The position numbers and the translations under genes were made by a program. From the NCBI GenBank assembly GCA_041600575.1, contig JBFIJV010000002.1, positions 1 to 40,410 of the forward strand: a DNA stretch of 40,410 nt. The letters run 5' to 3'. A model generated the notes under the pieces. The model saw nothing but the letters and a program-made list of their open reading frames with translations, did no database searches and had not been told where the DNA came from. Origin of the DNA: Gammaproteobacteria bacterium (lineage in GTDB: Bacteria; Pseudomonadota; Gammaproteobacteria; Eutrophobiales; Eutrophobiaceae). Positions within the stretch are counted from its first letter, which is position 1; each line of letters begins with the position of its first letter. This document shows, one piece after another, positions 1 through 40,410 of this stretch.

Positions 1-147
1 AGGGATATCATTAATGGTAAACAGATCTTTCTGTTCCATGTATTGAATATCCCAACCACGTTTTTGCGCAGCCAGAAGCATTGCAAATGAGCTGTCTTTC
101 TTTATATTGATCCCGTTAATGGGATCCATGATTATTCCAATTTTCAT
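1..147 (-). CDS. gshB: Glutathione synthetase, N-terminal 49 codons (the gene runs off the left edge of the window)
   Basis: Not in the ORF track. The reverse strand from the ATG at 147..145 translates to MKIGIIMDPINGINIKKDSSFAMLLAAQKRGWDIQYMEQKDLFTINDIP. This closely parallels the E. coli GshB N-terminus (MIKLGIVMDPIANINIKKDSSFAMLLEAQRRGYELHYMEMGDLY). Confidence 0.8.
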   Translation of the reverse strand, partial: MKIGIIMDPINGINIKKDSSFAMLLAAQKRGWDIQYMEQKDLFTINDIP

Positions 148-255
148 CAAATATGCTTTCTGTTGAGTCAAGCAACTATAAATTGCTTTCTGTTAAATAT
201 CCAAAGTGTATGATAATAAACAACAATAACACACAGTTGAATAAATGAATCCATA

Positions 256-1176
256 GTGAATATATTAAAAATCGCGACACGCAATAGTCCACTTGCTTTA
301 TGGCAGGCCGAGTATGTCAAACAACAATTGATGCTCATCCATCCCGATTTAAAAGTTGAGTTGGTTAGTATGACAACAGAAGGTGATCGTTTTCTGGAGG
401 CACCATTAGTCGCTATTGGTGGTAAAGGCCTTTTTATAAAGGAACTCGAGCAGGCAATATTAGATAATCATGCTGATATTGCAGTGCATTCAATGAAAGA
501 TGTGACTGTCGAGTTGCCCAATGAATTTGCCTTGCCGGTAATAATGAAACGAGAAGATGCGAGGGATGTGTTTATATCAAATAACTATAAAAATCTTTCC
601 GATATTCCTGAGGATGCAATCCTCGGAACCTCCAGTCTTCGCCGACAATCACAAGCCAAGGCCCTGCATCCGAACATAACGTTAAAGGATTTGCGCGGTA
701 ATGTCGGGACACGCTTACGCAAGCTTGATGAGGGTGAATACGATGCCATTATTCTTGCGGCAGCCGGCATTCTTCGGCTTGGCTTACATGATCGTATGAC
801 ACAATTGATTCCGGAATCGATGATATTGCCGGCGATTGGGCAAGGCGCAATTGGCATTGAATGTCGGGCAGGCGATGCGGAAGTGCATGACTTGATCGCG
901 CCATTAAATGATGATGCGACAACACTTTGTGTAAAGGCCGAGCGTGCTTTCAGCCGTCGTTTATACGGCGGTTGTCAATTACCTATTGCTGGACAGGCAC
1001 AATTAATCGGTAATGAAATTAAGTTAACGGGTCTGGTTGCAAGGGTCGATGGTAGTGAAGTAATCAAGTCCGAGCTTGGCGGCGCTGTAACAGATTATGA
1101 TAATATTGGTATCTCACTGGCAGAGAGTTTGTTGGAGCGCGGCGCTGATGAGATATTAAAGGAATTGATCAATTAA
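256..1176 (+). CDS. hemC: Porphobilinogen deaminase (hydroxymethylbilane synthase)
   Basis: GTG start. Full-length similarity to E. coli HemC (IATRNSPLALWQAEYV, GGKGLFIKELE, HSMKDV, GTSSLRRQSQ, RGNVGTRLRKLDEGEYDAIILAAAG, GGCQLPI). It heads a hemCDXY cluster. Confidence 0.95.
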   Translation: MNILKIATRNSPLALWQAEYVKQQLMLIHPDLKVELVSMTTEGDRFLEAPLVAIGGKGLFIKELEQAILDNHADIAVHSMKDVTVELPNEFALPVIMKREDARDVFISNNYKNLSDIPEDAILGTSSLRRQSQAKALHPNITLKDLRGNVGTRLRKLDEGEYDAIILAAAGILRLGLHDRMTQLIPESMILPAIGQGAIGIECRAGDAEVHDLIAPLNDDATTLCVKAERAFSRRLYGGCQLPIAGQAQLIGNEIKLTGLVARVDGSEVIKSELGGAVTDYDNIGISLAESLLERGADEILKELIN

Positions 1177-1185
1177 ATTATTATC

Positions 1186-1968
1186 GTGTCGGTCTCGATC
1201 AATAATAAACGAATATTAGTTACCCGACCCAGACATCAAGCGGAACGGCTTTGCGCACGGATCTCTGATTATGGCGGGCAAGCAATTTTATTTCCGACTA
1301 TCGATATTCAGCGAGTTGAAGATTCGGCACATAATGAATTATCAGGTGCTGATGTATTATCCGGTGTTGATATCGTCATTTTTGTCAGTCGTAATGCAGT
1401 TAAATTTGCGTTTGATCATTATTTATCTACAGTTGATTTGCCGAAGGATATACAGTTTGTAGCAATCGGTGCTGGTACAGCGGAGGCATTGTCAGAATCG
1501 GGTATCATGTCGGTATTACATGCTGGAGTTCATGCCGATAGTGAAACCCTGTTGCAATTGCCCGAAATGCAAAATGAACGAATTGCAGGCAAGAAAATAC
1601 TGATTATTCGTGGCGTGGGTGGACGAGAATATCTGGCCGATAATCTGAAAACCCGCGGTGCTTGCGTTGATTATGCAGAAGTCTATCGACGCTGTTTACC
1701 CGAATATGAGGTGAATGATTGTCATAAAATATGGCAAGATGTTAAACCGGAAGCGATCATTGTCAGTAGTAATGAAGGTCTTACAAATCTGGTTAGCCTG
1801 ACGCCGGAGATTGACCAGCTACAATTATTTAGTACGCCACTGGTTCTAATGTCGGCACGAAGTGTTAATCTTGCACAACAATCAGGCTTTGTCTCGAAAA
1901 TGAGTATTGCCAAAGTTAAAAATGATGAAGGTCTTTTCCTGGCACTTTTAGACCTTGTAGGAGAGTAG
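1186..1968 (+). CDS. hemD: Uroporphyrinogen-III synthase
   Basis: GTG start 10 nt after hemC. It has the expected size (260 aa), an ILVTRP N-terminal motif, and the conserved position between hemC and hemX. Confidence 0.85.
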   Translation: MSVSINNKRILVTRPRHQAERLCARISDYGGQAILFPTIDIQRVEDSAHNELSGADVLSGVDIVIFVSRNAVKFAFDHYLSTVDLPKDIQFVAIGAGTAEALSESGIMSVLHAGVHADSETLLQLPEMQNERIAGKKILIIRGVGGREYLADNLKTRGACVDYAEVYRRCLPEYEVNDCHKIWQDVKPEAIIVSSNEGLTNLVSLTPEIDQLQLFSTPLVLMSARSVNLAQQSGFVSKMSIAKVKNDEGLFLALLDLVGE

Positions 1969-1974
1969 TAATTA

Positions 1975-3078
1975 ATGAACGAAGAAACAGAAGGCAAGGA
2001 ATTGGAAAAATCTGAAGAAGCACAGGAGGCTGTCGAAACAACTGAAGAAGTTGTTACCGGCAAGTCCACGAACAAGGTTTTTTTAATCTTACTATTTTTA
2101 TTTGTAGTAATTTTTTCCGGGGCATTTGCCTATGGTTACAAACAGATCACAACGCTCAAAAACAACCTGATTGCAACAGACGCTATTGAAGAACGTGTTC
2201 TTGCTGAAGTTGATCAACGTATTCAACAATCTACTGCAACGTTATCTGATATCGAAAATCAGCTGGACGAGTTGGAAACAAGACAAGCGATGCTTGCTGA
2301 TGCTGTTAACCAGCCGACCGAAGAAGCGATTCATATCAATGAAGACTATGCGCTTGCTGAGGTCGAACATTTACTGATCATTGCTACTTATAATTTACAA
2401 CTTGATCATGATATTGCTACTGCATTAGCTGCCATGGAAGCTGCCGATAATCGCCTGAATGGTTTACGTGATCCTGCCGTTCTATCTATCAGAGAACTAT
2501 TAATAGCGGAGATGAATGAACTACGTTCATTAAACCAGGCAGACTTAAGTGGTCTGGGTTTGTATTTGTCGGATCTTATTAATCGCGTTGACATGCTCCC
2601 GTTAAAAAAGAATGTGGTTGTAGAAAAACCGAAAGCACTGCTTGATAAAGAACCTGAACAAATGGAATTAGCGGGTATTAAACAATTTTTTGTGCTTGTC
2701 TGGGAAGAACTGAAAAGCCTGGTTATTATCACGCGTGACACAGAAGTCAACAAGGCCCGTTTATTACCCGAAGAAATATATTTTCTAAGAGCAAACTTAA
2801 AGCTTGAACTGGCGAATGCGCGCTTTGCTGTTTTTAATCGCGACACTGAAAATTTACAAGCATCTATTGATCATATTCAAGGTTGGCTAAATGAATATTT
2901 TGATTTAGCTGATGCGGCTGTTCAGAATATTCATGATTCATTATTACGGATGAAAGATCTGGAACTGGCGTTTCCACAAATGGATATTAGTTCATCGCTT
3001 GAATCCGTTCGCGCACTCATTCGGTCTCAGGATGAAGCTAATAGAATGATTAATAATGACGAAGTAGGCTCGCCGTAA
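1975..3078 (+). CDS. hemX: HemX-family membrane protein (often annotated uroporphyrinogen-III C-methyltransferase)
   Basis: Acidic N-terminus, one transmembrane helix (VFLILLFLFVVIFSGAFAYGY) and a long coiled-coil-like region. It sits in the conserved position after hemD, and its stop overlaps the hemY start (ATGA at 3078). Confidence 0.8.
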   Translation: MNEETEGKELEKSEEAQEAVETTEEVVTGKSTNKVFLILLFLFVVIFSGAFAYGYKQITTLKNNLIATDAIEERVLAEVDQRIQQSTATLSDIENQLDELETRQAMLADAVNQPTEEAIHINEDYALAEVEHLLIIATYNLQLDHDIATALAAMEAADNRLNGLRDPAVLSIRELLIAEMNELRSLNQADLSGLGLYLSDLINRVDMLPLKKNVVVEKPKALLDKEPEQMELAGIKQFFVLVWEELKSLVIITRDTEVNKARLLPEEIYFLRANLKLELANARFAVFNRDTENLQASIDHIQGWLNEYFDLADAAVQNIHDSLLRMKDLELAFPQMDISSSLESVRALIRSQDEANRMINNDEVGSP

Positions 3079-4262
3079 TGAAGTTTTTGTTGTTAAGTCT
3101 ACTAGCGTTATTGCTTGCCGTCACGATCGGTTCTTTGGCTGGTTCTGATAGCGGTTATGTCATGATGACGATTGCGGGATGGACAATACAAACGACAGCG
3201 ACCTTGTTTGTTATTGTCTTGTTCTTGGGATTTCTGCTACTTTATTTCGCTGTTCGTAGCCTGGTACGTTTTGTCGAATTACCAAAAGATGTACAAATAT
3301 GGCAAAAACATCGACATCAACGCCGTGCTGAAAAATATCTGACGCAAGGCTTGATCAATATGACAGAAGGTCGATGGAAACAGGCAGAGCGCGATTTTTG
3401 TAAGGCAGCCCCCTATAGTAGAGCACCCTATGTTAATTATCTTTGTGCCGCTCGTGCAGCCCAGGAATTACACGCCGTAGATCGTCGTGATGAATACTTG
3501 CGGCTTGCCTATCATAATAACCCTGATGCGAGTCTGGCTGTTGGTATTACTCAGGCGGAGTTGCAGTTGAGCGAACATCAAACTGAACAGGCGTTGGCAA
3601 CGTTAAAACATTTAGAAAACAAACAACCCGGACAAAATCAGGTCAAGCAACTTTTGTTGGATACGTATACCGATCTTAATGATTGGCAATCAGTGTTGAA
3701 TATTATTCCATCGATTGAGAAGACCAGTCTATATCCACGTGAACAGATTCAGGCCAGGCAACTTGAAGCCTATGCCGGGCTGTTGAAAGAAGCTGGAGCT
3801 CGCGAGGACAAGCAAACACTCAATTCTATCTGGGCCAAGATTCCACGAAAATTAAAACAACATTTTTATTTGATAGAAGTCTATGTAACTGAACGACTCA
3901 GGTTTGATAATACCGCCGACTGTGAACTGTTGCTGAAGACAGCTTTAAAACGTCAGTGGGATCATATGTTGGTGCGATTATACGGACTTGTAGTTGCCGT
4001 AGATCCGTCAAAACAACAGGCAACTGCTGAGTCATGGCTAAATAATCACACACGTGATGCGGTATTATTATTGACGCTGGGTCGTATATGTTTACGTAAT
4101 GAGTTGTGGGGCAAGGCGAGAGATTACTTACAGGACAGTATTGATGTGCAAGCAAACCCGGAGGCCTATTATGAGTTTGCCAGATTACATGAACTTGAAG
4201 GTAATCGGGAAGCTGCAGCTGAATGTTATGAAAAGGGTCTTGCGCTTGCGACCGGGATGTAA
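3078..4262 (+). CDS. hemY: HemY-family heme-biosynthesis-associated TPR membrane protein
   Basis: Two N-terminal transmembrane helices followed by TPR-like repeats. It is the fourth gene of the hemCDXY arrangement. Confidence 0.85.
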   Translation: MKFLLLSLLALLLAVTIGSLAGSDSGYVMMTIAGWTIQTTATLFVIVLFLGFLLLYFAVRSLVRFVELPKDVQIWQKHRHQRRAEKYLTQGLINMTEGRWKQAERDFCKAAPYSRAPYVNYLCAARAAQELHAVDRRDEYLRLAYHNNPDASLAVGITQAELQLSEHQTEQALATLKHLENKQPGQNQVKQLLLDTYTDLNDWQSVLNIIPSIEKTSLYPREQIQARQLEAYAGLLKEAGAREDKQTLNSIWAKIPRKLKQHFYLIEVYVTERLRFDNTADCELLLKTALKRQWDHMLVRLYGLVVAVDPSKQQATAESWLNNHTRDAVLLLTLGRICLRNELWGKARDYLQDSIDVQANPEAYYEFARLHELEGNREAAAECYEKGLALATGM

Positions 4263-4271
4263 TGCTCTGCT

Positions 4272-5282
4272 CTAGTCGGCTGCGAATTCAAACGAGTCTG
4301 AAAAAATCTGTTCCTTATTTAGTCCATTAGCAGGGAACGACTCAAGAATGGCTTTGATCATCGGCGGTGGTCCACAAGCATAAATATCATATGCAGACAG
4401 ATCAGCATGATCTTTTAATACGGCTTCATGCACAAAACCGGTTTTACCTTTCCAGCCATTCAGTTTGTCTACTTCAGATAATACTGGCTTATACTCAATG
4501 TGTTCGTGTTCTTTTGACCACTGTTTAGGAAGTTCATCAAGGTAGAGATCCGCACTGGTACGAGCACCCCAGTAGAATTGTATTGACCGTTTGTCATTAT
4601 TTTTTAGCGTGTATTCGATCAAACTTTTTACCGGAGCAAAGCCAGTGCCACCAGCAATCATAATTATTGGTCTGTCAGACTCGTGAAGTGTGAATTGACC
4701 TAGCGGACCTTCTATACGTAACAATGCTTTTTCAGTCAGATCTTTAAAGGCATATTCAGAAAACAAGCCACCGCCATAGTAACGTATGTGTAATTCCAGT
4801 CTTTGATCCTGTTCAGGTGGATTGGCCAAAGAAAAAGAACGACGTTTTCCGTCGCGCATCAAGATGTCGATATATTGTCCGGCCAGAAATTGCAGCCGTT
4901 CCGATTTAGGCAACTCCAGTATTAAACGGATGACATCTTCGCTCAGTTTTTCAAACCTGGTCACACGGCAGGGAAATTGCCTGAGTTTTATGTCTGCGGC
5001 TGATTCAATCGTACGTGCCTTGATGACCAGGTCGCTCGCTGCTTTTGCCTGGCATAATAAGGCATGGCCCTGCTTTTCATCTGCTGCGGTTAATCCCTCT
5101 GGTGAACCATTGGGATAAATTATTTTACCGGAAACAATTCTGGCCTTACATGAACCACACAGGCCGTTGCGACAGCCATAAGGTAAGCTGTGACCCTGGC
5201 GCAGCGCTGCTTCAAGCAAGGTTTCATTTTCCTTGACGACGAAATTAATATCTTGTTCTGAGAGTTGGACGTTGTATGACAT
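4272..5282 (-). CDS. 2Fe-2S ferredoxin / FNR-type flavin reductase fusion (the family usually annotated CDP-6-deoxy-delta-3,4-glucoseen reductase-like)
   Basis: Plant-type 2Fe-2S motif CRNGLCGSC...C, an RRSFS flavin-binding motif and a GGTGFAP NAD(P)H-binding motif. Confidence 0.85.
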   Translation of the reverse strand: MSYNVQLSEQDINFVVKENETLLEAALRQGHSLPYGCRNGLCGSCKARIVSGKIIYPNGSPEGLTAADEKQGHALLCQAKAASDLVIKARTIESAADIKLRQFPCRVTRFEKLSEDVIRLILELPKSERLQFLAGQYIDILMRDGKRRSFSLANPPEQDQRLELHIRYYGGGLFSEYAFKDLTEKALLRIEGPLGQFTLHESDRPIIMIAGGTGFAPVKSLIEYTLKNNDKRSIQFYWGARTSADLYLDELPKQWSKEHEHIEYKPVLSEVDKLNGWKGKTGFVHEAVLKDHADLSAYDIYACGPPPMIKAILESFPANGLNKEQIFSDSFEFAAD

Positions 5283-5330
5283 AAGAAACTTAATAATAAC
5301 AGCTAGTAATTGCTGCTGTGTGGTAATCGA

Positions 5331-5990
5331 TTATTTATTGGGCAGACTTTTACTACTGTTTAGCCAACGAAGCAAGGGTTCCCATTGTTCACGGTCATAG
5401 TAAGTTTTAGAAGGCGCGAGTTCAAAGATACTTAAACCTCGTTCAGATGCATGTATATAGTTCTGACTGGCGCGTAGCATAGTCATGAACGGTAACTGTT
5501 TGCCATTAGGCAGTGTCAGTTTATCCAGATAATATTCCAGTTTTGCCGCGATCAAGGTGTCTTCTCTGACGCGATTAGCGACTGTCGCAATCTTTATTTT
5601 ATTATTAATCGTTCCTTTTAATGAGAACAGTTCATCAATAAATCGTTCTGCTGCGCGGATATCTACCGGAGAGGCAAGTATCGGCATGACCATGGTTTGT
5701 GCCTGGCTGAGAAATTTACTCAGTCGTTCATCACTGACACCGGCAGGCGTATCCATGACCAGAACATCGGTATCTTCCGGTACTTGTAAACTACCTTTTT
5801 CCAAAACAGCGCTATTGATTTGATGCTGATTCTCTGGTCTCACGCTCAGCCAGTCCTGGCTTGAGCGTTGCTGATCGCAATCTGCGAGCGTTACTTTTTT
5901 GCCATTGATTGAGAAATAGCCGGCGATATTGGTCGCAAGTGTGCTTTTACCACAGCCGCCTTTTGGATTTAGAACCAGTATGGTGCGCAT
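5331..5990 (-). CDS. ParA/MinD-family P-loop ATPase (orphan; no ParB-like partner visible)
   Basis: Deviant Walker A with the signature lysine (LNPKGGCGKSTLATN), a Walker A' motif (DCDQQ) and a Walker B-like motif (VLVMDTPAG). Confidence 0.85.
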   Translation of the reverse strand: MRTILVLNPKGGCGKSTLATNIAGYFSINGKKVTLADCDQQRSSQDWLSVRPENQHQINSAVLEKGSLQVPEDTDVLVMDTPAGVSDERLSKFLSQAQTMVMPILASPVDIRAAERFIDELFSLKGTINNKIKIATVANRVREDTLIAAKLEYYLDKLTLPNGKQLPFMTMLRASQNYIHASERGLSIFELAPSKTYYDREQWEPLLRWLNSSKSLPNK

Positions 5991-6039
5991 ATCGCTATTA
6001 AAACATTGTTGTTAAATGCTTGTAAACGAACATTTATCC

Positions 6040-6918
6040 TCATAGGAATGTGCCCTTTTGTGAATACAGCTTGAGTATCAACGGTGTCAGTATCAACTGC
6101 ATGGCGAATACCATTTTGCCTGCCGGCACAACAATGGTTTCCGGGCTGGACATCATTGAACCTTCCAGCATTTCCAATAGATAGCGAAAATCGACTTCGA
6201 TTTTTTCCATATTACGAATATGAATGACGCTGAAGCTCTCATCATTACTGGGTATAGCATCAGCCGCAAAAGGGTTGGATGTGTCGATAGTCGGGACCCG
6301 TTGAAAATTGATATCAGTGCGGGAAAATTGAGGCGTAATGTAATGCATATAATCGTGCATACGATCCAGAATAAGCTTGGTCGCATCCTCAGTCGTATAG
6401 CCTCTAAGGGCACGATCTCTGTGGATTTTCTGCATCCACTCAAGATTGATGATTGGTGTAAACCCGATCAACAGATCAACATACTGAGGAATATTGATGG
6501 TATCAGTTACCAGACCGCCATGTAGTCCCTCATAAAAGAGTAAATCCGAGTTTTGCTCAATCGGTTCCCACGGCGTTATGGAGCCAGGCGGTAATCCATG
6601 TTGAGATGCCTCTTTCGCATCATGGATGTAAAAGCGGCGTTTGCCAGTACCTTTTTCACTGTATTCTTTAAATAGTCCTTCGAGTTTATCGAAGAGATTC
6701 CCCTCTGGTCCAAAATGGGTCAGGTTTTCACCTTTTGCGGTGGCTTCGGCGCTTAGTTTTTCCATTTCAAAGCGATCATAACGATGGAAACAGTCACCCT
6801 CGATATATGCCGGGTGTATCCTGAGCTTACGAAACATGGTTTCAAACGCGTCTCTGGCAATACTGGTGCCTGCGCCGGATGAACCTGTTACGGCAATTAT
6901 TGGATGCTTATGTGACAT
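6040..6918 (-). CDS. prkB: Phosphoribulokinase
   Basis: MSHKHPIIAVTGSSGAGTS...EGDCFHRYDRFEM parallels E. coli PrkB (MSAKHPVIAVTGSSGAGTT...EGDSFHRYTRPEM). Length is 292 aa. Confidence 0.9.
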   Translation of the reverse strand: MSHKHPIIAVTGSSGAGTSIARDAFETMFRKLRIHPAYIEGDCFHRYDRFEMEKLSAEATAKGENLTHFGPEGNLFDKLEGLFKEYSEKGTGKRRFYIHDAKEASQHGLPPGSITPWEPIEQNSDLLFYEGLHGGLVTDTINIPQYVDLLIGFTPIINLEWMQKIHRDRALRGYTTEDATKLILDRMHDYMHYITPQFSRTDINFQRVPTIDTSNPFAADAIPSNDESFSVIHIRNMEKIEVDFRYLLEMLEGSMMSSPETIVVPAGKMVFAMQLILTPLILKLYSQKGTFL

Positions 6919-7082
6919 AATGTTTAGGTTATCCTTTGATCAAAACTTCTTCTATTTTTAATTAATCTGTTTCGTGACATCGGCCGGTTAAAAGCAATGA
7001 CATAGGCAAGCTATACATTGCACAATTCCACTCTCACGGGCATTATAAGACATATAACACGCTGATTTAAAAGGGGAATAGT

Positions 7083-8858
7083 TTGGGCTCGTCAGTTAAT
7101 ACAGATATTATCTTATATCGCAGGCTATTAAGCTATGTTGTTCCTTATTGGCGTGTATTTTTATTATCCATAATCAGCATGATTGTGCTGGCTGCCACCG
7201 ATCCTGCAATTCCCGCCTTGATGCAGCCATTGTTGAATGGCGCATTTATTGATAAGGATCCACAGACCATAGCACTCATGCCATTTTTGTTTGTGGGCTT
7301 ATTTGCGATCAGGGGTCTAGCTGCTTATGTTAGTGGTGTTTCTCTGAATTGGGTCGCGAACAAGGTGGTCATGGACTTACGCCGGGTGATGTTCGAGAAA
7401 TTAATTGATTATCCAACCAGCTTTTTCGATGGCAACCGTTCCGGAAGTTTGATGTCACGTTTTACCTATGATGTAACTCAGATAAAGGAAGCTTCCGCCA
7501 ATGCCATTTCAACTCTGGTCAGAGACACAATATCGGTAGTTGGGCTGTTGGGGTGGATGTTTTATATCGATTGGACTATGGCGCTGATCTGTATGCTTGG
7601 TGCGCCACTGATCGGCATAATTATATTAATAATTAAACGTCGGCTGCGTAAGATGAGTCGTAAAGTTCAGGATACGATGGGTGATATACATCATGTGCTT
7701 AATGAATGTTTTGACGGACACAAGGTGATCAAACTTTATGGTGGGCAGGGAGTAGAAAAAAAACGCTTCTTTAATACAATAAATGCACACCGTCGGTTCG
7801 CTATGAAATTTATTAGTGCTTCAGCAGCAACTGGTCCATCAATACAAATGATTACGGCTTTTCTTCTCGCCATCATCATCTATATCGCAACACAACAAGC
7901 ATCTACAAATAGTTTACTGGTCGGTGACTTTGTTTCTTTCTTCGCTGCAGTTGCCATGATACTCGGGCCTTTGAAAAGGCTGGCGGGTATTAACGAACAC
8001 ATTCAGAAAGGTCTGGCTGCATGTGAAAGTGTCTTTTATTTACTGGACTCTGACGTAGAACCGCAATCGGGGAGTAAGGATTTAATCGATGTAAAAGGCA
8101 AGATTGAATTTAAAAATGTGTCTTATCGTTATGCGGAATCGGAAACGAAAGCGCTGGATTCAATTAATTTTGTTGTTCAGCCAGGACAAACTATTGCACT
8201 TGTTGGTGAATCAGGTAGTGGTAAGACGACACTTGCTAATTTAATTCCCCGGTTTTATGAACTGGATTCAGGCGTCATTTATTATGATGATATAGATATA
8301 AGTGAACTGTCATTATTATCGCTACGTAGGAATATTGCTTATGTTAGTCAGGATGTTGTTTTGTTTAATGATACTGTTCGAAACAATATTGCCTATGGTG
8401 ATCTTGAAGATGCATCGGATGAAGCGGTCTGGGCCGCGGCCGAAGCAGCGTGTGCAACGGAATTTATTAATGAGTTACCGGAGAAAATGTCTACCTTTAT
8501 TGGAGAAGATGGCACCCGATTATCTGGCGGTCAACGTCAACGCCTGGCGATTGCCCGGGCACTGTTAAAAGATGCCCGTTTGTTAATACTGGACGAAGCA
8601 ACCTCCTCGCTTGATACACGTTCCGAACGACATATTCAGGCTGCTCTGGAGAATGTTAAAAAAGGGCGCACATCGTTAATCATCGCGCACCGATTATCTA
8701 CTATTGAAAATGCAGATCATATAATTGTGCTGGATAAAGGCCGAATTGTTGAGCAGGGCAAGCATAGCGAATTATTAAAATTACAAAATCATTACGCCAG
8801 ACTTCATCAGGTACAGTTTTGTAATCAAGGAAAGTCAGAAGTTAAATATGAGACATAA
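7083..8858 (+). CDS. msbA: Lipid A export ABC transporter, fused permease/ATPase
   Basis: TTG start. Six-helix ABC exporter transmembrane domain followed by an NBD with Walker A (GESGSGKTT), the signature LSGGQRQR and Walker B (LLILDEATS). The 591 aa length is typical of MsbA. Confidence 0.88.
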   Translation: MGSSVNTDIILYRRLLSYVVPYWRVFLLSIISMIVLAATDPAIPALMQPLLNGAFIDKDPQTIALMPFLFVGLFAIRGLAAYVSGVSLNWVANKVVMDLRRVMFEKLIDYPTSFFDGNRSGSLMSRFTYDVTQIKEASANAISTLVRDTISVVGLLGWMFYIDWTMALICMLGAPLIGIIILIIKRRLRKMSRKVQDTMGDIHHVLNECFDGHKVIKLYGGQGVEKKRFFNTINAHRRFAMKFISASAATGPSIQMITAFLLAIIIYIATQQASTNSLLVGDFVSFFAAVAMILGPLKRLAGINEHIQKGLAACESVFYLLDSDVEPQSGSKDLIDVKGKIEFKNVSYRYAESETKALDSINFVVQPGQTIALVGESGSGKTTLANLIPRFYELDSGVIYYDDIDISELSLLSLRRNIAYVSQDVVLFNDTVRNNIAYGDLEDASDEAVWAAAEAACATEFINELPEKMSTFIGEDGTRLSGGQRQRLAIARALLKDARLLILDEATSSLDTRSERHIQAALENVKKGRTSLIIAHRLSTIENADHIIVLDKGRIVEQGKHSELLKLQNHYARLHQVQFCNQGKSEVKYET

Positions 8859-8937
8859 AATATTAAAAATAATCAGCCGTAATTAAAAACTGTTAAATCA
8901 CAATGCAAATATGTATAAATTTATGCTTTGTGAAAGC

Positions 8938-9195
8938 CTATTGTATCTTTAGTTTCATCATTAAGTTTTTAACACGTAAGGCGTCCTCATCACCCAACGA
9001 TCGTTTGACCTTGTCAGTTATATAACTTGCCTTATAGTTCTTTTGTTTTAGTTCCATCAAAAACTCGGTCACTTTCTGGTCTGACATGTTTTTTTGTAGA
9101 GATAAAATTAACATTTCAATAAGCGTTTCTGACCACAGGGTTTTCTGGATTGTTTTTGTGCTTGTTGTGTCATCTTCGTTTTTATCATCTGCCAT
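8938..9195 (-). CDS. Small hypothetical protein (85 aa; acidic N-terminus, Lys-rich helical remainder)
   Basis: A strong Shine-Dalgarno (GGAGAGGA) lies 7 nt upstream of the ATG. The gene sits 92 nt downstream of the GGDEF gene on the same strand. I recognise no family. Confidence 0.5.
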   Translation of the reverse strand: MADDKNEDDTTSTKTIQKTLWSETLIEMLILSLQKNMSDQKVTEFLMELKQKNYKASYITDKVKRSLGDEDALRVKNLMMKLKIQ

Positions 9196-9287
9196 TTTAG
9201 TTCCTCTCCTGAAATAAATAATAATATCCGCTTTGGTCCGGCAAGGGTATATGTTCGTTTTAAATATTTGTATCAGGTTTCGATATT

Positions 9288-10256
9288 TTAAGTATTGAAT
9301 CTACAAACTTTATTGCGTCCGGAATTTTTTGCTTTATACATTGCCTTGTCGGCAGCATCTATAAGTTTGTTCGGATTGTCATGATCCGACATCTCGGCCA
9401 CGCCAACGGAAATGGTTGCGCCAGGTAGTAATTTTCCCTCTTTATCAATTATTTTGGTTTTACTGATTGCTTCACGCAGCCGCTCTGCAATAGTCAGAGT
9501 CGCGTCGATATTCAATCCGGGTAATAGAGCAAATAATTCCTCTCCACCATAGCGGGTAACAAGGTCTTCCGGTCGTAAATGTTGAATAATAGTTTGCGAT
9601 ATTGTGTGCAATGCGATGTCACCGGCCAGATGCCCATTTTTATCATTATAGTCTTTGAAATTATCGACATCGATCATCATTACCGATAGCCCCGTATTAT
9701 TTTTATGACAACGTTGCATGATACGGACGAACATATTATCGAGCCAGCGACGATTATAAAGACTGGTGAGCGCATCAACGGTTGCATTATGTTCATATTC
9801 TTTAAGGAGGCCCTTGATTTTTTTAATTACAGAATTGCCATGGCGTAATCGCCTTGATAATACTGCAAGTATATTATTCGCAATAGCATGTGAACTGCCA
9901 ATCAATGACCACATCACATCTTCTTCAATGACGAGCACCCTTGAATCTTGAGTCGCCGTCACATAAGCGGATGCAGGCTGATGATCAATTATCGCAATCT
10001 CGCCGATACTTTGTCCGGGACCAAGCACTATGATCGGGTCAATGTTTTCGGCTAACAGATGTACGTTGAATTCACCGGAGAGGATTAAATAAACATGGGT
10101 ATTTGTTTCACCTGACTTCACCAGTATTTCATCTTTGGAAACAAGTCGTGTAATGCAATCGGAAAGCAATGGTAAGGCGGAACTAAAAAGGACGTTGTTA
10201 AATAATTCCTGATCTTTAATATCAGCACTGCTAATTGGATGTTGATGACCTTGCAT
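9288..10256 (-). CDS. Diguanylate cyclase with an N-terminal cyclic-nucleotide-binding (CAP_ED-like) domain
   Basis: The N-terminal half looks like a cNMP-binding fold (GETNTHVYLILSGEF...GPGQSIGEIAII). The C-terminal GGDEF domain shows DALTSLYNRR, IDVDNFKDYND and RPEDLVTRYGGEELFALLP, that is an RxxD I-site plus a GGEEL active-site variant. Confidence 0.85.
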   Translation of the reverse strand: MQGHQHPISSADIKDQELFNNVLFSSALPLLSDCITRLVSKDEILVKSGETNTHVYLILSGEFNVHLLAENIDPIIVLGPGQSIGEIAIIDHQPASAYVTATQDSRVLVIEEDVMWSLIGSSHAIANNILAVLSRRLRHGNSVIKKIKGLLKEYEHNATVDALTSLYNRRWLDNMFVRIMQRCHKNNTGLSVMMIDVDNFKDYNDKNGHLAGDIALHTISQTIIQHLRPEDLVTRYGGEELFALLPGLNIDATLTIAERLREAISKTKIIDKEGKLLPGATISVGVAEMSDHDNPNKLIDAADKAMYKAKNSGRNKVCRFNT

Positions 10257-10260
10257 AATA

Positions 10261-12261
10261 TTATTTAGTTTCTATTGATAGAGGTCTATTGGGCCTGAAT
10301 GATCTTATCGCTTTTTTCAATTGTGACAGTTTGTCATAGTTGGAGCGGTAACGAATATAAACATATAGATCCGTTATAGCCTGTATGTCTTTACCATGCT
10401 CTTTTCCCTCGAAGGTCAATCTTTTCGCATAATCAATTGGGCCTTCATATGATTTTCTGGGTAACCCGGCCCGCGCCATTTTATTACAAAATAGATCATA
10501 ATATTTCTTCGCCGGGTCGCGAGATACGGGCCTTTTTGTGAACATGTAAACTGCTATTGCAGAAACAATAATACCGATAAAAAACAACAAGAGCAGGGTT
10601 AATTCTTTCCAGTCTATATCATCGAACCCCAGTTTTTGCAGGAAAAGTTTTTGTCTTTCGGGGCTGTATCCCAGAACCCATTGCGCCCATTGGTAGTTGA
10701 TCATATCAACAGTGTTACGAATTTGTTGCCAAAAACGAACCGCAGTAGCGTTGTTCTTTAGTCCCAGGGGAATATCTATAATGGCTTCAGGTATTGAACT
10801 TTCAATTCCCTCACTCAGTCTTGATGGTGAAACAATTGAGGTAGGATCAATTCGAATCCAGCCTTTTTCATCGAGCCAAACTTCTGTCCACGCATGAGCA
10901 TGGTGTTGTCTTATGATTAAATAATTGCCGACCGGATTTATTTCTCCACCCAGATAACCGGTTACCACCCGCGCCGGGATTCCGGCGGCACGCATAAGAA
11001 TAGTAAAAGCAGACGCGTAGTGTTCACAAAATCCTTGCCGTGTATCAAACAAAAATTCATCAACCATATCGCCCGTCATGAGTGGCGGGTTTAATGTATA
11101 GATAAAATTTTTCTGTTTTAACCATTCAATAGCAGCATTGAGAATCAATTCAGGGTCAGCAAAGTCGTTTTTTAATTTTGACGCGAGCGCTCTCGTTCGG
11201 GGGTGATTGAGTTCCGGCAGTATTAACCCACGCTGTAAATCTTTATCATCTTCTGTCCAATGCCTGTAGCTGCTATGTGAAGTCAAGCTATATGCCTTTC
11301 GCGCACGAACAGGTTCACGGGATTTTAATTGAAGGTCATACGTCAGGTAGGTCTTGTCCGGGAGGTTGGATATCATCTCAAGACCAAACAACCATTTTTT
11401 ATTAGTAGGCTCAATAGTGACATTATAGTTGATTGAATCACCTGTAAATTCGATTTGTTCGTGACGTCGGCTTGAGTCGGCTTTGCCCGTTGTCCATTTT
11501 CGACCATCTGTTTGCCAGAGAACCGGGCCACGCCAATATAGTTTCGATTGGTTCGGGATCTGATCAGCGAAGCTTACCCGAAAAGCGACTTCTCTGGATT
11601 GTACAAGTTTACTGATAGTACCCGGCGACATCTGATCATCGATTCCGGTAACACCGGTAAACGCATCTTTAGGAATACCCCACAAAGGGCCATTGACTCG
11701 TGGAAACAGGATAAACAGGATTAACAGGATAGGAATGGATTGTATCAACAACGTTGATGATAGTTTCAGGCGTTCAGGCAAATTGAGTTGTTGTTCAGTA
11801 TCATTAAAATTAATTAATCCTGCGGTCATGATTATCATGACAAAGAGCATGTATGTTGCTGTTGGAATAGTTTGACTATAAAAAAAGTTTGTAATGATCA
11901 GAAAGTAACCAAGATAGGTGCAGATATAAAAGTCTCGTTTAGAGTTACTTTCAAAAATTTTAAGCGCTGCCAGCATAACTAATAGCGCAATACCTACATC
12001 ACGCCCGGCCAGGGTTCCATAACTTCCATATACACCGAAAACACCAGCAAGCATAATGATTAAACGGATGATATTGATGCTCGATTTTTGATTTGACCAG
12101 AGTAGCGGTAAACGAAGTGGAAGAATAATACGGATAGCCAGTAATCCCACATGCAATGCCGGGATCCAGATTGGTAAACGTTGCCAATGAGGAAAACTGG
12201 CCAGTGCAATGCCTATGACGAGCCATGTGATTTTATTAATATCCAGCTCTTGTTTAATCAT
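10261..12261 (-). CDS. tgpA: TgpA-like membrane transglutaminase (polytopic N-terminal domain plus transglutaminase core)
   Basis: About 6 N-terminal transmembrane helices. Transglutaminase core with catalytic Cys (RQGFCEHYASAF) and downstream HAWTEVW...IRIDPT (His/Asp). A C-terminal transmembrane helix. It follows the MoxR and DUF58 genes, as in the Pseudomonas aeruginosa tgpA locus. Confidence 0.85.
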   Translation of the reverse strand: MIKQELDINKITWLVIGIALASFPHWQRLPIWIPALHVGLLAIRIILPLRLPLLWSNQKSSINIIRLIIMLAGVFGVYGSYGTLAGRDVGIALLVMLAALKIFESNSKRDFYICTYLGYFLIITNFFYSQTIPTATYMLFVMIIMTAGLINFNDTEQQLNLPERLKLSSTLLIQSIPILLILFILFPRVNGPLWGIPKDAFTGVTGIDDQMSPGTISKLVQSREVAFRVSFADQIPNQSKLYWRGPVLWQTDGRKWTTGKADSSRRHEQIEFTGDSINYNVTIEPTNKKWLFGLEMISNLPDKTYLTYDLQLKSREPVRARKAYSLTSHSSYRHWTEDDKDLQRGLILPELNHPRTRALASKLKNDFADPELILNAAIEWLKQKNFIYTLNPPLMTGDMVDEFLFDTRQGFCEHYASAFTILMRAAGIPARVVTGYLGGEINPVGNYLIIRQHHAHAWTEVWLDEKGWIRIDPTSIVSPSRLSEGIESSIPEAIIDIPLGLKNNATAVRFWQQIRNTVDMINYQWAQWVLGYSPERQKLFLQKLGFDDIDWKELTLLLLFFIGIIVSAIAVYMFTKRPVSRDPAKKYYDLFCNKMARAGLPRKSYEGPIDYAKRLTFEGKEHGKDIQAITDLYVYIRYRSNYDKLSQLKKAIRSFRPNRPLSIETK

Positions 12262-12263
12262 CG

Positions 12264-13286
12264 CTATTTACCGTAACGTGCCAATGCTTCCAGGCAGCGT
12301 TCTTTGTGATGAGAACCATGTCCGGGTTCAATCACGGTGCCGGGGATCTCTAGTCCATAGTGGATGGATGCCGTATCAGCGAGCAATATCCAAAAACATA
12401 ATTGTGATAATCGCGATTCAATATCACTAAGCTGTGAAACACTATCCCAATTGAGAATTAATATTTGTGAGCCCTTGCCACTGAATTGCTTGACCAGCAA
12501 GCCTTGCTCTCTGGCAAACACCTTCCATGCGATTGAATTAACCGGATCGCCAGCCCTGTATTTTCTAAAGCCGGAGAAATCATCAGTGCCCGCTTGTGTT
12601 CCGTAGTCGATATTTAGTTCATGCAATGTGTTTAACGGCAGTTGTTTATGTCCTTTAGGTGCGGGATAAACCAGACATTCAAAATCGGGTTTGTAATAAG
12701 CCCATGCGCTAAAGATGCCTAATGGAAAATTGGTTGAGATTTTCAGGCGTTCTAACATTAATACGCCACGACTATTCGTTTGTATTGGATAATGACAGGT
12801 CGATTGTTTGCCTGCTTCAAGCCCCATAGAAACTATTGGCTGTTCAGTTTTTTTTCTAAATAATTTTTTTCTTGTGTCGTGACATTCCAGTTTTATTGAA
12901 AATCTTGCTGCACCAGCACGGTTGTCGAGTTGTATAGGGAAGAGTGCTTGTTGTCCGACAAATACGGCTTTAGGTTTGGTTGACGTTAGTATCAGGCCAG
13001 TCAGGTTTCGATAAGTATGTAACATACAGACCAACCCCAGGCTTGCCAGGAGAAAGCAGAGCACAAAGGCCATATTGTTGTTGTAGTTTATGGCGCCTAA
13101 TAACATGACAATGAGCATCAATCCATAGAGCCAGCCTTGAGCAGTAGGGAAGATATAAACACGTTGGCGCTTAAATTGATTGGCTGGAATACCTGTGTTG
13201 CCGGAAGCATCGGCAGGTGCACGTTCCAACACAACGGGTATCGCCATCAGGCCCCCTTTAAAAAAATTAAATCTTACTGCCATCAA
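12264..13286 (-). CDS. DUF58-family protein (vWA-like partner of MoxR ATPases)
   Basis: Two N-terminal transmembrane helices and a DUF58-like core (DDFSGFRKYRAGDPVNSIAWK). It is sandwiched between moxR and tgpA with 2-nt gaps. The start could instead be an internal Met. Confidence 0.8.
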   Translation of the reverse strand: MMAVRFNFFKGGLMAIPVVLERAPADASGNTGIPANQFKRQRVYIFPTAQGWLYGLMLIVMLLGAINYNNNMAFVLCFLLASLGLVCMLHTYRNLTGLILTSTKPKAVFVGQQALFPIQLDNRAGAARFSIKLECHDTRKKLFRKKTEQPIVSMGLEAGKQSTCHYPIQTNSRGVLMLERLKISTNFPLGIFSAWAYYKPDFECLVYPAPKGHKQLPLNTLHELNIDYGTQAGTDDFSGFRKYRAGDPVNSIAWKVFAREQGLLVKQFSGKGSQILILNWDSVSQLSDIESRLSQLCFWILLADTASIHYGLEIPGTVIEPGHGSHHKERCLEALARYGK

Positions 13287-13288
13287 CC

Positions 13289-14245
13289 TTAAGGTATAGG
13301 AACGTTCTGAATTAAATGTTCGGCTGGCTGCAAAGCTTCTTTGTCAGAAACTTCATAATTAAACTGAAGACGATGTCCAATAACGCCAGGCAATATTGCC
13401 TGTATATCTTCAGGTAATACATGTTCATGTGCGTGTAACAGAGCCCATGCCTTTGCGGCACTTAGAATGGCCAATCCTGCACGCGGTGATAAACCATGTG
13501 AGTAATTGCCCGAGGTGCGACTAAACTCAAGTAAGTTTTGTAAATAATCAAGAATGGCATCTGCAACGTGTACGTGCACCAGTTGTTTTTGCAGTTGTAT
13601 TAATTCTGTGCCTGATAGAACAGCTTCAGTATCTTCCAGCAATTGTTTTCTGTCTTTACCATTTAGTAACTCGCGCTCTGCAACATTGTCTGGATAACCT
13701 AATTCTATCCGCATCAGAAAACGATCCAGTTGTGATTCGGGTAATGCAAATGTGCCGACCTGATTCATCGGGTTTTGGGTGGCAATCACAAAAAACGGTT
13801 CCGGCAAGGACCTTGTTTCGTTATCTGTTGTGACCTGATACTCAGCCATGGCTTCGAGTAATGCACTTTGCGTTCTTGGTGTTGCTCTATTGATCTCATC
13901 GGCTAACAGCACGTTGGAAAAGACCGGGCCCTGATGAAAATCAAATTTATTAGTATCGCGGTTATATACTGATACACCCAGGATATCTGCTGGTAGTAAG
14001 TCGCTAGTGAACTGTATGCGTTGGTATTGTAAACCCATTACTTTAGCAAGCGTGTGTGCCAGTGTTGTCTTGCCAACGCCGGGTGTGTCTTCAATTAACA
14101 GATGACCCCTGGCAATCATGCAGGCTATGGCAAGTTTAATCGCATTATTTTTGCCCAGAATAATTTTGCTAATTGCGTTGATGACATTATCAAGCTTAAT
14201 AATGTTAGCTGAAGCAGAATTAATATCTTCTGTCATGTTCATCAT
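13289..14245 (-). CDS. MoxR-family AAA+ ATPase
   Basis: Walker A (EDTPGVGKTTLA), Walker B (LLADEINRA) and sensor motif (ATQNP), in a 318 aa protein typical of MoxR. Its start overlaps the pmbA stop (TAATG at 14245). Confidence 0.9.
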   Translation of the reverse strand: MMNMTEDINSASANIIKLDNVINAISKIILGKNNAIKLAIACMIARGHLLIEDTPGVGKTTLAHTLAKVMGLQYQRIQFTSDLLPADILGVSVYNRDTNKFDFHQGPVFSNVLLADEINRATPRTQSALLEAMAEYQVTTDNETRSLPEPFFVIATQNPMNQVGTFALPESQLDRFLMRIELGYPDNVAERELLNGKDRKQLLEDTEAVLSGTELIQLQKQLVHVHVADAILDYLQNLLEFSRTSGNYSHGLSPRAGLAILSAAKAWALLHAHEHVLPEDIQAILPGVIGHRLQFNYEVSDKEALQPAEHLIQNVPIP

Positions 14246-15594
14246 TATTCCCCGGCTACGGTCAATCCATCGATCATGACAGATCCGGTTAACACGTTTC
14301 CTCTTGGATCAACGTCATTACCAATACTGATAATATTTTTATACATGTCGATTAAATTTCCGGCCACGGTTATTTCTTCAACAGGATAAACCAGTTCACC
14401 ATTCTCCACCCAAAACCCCGACGCACCTCGTGAGTAATCACCGGTGACCTGATTGACGCCAAAACCGATCATGTCGGTAATCAACAGTCCCGTGCCCATA
14501 GCTTTGACCATCTTGTCCAGATCGTCCGGCCCCGTTTCTATGACAAGGTTATGCACGCCGCCGGCATTACCGGTGGTTTGTAATCCGAGTTTTCGTGCCG
14601 AGTAACCACTTAACACATAATCTTGTAGTATGCCGTCTTTGATAATATCGCGATCTCTGGTGGCAACACCATCATTATCAAACGGGGCACTACCCAATGC
14701 CTTTTTAATATGTGGCTGTTCTCTTATATTGATATGGTCTGCAAAAACCTGCTCACCTTTCTTATCAAGTAAAAAACTGGCACGTCGATAAAGACTACCG
14801 CCGGAGATGGCCGTAATGAAGGCAGAAAAAATACCTGAAGCAACGGGTGCTTCAAAAATGACTGGTATCTGTCGTGTCGATAACTTTCGTGCGCCTAATC
14901 GAGATACTGTTCTTCTTGCCGCTTCTTTGCTGATCGCACTAATTGATTCCAGTTCATTAAAATCACGCGTTTTGCTATACCAGCCATCCCGCTGCATTCC
15001 ATTTTTGTCTTCAGCGATGACAGTACAATCAATAGTGTGGCTAGACCATTTCCAGCCATCGATAAAACCATTGCTGTTGCCATAAAGGTTTATGCCCGAA
15101 TAGGTGCTAACGACAGAACCATCTGAATTCGATATACGTTTATCACAGGCAAATGCGGCCTGTTCACATTCAATGGCCATATTAATCGCAGCTTCAGGAG
15201 AAATAGACCAGGGATGGTAAAGGTCAAGATCCGGTACCTCTTTTGCCATCAACTCAGGTTCGACCAGACCGGCACATTCATCGCGACTGGCATACCTGGC
15301 AATATTGACTGCGGCTTGCACGGCATCTTTTAATGCGGCTTCACTAAAGTCCGAAGTGCTTGAGTTGCCTTTTTGTCCGTCGATATAGACGGTAATTCCA
15401 AGCCCCTTGTCGCGTTCATACTCAAGTTTATCAATTTCCCCTTTGCGCACATTGGCAGATAGACCTGCACCGGCACCAACATCAGCCTCCGCAGTGCTGG
15501 CGCCCATTGCTTTCGCCTGCGTCAAGACTGAGTCTATGATACGAATAAGTTCTTCACGGTTATCTGATAATGCGTTTGTATTCATGGCTTCCAT
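14245..15594 (-). CDS. pmbA: PmbA/TldE metalloprotease component
   Basis: A 449 aa protein with end-to-end resemblance to PmbA (C-terminal GDYSRGASGFWVENGE...PVEEITVAGN). Confidence 0.88.
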   Translation of the reverse strand: MEAMNTNALSDNREELIRIIDSVLTQAKAMGASTAEADVGAGAGLSANVRKGEIDKLEYERDKGLGITVYIDGQKGNSSTSDFSEAALKDAVQAAVNIARYASRDECAGLVEPELMAKEVPDLDLYHPWSISPEAAINMAIECEQAAFACDKRISNSDGSVVSTYSGINLYGNSNGFIDGWKWSSHTIDCTVIAEDKNGMQRDGWYSKTRDFNELESISAISKEAARRTVSRLGARKLSTRQIPVIFEAPVASGIFSAFITAISGGSLYRRASFLLDKKGEQVFADHINIREQPHIKKALGSAPFDNDGVATRDRDIIKDGILQDYVLSGYSARKLGLQTTGNAGGVHNLVIETGPDDLDKMVKAMGTGLLITDMIGFGVNQVTGDYSRGASGFWVENGELVYPVEEITVAGNLIDMYKNIISIGNDVDPRGNVLTGSVMIDGLTVAGE

Positions 15595-15692
15595 AGTTAT
15601 TGTTTGCTTTGAAATTAACTATTCTAACATTCAGGTCAATTCATTCAGTACTTTAATTCAATAGTCTGATGCTTTTGCGTACAATCCGTTCC

Positions 15693-17858
15693 ATGGATAT
15701 ATCTCATGTACTTGACCCCTTAAACAGCAATCAACGTGAAGCAGTTGGTGCTCCTGCAGGCAATTTATTGGTATTGGCCGGAGCTGGCAGTGGCAAAACC
15801 AGGGTATTGGTGCACCGAATTGCCTGGTATATAGAAACTGGTCAGGCAAGCCCCTACAGCATTATGGCTGTGACCTTCACCAATAAGGCTGCTGCAGAGA
15901 TGCGTAGCCGTATTGAGAATTTATTAGGACAATCAATTCGCGGCATGTGGGTCGGCACCTTTCATGGCCTTGCGCATCGCCTATTACGCGCACATTGGCA
16001 AGAAGCGAATTTGTCTCAAAATTTTCAAATCCTTGATAGTGAGGATCAATATCGCACGATACGCCGTTTAATTCGTTCGATGATGCTGGATGAATCGCAA
16101 TATCCACCAAGAGAAGCGCAATGGTTTATCAATGCGCGCAAGGATGAAGGTCTAAGACCGGAACATATCGATGATCATGGTGACATGACAACAGCGCAGA
16201 TGGTTCAGATCTACAAGACTTACCAGGAAGCCTGCGAACGATCGGGTCTGGTTGATTTTGCCGAGTTGTTATTACGGACCTTTGAATTATTTCGCGAACA
16301 GGGTGCGATTCGTGAACATTATCAACACCGGTTTAAACATGTATTAGTCGATGAGTTTCAAGACACTAATACATTGCAATATAGTTGGTTACGGTTGTTG
16401 GTAGGTAAAGACAGTACGCTATTTGCTGTGGGTGATGACGATCAATCTATCTATAGCTGGCGTGGTGCCCGCGTTGAAAACATGCAGGCGTTTGAGCGCG
16501 ACTTTCATGACACGAAACTGTTGAAACTCGAACAAAATTATCGTTCAACCGCAACTATTCTAAAAGCGGCGAATAAACTTATCTCAAATAATAATGCGCG
16601 CCTGGGTAAAGATCTGTGGACCGATGGTGAAGATGGTGATCGCATTGGTATTTACATGGCCTATAACGAAACCGATGAAGCGCGTTATGTGATTGATCAG
16701 ATCAGACAGGCCCCTGACCAAGGTAAGGTGTTTAATGATTATGCCATCCTGTACCGGGTCAGTGCCCAGTCACGTGTTATTGAAGAAGCGTTAATGCAGG
16801 CGCGTATTCCTTATCGAGTATACGGCGGTATGCGATTTTATGAACGCGCCGAGATCAAAGATGCACTTGCCTATGTACGCCTGGCCCGTTTCCGCGATGA
16901 TGATGCTTCATTTGAACGAATTATCAATACGCCGACACGTGGTATTGGCAATCGTACTATTGAAGAGTTACGCACTACTGCGCGAAGAGATAATTGTTCT
17001 TTGTGGCAGGCTGCGCAGCATGTTATTGAACATAAGCTACTCAGTGCCCGCGCCATTAATGCGCTCGAACACTTTGTAACCCTGATTCAAAAAATGTCGG
17101 GAGCAGAATCTGAATCAACCTTGAATGAACATGTTGATCAGGTGATTAAATTAAGTGGTTTAATTGAACACTTTAAAAAAGAGAAAGGCGAAAAAGGGCT
17201 GGCACGGATTGAGAACCTGGAAGAACTGGTCACGGCGGCCGGTGAATTTGAGATTGGTGATGATGAAGAGCTGGCTGAGATGGACGCCCTATCCGCCTTT
17301 ATGGCGCATGCCGCACTCGAGTCCGGTGAGACACAAGCAGGTGATAGCTCGGATTGTGTACATATGATGACCTTGCATTCAGCAAAAGGTCTGGAGTTTC
17401 CCGATGTCTATTTAGTGGGCATGGAAGAAGGGTTGTTTCCACATCAACGCAGTAGTGAAGATTTGATACAACTCGAAGAAGAGCGTCGACTTTGTTATGT
17501 TGGGATAACGCGCGCGAAAAAAACACTGACATTAACGCATGCACAGCATCGTCGTATGCACGGTTCAGACTATTATCCGCAACCGTCACGCTTTATCGAT
17601 GAAATACCTTCCGAATTACTCAACGATATTCGACTCGGAGGTAGCGTAACAGAATCATTGTTTAGCAAGAGTTATGAAAAATCTCCCAATGACGATGGTT
17701 CGCTGTCTCTGGGGCAACGCGTCTCGCATGCCAAGTTTGGTGAAGGGGTGGTGCTTAATCTTGAAGGCAGTGGTGGTCATATGCGCATTCAAGTCAATTT
17801 TGAACATGCAGGCTGTAAGTGGCTAGTAGCAAGTTATGCAAACCTTCAACCAGCTTGA
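15693..17858 (+). CDS. uvrD: DNA helicase II
   Basis: [45 protein letters not shown] is nearly identical in pattern to E. coli UvrD ([45 protein letters not shown]). The resemblance is collinear through the C-terminal KFGEG motif. I chose the ATG at 15693 over the ORF-track start at 15669 on the basis of this alignment. Confidence 0.93.
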   Translation: [721 protein letters not shown]

Positions 17859-17924
17859 GTATCGCGTTACAGTTCTGCTTCAAATCATCATTTAAAAATT
17901 AATTAGAAATTCAAAGGTAAAATT

Positions 17925-18479
17925 ATGGCGTCACCAAAAGAAGATATTATTGAACATTACAAATCGTTTTTTGCAGGGCATGACTCTGAAATTCTGACCT
18001 GGGACTCAGGTCCAATTAAGGAGATTATTCCTGAATTTGAAGTTATTCGATTTTCGCCTGGCGAAAAAAGTAACCTGTGGGTGTACTGTTCGGTTGGGGC
18101 ATCAAAAATTCAACACGAAGATTCTGGCTTGTATGAGTTTATGATTATTTCCCCATCCGAAAACATGCGAATGGTTGAGATGTTAGCAATGGCAATCTAC
18201 TATCACTCGCTGCATGGACTTCAATATGCCGATACAGTCGCTATTGGCGAGCCCTGGGTAGAAGGATCTACCTGTAATAATTGGTTAGTGTCGTTGCCAT
18301 ATCCCTTTGATCAAACGCTTGAGATGATTCCGCACAATCATGCGCGTCTGGCCTGGTTATTACCTATTACCAGTCAAGAATGTGAATTCATAACGGAAAA
18401 CTCGCTTGAAGCGCTTGAACAACAATTTGACGAAGTAAATTTAAAATATTGGCAGATTGACAGAGTTTCAGTGGTGTGA
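17925..18479 (+). CDS. SUFU-like (suppressor-of-fused domain) protein
   Basis: A 184 aa cytoplasmic protein. Its pattern (FEVIRFSPGEKSNLWVYCSVGAS ... LAMAIYYH ... GEPW ... WLLPITSQE) resembles bacterial SUFU-domain proteins. The call rests on memory of the family only. Confidence 0.55.
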   Translation: MASPKEDIIEHYKSFFAGHDSEILTWDSGPIKEIIPEFEVIRFSPGEKSNLWVYCSVGASKIQHEDSGLYEFMIISPSENMRMVEMLAMAIYYHSLHGLQYADTVAIGEPWVEGSTCNNWLVSLPYPFDQTLEMIPHNHARLAWLLPITSQECEFITENSLEALEQQFDEVNLKYWQIDRVSVV

Positions 18480-18539
18480 ATTAGAGATTAAAAACTTAAT
18501 GACTGGCAAACAGGATTTGCTTAAGGCGAAAATAAAATT

Positions 18540-19643
18540 ATGAATAAACAGACCCTCTTTTTATCTTTCCTGCTCACGCTGTTTCTAACAGCTTGTGGCG
18601 GAAAAGCAGATCCTGCGGCAAGTGGTGATAGTGCAACTGATCTTTCAAAAACATTTAAATGGAAGATGGTGACGACCTGGCCGGCTAATTTCCCCATCTT
18701 TCAGGAAGGAGCAGAGCGGTTTGCTGATGATGTACGTTTGATGAGTAATGGACGGCTGTATATACATGTCTATGCCGGCGGTGAACTTGTTCCGGCATTA
18801 CAGGTGTTTGACGCAGTGTCGAATGGCGTGGTGGAAATGGGACACGGTTCGCCATATTACTGGGCAGGAAAAGTGCCCGAGGCACAGTTTTTTTCATCCG
18901 TTCCTTTTGGCATGACCGCAAAAGGGATGAATGCCTGGCTGTATAATGCTGGTGGTCTTGAACTCTGGAACGAGGTTTATAAACCATTTAATTTAATCGC
19001 ATTGCCGATGGGGAATACCGGTGTGCAAATGGGTGGCTGGTTTAACAAACAGATAAATTCAATGGAAGATATTCAGGGTTTGCGTATGCGTATACCTGGT
19101 TTGGGTGGCAAGGTATTTAAGAAAGCCGGCGGAAATCCGGTACTGATGGCGGGCAGCGAGATATATACGGCTCTCGAGCGCGGCACACTTGATGCAACAG
19201 AGTGGGTTGCGCCATTTCATGATATGCGATTGGGTCTGAACCGGGCGGCTAAATATTATTACTACCCCGGTTGGCATGAGCCCGGCACTGTATTTGAATT
19301 GATGATTAATAAAGCAAAGTGGTCGTTATTGCCAAAAGACTTACAAAAGATTGTTGAAACTGCTGCTGCGGCAAATAGTGAATGGATCTATGCGCAGATG
19401 GAATTTCACAATCAAGAGGCTTTAAAGGAATTACGGACGAAACAAAATGTCCAGATAATTGAGTTTCCAAAAGAGGTCTTGTCTGAGTTCAAGCGATTAA
19501 CCAAAGAAACGCTTGATGAAGAGGCCGCAGCCAATCCGAAATTTAAACAGGTCTATGATGCCTATGAAACCTTCAGGGACAGTTATGAAGGTTGGGATGA
19601 ATTATCTGAAGAGTCTTATCAGGCTAGTTTAAGACTGGAATAA
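18540..19643 (+). CDS. TRAP-transporter solute-binding protein (DctP superfamily, the mannitol/chloroaromatic-type subgroup), lipoprotein
   Basis: Lipobox LFLTAC. Conserved DctP-like core (WKMVTTWP, GGELVPALQVFDAVSNGVVEMGH, GGWFNK, DATEWVAPFHD). No dctQ or dctM gene is adjacent. Confidence 0.85.
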   Translation: MNKQTLFLSFLLTLFLTACGGKADPAASGDSATDLSKTFKWKMVTTWPANFPIFQEGAERFADDVRLMSNGRLYIHVYAGGELVPALQVFDAVSNGVVEMGHGSPYYWAGKVPEAQFFSSVPFGMTAKGMNAWLYNAGGLELWNEVYKPFNLIALPMGNTGVQMGGWFNKQINSMEDIQGLRMRIPGLGGKVFKKAGGNPVLMAGSEIYTALERGTLDATEWVAPFHDMRLGLNRAAKYYYYPGWHEPGTVFELMINKAKWSLLPKDLQKIVETAAAANSEWIYAQMEFHNQEALKELRTKQNVQIIEFPKEVLSEFKRLTKETLDEEAAANPKFKQVYDAYETFRDSYEGWDELSEESYQASLRLE

Positions 19644-19651
19644 TACTGAAA

Positions 19652-19684
19652 AGTAAAGGGAGCCTTAGCTCCCTTTACTGTTTT
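19652..19684. terminator. Bidirectional rho-independent terminator between the convergent TRAP-SBP and cytochrome c5 genes
   Basis: Perfect 12-bp stem AGTAAAGGGAGC / GCTCCCTTTACT with a CTTA loop. It is followed by GTTTT on the plus strand and TTTT on the minus strand. Confidence 0.85.
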
Positions 19685-19724
19685 AAAGATGATGGGGCAG
19701 GTTTGAGCCTATACCCGCCAACAA

Positions 19725-20534
19725 TTATTTAGTCTGGTTTACCATGTAATCAACGGCAGCTTTGACTTCGTCATCGCTGAGTTTCATGTTGCCACCTTTA
19801 CCCGGCATCATCCCTAACTCTCCAACAAAACCATTGATGGCATGATCATAGAGGGTATCCATGCCTTTTTCGATGCGTGGTCCCCAGGCAGTTGCATCAC
19901 CCGTCTGTGGAATCATGGAGGCTAATGCTGCTACACCGTGACAGTTAACGCACAAACCATCATAAACAGTTTTGCCGGCATCACCATCAGCAGCAGCAGT
20001 TTCAGTTGTTTCAGCAGCAGGTGCGGCATCAAGTTGACTCACCATATAATCAACTGCAGCTTTGACCTCGTCATCGGTCAATTTAGGATTACTGCCTCTG
20101 GCAGGCATCATGCCCATCTCTCCAACAAAACCATTAATAGCATGGTCGTAGAGCATATCCTTCCCTTGTTCAACGCGGGCAGCCCAAGCTGCAGCATCAC
20201 CTGTTTGTGGAATCATCGATGCCATTGCCGGAATACCGTGACAATTAACGCAGAGTCCATCGTAGATTGTTTTTCCCACATCGCCACTCCCTTCTCCACC
20301 AGTAGCAGCAGTCATTTCTTCGGCTGCCATCGCTGTTTCTTCCCCAACGGCGGTGACTTGCCCTACGGGTTCAGTGATCTTGGCGACCTTTGTAGCACGC
20401 ATATTAGCTTCATGTTCGTCATCAGTTGCGGCGAATTGTGCGACAACGAAAAATACCACCATCATTACGGCGATAAGACCTAATGCCAGTGAAAAATTTC
20501 TGAAAAATATTTTATCTTGTTCTTTACTCATCAC
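19725..20534 (-). CDS. Membrane-anchored diheme cytochrome c (two tandem cytochrome c5-type domains)
   Basis: N-terminal transmembrane anchor and two CVNCHG heme-binding sites. Each site is followed by the c5-like signature ...MIPQTGD..W..R...G...LY.HAINGF.GE.GMMP..G.N.KL.DDEVKAAVDYM. Confidence 0.85.
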   Translation of the reverse strand: MMSKEQDKIFFRNFSLALGLIAVMMVVFFVVAQFAATDDEHEANMRATKVAKITEPVGQVTAVGEETAMAAEEMTAATGGEGSGDVGKTIYDGLCVNCHGIPAMASMIPQTGDAAAWAARVEQGKDMLYDHAINGFVGEMGMMPARGSNPKLTDDEVKAAVDYMVSQLDAAPAAETTETAAADGDAGKTVYDGLCVNCHGVAALASMIPQTGDATAWGPRIEKGMDTLYDHAINGFVGELGMMPGKGGNMKLSDDEVKAAVDYMVNQTK

Positions 20535-20730
20535 TTGTCCCCAAGGGTAATTATTCTGAATTTTCAGTTTATGTGGTACTAAAGGAGCAAAAGTATACCT
20601 ATTGTCTGTATCTGTGGGAATACTGCTAATTTCTTTTACTAATCGAATCTGTGCTTTAATTGCTGTAATTTATAATAAATACTGAATTTGACGATATTAT
20701 TCACGTCATCATCACATTATTTGCGCTGTA

Positions 20731-21468
20731 ATGCTCCAAAATAAACTTACCCGTGGTCTAAAAAACTTGACGACAAACCCCCAAGGACACCTGCTTCTCA
20801 TCGAAGACCATCATGATATCGCTGAAACGATCTGTGAGTATCTGGAGCGTTGCGGTTATGTGATGGATCATGCTGCTGATGGCATTACCGGTTTACATCT
20901 TGCTGTTAGCAATGATTACGATGCCGTAATTCTCGATCAAATGTTACCTGGTATGGATGGGATTGTTCTACTGGAAAAAATACGTAATGAGGCAAAACGG
21001 GATGTGCCTGTATTAATCCTGACTGCCAGAGATACATTACAAGATAAAATTGCCGGCCTAGACGCAGGCGCCGATGATTATCTGGTCAAACCATTCGAGA
21101 TTAAAGAGCTTGAAGCTCGGGTTCGAGCACTAATACGCAGACAACGTGGGTTGCTGAGTCCTAAAAGACTGCAGGTGGCCGATCTGATATTCGATACCGG
21201 CACATTGGAGGTTTCACGGGCCAATACACCAATTAAATTGACGCCGATAGGTTTGAAAATCCTGAAAATTTTAATGCATGCCTCACCGCGAGTTGTCAGT
21301 AGACGCGAGATTGAGCGCCAGATCTGGGGTGATATTTTGCCGGACAGTGATACTTTGCGAAGTCATATGTATAACCTGAGAAAATCAATCGACAAACCAT
21401 TCAGTAAAGCATTAATGGAAACCATGCAAAATACCGGCTTTCGCCTGGTTGATCCTGATGAAGACTGA
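20731..21468 (+). CDS. OmpR/PhoB-family response regulator
   Basis: Receiver domain (LLIEDHHD..., AVILDQMLPGMDG, LILTAR, DDYLVKPF) plus a winged-helix trans_reg_C domain (LTPIGLKILKILM..., LRSHMYNLRKSI, GFRL). Confidence 0.9.
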   Translation: MLQNKLTRGLKNLTTNPQGHLLLIEDHHDIAETICEYLERCGYVMDHAADGITGLHLAVSNDYDAVILDQMLPGMDGIVLLEKIRNEAKRDVPVLILTARDTLQDKIAGLDAGADDYLVKPFEIKELEARVRALIRRQRGLLSPKRLQVADLIFDTGTLEVSRANTPIKLTPIGLKILKILMHASPRVVSRREIERQIWGDILPDSDTLRSHMYNLRKSIDKPFSKALMETMQNTGFRLVDPDED

Positions 21469-22750
21469 TACCGGCATTAATCAACGTGTGATAAACGCCT
21501 TTATATTACAGGCGGTTTTGATCAGTGCAGTTGCCTTGTTGGGTGTTTATGCGGCTCGCTTTGTTATGGGCGATATCCTGATTCAACGCGCTTTGGACGA
21601 TGAAGCATCACATTATTGGACTCGATACGATACGGATAAACCGGCTCCGCGTCCTGATACTTATAATTTGACGGGATACTTAAACCCGGGCGATAAAATA
21701 ATTCCCGCAGAAATTTTAAACCTGGGTCCCGGCCTGCATAAGTTAAGCGATAAGCATTCGGATTTTTATATCGTGCATGTATCAGAGCATGACGGGCATA
21801 CGCTGTATCTTGAATTTGATGGTCAACAGGTCAGCGAATTGGCGTTGTTTTTTGGCATTTTTCCGCTCGCGGGTTTTCTTATTGTGATTTATTTATCAGG
21901 TTGGGTCTCATACCGCTTACTGTCGCAAGCTGTATCACCGATCATTAAATTAGCAAAAACATTAGAAGAGCTCGATCCAAGCAGTGAAGAATTTTCTGAA
22001 AAACTAAAACAGGCGTTGCCTGATAACGTCGACCAGGAGGTTGCGGTTTTAGCGCAGGCGTTATCGGATCTATCTGACCGGATAGTCTCTTTTGTCGTGC
22101 GAGAACGTAATTTCACGCGTGATGCGAGTCATGAATTACGGAGTCCTATTACTGTTATAAAAATCGCATCTGATTTTTTATTGGAGGATGAATCACTGAG
22201 CGAGGCACAAACCAGGCCATTACTACGTATAAAGAACAATGCGGCAGACATGGAGGAATTGATTGAAGCATTATTAATCCTTGCGAGGGAGACAGATAGA
22301 GAATTATCGTCAGAACCGGTTTGTATCAATGATGTCGTATCAGAAGAAATTGAAAGAACAAACAATCTTCTGTTGGGCAAACCAGTAGCGGTTAATGTTG
22401 AAGAAAAAAATAAATTGTTTGTAAATGGATCTGACAAGGTTTTATCGGTACTGATCGGCAACCTTATCCGTAATGCGTTTTCTTATACTGATGAAGGCAA
22501 TGTCAATATTCTTATTGCCGGCGATAATTTGATTATTGAAGACAGTGGCATAGGAATGCATAAAGATGATGTTGAGCAAATGTTTAAACCGTTTAAACAG
22601 GGCAAGAATAAACCTCGTGGTGGTTATGGTGTTGGTTTAACCATCGTTAAAATGCTATCGGACCGGTTTAATTGGCCTATTAATATCAACAGTGAGCTTG
22701 ATTATGGGACCAGGGTTACGGTTAAATTTTCCAGGGGCTCTATTGTCTGA
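21458..22750 (+). CDS. Sensor histidine kinase (two transmembrane helices, periplasmic loop, HAMP-like linker, HisKA, HATPase_c)
   Basis: H-box ASHELRSPITVI, N-box GNLIRNAFSYT and G-boxes DSGIGM / GYGVGL. The ATG at 21458 overlaps the regulator stop by 11 nt. The ORF-track start is a TTG at 21449. Confidence 0.9.
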   Translation: MKTDTGINQRVINAFILQAVLISAVALLGVYAARFVMGDILIQRALDDEASHYWTRYDTDKPAPRPDTYNLTGYLNPGDKIIPAEILNLGPGLHKLSDKHSDFYIVHVSEHDGHTLYLEFDGQQVSELALFFGIFPLAGFLIVIYLSGWVSYRLLSQAVSPIIKLAKTLEELDPSSEEFSEKLKQALPDNVDQEVAVLAQALSDLSDRIVSFVVRERNFTRDASHELRSPITVIKIASDFLLEDESLSEAQTRPLLRIKNNAADMEELIEALLILARETDRELSSEPVCINDVVSEEIERTNNLLLGKPVAVNVEEKNKLFVNGSDKVLSVLIGNLIRNAFSYTDEGNVNILIAGDNLIIEDSGIGMHKDDVEQMFKPFKQGKNKPRGGYGVGLTIVKMLSDRFNWPININSELDYGTRVTVKFSRGSIV

Positions 22751-22770
22751 AAAGTAGCAATATCAGGTTC

Positions 22771-22809
22771 TTCACATAATCTTCACACTTGCTAGACCTG
22801 TTGTTCACA
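22771..22809 (+). promoter_or_regulatory. Three helically phased TTCACA direct repeats (candidate OmpR-family response-regulator binding site and promoter of the desaturase operon)
   Basis: TTCACA occurs at 22771-22776, 22782-22787 and 22804-22809, giving start-to-start spacings of 11 and 22 bp. The repeats lie in the 108-bp gap between the kinase stop and the desaturase start. Confidence 0.5.
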
Positions 22810-22858
22810 GACTCCCGCGCACACTAACCGAGATAAATAATTCTCTACGAGAAAAGAA

Positions 22859-23797
22859 TTGAAAACACAAAATAAATTATCCTTGTTTCAAAAACTATGC
22901 TGTTGGTTGTTTAATGATTCATCAATATATGAGGGATTAAATGAACAACAGAAACAAAAGATAGATAGTTTCAGGCTGACAGTTTTTATCGTGATGCATA
23001 TTGCTTGTCTTGGCGTGCTCTATGTTGGTGTCAGTTGGATAGCCGTTTTACTGGCGGTGTTTCTTTATTTCAGCCGAATGTTTTTCATTACTGCATTCTA
23101 TCATCGGTATTTTTCACATCGAAGTTATAGCGTTTCACGCCCGATACAATTTTTAATGGCCGTTGCCGGGTGTATGGCTGGACAACGTGGCCCCCTTTGG
23201 TGGGCAAGCCACCATCGTGGTCATCATATCAATTCAGACACACATACTGATCCGCATTCTCCAAGAAACGGGTTTCTCAATAGTCATCTGCTCTGGTTCT
23301 TACGACGTGGAAATTTTCCTTTACACGATGAACGTATCAAAGACCTATTGCGTTACCCTGAATTAAGGTTGCTAGAAAGAGTTGACTGGATACCTTTTCT
23401 TTTCATGTTCTACTGTTGCTTTCTTCTGGGCAATTTCCTCGCGCTCAATTTTCCTTACCTAAATACGAGTGGGTTGCAATTGCTGGTCTGGGGTGGTTTT
23501 GTTTCAACAGTCGTTCTTTATCATGCCACCTATACCATAAACTCACTGGCGCATGTGTTTGGTAAGCGCCGTTTCAATACCGATGATGACAGCCGTAATA
23601 ATGTCTGGCTGGCTTTACTAACACTGGGTGAAGGTTGGCATAACAATCACCATCGTTTCCCGGCAGCGGCTCGACAAGGCTTTTATCGTGGTGAGCTTGA
23701 TATCAGTTTTATATTAATAAAAATGTTCGCCGCCCTGGGCTTGGCAAAAGATTTAAAACCCGTACCGTTGCATATACTGGAAGAAGGTCAGCAGTGA
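22859..23797 (+). CDS. Membrane fatty-acid (acyl-CoA/acyl-lipid) desaturase
   Basis: Three histidine boxes (HRYFSH, HHRGHH, HNNHH) and 4 predicted transmembrane segments. TTG start as in the ORF track; the exact start is uncertain. Confidence 0.85.
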   Translation: MKTQNKLSLFQKLCCWLFNDSSIYEGLNEQQKQKIDSFRLTVFIVMHIACLGVLYVGVSWIAVLLAVFLYFSRMFFITAFYHRYFSHRSYSVSRPIQFLMAVAGCMAGQRGPLWWASHHRGHHINSDTHTDPHSPRNGFLNSHLLWFLRRGNFPLHDERIKDLLRYPELRLLERVDWIPFLFMFYCCFLLGNFLALNFPYLNTSGLQLLVWGGFVSTVVLYHATYTINSLAHVFGKRRFNTDDDSRNNVWLALLTLGEGWHNNHHRFPAAARQGFYRGELDISFILIKMFAALGLAKDLKPVPLHILEEGQQ

Positions 23798-25050
23798 TGA
23801 GAATTGCAATTGTTGGTACTGGCATTTCAGGTTTAACAGCAGCCCATCTACTGAATCGAGATCATGATATTCACGTTTTCGAAGCGAATCATTATATTGG
23901 TGGGCACACCAATACTATTATTGTTAACGAGGATGATAGAACAATCCCGGTTGATACAGGCTTTATTGTTTTCAATGAACATAATTATCCAAACTTGTGT
24001 CAATTGTTTGAATTGCTGGATATTGAAAGTCGCGAGTCAGATATGAGTTTCAGCGTGCATTGTGATAAGACTTTGCTGGAATACAATGGTACGGATCTTA
24101 ATCGCGTTTTTAGTCAGCGTAAAAATATTTTCAGTCCAACATTTTGGCGCATGCTAAGGGACATTATGCGTTTTAATGATCATGCACCAGCAGAACTTCA
24201 TAACGGCATGGATGATAAAACCACCGTAGCTGAATATGCCGAGAAGAATAAATACTCAGCCAGTTTTATTGAATATTATCTGGTGCCATTAGGCGCCTCT
24301 TTATGGTCATGTCCGGCAGCAAAGTTTCGTCAATTCCCAATCAGGTTTGTGCTTGAATTTCTGGATAACCATTGCATGTTACAAGTTAATCAGCGCCCGC
24401 AATGGCGAACTGTCGTAGGCGGTTCCTATCAATATATCAAACCGCTGACTAAAAGTTTTTTCAATAAGATTAACTTGAATACCGGGGTTACCAGTGTCGC
24501 GAGGAAACATAATTATGTTGAGCTAACCCTGACAGATGGCAGAATAGAAACGTTTGATGAAGTTGTACTGGCTACCCATGCAGACACGAGTCGTCGATTA
24601 GTTAGCAATATGGAAGCTGAAGAAATCAACATGTTGGATCTGTTTGAGTATCAGGATAACGAAGCGATACTGCATACAGACACCAATCTATTACCCCGAA
24701 ATCAGCGAGCCTGGGCGAGTTGGAATTATCGTATCCCGGCGACTGAAAATAATCATGTTGCGGTGACCTATAACATGAATATGTTGCAGGGGATTAAGAG
24801 TGATAAAACCTATAGCGTTTCTCTTAATCAGGCCGATCAGATTGATCCATATAAAATTATACGACGGATAAATTATCATCACCCTGTTTTTCAACCTGGC
24901 AGAGATGCGGTACAAGCACAGCACCACAAATTGATTCGCCGCCGTGGTATTTCCTACTGTGGTGCCTATTGGGGCTATGGCTTTCATGAAGATGGTGTGC
25001 GTAGTGCAATTGCGGTATGCGCCGCTTACGATCAGGCATTGGCCGCATGA
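23794..25050 (+). CDS. FAD/NAD(P)-binding oxidoreductase (amine-oxidase / phytoene-desaturase-like fold)
   Basis: N-terminal dinucleotide-binding motif RIAIVGTGISGLTAAHLL. Its start overlaps the desaturase stop by 4 nt. Confidence 0.85.
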   Translation: MMRIAIVGTGISGLTAAHLLNRDHDIHVFEANHYIGGHTNTIIVNEDDRTIPVDTGFIVFNEHNYPNLCQLFELLDIESRESDMSFSVHCDKTLLEYNGTDLNRVFSQRKNIFSPTFWRMLRDIMRFNDHAPAELHNGMDDKTTVAEYAEKNKYSASFIEYYLVPLGASLWSCPAAKFRQFPIRFVLEFLDNHCMLQVNQRPQWRTVVGGSYQYIKPLTKSFFNKINLNTGVTSVARKHNYVELTLTDGRIETFDEVVLATHADTSRRLVSNMEAEEINMLDLFEYQDNEAILHTDTNLLPRNQRAWASWNYRIPATENNHVAVTYNMNMLQGIKSDKTYSVSLNQADQIDPYKIIRRINYHHPVFQPGRDAVQAQHHKLIRRRGISYCGAYWGYGFHEDGVRSAIAVCAAYDQALAA

Positions 25051-25808
25051 ACAGTTGTATTTATGAAGGCCGGGTTTCGCATGGTCGCTTCATGCCGCAC
25101 AAGCATTATTTTCAATACAAGTTATACATGATGTATCTGGATCTGGCTGAATTACCAGAACTGTTTGATCCGTATTTATTCTGGTCAGCAAGACGTACTG
25201 CACTAGCCTGGTTCAGGCGCAAGGATCATGTCGGCGATGCTGTTGACCTTGATAAAAACATACGTCAGATCATCAAACAGGACGCCGGGAAGGATCATAC
25301 CGGACCAATACGACTATTAACGCATTTGCGTTATTTTGGTTACTGCATGAACCCGGTCAGTTTTTATTATTGCTGGAATGATGCAGATACGGAACTCGAA
25401 TATATTGTTGCCGAAGTACATAACACACCCTGGGGTGAGACACATTGTTATGTACTGGATAGTTGTGAAATAGAAGAAGGCCAGGCGTCATATTCTTTTT
25501 CAAAGGCGTTTCATGTCTCACCGTTTATGGATATGGATCAATCCTATGAATGGCATTTGCCGAAGCCCGATGAAGAACTGAAAGTAAATATGAACAGTTT
25601 TGAAAAGGGTGAAAAGATTTTTAATGCGACGATGAATTTAAGCCGACAACCCATCAATCGATTACAACTTGCCCGAGTTTTATTGATGTATCCCTTCATG
25701 ACGATCAAGGTTATTTCTGCCATCTATTGGCAGGCCATGAAGCTCTGGTTTAAGAAAACACCTTTTTATACTCACCCAAAAAATTTAACACAAGAGACAA
25801 ATCGATGA
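25047..25808 (+). CDS. DUF1365-family protein
   Basis: MNSCIYEGRVSHGRF...F.Y..YM.YLDL is the typical DUF1365 N-terminus. The ATG at 25047 forms an ATGA overlap with the upstream stop. The ORF-track start at 25017 is probably an over-extension. Confidence 0.8.
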   Translation: MNSCIYEGRVSHGRFMPHKHYFQYKLYMMYLDLAELPELFDPYLFWSARRTALAWFRRKDHVGDAVDLDKNIRQIIKQDAGKDHTGPIRLLTHLRYFGYCMNPVSFYYCWNDADTELEYIVAEVHNTPWGETHCYVLDSCEIEEGQASYSFSKAFHVSPFMDMDQSYEWHLPKPDEELKVNMNSFEKGEKIFNATMNLSRQPINRLQLARVLLMYPFMTIKVISAIYWQAMKLWFKKTPFYTHPKNLTQETNR

Positions 25809-27082
25809 GATCGACAACGTTAAAACAAGATAATTTAAAAACGACGACATCAGTAAGCCCTCTTCTATTACTGGCTAAAAAACTGGTTAGAAAAAAAATC
25901 AGTGATCTGCCTGCGGGGTGTATCGCAATTAATGACCCGTTCGATAATTGGCAAACCGATGCTGCTCGACCAGTGGACATCACTATCGAAATTAAGGATA
26001 TGCGTTTTTATATAGACGTTTTGTTGGCTGGTAGTAACGGTGCTGCAAGTGCTTATCGCGATGGTTATTGGTGCTGCGATAATCTGGTCGGTTTGTTTCA
26101 AATGATGGTCAGAAATCTTGACCATACCGATGAACTGGAATCAGGTCTGGCTACACTGGGCAACTGGTGGTTACGACGCAGGCATAAAGCCAGAAGCAAC
26201 ACGCGTGAAGGTAGCCAGCAGAATATTCATGCGCACTATGATCTGGGTAATGACATGTTCCAACTGTTTCTCGACAAAACCATGACCTACTCATCCGGTT
26301 TTTTTCTGGAAGAACATTCAACGCTTGAACAGGCATCAATTGAAAAGCTGGATCGAATCTGTCGCAAGCTTGATTTAAAACCACACCATCGTTTGATTGA
26401 GATTGGCAGTGGTTGGGGCAGTTTTTCCATTCATGCGGCAAAAAATTATGGTTGCCATGTTACAACAGTAACGATTTCTAAAGAACAATATGAGCTTGCC
26501 AGACAGCGTATCCGGGAACAGAGCTTGGAAGATCGCATTGATATCAGGCTATGTGATTATCGTGATCTAACTGGAAAATTCGACAAGCTTGTTTCCATTG
26601 AAATGATAGAAGCTGTTGGCCATGAATATTTGCCAGCGTATTTTTCCAGTTGTGCATCCTTGTTAAAAGATGACGGCCAAATGTTGATCCAGGCGATCAC
26701 GATGCCGGATCAGCGGTATAAGCAATATCTTAAAACCTCGGATTTTATCCAGCAGTTTGTTTTTCCAGGCAGTTGTGTTCCTTCATTAACGGCGATGGTC
26801 GATGCAATGACTGAATCATCTGATTTACGTGTTAACCACATTGAGGATTTTGGTCTTCACTATGCGAAGACACTCAGGATCTGGCGAGGTAACTTCATGG
26901 CAAGATTGGATGAGGTTAAGCAATGCGGTTATGGCGATGATTTTATTCGTTTATGGGAATATTATCTTTGCTACTGTGAAGCGGGATTTATCGAACGGTA
27001 TACCGGCGTCGTACAAATGTTAATGAATAAACCAGCCTATGCCAGAGAAACAATATCGGCAGCGGACTCATCGACGCATTAA
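25805..27082 (+). CDS. Cyclopropane-fatty-acyl-phospholipid-synthase-family SAM-dependent methyltransferase
   Basis: CFA-synthase/mycolic acid methyltransferase signatures (HYDLGNDMFQLFLD, SAM motif LIEIGSGWGSF, YLCYCEAGF). It overlaps the upstream gene by 4 nt. Confidence 0.88.
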   Translation: MRSTTLKQDNLKTTTSVSPLLLLAKKLVRKKISDLPAGCIAINDPFDNWQTDAARPVDITIEIKDMRFYIDVLLAGSNGAASAYRDGYWCCDNLVGLFQMMVRNLDHTDELESGLATLGNWWLRRRHKARSNTREGSQQNIHAHYDLGNDMFQLFLDKTMTYSSGFFLEEHSTLEQASIEKLDRICRKLDLKPHHRLIEIGSGWGSFSIHAAKNYGCHVTTVTISKEQYELARQRIREQSLEDRIDIRLCDYRDLTGKFDKLVSIEMIEAVGHEYLPAYFSSCASLLKDDGQMLIQAITMPDQRYKQYLKTSDFIQQFVFPGSCVPSLTAMVDAMTESSDLRVNHIEDFGLHYAKTLRIWRGNFMARLDEVKQCGYGDDFIRLWEYYLCYCEAGFIERYTGVVQMLMNKPAYARETISAADSSTH

Positions 27083-27087
27083 TTAAA

Positions 27088-27636
27088 ATGAATATCAGTA
27101 ACTTCATACTATTTCAGACGGCATGGTTTGTGACCATTCTGTCGGCTGCGGATGGCCTGCCTTATCTTGGTGCGATCTCTACTCTGGCATGGATTTCCAT
27201 ACATCTCTATATTATCGGTGATAAACGCTTATTCGAATTTGAATTATTAGTTAGTGCTGCTGTGATTGGTTATTTGCTCGACTCGCTTCTGGTTTACAGG
27301 GATGTTATTGAATTTCCCGAATCTGCTTTATTAGGTGGTCCATCGCCGATATGGATGGTTTGTCTCTGGATAAATCTTGCGGCAACGATTAACTATTCTT
27401 TGTCATGGTTAAAAGGTCGTTATGTTTTATCCGCTCTAATGGCGAGCATAGCGGGCCCCTTTGCCTATGCTGCGGGAGAAAAACTTGGTGCTATCAAGCT
27501 TTCTGAAAATTCTTCCTTGATTGTTATTGGATTAATGTGGGCTTGTGCTATGCCGCTATTGATATTTCTTTCTGAGCGCATGTTTAAAAAAGAAGCATCT
27601 GAAAACCATGCTCTAATCAACGGATCAGGCAATTAA
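27088..27636 (+). CDS. DUF2878-like integral membrane protein
   Basis: A 182 aa polytopic membrane protein with N-terminus NFILFQTAWFVTIL. It sits directly after the CFA-synthase-like gene, as in the conserved cluster. The family name is from memory. Confidence 0.65.
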   Translation: MNISNFILFQTAWFVTILSAADGLPYLGAISTLAWISIHLYIIGDKRLFEFELLVSAAVIGYLLDSLLVYRDVIEFPESALLGGPSPIWMVCLWINLAATINYSLSWLKGRYVLSALMASIAGPFAYAAGEKLGAIKLSENSSLIVIGLMWACAMPLLIFLSERMFKKEASENHALINGSGN

Positions 27637-27637
27637 T

Positions 27638-28426
27638 ATGACGCTCACTTCAATTTTTTTATATGCGTGGGGCTTTAGTGCCATTGTTATGCTGCTGTTA
27701 TGGATGGTGCAATATAAAACAGAAAACGCGGGTATCGTTGATGTAGCGTGGTCGTTCTTAACACCGCTGGTGGGTGTTTGGTTGATACTGACAGATGATA
27801 TCGCGAATGAAGCGCGGCAATGGTTGATAATTGCCATGGCGATTTTTTGGGGTTTTCGGCTGGGTCTGTATTTATACAACCGGGTTATGAATGAAGTCGA
27901 AGATGGACGCTATCGATACATGCGTCAGTATTGTGGTAAATACGCCCAGCCAGTCATGTTTGTTTTTTTTCAGGTTCAAGCAAGCTGGACGCTGCTATTT
28001 GCCCTGCCGTTCTGGGCTGCGTCACGCAATTCAGGAGTTGGTCTTGGCTTGTTAGATCTTTTCGGTGTTCTAATCTGGATCATAGCTATTGCTGGCGAAT
28101 TCATAAGTGATCAACAACTGCATCGTTTCAGAATGAAGCCTGAAAATAAAGGGCTTGTTTGTGATAATGGTTTTTGGCGTTATTCGAGACATCCAAATTA
28201 TTTCTTTGAATGGTTGCAATGGTGGGCATTTGTTTTAATAGGTTACGGTAGCGATCACTGGTGGTTAACGTGGACCGGGTTAATTGTTATCTATGTCTTT
28301 ATCACCCGTATCACGGGTGTTCCTTATACGGAGCAGCAATCAATACGCAGTCGTGGCGATGCTTATAGGGATTATCAAAAAACCACGAGCATGTTTTTCC
28401 CGTTACCACCGAAGGAATCAAAATGA
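27638..28426 (+). CDS. DUF1295-family membrane protein (steroid 5-alpha-reductase / ICMT-like fold)
   Basis: Polytopic membrane protein with the characteristic GFWRYSRHPNYFFEW motif. Confidence 0.8.
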   Translation: MTLTSIFLYAWGFSAIVMLLLWMVQYKTENAGIVDVAWSFLTPLVGVWLILTDDIANEARQWLIIAMAIFWGFRLGLYLYNRVMNEVEDGRYRYMRQYCGKYAQPVMFVFFQVQASWTLLFALPFWAASRNSGVGLGLLDLFGVLIWIIAIAGEFISDQQLHRFRMKPENKGLVCDNGFWRYSRHPNYFFEWLQWWAFVLIGYGSDHWWLTWTGLIVIYVFITRITGVPYTEQQSIRSRGDAYRDYQKTTSMFFPLPPKESK

Positions 28427-28788
28427 TTGCCATTTCTAAAAAGTATAAGTCCGTATCAATGCCAATCGTGATAGCGTGTGGCGGTCTGTTAATTATGTTG
28501 ACGGTTATTCTTTATGCTTTGATCTATGGTGATTTCTTCAAAGAAGGCGCTGCATTGGTGGAGATGACATGGGGAATGGTAACACTTGTCGATCTGTATC
28601 TGGGTCTCTTGCTTTTTTCATTCTGGATTATGTGGAGAGAAGAAAATAAAGCGATCGCTTTTTTATGGTCCTTGCTAGTTCTGTTACTCGGTAATATGTT
28701 GTCATGTATTTATATCATCAAGGCAGTTTATGACGCGGAAGGGAATATGATGAAGTTCTGGCTAGGTGACCGCGAGGCAACGAAATAA
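28423..28788 (+). CDS. Small integral membrane protein, DUF1475-like
   Basis: A 121 aa protein with 3-4 transmembrane helices and the pattern WGMVTLVDLYLGLLLF...LLLGN. It overlaps the upstream gene by 4 nt. The family name is from memory. Confidence 0.6.
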   Translation: MIAISKKYKSVSMPIVIACGGLLIMLTVILYALIYGDFFKEGAALVEMTWGMVTLVDLYLGLLLFSFWIMWREENKAIAFLWSLLVLLLGNMLSCIYIIKAVYDAEGNMMKFWLGDREATK

Positions 28789-28792
28789 GCTG

Positions 28793-29527
28793 ATGCAAAA
28801 CATAGCATTTTTAATATGCCTGTCTTTGATTGTATTGCCGGTCTTCGCAGACAATGGTCTAACGCGGATCGGTAATGCCTATGACGGTGATAGCAATCAG
28901 TTACTCTATACGGAAAACCATTACGAAACTTTCAATGAGGGAGTCCTTTTACGCTCTGAGGTAATTTATAAAGATGTTGAAGAAAATATAATTGCCAAAA
29001 AAACAGCCGATTTTAGCAATAGCCAATTCATGCCGGAGTTTGCGTTAGAAAATCTTATGACCGGCCATAAAGAAGAAACACGTTATATCGAAAATAAATA
29101 TGAAGTTATTTTCAGTGAGTCACGTGCCAAAACGCAAAAAGAATCATTAATAAAATTTAAAGACGGTTCGATCAGTGATGCCGGGTTTGATAACTTTATT
29201 ATTGTGCACTGGGATGAGCTGGTAGCAGGTAAAAAATTTAAACGAGAATTCCTGGTGCCAAGCATGCTTGATTTTATTAATTTCAGAATATACCAGGAGG
29301 CTATTGTTGATAAGGATGGACAAGTACTTAGATTAATAAATATAGAACCGGATAGTTTCTTTGTGCGCGTCATCGCGGGCACATTAAAGCTCTACTATGA
29401 TAAAAACGAGCCTGCCTTGCGAATATTTGAGGGTGTTTCTAATATGCGGGACATCAAGGGTGATAATTTTAATGTTGTAATCAAATACAAGGATGTGCAA
29501 CAGCAAGTATTAAGTATTAACGAATAG
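28793..29527 (+). CDS. Secreted hypothetical protein
   Basis: The ATG at 28793 gives a clean signal peptide (MQNIAFLICLSLIVLPVFA/DN) and starts 5 nt after the upstream stop. The ORF-track GTG at 28766 would overlap the upstream gene. I recognise no family. Confidence 0.6.
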   Translation: MQNIAFLICLSLIVLPVFADNGLTRIGNAYDGDSNQLLYTENHYETFNEGVLLRSEVIYKDVEENIIAKKTADFSNSQFMPEFALENLMTGHKEETRYIENKYEVIFSESRAKTQKESLIKFKDGSISDAGFDNFIIVHWDELVAGKKFKREFLVPSMLDFINFRIYQEAIVDKDGQVLRLINIEPDSFFVRVIAGTLKLYYDKNEPALRIFEGVSNMRDIKGDNFNVVIKYKDVQQQVLSINE

Positions 29528-29586
29528 TTCGCTTCCGTAAACCCGACCGACCGTGTGATAATCCCTTCTTTTTATATTTAACTTAT

Positions 29587-30408
29587 ATGCAAACTATTAA
29601 TTTAATAATCGGTTGCGGTTATTTAGGTACACGATTACTTGGTGTGTTGAATGGCCAACAATGCTATGTAACAAATAGAACCGAGAAATCATATAAGACT
29701 GACAATGTAGAAAATATTCAAACCTTAATTCTGGATATAAATAATAAAGAAAGCTGGGCTAATCTGGATAGCCTGTTTAACAAACAAGAACTTCGCGTAT
29801 ATTTTCTGGTTACACCCAGACAAATAGATCGAACTATATTTACCGACTTTATTCAGCAACTCAATCACTTCAACATACAACGAGCGGTTTTGGTTTCATC
29901 AACGGTTGTGTACGGTAATATTGATCGAATAGTGGATGCAGATAGTGAAGTTAATATCGATAGTGAACGAGCAGAAAGACAATACGAGATTGAGCAGGAT
30001 TGGTTGGCTAACATGGGAAATGGCGTCATCGTTCGTTTTGCCGGTATCTATGGTCCGGATCGCGTCATAGGTAAAAATGGAATAATTAATAATGAGGCAG
30101 TCAATGGTGACCCCGATGGCTGGCTTAATCTGATTCATGTTGACGATGGCGCTCAACTAATAAAACGCATCAGCGAAATGGATCAGCCTGAACATTGTGA
30201 ACTTGCCTGTGATGGTAATCCGGTTAAACGCTATGATTATTATTCTTTCCTGGCGCAAGAATTAAACCAGCCTTCGCCCCTGTTTGTACAAGATGAGAGC
30301 ACACGAGGTACCGGACGCCGATGTGATAATACAATCACGATGACGCGGACAGGCTGGCAGCCCGAATACGCAGATTTTCGTAAAGCTTTAACAAAGTTGG
30401 TTTCCTGA
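29587..30408 (+). CDS. NAD(P)-binding Rossmann-fold protein (atypical SDR / epimerase-like)
   Basis: N-terminal LIIGCGYLGTRL dinucleotide-binding motif in a 273 aa protein. Confidence 0.7.
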   Translation: MQTINLIIGCGYLGTRLLGVLNGQQCYVTNRTEKSYKTDNVENIQTLILDINNKESWANLDSLFNKQELRVYFLVTPRQIDRTIFTDFIQQLNHFNIQRAVLVSSTVVYGNIDRIVDADSEVNIDSERAERQYEIEQDWLANMGNGVIVRFAGIYGPDRVIGKNGIINNEAVNGDPDGWLNLIHVDDGAQLIKRISEMDQPEHCELACDGNPVKRYDYYSFLAQELNQPSPLFVQDESTRGTGRRCDNTITMTRTGWQPEYADFRKALTKLVS

Positions 30409-30410
30409 AT

Positions 30411-31139
30411 ATGAATATCGAACGCATATTGGTTTTCCAACATCTCCGGATAGAGCATCCTGGTATTTTTCGTGATCTTTTTAAGGAAGACGGGATTGAA
30501 TACGATGTTATCGAGCTGGATGAAGGCGAGCCTATTCCTGATTTAACCGATTACGATGCGCTCTGGGTGATGGGCGGGCCTATGGATGTTTGGCAGGAAG
30601 ATAAATATCCCTGGCTCATTGCTGAAAAAGACGCGATTAGAAAAGCAATTAATGAATTAAACATGCCTTATATTGGCATTTGTCTCGGCCATCAATTACT
30701 GGCCGATGCTTTGGGTGGTGAGGTTGGCTCCGCTACTGCATCAGAAGTAGGCGTATTACAAATTCAAAAAACAGAAGCGGGCAAGCACAGTCCTTTTTTA
30801 CACAACTTGCCCGAGTCGATGTCGTGTTTGCAGTGGCATGCTGCTGAAGTGAAGCAAGCGCCAATTGGAATGCAGGTGTTAAGTTCTTCCGACAAGTGTG
30901 CTATTCAATCATTATCAAAAGGTACACAAGTATTCAGCATGCAATATCATCAGGAAATCATAGCGTCGACGGTATCGGACTGGAGTGCAATACCGGCCTA
31001 TAAAAATGCATTGGAAAGAAGTCTTGGGCAAGGTGCTGTAGAGAATCTCGAGCAGACTGTCATGGAATATATGCTAGAGTTTAATAACACGGCCAGGCAG
31101 TTATACAACAATTGGAAATCGACAATACTTAAAAATTGA
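30411..31139 (+). CDS. Class I glutamine amidotransferase-like protein
   Basis: Nucleophile elbow GICLGHQLL and a downstream YHQE (His/Glu) motif. It starts 2 nt after the previous stop. Confidence 0.8.
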   Translation: MNIERILVFQHLRIEHPGIFRDLFKEDGIEYDVIELDEGEPIPDLTDYDALWVMGGPMDVWQEDKYPWLIAEKDAIRKAINELNMPYIGICLGHQLLADALGGEVGSATASEVGVLQIQKTEAGKHSPFLHNLPESMSCLQWHAAEVKQAPIGMQVLSSSDKCAIQSLSKGTQVFSMQYHQEIIASTVSDWSAIPAYKNALERSLGQGAVENLEQTVMEYMLEFNNTARQLYNNWKSTILKN

Positions 31140-31149
31140 TCTTAGTAAG

Positions 31150-31353
31150 ATGATGTCTATTAATACAGATGATGTGCCATCGCCCTGTGTAAGAAACTGT
31201 TGTTTAAATACAGATGATGTTTGTCTGGGCTGTTTTAGAACAGTGTCAGAGATCGTCGCATGGGGTCAAGCTGATAGTAATAAACGAAAAAGTATTTTGC
31301 GTATTGCTGAACAGCGCAAGCAGAAAGCTGATAAAGCTAATAGAATTATCTAG
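31150..31353 (+). CDS. DUF1289-family small cysteine-rich protein
   Basis: SPCVRNCCLNTDDVCLGCFRTVSEIVAWG is the characteristic DUF1289 Cys motif. Confidence 0.8.
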   Translation: MMSINTDDVPSPCVRNCCLNTDDVCLGCFRTVSEIVAWGQADSNKRKSILRIAEQRKQKADKANRII

Positions 31354-31355
31354 GT

Positions 31356-31862
31356 TTATTTAATCTCTTTATTCAGGGATTTATCTTTCTGCCGTGATTC
31401 AACGGCAAGCTCTTTTTTATAGTCAATCAGTTTATCCATCAGTTTGCTATTACTTGTAGCTAGAATTTCTATAGCCAATATCCCGGCATTTTTTCCGGCA
31501 CCAATTGCCACCGTTGCCACTGGAACACCACCGGGCATTTGAACGATTGATAACAATGAGTCGATGCCGTTTAAGGCATCAGTCTTAACAGGTACTCCAA
31601 TCACCGGTAGTGTTGTATGACTGGCAACCATGCCGGGTAAATGTGCCGCGCCGCCGGCACCAGCTATAATGACTTTTAGTCCATTTTTATAGGCATTTTT
31701 TGCATACTTGCTCATTTCATCAGGAGTTCGGTGTGCTGATACAACATGCACTTCGTGAGCTATTGAAAATTGTTCGCAAATGTCGGCTGCTGCTTTTAAA
31801 GTTGGCCAGTCTGAATCGCTGCCCATAATAATGCCGACCAGAGGTTTGTTTTGAGACTTCAT
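31356..31862 (-). CDS. purE: N5-carboxyaminoimidazole ribonucleotide mutase
   Basis: [14 protein letters not shown]...AHRTP...[13 protein letters not shown] signatures. The ATG at 31862 (MKSQNK...) forms an ATGA overlap with the purK stop. The ORF-track start at 31886 is probably an over-extension. Confidence 0.92.
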
Positions 31863-33046
31863 TTTTGTGCTCCGAAACGAATGCAAGTTGCTGCTTGATT
31901 GGCGATTTGTTCAGCTTTTTCAATATCCGAACCTAAAGCTGTGATGTGCCCCATCTTGCGTCCTAGATTAGTGGTTGTTTTTCCATATACATGTATATGC
32001 GCGCCCTTCACTGCCAGAGCTTGTTCAATACCGACAGGATAGCCAGTCCCTTGCTCTTCACCAAGCATATTTATCATAACCGCTGCGGGAGCCACCATTT
32101 TAGTAGAACCGAGAGGTAAGCCCAGTATCGCCCTGACATGATTTTCGAATTGAGAACACTCGCATGCCTCAATAGTATAGTGTCCGGAATTATGAACTCT
32201 TGGTGCCATTTCGTTGAGGATAATCCGATTATCTTCGGTTAGAAACATCTCAACGCCTATAGACCCAACACCACTGATGGTTGTGACGGCTTTGCGTGCC
32301 AGTTCAATCGCTTCTCTGGCGAGCTCATCATCAATGCGTGCCGGTGCGCGTACCACATGACAAATATGATCTTTCTGAACAGATTCTACTACCGGGTAAT
32401 TAACCATTTTGCCATCGGCGCTGCGCGTTACCATTATTGCCAGTTCAGTTACAAAATCACAAAAACCTTCAACATAAAGTTCGCTGTTATCACCATCCAG
32501 TTTTGTCCACGCAGCATCAATATCTGCAGCGGACTGCAGCGTTGCATTGCCTTTACCATCGTAACCATTTCGTCTTGCCTTCAAGACGAGTGGCCAGCCA
32601 AGTTTCTCTGCCGCTGCAACGATATCCTGTTTAGAATTAACAGCTGCGAATGGCGCCAAGGCAATGCCAACATCAGCCAGGGTTTGTTTTTGTATTAATT
32701 TGTCTTGTACCAATCCTATCGTTTTTGCACTCGGATACAGCAGATGTCCTGCATCTTCAACAGCCTGTAGGCTCTTGGCATCAACAAATTCATTCTCGAG
32801 TGACACCACATCCACGCGTTTAGCTAACTGTAATAACGTTTCAGGATTGTCCCAGTTACCGTGAAGGATCTCTGCGGCGAGGCTACTGGAAGGTGTATTT
32901 TGACTCTTTTCCAGGATCACTATTTCACAGCCGAGCTCCATCGCTGTCAGTGCAGTCATTTTTGCAAGCTGACCTCCACCAACAATACCAATGCGATACC
33001 CGCTGGGTACCTTCCTATTTTCCGATTTTGTTGCAGTTTGACTCAT
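31859..33046 (-). CDS. purK: N5-carboxyaminoimidazole ribonucleotide synthase
   Basis: ATP-grasp protein with [12 protein letters not shown] at the N-terminus and purK-type motifs throughout. The start is set at the second Met (33046), but the ORF-track start at 33088 is also possible. Confidence 0.88.
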
Positions 33047-33258
33047 GTCGAAATGGACTATTTCCAAAAAAGCTGGCGAATTTACCACATTTCATCGGCT
33101 AAAGCTTTATTTGAAAGGTTTAAGCCGATAAATGAAAGGCCAGCGGCCTGAGATATTGTTGTATTGAACAAAATTATTGCCTGGCTGATTTTTATTAGAG
33201 TTTTCTTCCATGTTAAGTTAGTTTCAATCACCCATTCTAATCTAATGATAACAACCAG

Positions 33259-34686
33259 ATGTCTAATTCAAGTTTGTATTTATTCAGAAACGATTTACGT
33301 ATAAATGATAATCCAGCCTTGTATGCGGCATCTCATGCAGGTCAACCGCTCATCCTGCTTTTCATAATGGATGATACCGACGAAAACTGGAAGACGGGTC
33401 GTGCCAGTCAATGGTGGTTACATCATAGTCTGCGGGCTTTGAATAAAGACATTCAAAAACAGGGGGGCAGTCTAATTTTCAGGCGCGGCGATACGCTGAA
33501 AATACTGGACGAAATAATCAAGGCAGCCAAGGTTAATAAACTGTTCTTCAGTAGGGCGTATGAGCCAACGCAAAAATTGATAGAAGAAAAGATTTATGCA
33601 ACGTGGCATGAACAGATTGAAATAAAGCGTTATGGAGGTTATTTATTATTTGAACCTGAACATATTCGCACGGGTAGTGATCAGCCCTATAAAGTGTTTA
33701 CGCCTTTTTGGAAGACGTGTTTAAAGCAGTTGGAGCCGCGATTAACAAAACAACGTTCACTGGAATCGATCAGCTTCAGCAAGGTGAAAATCCGTCGCGA
33801 TAATCTGGATGATTGGAATTTATTACCAACAAAGCCTGATTGGACTGGTGGCCTACGTGACAATTGGCAACCCGGAGAAGCTGGTGCCCACAGTGCTTTA
33901 AAAGATTTTCTTCAAGCAGGACTAAAAAACTACAATGAAGATCGAAACCGACCGGATCGATCAGGAACATCTCGTTTATCACCGCATTTACATTTTGGTG
34001 AAATCGCACCGACCCGAATCTGGCAAGAAGTAAAACAATATAGCGACACACATGAAGATAATTGTGATGGGATGATGTCTTTTTTGCGTGAACTGGGCTG
34101 GCGTGATTTTTCTACACACCTATTGTTTAATTGGCCAGACATTCCTGCAAAGCCATTCCGCGCTGAATACCAATCCTTCCCATGGAAGAAAAATAAGAAG
34201 GCACTAACCGCATGGCAAAAAGGGCAAACTGGTTTTCCCATAGTCGATGCCGGGATGAGAGAATTATGGCATACAGGCTGGATGCACAATCGAGTACGAA
34301 TGATCGTTGCTTCATTTCTGGTGAAGCATTTATTAATTCATTGGCATGAAGGAGAACGCTGGTTCTGGGATACATTGGTCGATGCTGATTTGGCCAATAA
34401 TGCTGCCAGCTGGCAATGGGTTGCCGGTTCCGGCGCCGATGCTGCACCCTACTTCAGGGTGTTTAATCCCATCTTACAAGGCAAGAAATTCGACCCAAAT
34501 GGTGATTACGTTAAACACTGGATTCCGGAAATTAGACAGGTGCCATCTAAATTTATTCATGAACCCTGGCTCATGCCCACAGGCGAAGCAGGCATCGCTA
34601 CTGATTATCCGTCCCCTATTATTGAACATGAGGCTGGCAGAAAAGCAGCGCTGGATGCATTTAAACGATTCAAGGAGAATGGTTAA
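33259..34686 (+). CDS. phrB: Deoxyribodipyrimidine photolyase (class I CPD type)
   Basis: LYLFRNDLRINDNPAL at the N-terminus. FAD-binding domain with TSRLSPHLHFGEI, GWRDF, TGFPIVDAGMRELWHTGWMHNRVRMIVASFLVKHL and WQWVAGSGADAAPYFRVFNP. Confidence 0.93.
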   Translation: MSNSSLYLFRNDLRINDNPALYAASHAGQPLILLFIMDDTDENWKTGRASQWWLHHSLRALNKDIQKQGGSLIFRRGDTLKILDEIIKAAKVNKLFFSRAYEPTQKLIEEKIYATWHEQIEIKRYGGYLLFEPEHIRTGSDQPYKVFTPFWKTCLKQLEPRLTKQRSLESISFSKVKIRRDNLDDWNLLPTKPDWTGGLRDNWQPGEAGAHSALKDFLQAGLKNYNEDRNRPDRSGTSRLSPHLHFGEIAPTRIWQEVKQYSDTHEDNCDGMMSFLRELGWRDFSTHLLFNWPDIPAKPFRAEYQSFPWKKNKKALTAWQKGQTGFPIVDAGMRELWHTGWMHNRVRMIVASFLVKHLLIHWHEGERWFWDTLVDADLANNAASWQWVAGSGADAAPYFRVFNPILQGKKFDPNGDYVKHWIPEIRQVPSKFIHEPWLMPTGEAGIATDYPSPIIEHEAGRKAALDAFKRFKENG

Positions 34687-34716
34687 CGTTTCAGAGTTGG
34701 TTACAGACAACCATTA

Positions 34717-34738
34717 TTCTGGTTAAAAACAACCAGAA
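34717..34738. promoter_or_regulatory. Perfect 8-bp inverted repeat TTCTGGTT-N6-AACCAGAA (either the phrB 3' hairpin or an upstream activator site for the sigma-54 promoter)
   Basis: TTCTGGTT at 34717-34724 and AACCAGAA at 34731-34738. No T-run follows. The repeat is centred about 95-105 bp upstream of the -24/-12 element, and the stretch between them is very AT-rich. Confidence 0.4.
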
Positions 34739-34820
34739 CCCACATAATTCATAACCAAATAATTAATCAGTAATTTTATAACTTATTGAAAAATATAAAA
34801 AATATTGTAATGCTAAAAAT

Positions 34821-34836
34821 TGGCACACGACCTGCA
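34821..34836 (+). promoter_or_regulatory. Candidate sigma-54 (-24/-12) promoter for the pqqA tandem
   Basis: TGGCAC-ACGAC-CTGCA compares with the consensus TGGCAC-N5-TTGCW, and the GG and GC dinucleotides have the correct 12-nt register. It lies 58 nt upstream of the first pqqA ATG. Confidence 0.55.
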
Positions 34837-34894
34837 TTATTAAGGGCAACTAAAGTTTAATACTTAACTTTTAACTTAAAATGAGGATACGACA

Positions 34895-34969
34895 ATGAAA
34901 TGGGAAACACCTGAATACAACGACATCCGTTTTGGTTTTGAAGTCACCATGTACATCAACAACAAATAA
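34895..34969 (+). CDS. pqqA: Pyrroloquinoline quinone precursor peptide PqqA (copy 1, 24 aa)
   Basis: Not in the ORF track. It encodes MKWETPEYNDIRFGFEVTMYINNK, which matches the PqqA signature (W..P....[IL]R.G.EVT.Y) including the cross-linked Glu-x3-Tyr pair. A GAGGA Shine-Dalgarno lies 7 nt upstream. Confidence 0.85.
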   Translation: MKWETPEYNDIRFGFEVTMYINNK

Positions 34970-35005
34970 GAAATTTATTTTTAACTTAGGCAGGAGGATA
35001 CGACA

Positions 35006-35080
35006 ATGAAATGGGAAACACCTGAATACAACGACATCCGTTTTGGTTTTGAAGTCACTATGTATATCAACAACAAGTAA
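35006..35080 (+). CDS. pqqA: Pyrroloquinoline quinone precursor peptide PqqA (copy 2, 24 aa)
   Basis: Not in the ORF track. The peptide is identical to copy 1 and differs only by three synonymous changes (ACC>ACT, TAC>TAT, AAA>AAG). An AGGAGGA Shine-Dalgarno lies 7 nt upstream. Confidence 0.85.
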   Translation: MKWETPEYNDIRFGFEVTMYINNK

Positions 35081-35100
35081 GAGACTTCCATCTCGGAATA

Positions 35101-35127
35101 AAAAAGGGGCTGAAAAGTCCCTTTTTT
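35101..35127. terminator. Bidirectional rho-independent terminator between the pqqA tandem and convergent dsbA
   Basis: AAAAA-GGGGCT-GAAA-AGTCCC-TTTTTT. This is a 6-bp stem (one G-U pair) closed by a GNRA tetraloop, with an A-run upstream and a T-run downstream. Confidence 0.85.
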
Positions 35128-35175
35128 ATTGCGCACGTTTTAATACTTATACATGCTAAATATCTAACCAGACTA

Positions 35176-35805
35176 TCATTCGTCTGCAGACATTTCTCCC
35201 CGTTCTTTCTCGATCAATTGATCAATAACCTTTAATACATTTTCAAAACTACCAGCTGTACTACCACTAACCATATATTTTCCATTAACAATAACTGCCG
35301 GTACACCAGTGATCTTATAACGTTGACCCATAACATAGGCCTGCTTAACCATGGTCTCTACTTCTTCCGATTCATATACCTTGGTAAATACATCCTCGTC
35401 GACACCATGTTTAACAAAAAAATCTTCGAAGTCATCGTCGTCATGAATATTTTTCTTTTGTTTGTGTATAGCATCAAATAACGGAGTATGAATATCTTCA
35501 AGAACGTCTAGTTTTTTCGCAGTGAAATAGGCCTTCGCATGAGGGATCCAGTTTTTTCGAAATATACCGGGCATACGTCTAAACTCGACATCGTCAGGTT
35601 TGGATTCGAGCCATTTACTGATATGTGGTTCAAAATCGAAACAATGTGGGCAGGCATACCAGAATACTTCCAGCACTTCTATTTTATCGCCGGTTTGTGT
35701 TGGTTGTGCCGGTGAGATAGTCACATAGCCTTGACCCTCAGCGCGAACTTGGCCACTAATTAAAAGAAATAGAAAGAGTGAAAAAGTGGTAACTAATTTT
35801 TTCAT
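35176..35805 (-). CDS. dsbA: Periplasmic thiol:disulfide oxidoreductase DsbA
   Basis: Signal peptide, active site WYACPHCFDFEP, and a C-terminal GVPAVIVNGKY cis-Pro loop region. Confidence 0.92.
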   Translation of the reverse strand: MKKLVTTFSLFLFLLISGQVRAEGQGYVTISPAQPTQTGDKIEVLEVFWYACPHCFDFEPHISKWLESKPDDVEFRRMPGIFRKNWIPHAKAYFTAKKLDVLEDIHTPLFDAIHKQKKNIHDDDDFEDFFVKHGVDEDVFTKVYESEEVETMVKQAYVMGQRYKITGVPAVIVNGKYMVSGSTAGSFENVLKVIDQLIEKERGEMSADE

Positions 35806-35903
35806 GAATATCCTTAAAGTTTATAAGTTTTGAATGTGTTCAATTAACCTTTGCAAGGTTAGACATCCAAATTCGAATTTTACGTCAGAGAAATTGAGAT
35901 TTT

Positions 35904-36512
35904 TTAGTGTAAACCCTGAATATATTCTGCAACGGCTTCAATCTGTGCATTCGTCATGGGGCCAGTAATGGTGCGCATAATATTATTAGCATCATTACTG
36001 CGCTCTTCAGCCTTAAACATCTTCAGCTGTCCAGCTGTGTATTGAGCGTGTTGGCCGCTTAATGCAGGATACAACGCGGCCGGATTACCGGCGCCGTTTG
36101 GTCCATGACAAGCCATGCAGGCAGCTACCCCGGTCTGACTGTCGCCGGCGCGGTAAATTCTTTGTCCTGATTCTATTAAGTCCGGGTTTGCAGAACCAGG
36201 TTTAGTTTTTTTACTCGCATAGTAGGCGCCGAGATCTTGCATATCCTGTTCGCTTAAAGATGCTACCATCGCAGTCATTTGGGCATTGACGCGTTTACCC
36301 GCTTTGAAATCATTTAACTGTTTAACAATGTAGGAGGCATGCTGGCCTGCCAGTTTTGGCCAAATAGGGTTTACGCTATTTCCATCAGCACTATGGCATG
36401 CTGCACAGGTTTGTGAGAGGGCCTTACCTTTAACCGGATCACCCCCGGCAGCATAGCTATTGCCAGAGACAAGCATGAACAAACTAATAACAGTTAAATA
36501 ATACTTTTTCAT
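35904..36512 (-). CDS. Diheme cytochrome c4
   Basis: Signal peptide and two heme sites (CAACHSADG and CMACHGPNG), each with a downstream Met ligand region. The cc4-dsbA arrangement divergent from engB matches Pseudomonas. Confidence 0.9.
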   Translation of the reverse strand: MKKYYLTVISLFMLVSGNSYAAGGDPVKGKALSQTCAACHSADGNSVNPIWPKLAGQHASYIVKQLNDFKAGKRVNAQMTAMVASLSEQDMQDLGAYYASKKTKPGSANPDLIESGQRIYRAGDSQTGVAACMACHGPNGAGNPAALYPALSGQHAQYTAGQLKMFKAEERSNDANNIMRTITGPMTNAQIEAVAEYIQGLH

Positions 36513-36668
36513 AATTTCAGATCCTTAGGTAACAAATATGCCGGGTAGTGATAATAAACTCATAGTATGATCATTTTTATCGCAAGGGTAATTCAAAAGT
36601 AAATAATCTTCAAAACATAAGCTAACAATTTTTAATCTATAAGATAAATCACACTGATTCACGACAAA

Positions 36669-37289
36669 ATGTCTATAAATACTGAAGAAATATTGCCAAA
36701 TGGGTGGTACAGCCGTTTTGAATTTATTAAAGGTGTCGCCGCATTTGACCAGCTTCCGGAGGATGTCGGAGCAGAAGTGGCTTTTGCTGGTCGATCGAAT
36801 GTGGGCAAATCCAGTGTTTTAAATAAAATCACAAACCGTCGTTCACTGGCCAGAACGAGTAAATTACCGGGTAGAACCCGAGAATTGAATTATTTTGCCT
36901 ACGATGAAGATATTCATCTTGTCGATTTGCCCGGATACGGTTACGCGAAGGTCAATGAAACCATGAGAAATGCCTGGGCAAAATTGCTAGAACGTTATTT
37001 ACAAGAAAGACAGTCCTTAAAAGGGGTCTTTTTAATAATGGATATTCGCCATCCAATGGGGAAGTTTGATCAAATAATGCTGGATTATTGTAGGTCTTGC
37101 GATTTGCCATTACACATCCTGTTAAACAAGTCAGACAAGCTCTCTAAAAACGTTGCGAATAAATCAATGTCGGATATTAGAACTCAACTTTCGGATATCA
37201 ACGCCAGTGTTCAGCAGTTTTCGGCTCTGAAAGGGGTTGGATTGGAAGAAGCACGGCAGAAAATGGCAAGCTGGCTATTTTCAGACTAA
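36669..37289 (+). CDS. engB: Ribosome-biogenesis GTPase EngB/YihA
   Basis: G1 motif GRSNVGKSS, G3 motif DLPGYG and G4 motif LNKSDK in a 206 aa protein. Confidence 0.92.
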   Translation: MSINTEEILPNGWYSRFEFIKGVAAFDQLPEDVGAEVAFAGRSNVGKSSVLNKITNRRSLARTSKLPGRTRELNYFAYDEDIHLVDLPGYGYAKVNETMRNAWAKLLERYLQERQSLKGVFLIMDIRHPMGKFDQIMLDYCRSCDLPLHILLNKSDKLSKNVANKSMSDIRTQLSDINASVQQFSALKGVGLEEARQKMASWLFSD

Positions 37290-37311
37290 TTTTACGCAGT
37301 TTAAAAAAGTA

Positions 37312-37415
37312 GCCCCGGGTGATTTCTTTAGGGGAAAGTTATGGCATCCGGGGCCAGAGTTTCCCGGCTGGGGAGAACCGGGTGATCTTTCCTCCCAAGG
37401 GAGGGAGGGAGGAAA
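37312..37415. other. GC-rich multi-hairpin element (unclassified; possible sRNA 3' domain, REP-like element or terminator complex)
   Basis: Three stems: GCCCCGG (37312-18) / CCGGGGC (37348-54); CCCGG (37363-67) / CCGGG (37378-82); TTTCCTCCC (37388-96) / GGGAGGAAA (37407-15). A 9-nt direct repeat CCGGGTGAT occurs at 37315 and 37378. On the minus strand hairpin 1 is followed by TAC-TTTTTT (37311-37303). Confidence 0.4.
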
Positions 37416-37685
37416 AATTTACTACAGAACTTTAGAGTATAGACATTGAAATGAGTTCCAGCCTTTATCCTTTTGTCAACAGAAAATTTACGTTTATGCA
37501 CAGTTTTTATTCAGTTACGATTTGTAATGATACAACATCAGTCGCGATCCCTTGAAGCCAAATAAAAATGGTGTAAGTTACTGATATATTTGTTGATATG
37601 GTTAGGTGGTTAGTTTTTAACAGTTTTGTCACATATGAGATAGCTATGGTCATTGTGGCGTTCTGTGCGCATTACTTCCACAGAG

Positions 37686-37708
37686 TTATCCACAGAAAAT
37701 GTGGATAA
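37686..37708. promoter_or_regulatory. Inverted pair of consensus DnaA boxes (TTATCCACA-N5-TGTGGATAA)
   Basis: TTATCCACA at 37686-37694 and its exact reverse complement TGTGGATAA at 37700-37708. Both match the 9-mer DnaA box consensus TTATNCACA perfectly. Confidence 0.5.
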
Positions 37709-37806
37709 GAAAGTAACCCTGAATCACAGCAATTACTTAGCTTGTTTAATCTAGAAATGGCATGAGGTGTTGTAGTAAATGCTGGGCAGAAAATCACCCG
37801 AAATGC

Positions 37807-39267
37807 TTACTTAACGACCTTTAGCAAAGAACCTTCTGTCGGTTCTCCCATTGGATATTTCCCATTAAGGAGTCGTAATTGTGATTCCGCATGACTCTCC
37901 AATGGGGATTGTTTAGCAAGTTCGACAAATCGAGTTCTGTTATCAGCACGAATAATTTTAAGTCGTAGTGGTTTTGCCATGATTTTTTCATCGTTTGTTA
38001 GAGCATGGAAGCTTTTAGCAGTATCGATAATAGTCCTGTCATAATCGTTCAGGCTCTTGGGTGGCTTGGCCATTCCCGCGATAATATATGCGCGCTGTTG
38101 AAAATAGATTACGGTGAATCGTGCGGCAATACTTCCTTGAGCTGTATTAACTATCGATATGCCAGTATGAGCTGTAAGACCATGGATGGTCAGGGGTGAT
38201 TCATTTTCAAGCTTGGTTAAACCTAGTCGTTGAATCATAAAATCCCTGGGTGATAATTTTTTGTTTAGTTCTTCTGCACTGATCTGGATCAATGCCACAC
38301 CATCAGCAGCGGTGAGCAAAATGCGATCCGGCAGATTAGTCACATTCCACTTCTCTGGAAAACGCATGGCAAACCCGAGGCCTTCATGAAAAAAGTCCGA
38401 GCCACGTAAGATCCCGTCTTTGGGGCTGTCACCAAATACCAGGTTATCGATCAGTGACATATACTCGTCTTTTCCGACAAAATTAGTTGATCCAGCAACG
38501 CTGAGAGATTTTGCTGTCGAGATGACTTCCTGTAAGCGGGTATCGTTGTCTGGGTGTGTGGCAAACACACCATGATAAATTCTTGGCTCGCGTCCTTCAG
38601 CTTTGGCCTGTTCCTTTTCAAATATCTCCTGGTCCTTTAATACCCTGATCACATCCAGCATTGCTTCCGGGTTGTAGTTTGTGCGGGCAAGGTATTCTGC
38701 ACCAAGCTTATCCGCCTCCAGTTCATGCGTTCGTCCATAACCCCTCAACAAAGCGCCGCCCGCAAACTGTACTAATTGATTGGAAGCCTGAGTCATACCC
38801 GGCACAAATATTGAAGTTAAAACAGCACCGATATTAGCCAATTGAGTTGCGCTGTACTGGCGGACTGAATGTCTGGCCGTAACATGCCCGACCTCATGAC
38901 CTAATACGGCAGCGAGTTCTGCTTCAGAGTTTAAATAGGCCATTAACCCACGCGTTATATAAATATAACCGCCGGGTAAGGCAAAGGCATTGACTTCCTT
39001 ACTGTCGAGCACAGTGAAGCGATAGATTAGATTAGAGCGATGACTTTTCCCCGCTAGTTTCTCGCCTACCGTTTGAACATATCTTTGCAAAGCTGGATTA
39101 TCATAAATCGTGTATTGCTGTAGAACCGCTTGATTCGTTTTACGGCCCAGAGCCAGTTCCTCACTTTCACTCATTAATACCAGGTCTTGTTGACCCGTAA
39201 CGGGATTAACGGCACATGCACTAATCTGCAATAACGTGAATAAAAATAATGGAAGGTAATATTTCAT
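37807..39267 (-). CDS. M48-family zinc metalloprotease, predicted lipoprotein, with a C-terminal domain of unknown function
   Basis: HEVGHV (HExxH) with a downstream E..AD motif. Starting at the second Met (39267) gives MKYYLPLFLFTLLQISAC with a lipobox. The ORF-track start is 39291. Confidence 0.85.
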   Translation of the reverse strand: MKYYLPLFLFTLLQISACAVNPVTGQQDLVLMSESEELALGRKTNQAVLQQYTIYDNPALQRYVQTVGEKLAGKSHRSNLIYRFTVLDSKEVNAFALPGGYIYITRGLMAYLNSEAELAAVLGHEVGHVTARHSVRQYSATQLANIGAVLTSIFVPGMTQASNQLVQFAGGALLRGYGRTHELEADKLGAEYLARTNYNPEAMLDVIRVLKDQEIFEKEQAKAEGREPRIYHGVFATHPDNDTRLQEVISTAKSLSVAGSTNFVGKDEYMSLIDNLVFGDSPKDGILRGSDFFHEGLGFAMRFPEKWNVTNLPDRILLTAADGVALIQISAEELNKKLSPRDFMIQRLGLTKLENESPLTIHGLTAHTGISIVNTAQGSIAARFTVIYFQQRAYIIAGMAKPPKSLNDYDRTIIDTAKSFHALTNDEKIMAKPLRLKIIRADNRTRFVELAKQSPLESHAESQLRLLNGKYPMGEPTEGSLLKVVK

Positions 39268-39304
39268 ATTAATAAGTTTAAGACAGGCCATGGAATAAAT
39301 CAGT

Positions 39305-40141
39305 TCAACGTTGGTTTTTCATCAGTTTCAAATCCAGCTGGTGACGAATACGCATACGTAGCTGCCCTTTATGCTGATATAGCCAACCACTAGCCTCGAT
39401 CATTTTATCTTCTAATGAATTTAACAGGCTTTGATCAAAATAAGCTAAATCTTTTTTGGCAATTTTTAGAGCCAGGTTGTTTTCCAGATTAAGCCAAATG
39501 GCCGATCGACTGCTCGTTACTCGTTTTATTTTTCCGATGATGAAATAAAATCCTTTTTCACTGCCGTTAAGTGACGCTATATCGCGTGCCTTGTAGCGAG
39601 GTAAAGCCCAAAGTCCCTGATTTTGTTTTTTAGCGAACTGACCAACCAAATTATAACAGTCTGCATATGACAAGTTTGGTGGAATTCTCAGTGGCATCGC
39701 AAGACCGGATTTGAGCAGTTTGGCCTGTATATTGGTGCCGTCTCTCAGGAACAGATGAGCCAATGTTCTGCCATGACGATCGTAGCGTTCTTGTCCGTAT
39801 AGCAACTGAATGTTTGGTTGGTCTTGCAACAGCTTGATAAGTTTAGTTCGTGCCTTGATTGCACCGGCCTCGGAGGGTTTTTCATTATGGCTTATTTCTG
39901 GTGTATTAATCCCGATCAGGCGGACATGTCTCTCATCCTTTAAAACAACAGTGTCTCCATCGATAACATAATCAATATAAGCTTTCTCATCGAAGTGGGT
40001 ACTTACACAATCTGGATTTAAAAGATCATCAGCATGGCTTGGCAGGCTTATCAAGACTAATGTTAAGGCAATAAAAAAACGCCCATAAAGAGCGTTTTTT
40101 TGAGTGAGTCTGTGAAGCTTCAAATCATTTCGACATGCCAT
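39305..40141 (-). CDS. Secreted thermonuclease (staphylococcal-nuclease-like) family protein with a C-terminal extension
   Basis: SNase core ([24 protein letters not shown] ... [13 protein letters not shown]). Signal peptide ...[18 protein letters not shown]. The ORF-track N-terminus (to 40279) overlaps rpmE and is rejected. The likely start is the ATG at 40141 or the TTG at 40123. Confidence 0.75.
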
Positions 40142-40331
40142 ATTTACGGCGAAACTTATCAACTCGGCCTGCAGTATCGAGCATCTTCTGCTTACCGGTA
40201 TAGAAAGGATGGCATTCAGAGCAAACATCAAGGTAGAGCTCACCGGTATGTGTAGAACGGGTTGTGAAGGTATTGCCACAGCTACATTTTACGGCAACTT
40301 CATCATAACTTGGGTGTATGTCTGCTTTCAT
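40125..40331 (-). CDS. rpmE: 50S ribosomal protein L31 (zinc-binding type A)
   Basis: MKADIHPSY...KCSCGNTF...[15 protein letters not shown] is the canonical L31 sequence, with CxC...CxxC. Confidence 0.95.
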
Positions 40332-40410
40332 GTTGTTTTACTCTAATGGTCTAATAGTCAATCAGGGGCGGGGAGTTTAAGACAAAGCGAACCGTTTCGC
40401 AATCCTGTTC

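Follow-up and report, generated by a model that had tools for sequence, protein, structure and literature searches.

The window analyzed here is a whole 40,410-nt (40-kb) stretch of DNA, which stems from an uncultured marine bacterium; all features described below lie on its + strand. The genes listed in a first-pass annotation, made from the sequence alone, were all recovered at their coordinates by ORF calling and are closely packed, and Pfam matches confirmed the domain calls, including the DUF families. The first gene of interest encodes an OmpR/PhoB-family response regulator (RR; 20767 to 21468; Pfam Response_reg and Trans_reg_C). Its longest ORF begins at 20731, and the probable form is a protein of 233 amino acids (aa) starting with the TTG at 20767, where the orthologues (55 to 88% identical) also begin. 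The downstream TTG is favored because a -10-like hexamer, TGTAAT (20727 to 20732), runs into the ATG at 20731. The RR scores below every NCBIfam equivalog cutoff, including those for PhoB, CopR/CusR, HprR, and RppA. It is followed by a sensor histidine kinase gene (HK; 21458 to 22750; Pfam HisKA and HATPase_c), for which homologues point to a start at the Met at 21458 (430 aa), shorter than the longest ORF from 21449. The kinase comprises a first transmembrane (TM) segment, a periplasmic domain of ~98 aa, a second TM segment, a linker, HisKA, and HATPase_c. Its sensor region is common to only 90 protein clusters in the database; orthology spans this domain, which is 37 to 75% identical among orthologues.

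After a gap of 108 nt, an operon of eight genes begins with an integral-membrane, SCD1-type (delta-9 family) fatty acid desaturase (Des; 22859 to 23797; Pfam FA_desaturase). This protein matches mouse SCD1 (4ymk) with an E value of 1.9e-37, and its HRYFSH, HRGHH, NSLAH, and HNNHH motifs align with the metal-binding motifs of SCD1. Three core genes follow: a FAD-dependent amine-oxidase/phytoene-desaturase-like flavoprotein (D; 23794 to 25050; Pfam Amino_oxidase and NAD_binding_8), a DUF1365 protein (O; 25047 to 25808, longest ORF from 25017; Pfam DUF1365, 283 bits), and a SAM-dependent acyl-chain methyltransferase of the CMAS family (M; 25805 to 27082; Pfam CMAS, 292 bits). The remaining genes encode a polytopic DUF2878 membrane protein (27088 to 27636; Pfam, 132 bits), a DUF1295 membrane protein of the steroid-5-alpha-reductase/ICMT-like superfamily (27638 to 28426; Pfam DUF1295, 214 bits; Steroid_dh, 7.5e-08), a small DUF1475 membrane protein with three predicted TM segments (28423 to 28788; Pfam, 29.5 bits against a cutoff of 22.3), and a secreted beta-barrel-like protein of 253 aa with a signal peptide (28766 to 29527; probable start, 28793). 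DUF2878 and DUF1295 were found in 33 and 45 related loci, respectively. The secreted protein gave no Pfam match and belongs to an unnamed family of 1,811 representative clusters; its AF2 model (pLDDT 84.8) showed the best fold match to DUF1849 (6ntr, TM of about 0.5) and weaker matches to RseB/MucB and LolA-like folds. In P0259, DUF2878 occurs as a natural fusion with the secreted-protein domain, and the two proteins probably act together.

With the longest ORFs taken as genes, the junctions from the desaturase onward measured -4, -34, -4, +5, +1, -4, and -23 nt, with 59 nt then separating the operon from an SDR-like gene. The values of -34 and -23 arise because the longest ORF was taken in each case. 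DUF1365 homologues begin with MNSCIY, at M11 of the window ORF, and this start (25047) gives a 4-nt overlap with the flavoprotein gene; the internal Met at 28793 in the secreted-protein gene would leave a 4-nt gap. When both starts are adopted, every junction is 6 nt or less, and the packing described in the first-pass annotation (4-nt overlaps or gaps of at most 6 nt) holds. That annotation had also let the SDR-like and a GATase1 gene follow the operon; their position stands, whereas membership in a conserved module does not. The Rossmann/SDR-like gene (29587 to 30408) reached 18.2 bits with Epimerase, below the cutoff of 20.9, and the sole support for this weak call is an N-terminal GxGxxG. 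The GATase1 gene (30411 to 31139; Pfam GATase) is followed by a small Cys-rich DUF1289-like ORF (31150 to 31353), in the same position as a 61-aa gene of locus L001 that matches Pfam DUF1289. Among the related loci compared, the three genes were seen only in the syntenic relatives L001 to L003 and L011, and unrelated genes stand in their place in L004, L006, and L091; they are neighbors outside the conserved module. As further context, a photolyase gene (33259 to 34686; Pfam DNA_photolyase and FAD_binding_7) lies 2.1 kb downstream; photolyase adjoins the module also in L013 and L026 and lies within about 2.5 kb in L072.

Core enzymes and candidate product

Judged by family descriptions and gene order, the core of FAD oxidoreductase, DUF1365 protein, and CFA-synthase-like enzyme matches UfaD-UfaO-UfaM, in agreement with the link to Rhodobacter furan-fatty-acid enzymes drawn in the first-pass annotation. 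The description of this core as biochemically poorly resolved is outdated, since the three enzymes were defined in 2020 as the furan fatty acid (FuFA) pathway of Rhodobacter and Rhodopseudomonas (Lemke et al. 2020, PMC7380195). The published UfaD belongs to the NAD/FAD-binding, phytoene-desaturase-like proteins, and UfaO is a member of the DUF1365 family (PMC7380195); the window flavoprotein shares the family description of UfaD and its place beside DUF1365. The D-O-M order is that of R. palustris, and the genes are consecutive as in Halomonas, whose cluster-borne methylase gene is UfaM. There, ufaD-ufaO-ufaM are consecutive, and UfaM was shown in 2025 to yield 11-methyloctadec-12-enoate in Escherichia coli (PMC12089945).

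R. sphaeroides can make FuFA without the CMAS gene beside ufaD-ufaO (RSP1089), its UfaM being encoded at another locus; therefore, gene order alone is no proof of UfaM activity. The dispensability of a gene in this very position also speaks for a second reading, namely, that the operon modifies acyl chains with an end product other than a furan (a cyclopropane, mid-chain methyl-branched, conjugated-diene, or DUF1295-reduced or -methylated lipid). True cyclopropane synthases are among the members of the CMAS family, and the best NCBIfam match of the window protein is the E. coli-type Cfa model; however, its 282 bits fall short of the cutoff of 400, and the protein fails every Cfa equivalog cutoff. 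DUF1295 resembles membrane reductases and methyltransferases, and four of the eight operon genes are without known function, but the cluster-borne CMAS enzymes of R. palustris and Halomonas are UfaM. On balance, we regard a nonfuran product as possible, if somewhat doubtful. RSP1087 to RSP1089 have no lipid phenotype, so the accessory genes may do something else.

The desaturase was confirmed at the head of the operon, but it is not peculiar to the version wired to a two-component system (TCS): of 50 related complete clusters, 23 begin with an SCD1-type desaturase, among them some with a LitR-type regulator and some with no regulator alongside. Because it is common whatever the regulator, it provides no particular ground for predicting a distinct product, and the distinct modified lipid that had been suggested from this gene is unsupported.

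A repeat at two promoters and linkage of the two-component genes

A direct repeat, TTCACR-N5-WTCACA (exact form, TTCACNNNNNNWTCACA), has two matches in the 40-kb window, compared to 0.09 expected, and these lie at both promoters. Putative regulator box 1 (TTCACGTCATCATCACA; 20700 to 20716) lies before the RR gene and consists of two hexamers with a spacing of 11 bp. The -10-like TGTAAT, read directly from the sequence, lies 10 nt past this box and aligns with TGTAAT, TTAAAT, or TTTAAT in homologues; box 1 is proposed as an autoregulatory site overlapping the -35 region. Equivalents of box 1 were found 48 to 71 nt upstream of the RR start in TCS-bearing loci with upstream DNA read, except for L091 and L093, which have no strict match upstream of their RR genes. 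The second exact match, putative box 2 (TTCACATAATCTTCACA; 22771 to 22787), is located in the HK-desaturase gap and is kept upstream of the first biosynthetic gene in L001, L004, L006, L012, L013, L016, L091, and L092. A third hexamer, TTCACA (22804 to 22809; also read directly), lies 22 bp (two helical turns) past the second one, and its TGTTCAC is invariant in 5 of 5 aligned relatives; direct reading of the window gave no convincing -10 element after it. Across the fetched loci, 18 of 19 exact matches occupy the two promoter positions. A relaxed pattern gave 34 matches in 1.35 Mb, of which 23 are found 18 to 134 nt ahead of an RR orthologue, Des, or the first gene of a cluster, GC-rich genomes included. 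In L072, the box points in the opposite direction to the operon.

The block running from RR and HK through Des, D-O-M, DUF2878, DUF1295, and DUF1475 to the secreted protein is whole in three differing flanking contexts and was found again in L011, L012, L020, L026, L037, and L091. The kinase is placed at the end of the operon in L092, and an orthologous TCS adjoins a cluster of the other lineage in L072. In the cluster tree, the nine clusters immediately preceded by a TCS group in a single clade (SH-aLRT 99), with one change needed. RR and HK stay joined to the operon as a unit in unrelated contexts and in several gene arrangements. Among relatives, the regulator type varies between TCS, MerR/B12 (LitR/CarH-type), and none adjacent. 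The idea of a rewired input is backed by the synteny, the single clade, and the repeat at both promoters, and at the sequence level there is a good case that the operon has a dedicated two-component switch with autoregulation.

Control of homologous clusters by sigmaE/ChrR, which the first-pass annotation had mentioned, is published for R. sphaeroides, P. syringae, and V. cholerae. The window operon might likewise answer chiefly to a photo-oxidative regulon of the sigmaE/ChrR or LitR type with its regulator genes in another part of the genome, with the TCS only modulating it or regulating something else; the nearby photolyase would fit, as would the LitR-type regulators adjoining at least 14 related clusters (including L010, L014, L041, and L057), and the operon could be coregulated by a ChrR/ECF pair outside the window. 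However, neither Pfam (ORFs of at least 100 aa) nor jackhmmer (ORFs of at least 70 aa) scans found an ECF sigma or ChrR-like gene in the 40-kb window, as had been noted before, and ECF sigmas are present in only 4 of 91 related loci. Moreover, the same box stands at the regulator and operon promoters and follows the TCS through several arrangements. We consider main control by such a regulon unlikely; the operon appears to be activated by the dedicated RR/HK pair via the conserved repeat and not by the usual singlet-oxygen sigma factor. It is highly improbable that the TCS and operon adjoin by chance or hitchhiking and that the hexamers are ordinary sigma-70 -35-like sequences: TTCACA is one position apart from TTGACA, and two-component genes are abundant and often lie beside unrelated operons, but the linkage is kept in at least five differing arrangements and contexts at sensor-domain identities as low as 38%, the 11-bp-phased tandem hexamers are kept in AT-rich and also GC-rich genomes amid intergenic DNA that is otherwise not conserved, and 0 of 100 window shuffles reached two exact matches.

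Proposed module and known systems

From the gene families, the synteny, the single upstream-TCS clade, and the conserved boxes observed here, we propose, with a probability of roughly 60%, a ten-gene module made up of a dedicated OmpR-family TCS and, under its control, an eight-gene operon whose products modify phospholipid acyl chains in situ by the furan-fatty-acid route. We infer the signal, the binding of the regulator, the direction of regulation, and every enzymatic step as follows. The kinase would sense an envelope or periplasmic signal through its ~98-aa periplasmic domain and phosphorylate the regulator, which would bind tandem TTCACA-like hexamers at 11-bp spacing. Binding over the -35 region of its own promoter would give positive autoregulation, and a second site of three phased hexamers would serve ahead of the desaturase gene. 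The SCD1-type desaturase would make a cis-monoene from saturated chains, the UfaM-like methylase would turn it into a methyl-branched trans-monoene, the UfaD-like flavoprotein would introduce a conjugated double bond, and the UfaO-like DUF1365 enzyme would insert an oxygen atom from O2, closing the furan ring. A FufM-like second methylase is present in many relatives and absent from the window cluster; the predicted end product is therefore a monomethyl furan acyl chain. The new part is the regulation, the gene set for furan-type fatty acid modification being already known.

The module shares the CMAS methylase, the FAD-dependent phytoene-desaturase-like enzyme, and the DUF1365 protein with the FuFA pathway of Rhodobacter (Cereibacter) sphaeroides and R. 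palustris (PMC7380195), where RPA2571-2570-2569 has the D-O-M order of the window. Action on phospholipid acyl chains (predicted for the window) and nearby photolyase and oxidative-stress genes are further likenesses. In contrast, that pathway is under ECF sigmaE and the anti-sigma factor ChrR, whereas the window cluster is linked to a dedicated OmpR-type TCS that has a box of its own, and it adds the SCD1-type desaturase, DUF2878, DUF1295, DUF1475, and the secreted beta-barrel-like protein. The gammaproteobacterial ufaD-ufaO-ufaM of Halomonas sp. YLGW01 (PMC12089945) likewise has its three genes side by side. The CFA-like enzyme encoded in that cluster acts as a cis-vaccenate 11-methyltransferase rather than as a cyclopropane synthase, and the searched text of that paper mentions no operon or regulator for the ufa genes (PMC12089945).

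The blue-light response of Vibrio cholerae is under LitR/CarH-type (MerR plus B12-binding) and ChrR control (PMC5241685). V. cholerae and LitR-adjacent clusters share the biosynthetic core, DUF2878 and DUF1295, often the same desaturase, and a photo-oxidative context with the window. They carry lipocalin and DUF6134 where the window has DUF1475 and the secreted protein, and they rely on a cytoplasmic light/B12 sensor or an anti-sigma factor, unlike the membrane kinase with a periplasmic domain found here. A precedent for TCS-controlled lipid remodeling is DesK/DesR of Bacillus subtilis, a TCS dedicated to the des membrane desaturase. DesR is a NarL-type regulator, and DesK is a five-TM thermosensor with HisKA_3 and without a periplasmic domain, whereas the window has an OmpR-type regulator and a HisKA kinase with a periplasmic loop; membership in the DesK/DesR family was rejected on these grounds. 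PhoB/PhoP-type operators are hexamer-N5-hexamer direct repeats, such as TT(A/T/C)ACA for B. subtilis PhoP. The window system differs from these in regulon and signal and in a regulator that scores under the NCBIfam PhoB cutoff, but its boxes resemble such operators in their tandem hexamers, their 11-bp spacing, and, for box 1, the proposed overlap with the -35 region of a putatively autoregulated promoter.

Gene content and secreted companion of the lipid operon

All of the open reading frames (ORFs) listed in the first-pass annotation were recovered, each on the + strand, and Pfam agreed with the domain assignments for the listed genes, the SDR-like call being the weakest. With the longest ORF taken, an OmpR-type response regulator (RR; 20731-21468, +) and a HisKA/HATPase_c sensor kinase (HK; 21449-22750, +) precede a gene for an FA_desaturase (Des; 22859-23797, +). 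This is followed by genes for an Amino_oxidase/NAD_binding_8 flavoprotein (FADox; 23794-25050, +), a full-length DUF1365 protein (25017-25808, +; PF07103, 283 bits) and a CMAS protein (25805-27082, +; 292 bits). On the same strand come DUF2878, DUF1295 and DUF1475 genes, with a DUF1475 match that is weak yet over its cut-off, and the gene for a 253-aa secreted protein that has a signal peptide and no Pfam match. The gene junctions measure, in order, -4, -34, -4, +5, +1, -4 and -23 nt, then 59 nt; the overlaps of 34 and 23 nt arise because the longest ORF was taken. In homologues, DUF1365 starts at the equivalent of Met-11, which leaves a 4-nt overlap with the flavoprotein gene, and homologues also indicate a shorter RR (233 aa, TTG at 20767) and a shorter HK (430 aa, start at 21458).

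Downstream of the operon, the gene called SDR-like does carry a GxGxxG motif, but its Epimerase match stayed under the cut-off. The GATase1 gene (30411-31139, +) is followed after 10 nt by a previously unlisted Cys-rich, DUF1289-like ORF of 67 aa (31150-31353, +), which occupies the position of a 61-aa gene called DUF1289 in the related locus L001. All three genes are restricted to the closest syntenic relatives, and the SDR-like and GATase genes were therefore rejected as parts of the module. Pfam further identified a DNA photolyase gene at 33259-34686. On the - strand, 18 kb away, lies an oxidoreductase with Fer2, FAD_binding_6 and NAD_binding_1 domains (4272-5282), a reductase type able to donate electrons to membrane desaturases. 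The same strand carries a diguanylate cyclase with an N-terminal cyclic-nucleotide-binding domain (cNMP_binding plus GGDEF; 9288-10256) and a tight trio of genes for a MoxR AAA+ ATPase, a DUF58-like protein and a TgpA transglutaminase-like membrane protein (10261-14245), then PmbA/TldD.

The unnamed family of the secreted protein comprises 1,811 representative clusters; no Pfam match was obtained for it, distant members included, and a sequence search gave no PDB relative of the protein. Its AlphaFold model (pLDDT 84.8) shows an all-beta, barrel-like fold; the closest structure was a Brucella DUF1849 protein (TM about 0.5), and RseB/MucB and LolA-like folds matched more weakly. A divergent form of DUF6134, the secreted protein of LitR-type layouts, was dismissed at an hhalign probability of 0.2%. 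One natural fusion of DUF2878 with the secreted domain was found (P0259, L095:1055-2320), on a short Tara Oceans contig without the flavoprotein-DUF1365-CMAS cluster alongside, and suggests that DUF2878 and the secreted protein act together. The SCD1-type desaturase, DUF2878, DUF1295, DUF1475 and the secreted family (about 1,800 clusters) all lie outside published work and are widely conserved; such a conserved set of companions points to missing pathway steps or substrates.

A conserved two-component system and a candidate operator

Gene-neighborhood look-ups showed the block from RR and HK through Des, FADox, DUF1365, CMAS, DUF2878, DUF1295 and DUF1475 to the secreted protein to be intact in three unrelated flanking contexts, at protein identities from 75% down to 60%. 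For a broader survey, a DUF1365 alignment was scanned over one genome per species, which yielded 80 loci whose ORFs were called and clustered. In L011, L012, L013, L018, L020, L026 and L037 the two-component system (TCS) immediately precedes the cluster; the L013 cluster has no desaturase, and the kinase gene of L018 is fragmented. FADox, DUF1365 and CMAS from 50 complete clusters were concatenated for a maximum-likelihood tree, in which the nine clusters with an upstream TCS formed one clade (SH-aLRT 99); a single change suffices on the tree. The nearest neighbors of this clade are clusters of Planctomycetota and Acidobacteriota without an adjacent regulator.

The kinases are orthologous over their full length, the periplasmic sensor domain included, and only a small family shares this sensor region (90 protein clusters in a set of 5.8 billion proteins). 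Among more distant members, RR and HK stand ahead of a full operon in L091 (47% sensor identity), whose counterpart in L092 (38%) has the kinase gene at its end and the regulator gene convergent with it. In L072 an orthologous TCS (RR 65%, HK 53%) is separated by 3.5 kb from a cluster of the other lineage, which has the lipocalin/DUF6134 layout, and on two short contigs (L093 and L094) the TCS is present with no cluster within reach.

The receiver and winged-helix Trans_reg_C domains of the RR, the HisKA/HATPase_c kinase and a tandem direct-repeat putative operator place the system in the OmpR/PhoB family. Identity with the heavy-metal systems of the CopRS/CusRS type was rejected, since the RR scored 187 against a cut-off of 279 (TIGR01387) and the HK 59 against 292 (TIGR01386); HprSR, PhoBR and RppAB models were under cut-off throughout. 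The DesK/DesR lipid thermosensor pairs a NarL-type regulator with a HisKA_3 kinase whose multi-TM sensor has no periplasmic domain, whereas the system in the window combines a Trans_reg_C regulator with a HisKA kinase that has two TM segments and a periplasmic loop of ~98 aa. This periplasmic domain showed no Cys, His or Met residue that is invariant and might hint at a redox sensor.

Alignment of the HK-Des gap and of the region 5′ of the RR gene across five relatives revealed, in both cases, a conserved island amid otherwise divergent DNA. Ahead of Des the island reads TTCACA-N5-TTCACA with a third TTCACA 22 bp further, and ahead of the RR gene it reads TTCACR-N5-ATCACA. A direct repeat of the hexamer-N5-hexamer form is the classical operator type of the OmpR/PhoB family. 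The exact pattern TTCACNNNNNNWTCACA matches the window twice, at 20700-20716 and 22771-22787, both on the + strand, against 0.09 matches expected from shuffles (two matches were reached in 0 of 100). In the fetched loci, all but one of 19 exact matches (18/19) occupy RR or operon positions of TCS-bearing loci. A relaxed pattern gave 34 matches in 1.35 Mb, compared with about 10 expected, and 23 of them precede Des, an RR orthologue or the gene that opens the cluster by 18 to 134 nt; these well-placed matches include a GC-rich deep subclade as well as L072, L091, L092 and L094. In L013, which has no Des, the box stands ahead of FADox instead.

In the window, a TGTAAT lies 10 nt past the RR-proximal box, which puts the box over the -35 region, a layout used by PhoB-type activators; past the third hexamer ahead of Des, no clear -10 element was found in the window. 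HK and Des are nearly contiguous in the deep subclade, where an autoregulated promoter probably drives the whole unit. The 125-bp gap between the divergent photolyase and RR genes of L013 (L013:6521-6645) holds three phased TTCAC hexamers, and the photolyase may belong to the same regulon as the TCS module in that genome. We infer that the RR would bind the putative boxes. The first-pass annotation had proposed a rewired regulatory input to the operon; the conserved linkage of the TCS, its confinement to one clade and the shared operator-like repeat considerably strengthen this idea, and from these comparative sequence data we put the probability that the TCS controls the operon at about 0.8.

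A probable furan fatty acid core and its desaturase

Furan fatty acids are membrane lipids that scavenge radicals and singlet oxygen, and their bacterial pathway was defined only recently. The earlier description of the gene core as biochemically poorly resolved is outdated (Lemke et al. 2020, PMC7380195). In R. sphaeroides, UfaD (RSP1091), an NAD/FAD-binding, phytoene-desaturase-like protein, and UfaO (RSP1090), a DUF1365 protein, convert the UfaM product 11Me-12t-18:1 via a conjugated diene to 9M5-FuFA (PMC7380195). The R. palustris genes RPA2571-2570-2569 (UfaD-UfaO-UfaM), which have the same order as the window genes, are necessary and sufficient (PMC7380195). In the gammaproteobacterium Halomonas YLGW01 the three ufa genes are consecutive, and the cluster-borne CFA-like enzyme produced 11-methyloctadec-12-enoate in E. 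coli (PMC12089945).

The window encodes a candidate UfaO in its full-length DUF1365 protein (PF07103, 283 bits) and a candidate UfaD in the Amino_oxidase plus NAD_binding_8 gene, which overlaps the DUF1365 gene by 4 nt and matches the published description of UfaD. The CMAS gene sits where R. palustris and Halomonas encode their validated UfaM, but also where R. sphaeroides has the dispensable RSP1089; neither RSP1089 nor RSP1088 or RSP1087 detectably altered the lipid profile (PMC7380195). The CMAS protein scored under the equivalog cut-off for E. coli-type Cfa (282 bits against 400 for PRK11705) and under those of the other NCBIfam cyclopropane synthases (CfaB, 245 against 650; Brucella-type, 278 against 600). 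On balance, we lean slightly toward a furan-type acyl chain as the predicted product of the module.

The desaturase belongs to the SCD1-type (delta-9) family, with E = 1.9e-37 to mouse SCD1 (4ymk) and all four metal-binding motifs (HxxxxH, HxxHH, NxxxH and HxxHH) aligned to it. It stands immediately ahead of FADox in 23 of the 50 complete clusters, among them clusters of Planctomycetota and Nitrospirota and LitR-regulated gammaproteobacterial ones, and thus looks like a frequent, dispensable companion. The suggestion that a dedicated desaturase would make the lipid product of this locus distinct found no support, since the gene is not locus specific. At its simplest, the enzyme would act on saturated chains and so provide the cis-monoene that serves as substrate.

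Many relatives encode a second, shorter CMAS of 345 to 385 aa (L091:16434-17480, L092:7959-9011, L009:12942-14036 and L010:4182-5225), which reaches about 150 bits with the Cfa model and shares 25 to 27% identity with the main CMAS. A parallel divergence separates UfaM (26% identity) from R. palustris FufM, the enzyme that adds a second methyl group to give a dimethyl furan fatty acid. The window cluster has no second CMAS, so its predicted product is monomethyl.

Alternative regulators and the light context of the pathway

Pfam scans of ORFs of at least 100 aa detected no ECF sigma or ChrR-like gene in the 40-kb window, and jackhmmer seeded with E. coli RpoE found no ECF sigma among its ORFs of at least 70 aa, in agreement with the first-pass annotation. 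In R. sphaeroides and P. syringae, homologous genes have been assigned to the sigmaE/ChrR regulon. Blue light induces the CFA-synthase gene of the V. cholerae cluster (VC1122), and this response runs through ChrR/sigmaE and a MerR-family regulator (PMC5241685). Within this DUF1365 subfamily, the 80 closest relatives at species level rarely had an ECF sigma gene within 10 kb (4 of 91 loci). A light-responsive LitR/CarH-type regulator (MerR plus B12-binding; cluster c10) adjoins at least 14 related FADox-DUF1365-CMAS clusters (L010:3235-4155, L014:6597-7532 and 12 more loci), usually in the order regulator, second CMAS, DUF2878, DUF1295, DUF6134, lipocalin, (Des), FADox, DUF1365 and CMAS, and adds a third type of regulator to the pathway. 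A photolyase gene adjoins the TCS module in L013 and L026, and L072 likewise has one near its TCS; the TCS variant has kept the light and UV context.

A transcript search placed the locus in DNA metagenomes only, and the single RNA run, with 8% of the sampled words, most likely represents a relative. The hosts are abundant uncultured marine Gammaproteobacteria of sunlit water; therefore, the circuit may matter for how photo-oxidative stress is tolerated in the ocean. A far-reaching scenario, which we consider improbable, is that the marine TCS replaces sigmaE/ChrR as the sensor of a lipid homeostatic loop. The periplasmic domain of the kinase would detect oxidized or consumed furan and olefinic envelope lipids, possibly presented by the secreted protein and DUF2878, and trigger their resynthesis. 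The delta-9-type desaturase would then lead to furan lipids with a new regiochemistry, built on delta-9 instead of delta-11 monoenes and independent of FabA/FabB supply.

Control of the operon by the TCS remains the reading that we favor, and the locus adds a new regulatory variant to a known lipid-modification system, along with a candidate operator and several unstudied conserved accessory genes. Regulation of furan fatty acids is known almost solely through sigmaE/ChrR; the locus and roughly 20 relatives would constitute a second, mechanistically different control circuit built from a membrane kinase, an OmpR-type regulator and a candidate operator. With ECF/ChrR, LitR/CarH-type and TCS variants in evidence, regulator replacement seems to recur for this pathway, and the TCS is one such replacement.

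Follow-up and report, generated by a model that had tools for sequence, protein, structure and literature searches.

Among methylotrophs, orphan and multi-copy pqqA genes are known from the Methylophilaceae, Methylorubrum extorquens AM1 (pqqA2/pqqA3), Methylovorus MP688 (five copies) and M. trichosporium OB3b, in which the genes for the PqqA precursor outnumber, and are unlinked to, a single pqqBCDE(FG) set. These small genes are often missed by gene callers, are very highly expressed and separately regulated, and their supply can limit PQQ. One PqqA peptide is consumed for each PQQ made while the enzymes turn over, so separate, strongly expressed and duplicated pqqA genes would let precursor supply rise without a matching rise in the enzymes. 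The Methylophilaceae have 3–12 copies of pqqA for a single pqqBCDEFG set (PMC4109929), and in Methylosinus trichosporium OB3b an unlinked, unannotated pqqA is expressed ~40-fold above pqqBCDE (PMC3615186). The orphan pqqA copies of M. extorquens are differentially and separately regulated, and PqqA supply has been reported to be rate-determining in Methylovorus sp. MP688 (both PMC11317620). In the judgement of the TIGRFAMs curators, all PqqA homologues that can be detected seem to be precursors of PQQ (PMC3531188). Control of the Pseudomonas pqq operon has been ascribed to AgmR, with no mention of a sigma-54 promoter (PMC12997753).

Here, we analysed a 40,410-bp stretch of DNA (the window), a complete contig from an uncultured marine gammaproteobacterium, in which translation of the plus strand gives two 24-codon ORFs encoding the identical peptide MKWETPEYNDIRFGFEVTMYINNK (Table 1). 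As the preliminary description of this locus had it, the two ORFs lie 111 bp apart, each with its own Shine-Dalgarno sequence, and differ by three synonymous substitutions. The distance is that from start to start, the Shine-Dalgarno sequences are ~7 nt upstream, and the differences, at 3 of 75 nt (ACC/ACT, TAC/TAT and AAA/AAG), are all third-position. Its assignment of the peptide to PqqA is borne out by Pfam and TIGRFAM scans, which gave 43.4 bits on PF08042 (cut-off 21.1) and 47.1 bits on TIGR02107 (cut-off 20), the latter more than twice the equivalog cut-off. PqqA peptides are recognised by a length of ~23–29 residues, a Glu-X3-Tyr pair and an N-terminal W-x-x-P leader, and the 24-residue peptide of the window has K-W-E-T-P at positions 2–6 and E16-V-T-M-Y20, of which Glu16 and Tyr20 are presumably the residues cross-linked in PqqA. 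It is also nearly identical to the PqqA encoded directly 5′ of pqqB in related Gammaproteobacteria (L012, L106 and L143; L-numbers label the loci compared with the window). Both ORFs are bona fide members of the PqqA family.

Table 1 Features of the pqqA pair and its surroundings, with coordinates in the window
Feature	Position	Strand	Remarks
Photolyase	33259-34686	+	5′ flank of the pqqA pair (Pfam scan)
Upstream activator dyad 1, putative	34698..34713		TGGTTACAGACAACCA, TGGTT-N6-AACCA; ~142 nt 5′ of predicted start
Upstream activator dyad 2, putative	34720..34735		TGGTTAAAAACAACCA; centre 22 bp from dyad 1; ~120 nt 5′ of predicted start
IHF-like bending site	34779..34791		TAACTTATTGAAA; one mismatch to the complement of consensus WATCAANNNNTTR; between dyads and promoter
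Sigma-54 promoter, predicted	34821..34836	+	TGGCACACGACCTGCA, TGGCAC-N5-CTGCA (-24 GG, -12 GC); predicted start near 34847
Shine-Dalgarno GAGGA, copy 1	34883..34887	+	Read from sequence; conserved in the 8-orthologue alignment
pqqA copy 1	34895..34969	+	24 codons and stop; encodes MKWETPEYNDIRFGFEVTMYINNK; last codon AAA
Spacer between copies	34970..35005	+	36 nt; carries the Shine-Dalgarno of copy 2; no terminator or promoter motif
Shine-Dalgarno AGGAGGA, copy 2	34992-34998	+	Read from sequence
pqqA copy 2	35006..35080	+	Peptide identical to copy 1; last codon AAG
Intrinsic terminator, bidirectional	35097..35131		A-run, GGGGCU/AGUCCC stem, GAAA loop, U-run; shared by pqqA and convergent dsbA
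dsbA	35176-35805	-	Convergent 3′ flank of the pqqA pair (Pfam scan)

The preliminary description regarded a detached and doubled pqqA as exceptional, a view that wider comparison does not sustain. A scan with a degenerate pattern, taking one genome per species, returned at least 120 loci, mostly from Burkholderiales; among the matches listed, the flanking sequence suffices to judge 114 pqqA genes, of which 80 directly precede a pqq gene and 34 (30%) stand as orphans, and further tandem pairs occur at L030, L071 and L118. No pqqB-E gene lies within the fetched flanks (~10 kb) of any of 15 metagenome loci encoding the identical peptide, nor at L139 or L140. The window pair is thus not unusual and is an ordinary member of the orphan and multi-copy class. 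Loci syntenic with the window are L139 (GCA_025450675.1, JAOBKB01, an 818 kb contig), L133 (86% DNA identity to the window over purE-purK-phr-pqqA-pqqA-dsbA-cytc4), L124, L129, L132, L135/L138 and, more distantly, L122 from a 2.85 Mb MAG chromosome, and none of these has pqqB-E in its fetched flanks.

We put a probability of roughly 70% on the reading that the locus is a bicistronic PqqA operon of ~285 nt controlled by sigma-54 and an NtrC-type activator, with its peptide matured in trans. A single sigma-54 promoter would start transcription of the pair, with an enhancer-binding protein bound at the two dyads and, aided by a DNA bend at the IHF-like site, driving open-complex formation. Both cistrons would be translated from their own ribosome-binding sites, and the RNA would end at the terminator shared with dsbA. 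The PqqA so made would presumably be matured by PqqD/E, PqqB, PqqC and a protease, all encoded elsewhere.

The sigma-54/enhancer architecture is the most informative feature of the locus. Sigma-54 promoters are silent unless an enhancer-binding protein is active, and their upstream activator sites lie ~100–150 bp from the promoter. The predicted promoter has the -24 GG and -12 GC at the canonical spacing (TGGCAC-N5-TTGCW), and the promoter pattern is matched twice in the window against 0.16 matches expected. TGGTT-N6-AACCA, with 0.05 matches expected, occurs in the window at the two dyads 5′ of the promoter and nowhere else, and their positions fit the distance typical of activator sites. The strict dyad occurs 29 times in the 1.09 Mb of fetched loci against ~1 by chance, as calculated from base odds, and, allowing one degenerate position per half-site, it is conserved in position 165–250 nt 5′ of the pqqA start in more than 20 other loci. 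The IHF-like site between dyads and promoter agrees perfectly with the IHF consensus WATCAANNNNTTR in L122, and can also be recognised in L020, L106 and L023. L020 belongs to Methylohalomonas lacus HMT 1, a cultured bacterium that shares this promoter architecture. When eight orthologous upstream regions are aligned (63% mean column identity), only five blocks are invariant, namely the two dyads, the IHF-like TAACTTATTGA block, the -24/-12 element and the ribosome-binding site; the dyad half-sites are invariant in 8/8 regions, and the -24/-12 element is unchanged while its surrounding bases vary. The dyads are putative binding sites for an NtrC-type enhancer-binding protein, although they could bind another factor instead.

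Motifs of this promoter type are also seen upstream of other pqqA genes, and across all loci 29 of 126 upstream regions score at least 14 of 15.5 for sigma-54 against 0.8% of random 160-nt windows. The high scores are concentrated in the gammaproteobacterial clade of the window and in Burkholderiales, with none upstream of pqqA in the Methylococcales and Methylophaga types among the loci compared. The promoter type is not universal even among loci with the identical peptide, since the low-GC metagenome loci L127, L128 and L137 have no recognisable sigma-54 element or dyad.

The likely source of the activator is suggested by gene neighbourhood in relatives, where pqqA adjoins a HAMP-HisKA-HATPase kinase and a REC-Sigma54_activat-HTH_8 response regulator, usually encoded divergently (L006, L023, L049, L060, L075, L085, L108, L134/L136, L140 and L141). 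The regulator scores below every NCBIfam equivalog cut-off (AtoC comes nearest, at 356 bits against 714), and across two genomes with 73% identity overall its helix-turn-helix region barely varies. The L122 genome carries a second, unlinked orphan pqqA at such a kinase/activator locus. On the 262 kb contig ERZ27283524:k119_394832, an orphan pqqA adjoins the kinase/activator pair, a pqqA-pqqBCDE operon lies ~30 kb from it, and both pqqA sites carry the sigma-54 element and the dyad, which ties the module to PQQ biosynthesis. This contig shows that an orphan pqqA and the PQQ enzymes coexist at a distance in a related genome. Beyond the tiny pqqA genes, the only predicted target of the regulator is the pqqABCDE operon. 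For the window pqqA, the activator is probably a response regulator of the NtrC type that works with a HAMP histidine kinase, both encoded elsewhere in the genome. Control of pqqA by sigma-54 and an enhancer-binding protein is not described in the open-access literature searched, and the sigma-54/two-component module, conserved in relatives, is apparently undescribed.

Conservation and gene neighbourhood together point to sigma-54 dependence of the pqqA pair. It is unlikely that a sigma-70 promoter or read-through from photolyase drives the pair, with the GG-N10-GC element and the dyads binding a repressor or being unrelated. In favour of such an arrangement, neither rpoN nor a sigma-54 activator gene lies in the 40,410-bp window, which is also without a PQQ-dependent enzyme, and matches to a motif are not in themselves evidence of function. 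The arrangement fits poorly with the region 34600–35300, in which there is no sigma-70 consensus where 3.0 would be expected by chance, or with a -24/-12 element that keeps its spacing and sequence across orthologues while its surroundings vary. A sigma-54 activator gene is, moreover, a repeated neighbour of pqqA, and the same upstream motifs are kept in L124, L129, L132, L135 and L138, where photolyase is not beside pqqA.

Transcription from the sigma-54 promoter would run through both copies. The spacer holds neither a sigma-54 nor a sigma-70 motif 5′ of copy 2, and no hairpin, its fold of only -0.3 kcal/mol being no better than that of shuffled sequence. Downstream of copy 2 lies a stable, GC-containing hairpin with a U-run after it; as plus strand RNA it folds at -24.7 kcal/mol (z = -5.4), and on the minus strand at -16.8 kcal/mol (z = -2.6). 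A consensus terminator scanner reported nothing in 34600–35300, a negative we set aside given the strong hairpin found by folding, and one probably caused by the A/U runs extending the stem. As neither a promoter motif nor a hairpin separates the copies, whereas a strong hairpin comes after the second, we predict one bicistronic RNA of ~285 nt, from ~34847 to ~35131. This agrees with the preliminary description, which gave the pair its own promoter and terminator and a transcript of ~34847–35127, ends that match the predicted sigma-54 element and the hairpin. The 3′ flank of the pair is orthologous to that of the single-copy gene in L122.

Pfam scans place the pair between photolyase and a convergent dsbA, as had been described, with cytochrome c4 and engB beyond dsbA; an exact look-up of DsbA gave no match. 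The same scans of the 37 ORFs in the 40 kb window found no PqqB, PqqC, PqqD, PqqE or radical-SAM protein. Neither did tblastn with PqqB/C/D/E queries, taken from the Cycloclasticus locus and verified as TIGR equivalogs, which gave no match in the window at E≤1; the claim that the pair is detached from pqqBCDE throughout 40 kb therefore stands. When PqqC of L106 was used as query, the best 120 of 7,905 matches were all relatives of L106, 81–92% identical, with no contig of the window lineage among them.

We consider that pqqBCDE are probably present elsewhere in the source genome. That the peptides are not PQQ precursors at all, in a genome without pqqBCDE, and are instead used by another radical-SAM maturase, exported to neighbours or employed in metal binding, seems very unlikely to us. 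This would explain why no PQQ enzyme is encoded within 40 kb of the pair or within ~10 kb of the identical-peptide metagenome loci, L139 and L140. The peptide, however, scores at more than double the equivalog cut-off and is all but the same as PqqA encoded immediately 5′ of pqqB, and in the relative described above the same promoter type precedes both the orphan pqqA and pqqA-pqqBCDE. The view of the TIGRFAMs curators also speaks against a role outside PQQ synthesis (PMC3531188). The preliminary description had raised a different radical-SAM maturase as the possible partner of the peptide, and this gains nothing from the neighbours of the orphan copies examined (YkuD, DUF302, MotA/ExbB, VWA-FHA protein, PilT-type ATPases, GGDEF protein, photolyase and DsbA), among which there is no candidate for an alternative radical-SAM maturase and no PqqD-like gene; we rejected a maturase encoded beside the orphan pqqA on these grounds. 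It is most unlikely, too, that the lineage has several conserved, sigma-54-induced pqqA genes but no pqqBCDE, with PqqA exported for neighbours or serving as substrate of an unrecognised enzyme and the kinase/activator pair sensing a cue.

Returning to the reading of a maintained bicistronic pqqA operon, the age of the duplication can be judged from the relatives. The tandem pair is present in five lineages (the window, L139, L133, L124 and L135/L138), and a single copy occupies the same site in L129, L132 and L122. In every tandem, copy 1 ends in AAA and copy 2 in AAG, and the spacers are related. The peptide of copy 2 is invariant across all five lineages, and that of copy 1 varies by N9S in L135/L138 and I21V in L139. 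Because the tandem and its AAA/AAG signature are common to lineages whose PurEK proteins are only 77–91% identical (70–86% for flanking DNA), the duplication is old and maintained, not recent. In the PurEK tree, the single-copy L129 and L132 nest among the tandem-bearing lineages, so losses or repeated gains are needed, and yet these single copies keep the AAA codon, which is awkward for one duplication followed by collapse through recombination.

Selection on codons explains why the copies nevertheless look young. Between the window and L122, the same codon is used at conserved residues in 18/21 cases for pqqA (0.86) against 0.34–0.46 for the flanking genes, and the identical-codon fraction of pqqA equals that between the two copies of the window itself. 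Copy 1 has C-ending codons at 8/8 Tyr/Asn/Asp/Ile positions, compared with 30% in the other genes of the window (P=6e-5), the pattern expected where a very highly expressed gene is under translational selection, and suggestive of high expression here. The few synonymous differences reflect strong codon selection and not recent origin, so that three differences cannot date the duplication; the recent duplication entertained in the preliminary description is contradicted by the shared tandem. Recent horizontal transfer was considered, since the CDS is 96.6% identical to L122 at the nucleotide level, and was rejected because the surrounding promoter region has diverged except at the functional motifs.

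We also regard it as highly improbable that copy 2 is a recent neutral tandem duplication with little time to diverge, or an assembly artefact, and has no selected function. There are, admittedly, only 3 differences between the copies, short-read assemblers struggle with such repeats, and three 99.7%-identical Logan contigs break off within copy 2 (position 35044 of the window), as is expected at a repeat. Copy 1 is, however, equally distant from copy 2 and from its L122 orthologue, at 3 differences each, although synonymous sites towards L122 are saturated, and copy 2 retains a strong Shine-Dalgarno sequence together with its unvarying peptide. The tandem recurs, with different nucleotide sequences, in the independent assemblies L139, L133, L124 and L135/L138, which argues against an artefact; more than two tandem copies could in fact be hidden by short-read assemblies. 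That the conserved sequence is mainly a regulatory RNA, the ORFs being incidental or a second role, is barely credible, for although synonymous sites are unusually conserved in a short, terminator-ended transcript and an Rfam search of 34500–35400 gave weak sRNA matches, these all lie far below the gathering scores, the transcript apart from its terminator folds no better than shuffled sequence (z = -0.41), 11/12 variable columns among 11 aligned pqqA sequences are third codon positions with the peptide nearly invariant, and the codons chosen are the C-ending set typical of translational selection.

The signal-controlled pqqA operon that we propose adds an example, doubled and detached, of a stoichiometrically consumed PQQ precursor whose genes are separate from those of the catalytic enzymes and exceed them in copy number. 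What appears to be new is the conserved, predicted sigma-54 promoter with its IHF-like site and paired dyads before orphan or operon-linked pqqA, and the dedicated kinase/NtrC-type activator pair that neighbours pqqA in many Gammaproteobacteria of marine and sediment origin. If correct, the model describes a switch by which a signal turns the supply of PQQ precursor on or off, and provides a candidate regulator, open to direct testing, for PQQ synthesis beyond the models Pseudomonas and Methylobacterium. The suggestion in the preliminary description that the pair is a control point for precursor supply fits the rate-determining PqqA and separately regulated orphans (PMC11317620) and the ~40-fold expression (PMC3615186) reported elsewhere. 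The dyad and promoter together could serve as a search pattern for unannotated pqqA. Genes of 24 codons escape ORF cut-offs, and contigs built from short reads break at tandem copies.

When the locus is set beside canonical pqqABCDE(F) operons (Klebsiella, Acinetobacter, Pseudomonas and Cycloclasticus-type), the peptide family, the W-x-x-P leader and the E-X3-Y core are the same, as in Cycloclasticus, where MKWETPTYKDLRFGFEVTMYIYNR is encoded directly 5′ of verified pqqB-E; in the window, unlike these operons, a terminator and a convergent dsbA come after pqqA in place of pqqB. The putative regulator resembles the NtrBC, AtoSC and ZraSR type in its REC - AAA+ Sigma54_activat - HTH_8 organisation and its HAMP-HisKA-HATPase partner kinase, and the window promoter resembles those of NtrC-family systems in its paired upstream dyads, IHF-like site and -24/-12 element. 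The regulator differs from NtrBC, AtoSC and ZraSR in falling below all NCBIfam equivalog cut-offs, and its gene is absent from the window. As in the methylotrophs, pqqA is multi-copy and unlinked, with two copies in the window and no pqq enzyme gene within 40 kb. Unlike the methylotroph genes as described, the two copies would form one bicistronic unit behind a conserved sigma-54/enhancer promoter, and their host is an uncultured marine gammaproteobacterium.

The genome of L122, the syntenic relative with a single copy at the site of the tandem, carries a second orphan copy of pqqA, flanked on one side by a cytochrome b561 gene and on the other by the pair formed by a HAMP histidine kinase and an NtrC-type sigma-54 activator. 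It follows that pqqA occupies two or more unlinked loci in the L122 lineage; further copies may be present in the genome of the window too. The neighbourhood of this regulator-linked pqqA is conserved in L085, L108, L075, L134, L140 and L141, with accA and tilS followed by VWA-FHA, MotA/ExbB, DUF302 and YkuD genes on one flank, and the kinase, the activator, a Pyr_redox_2 protein and DUF1244 on the other. A relative carrying both an orphan pqqA and pqqABCDE is represented by L143, its pqq operon locus; genes of tetrahydromethanopterin-type C1 metabolism (DUF6513, DUF447, 4HFCP_synth, Pterin_4a and Pterin_bind) lie on either side of this operon, which suggests a context related to methylotrophy for the lineage.

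The Logan contigs L001, L002 and L003 (runs SRR35386189, SRR29257386 and SRR29257383; 99.7% identical) share an end inside the second pqqA copy of the window. Short-read assemblies are broken by the tandem repeat, and tandem pqqA is therefore probably under-counted in draft genomes.

Features in the window and in related loci
Feature	Location	Strand	Remarks
Orphan pqqA, N9S variant	L140 (OZ271833.1), about 8193-8267	-	genome of L122
C1-metabolism genes	L143, 5382-8572 and 12157-12987		flanks of pqq operon
Shared contig end	window 35044		interior of pqqA copy 2
Sigma-54 pattern match, TGGCACTGGCTTTGCT	window 4635-4650	-	sole window match besides the one before pqqA
Fer2/FAD/NAD oxidoreductase ORF	window 4272-5282	-	contains the sigma-54 match
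PmbA metalloprotease gene (TldD/PmbA family)	window 14245-15594	-	
Sub-threshold Rfam matches	window 34809-34945 and 35042-35134	+	

The additional sigma-54 match in the window, inside an oxidoreductase gene and with no dyad nearby, is probably a chance occurrence. TldD-type proteases are implicated in PQQ formation in Gluconobacter; the pmbA of the window, 19 kb from the pair and without sign of linkage, appears to be a housekeeping gene. Around the pair itself, the Rfam matches to Pseudomonas sRNA P11 (17 bits; gathering score 70) and STnc250 (21.5 bits; gathering score 42) are not significant; the terminator and the AT-rich leader are their most likely source.

Three metagenome contigs of 32-33% GC (L127, L128, L137) encode the identical 24-residue peptide in a different gene context and with no recognisable sigma-54 element or dyad, the same peptide presumably being served there by another promoter type. 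In Burkholderia, Paraburkholderia and Variovorax (L007, L008, L016, L031, L050, L055, L074, L082, L084, L101 and L121), the gene directly upstream of pqqA encodes a sigma-54 activator homologue distinct from the L085 regulator (35-43% identity), and pqqA is preceded by CGGCAC-N5-TTGC promoter-like elements; because of these two features, sigma-54 control of pqqA may extend to Betaproteobacteria. In several Burkholderiaceae loci pqqA is followed only by a PqqD-like match; a pqqA of this kind, termed a 'fragment' in one paper (PMC9088363), looks full length.
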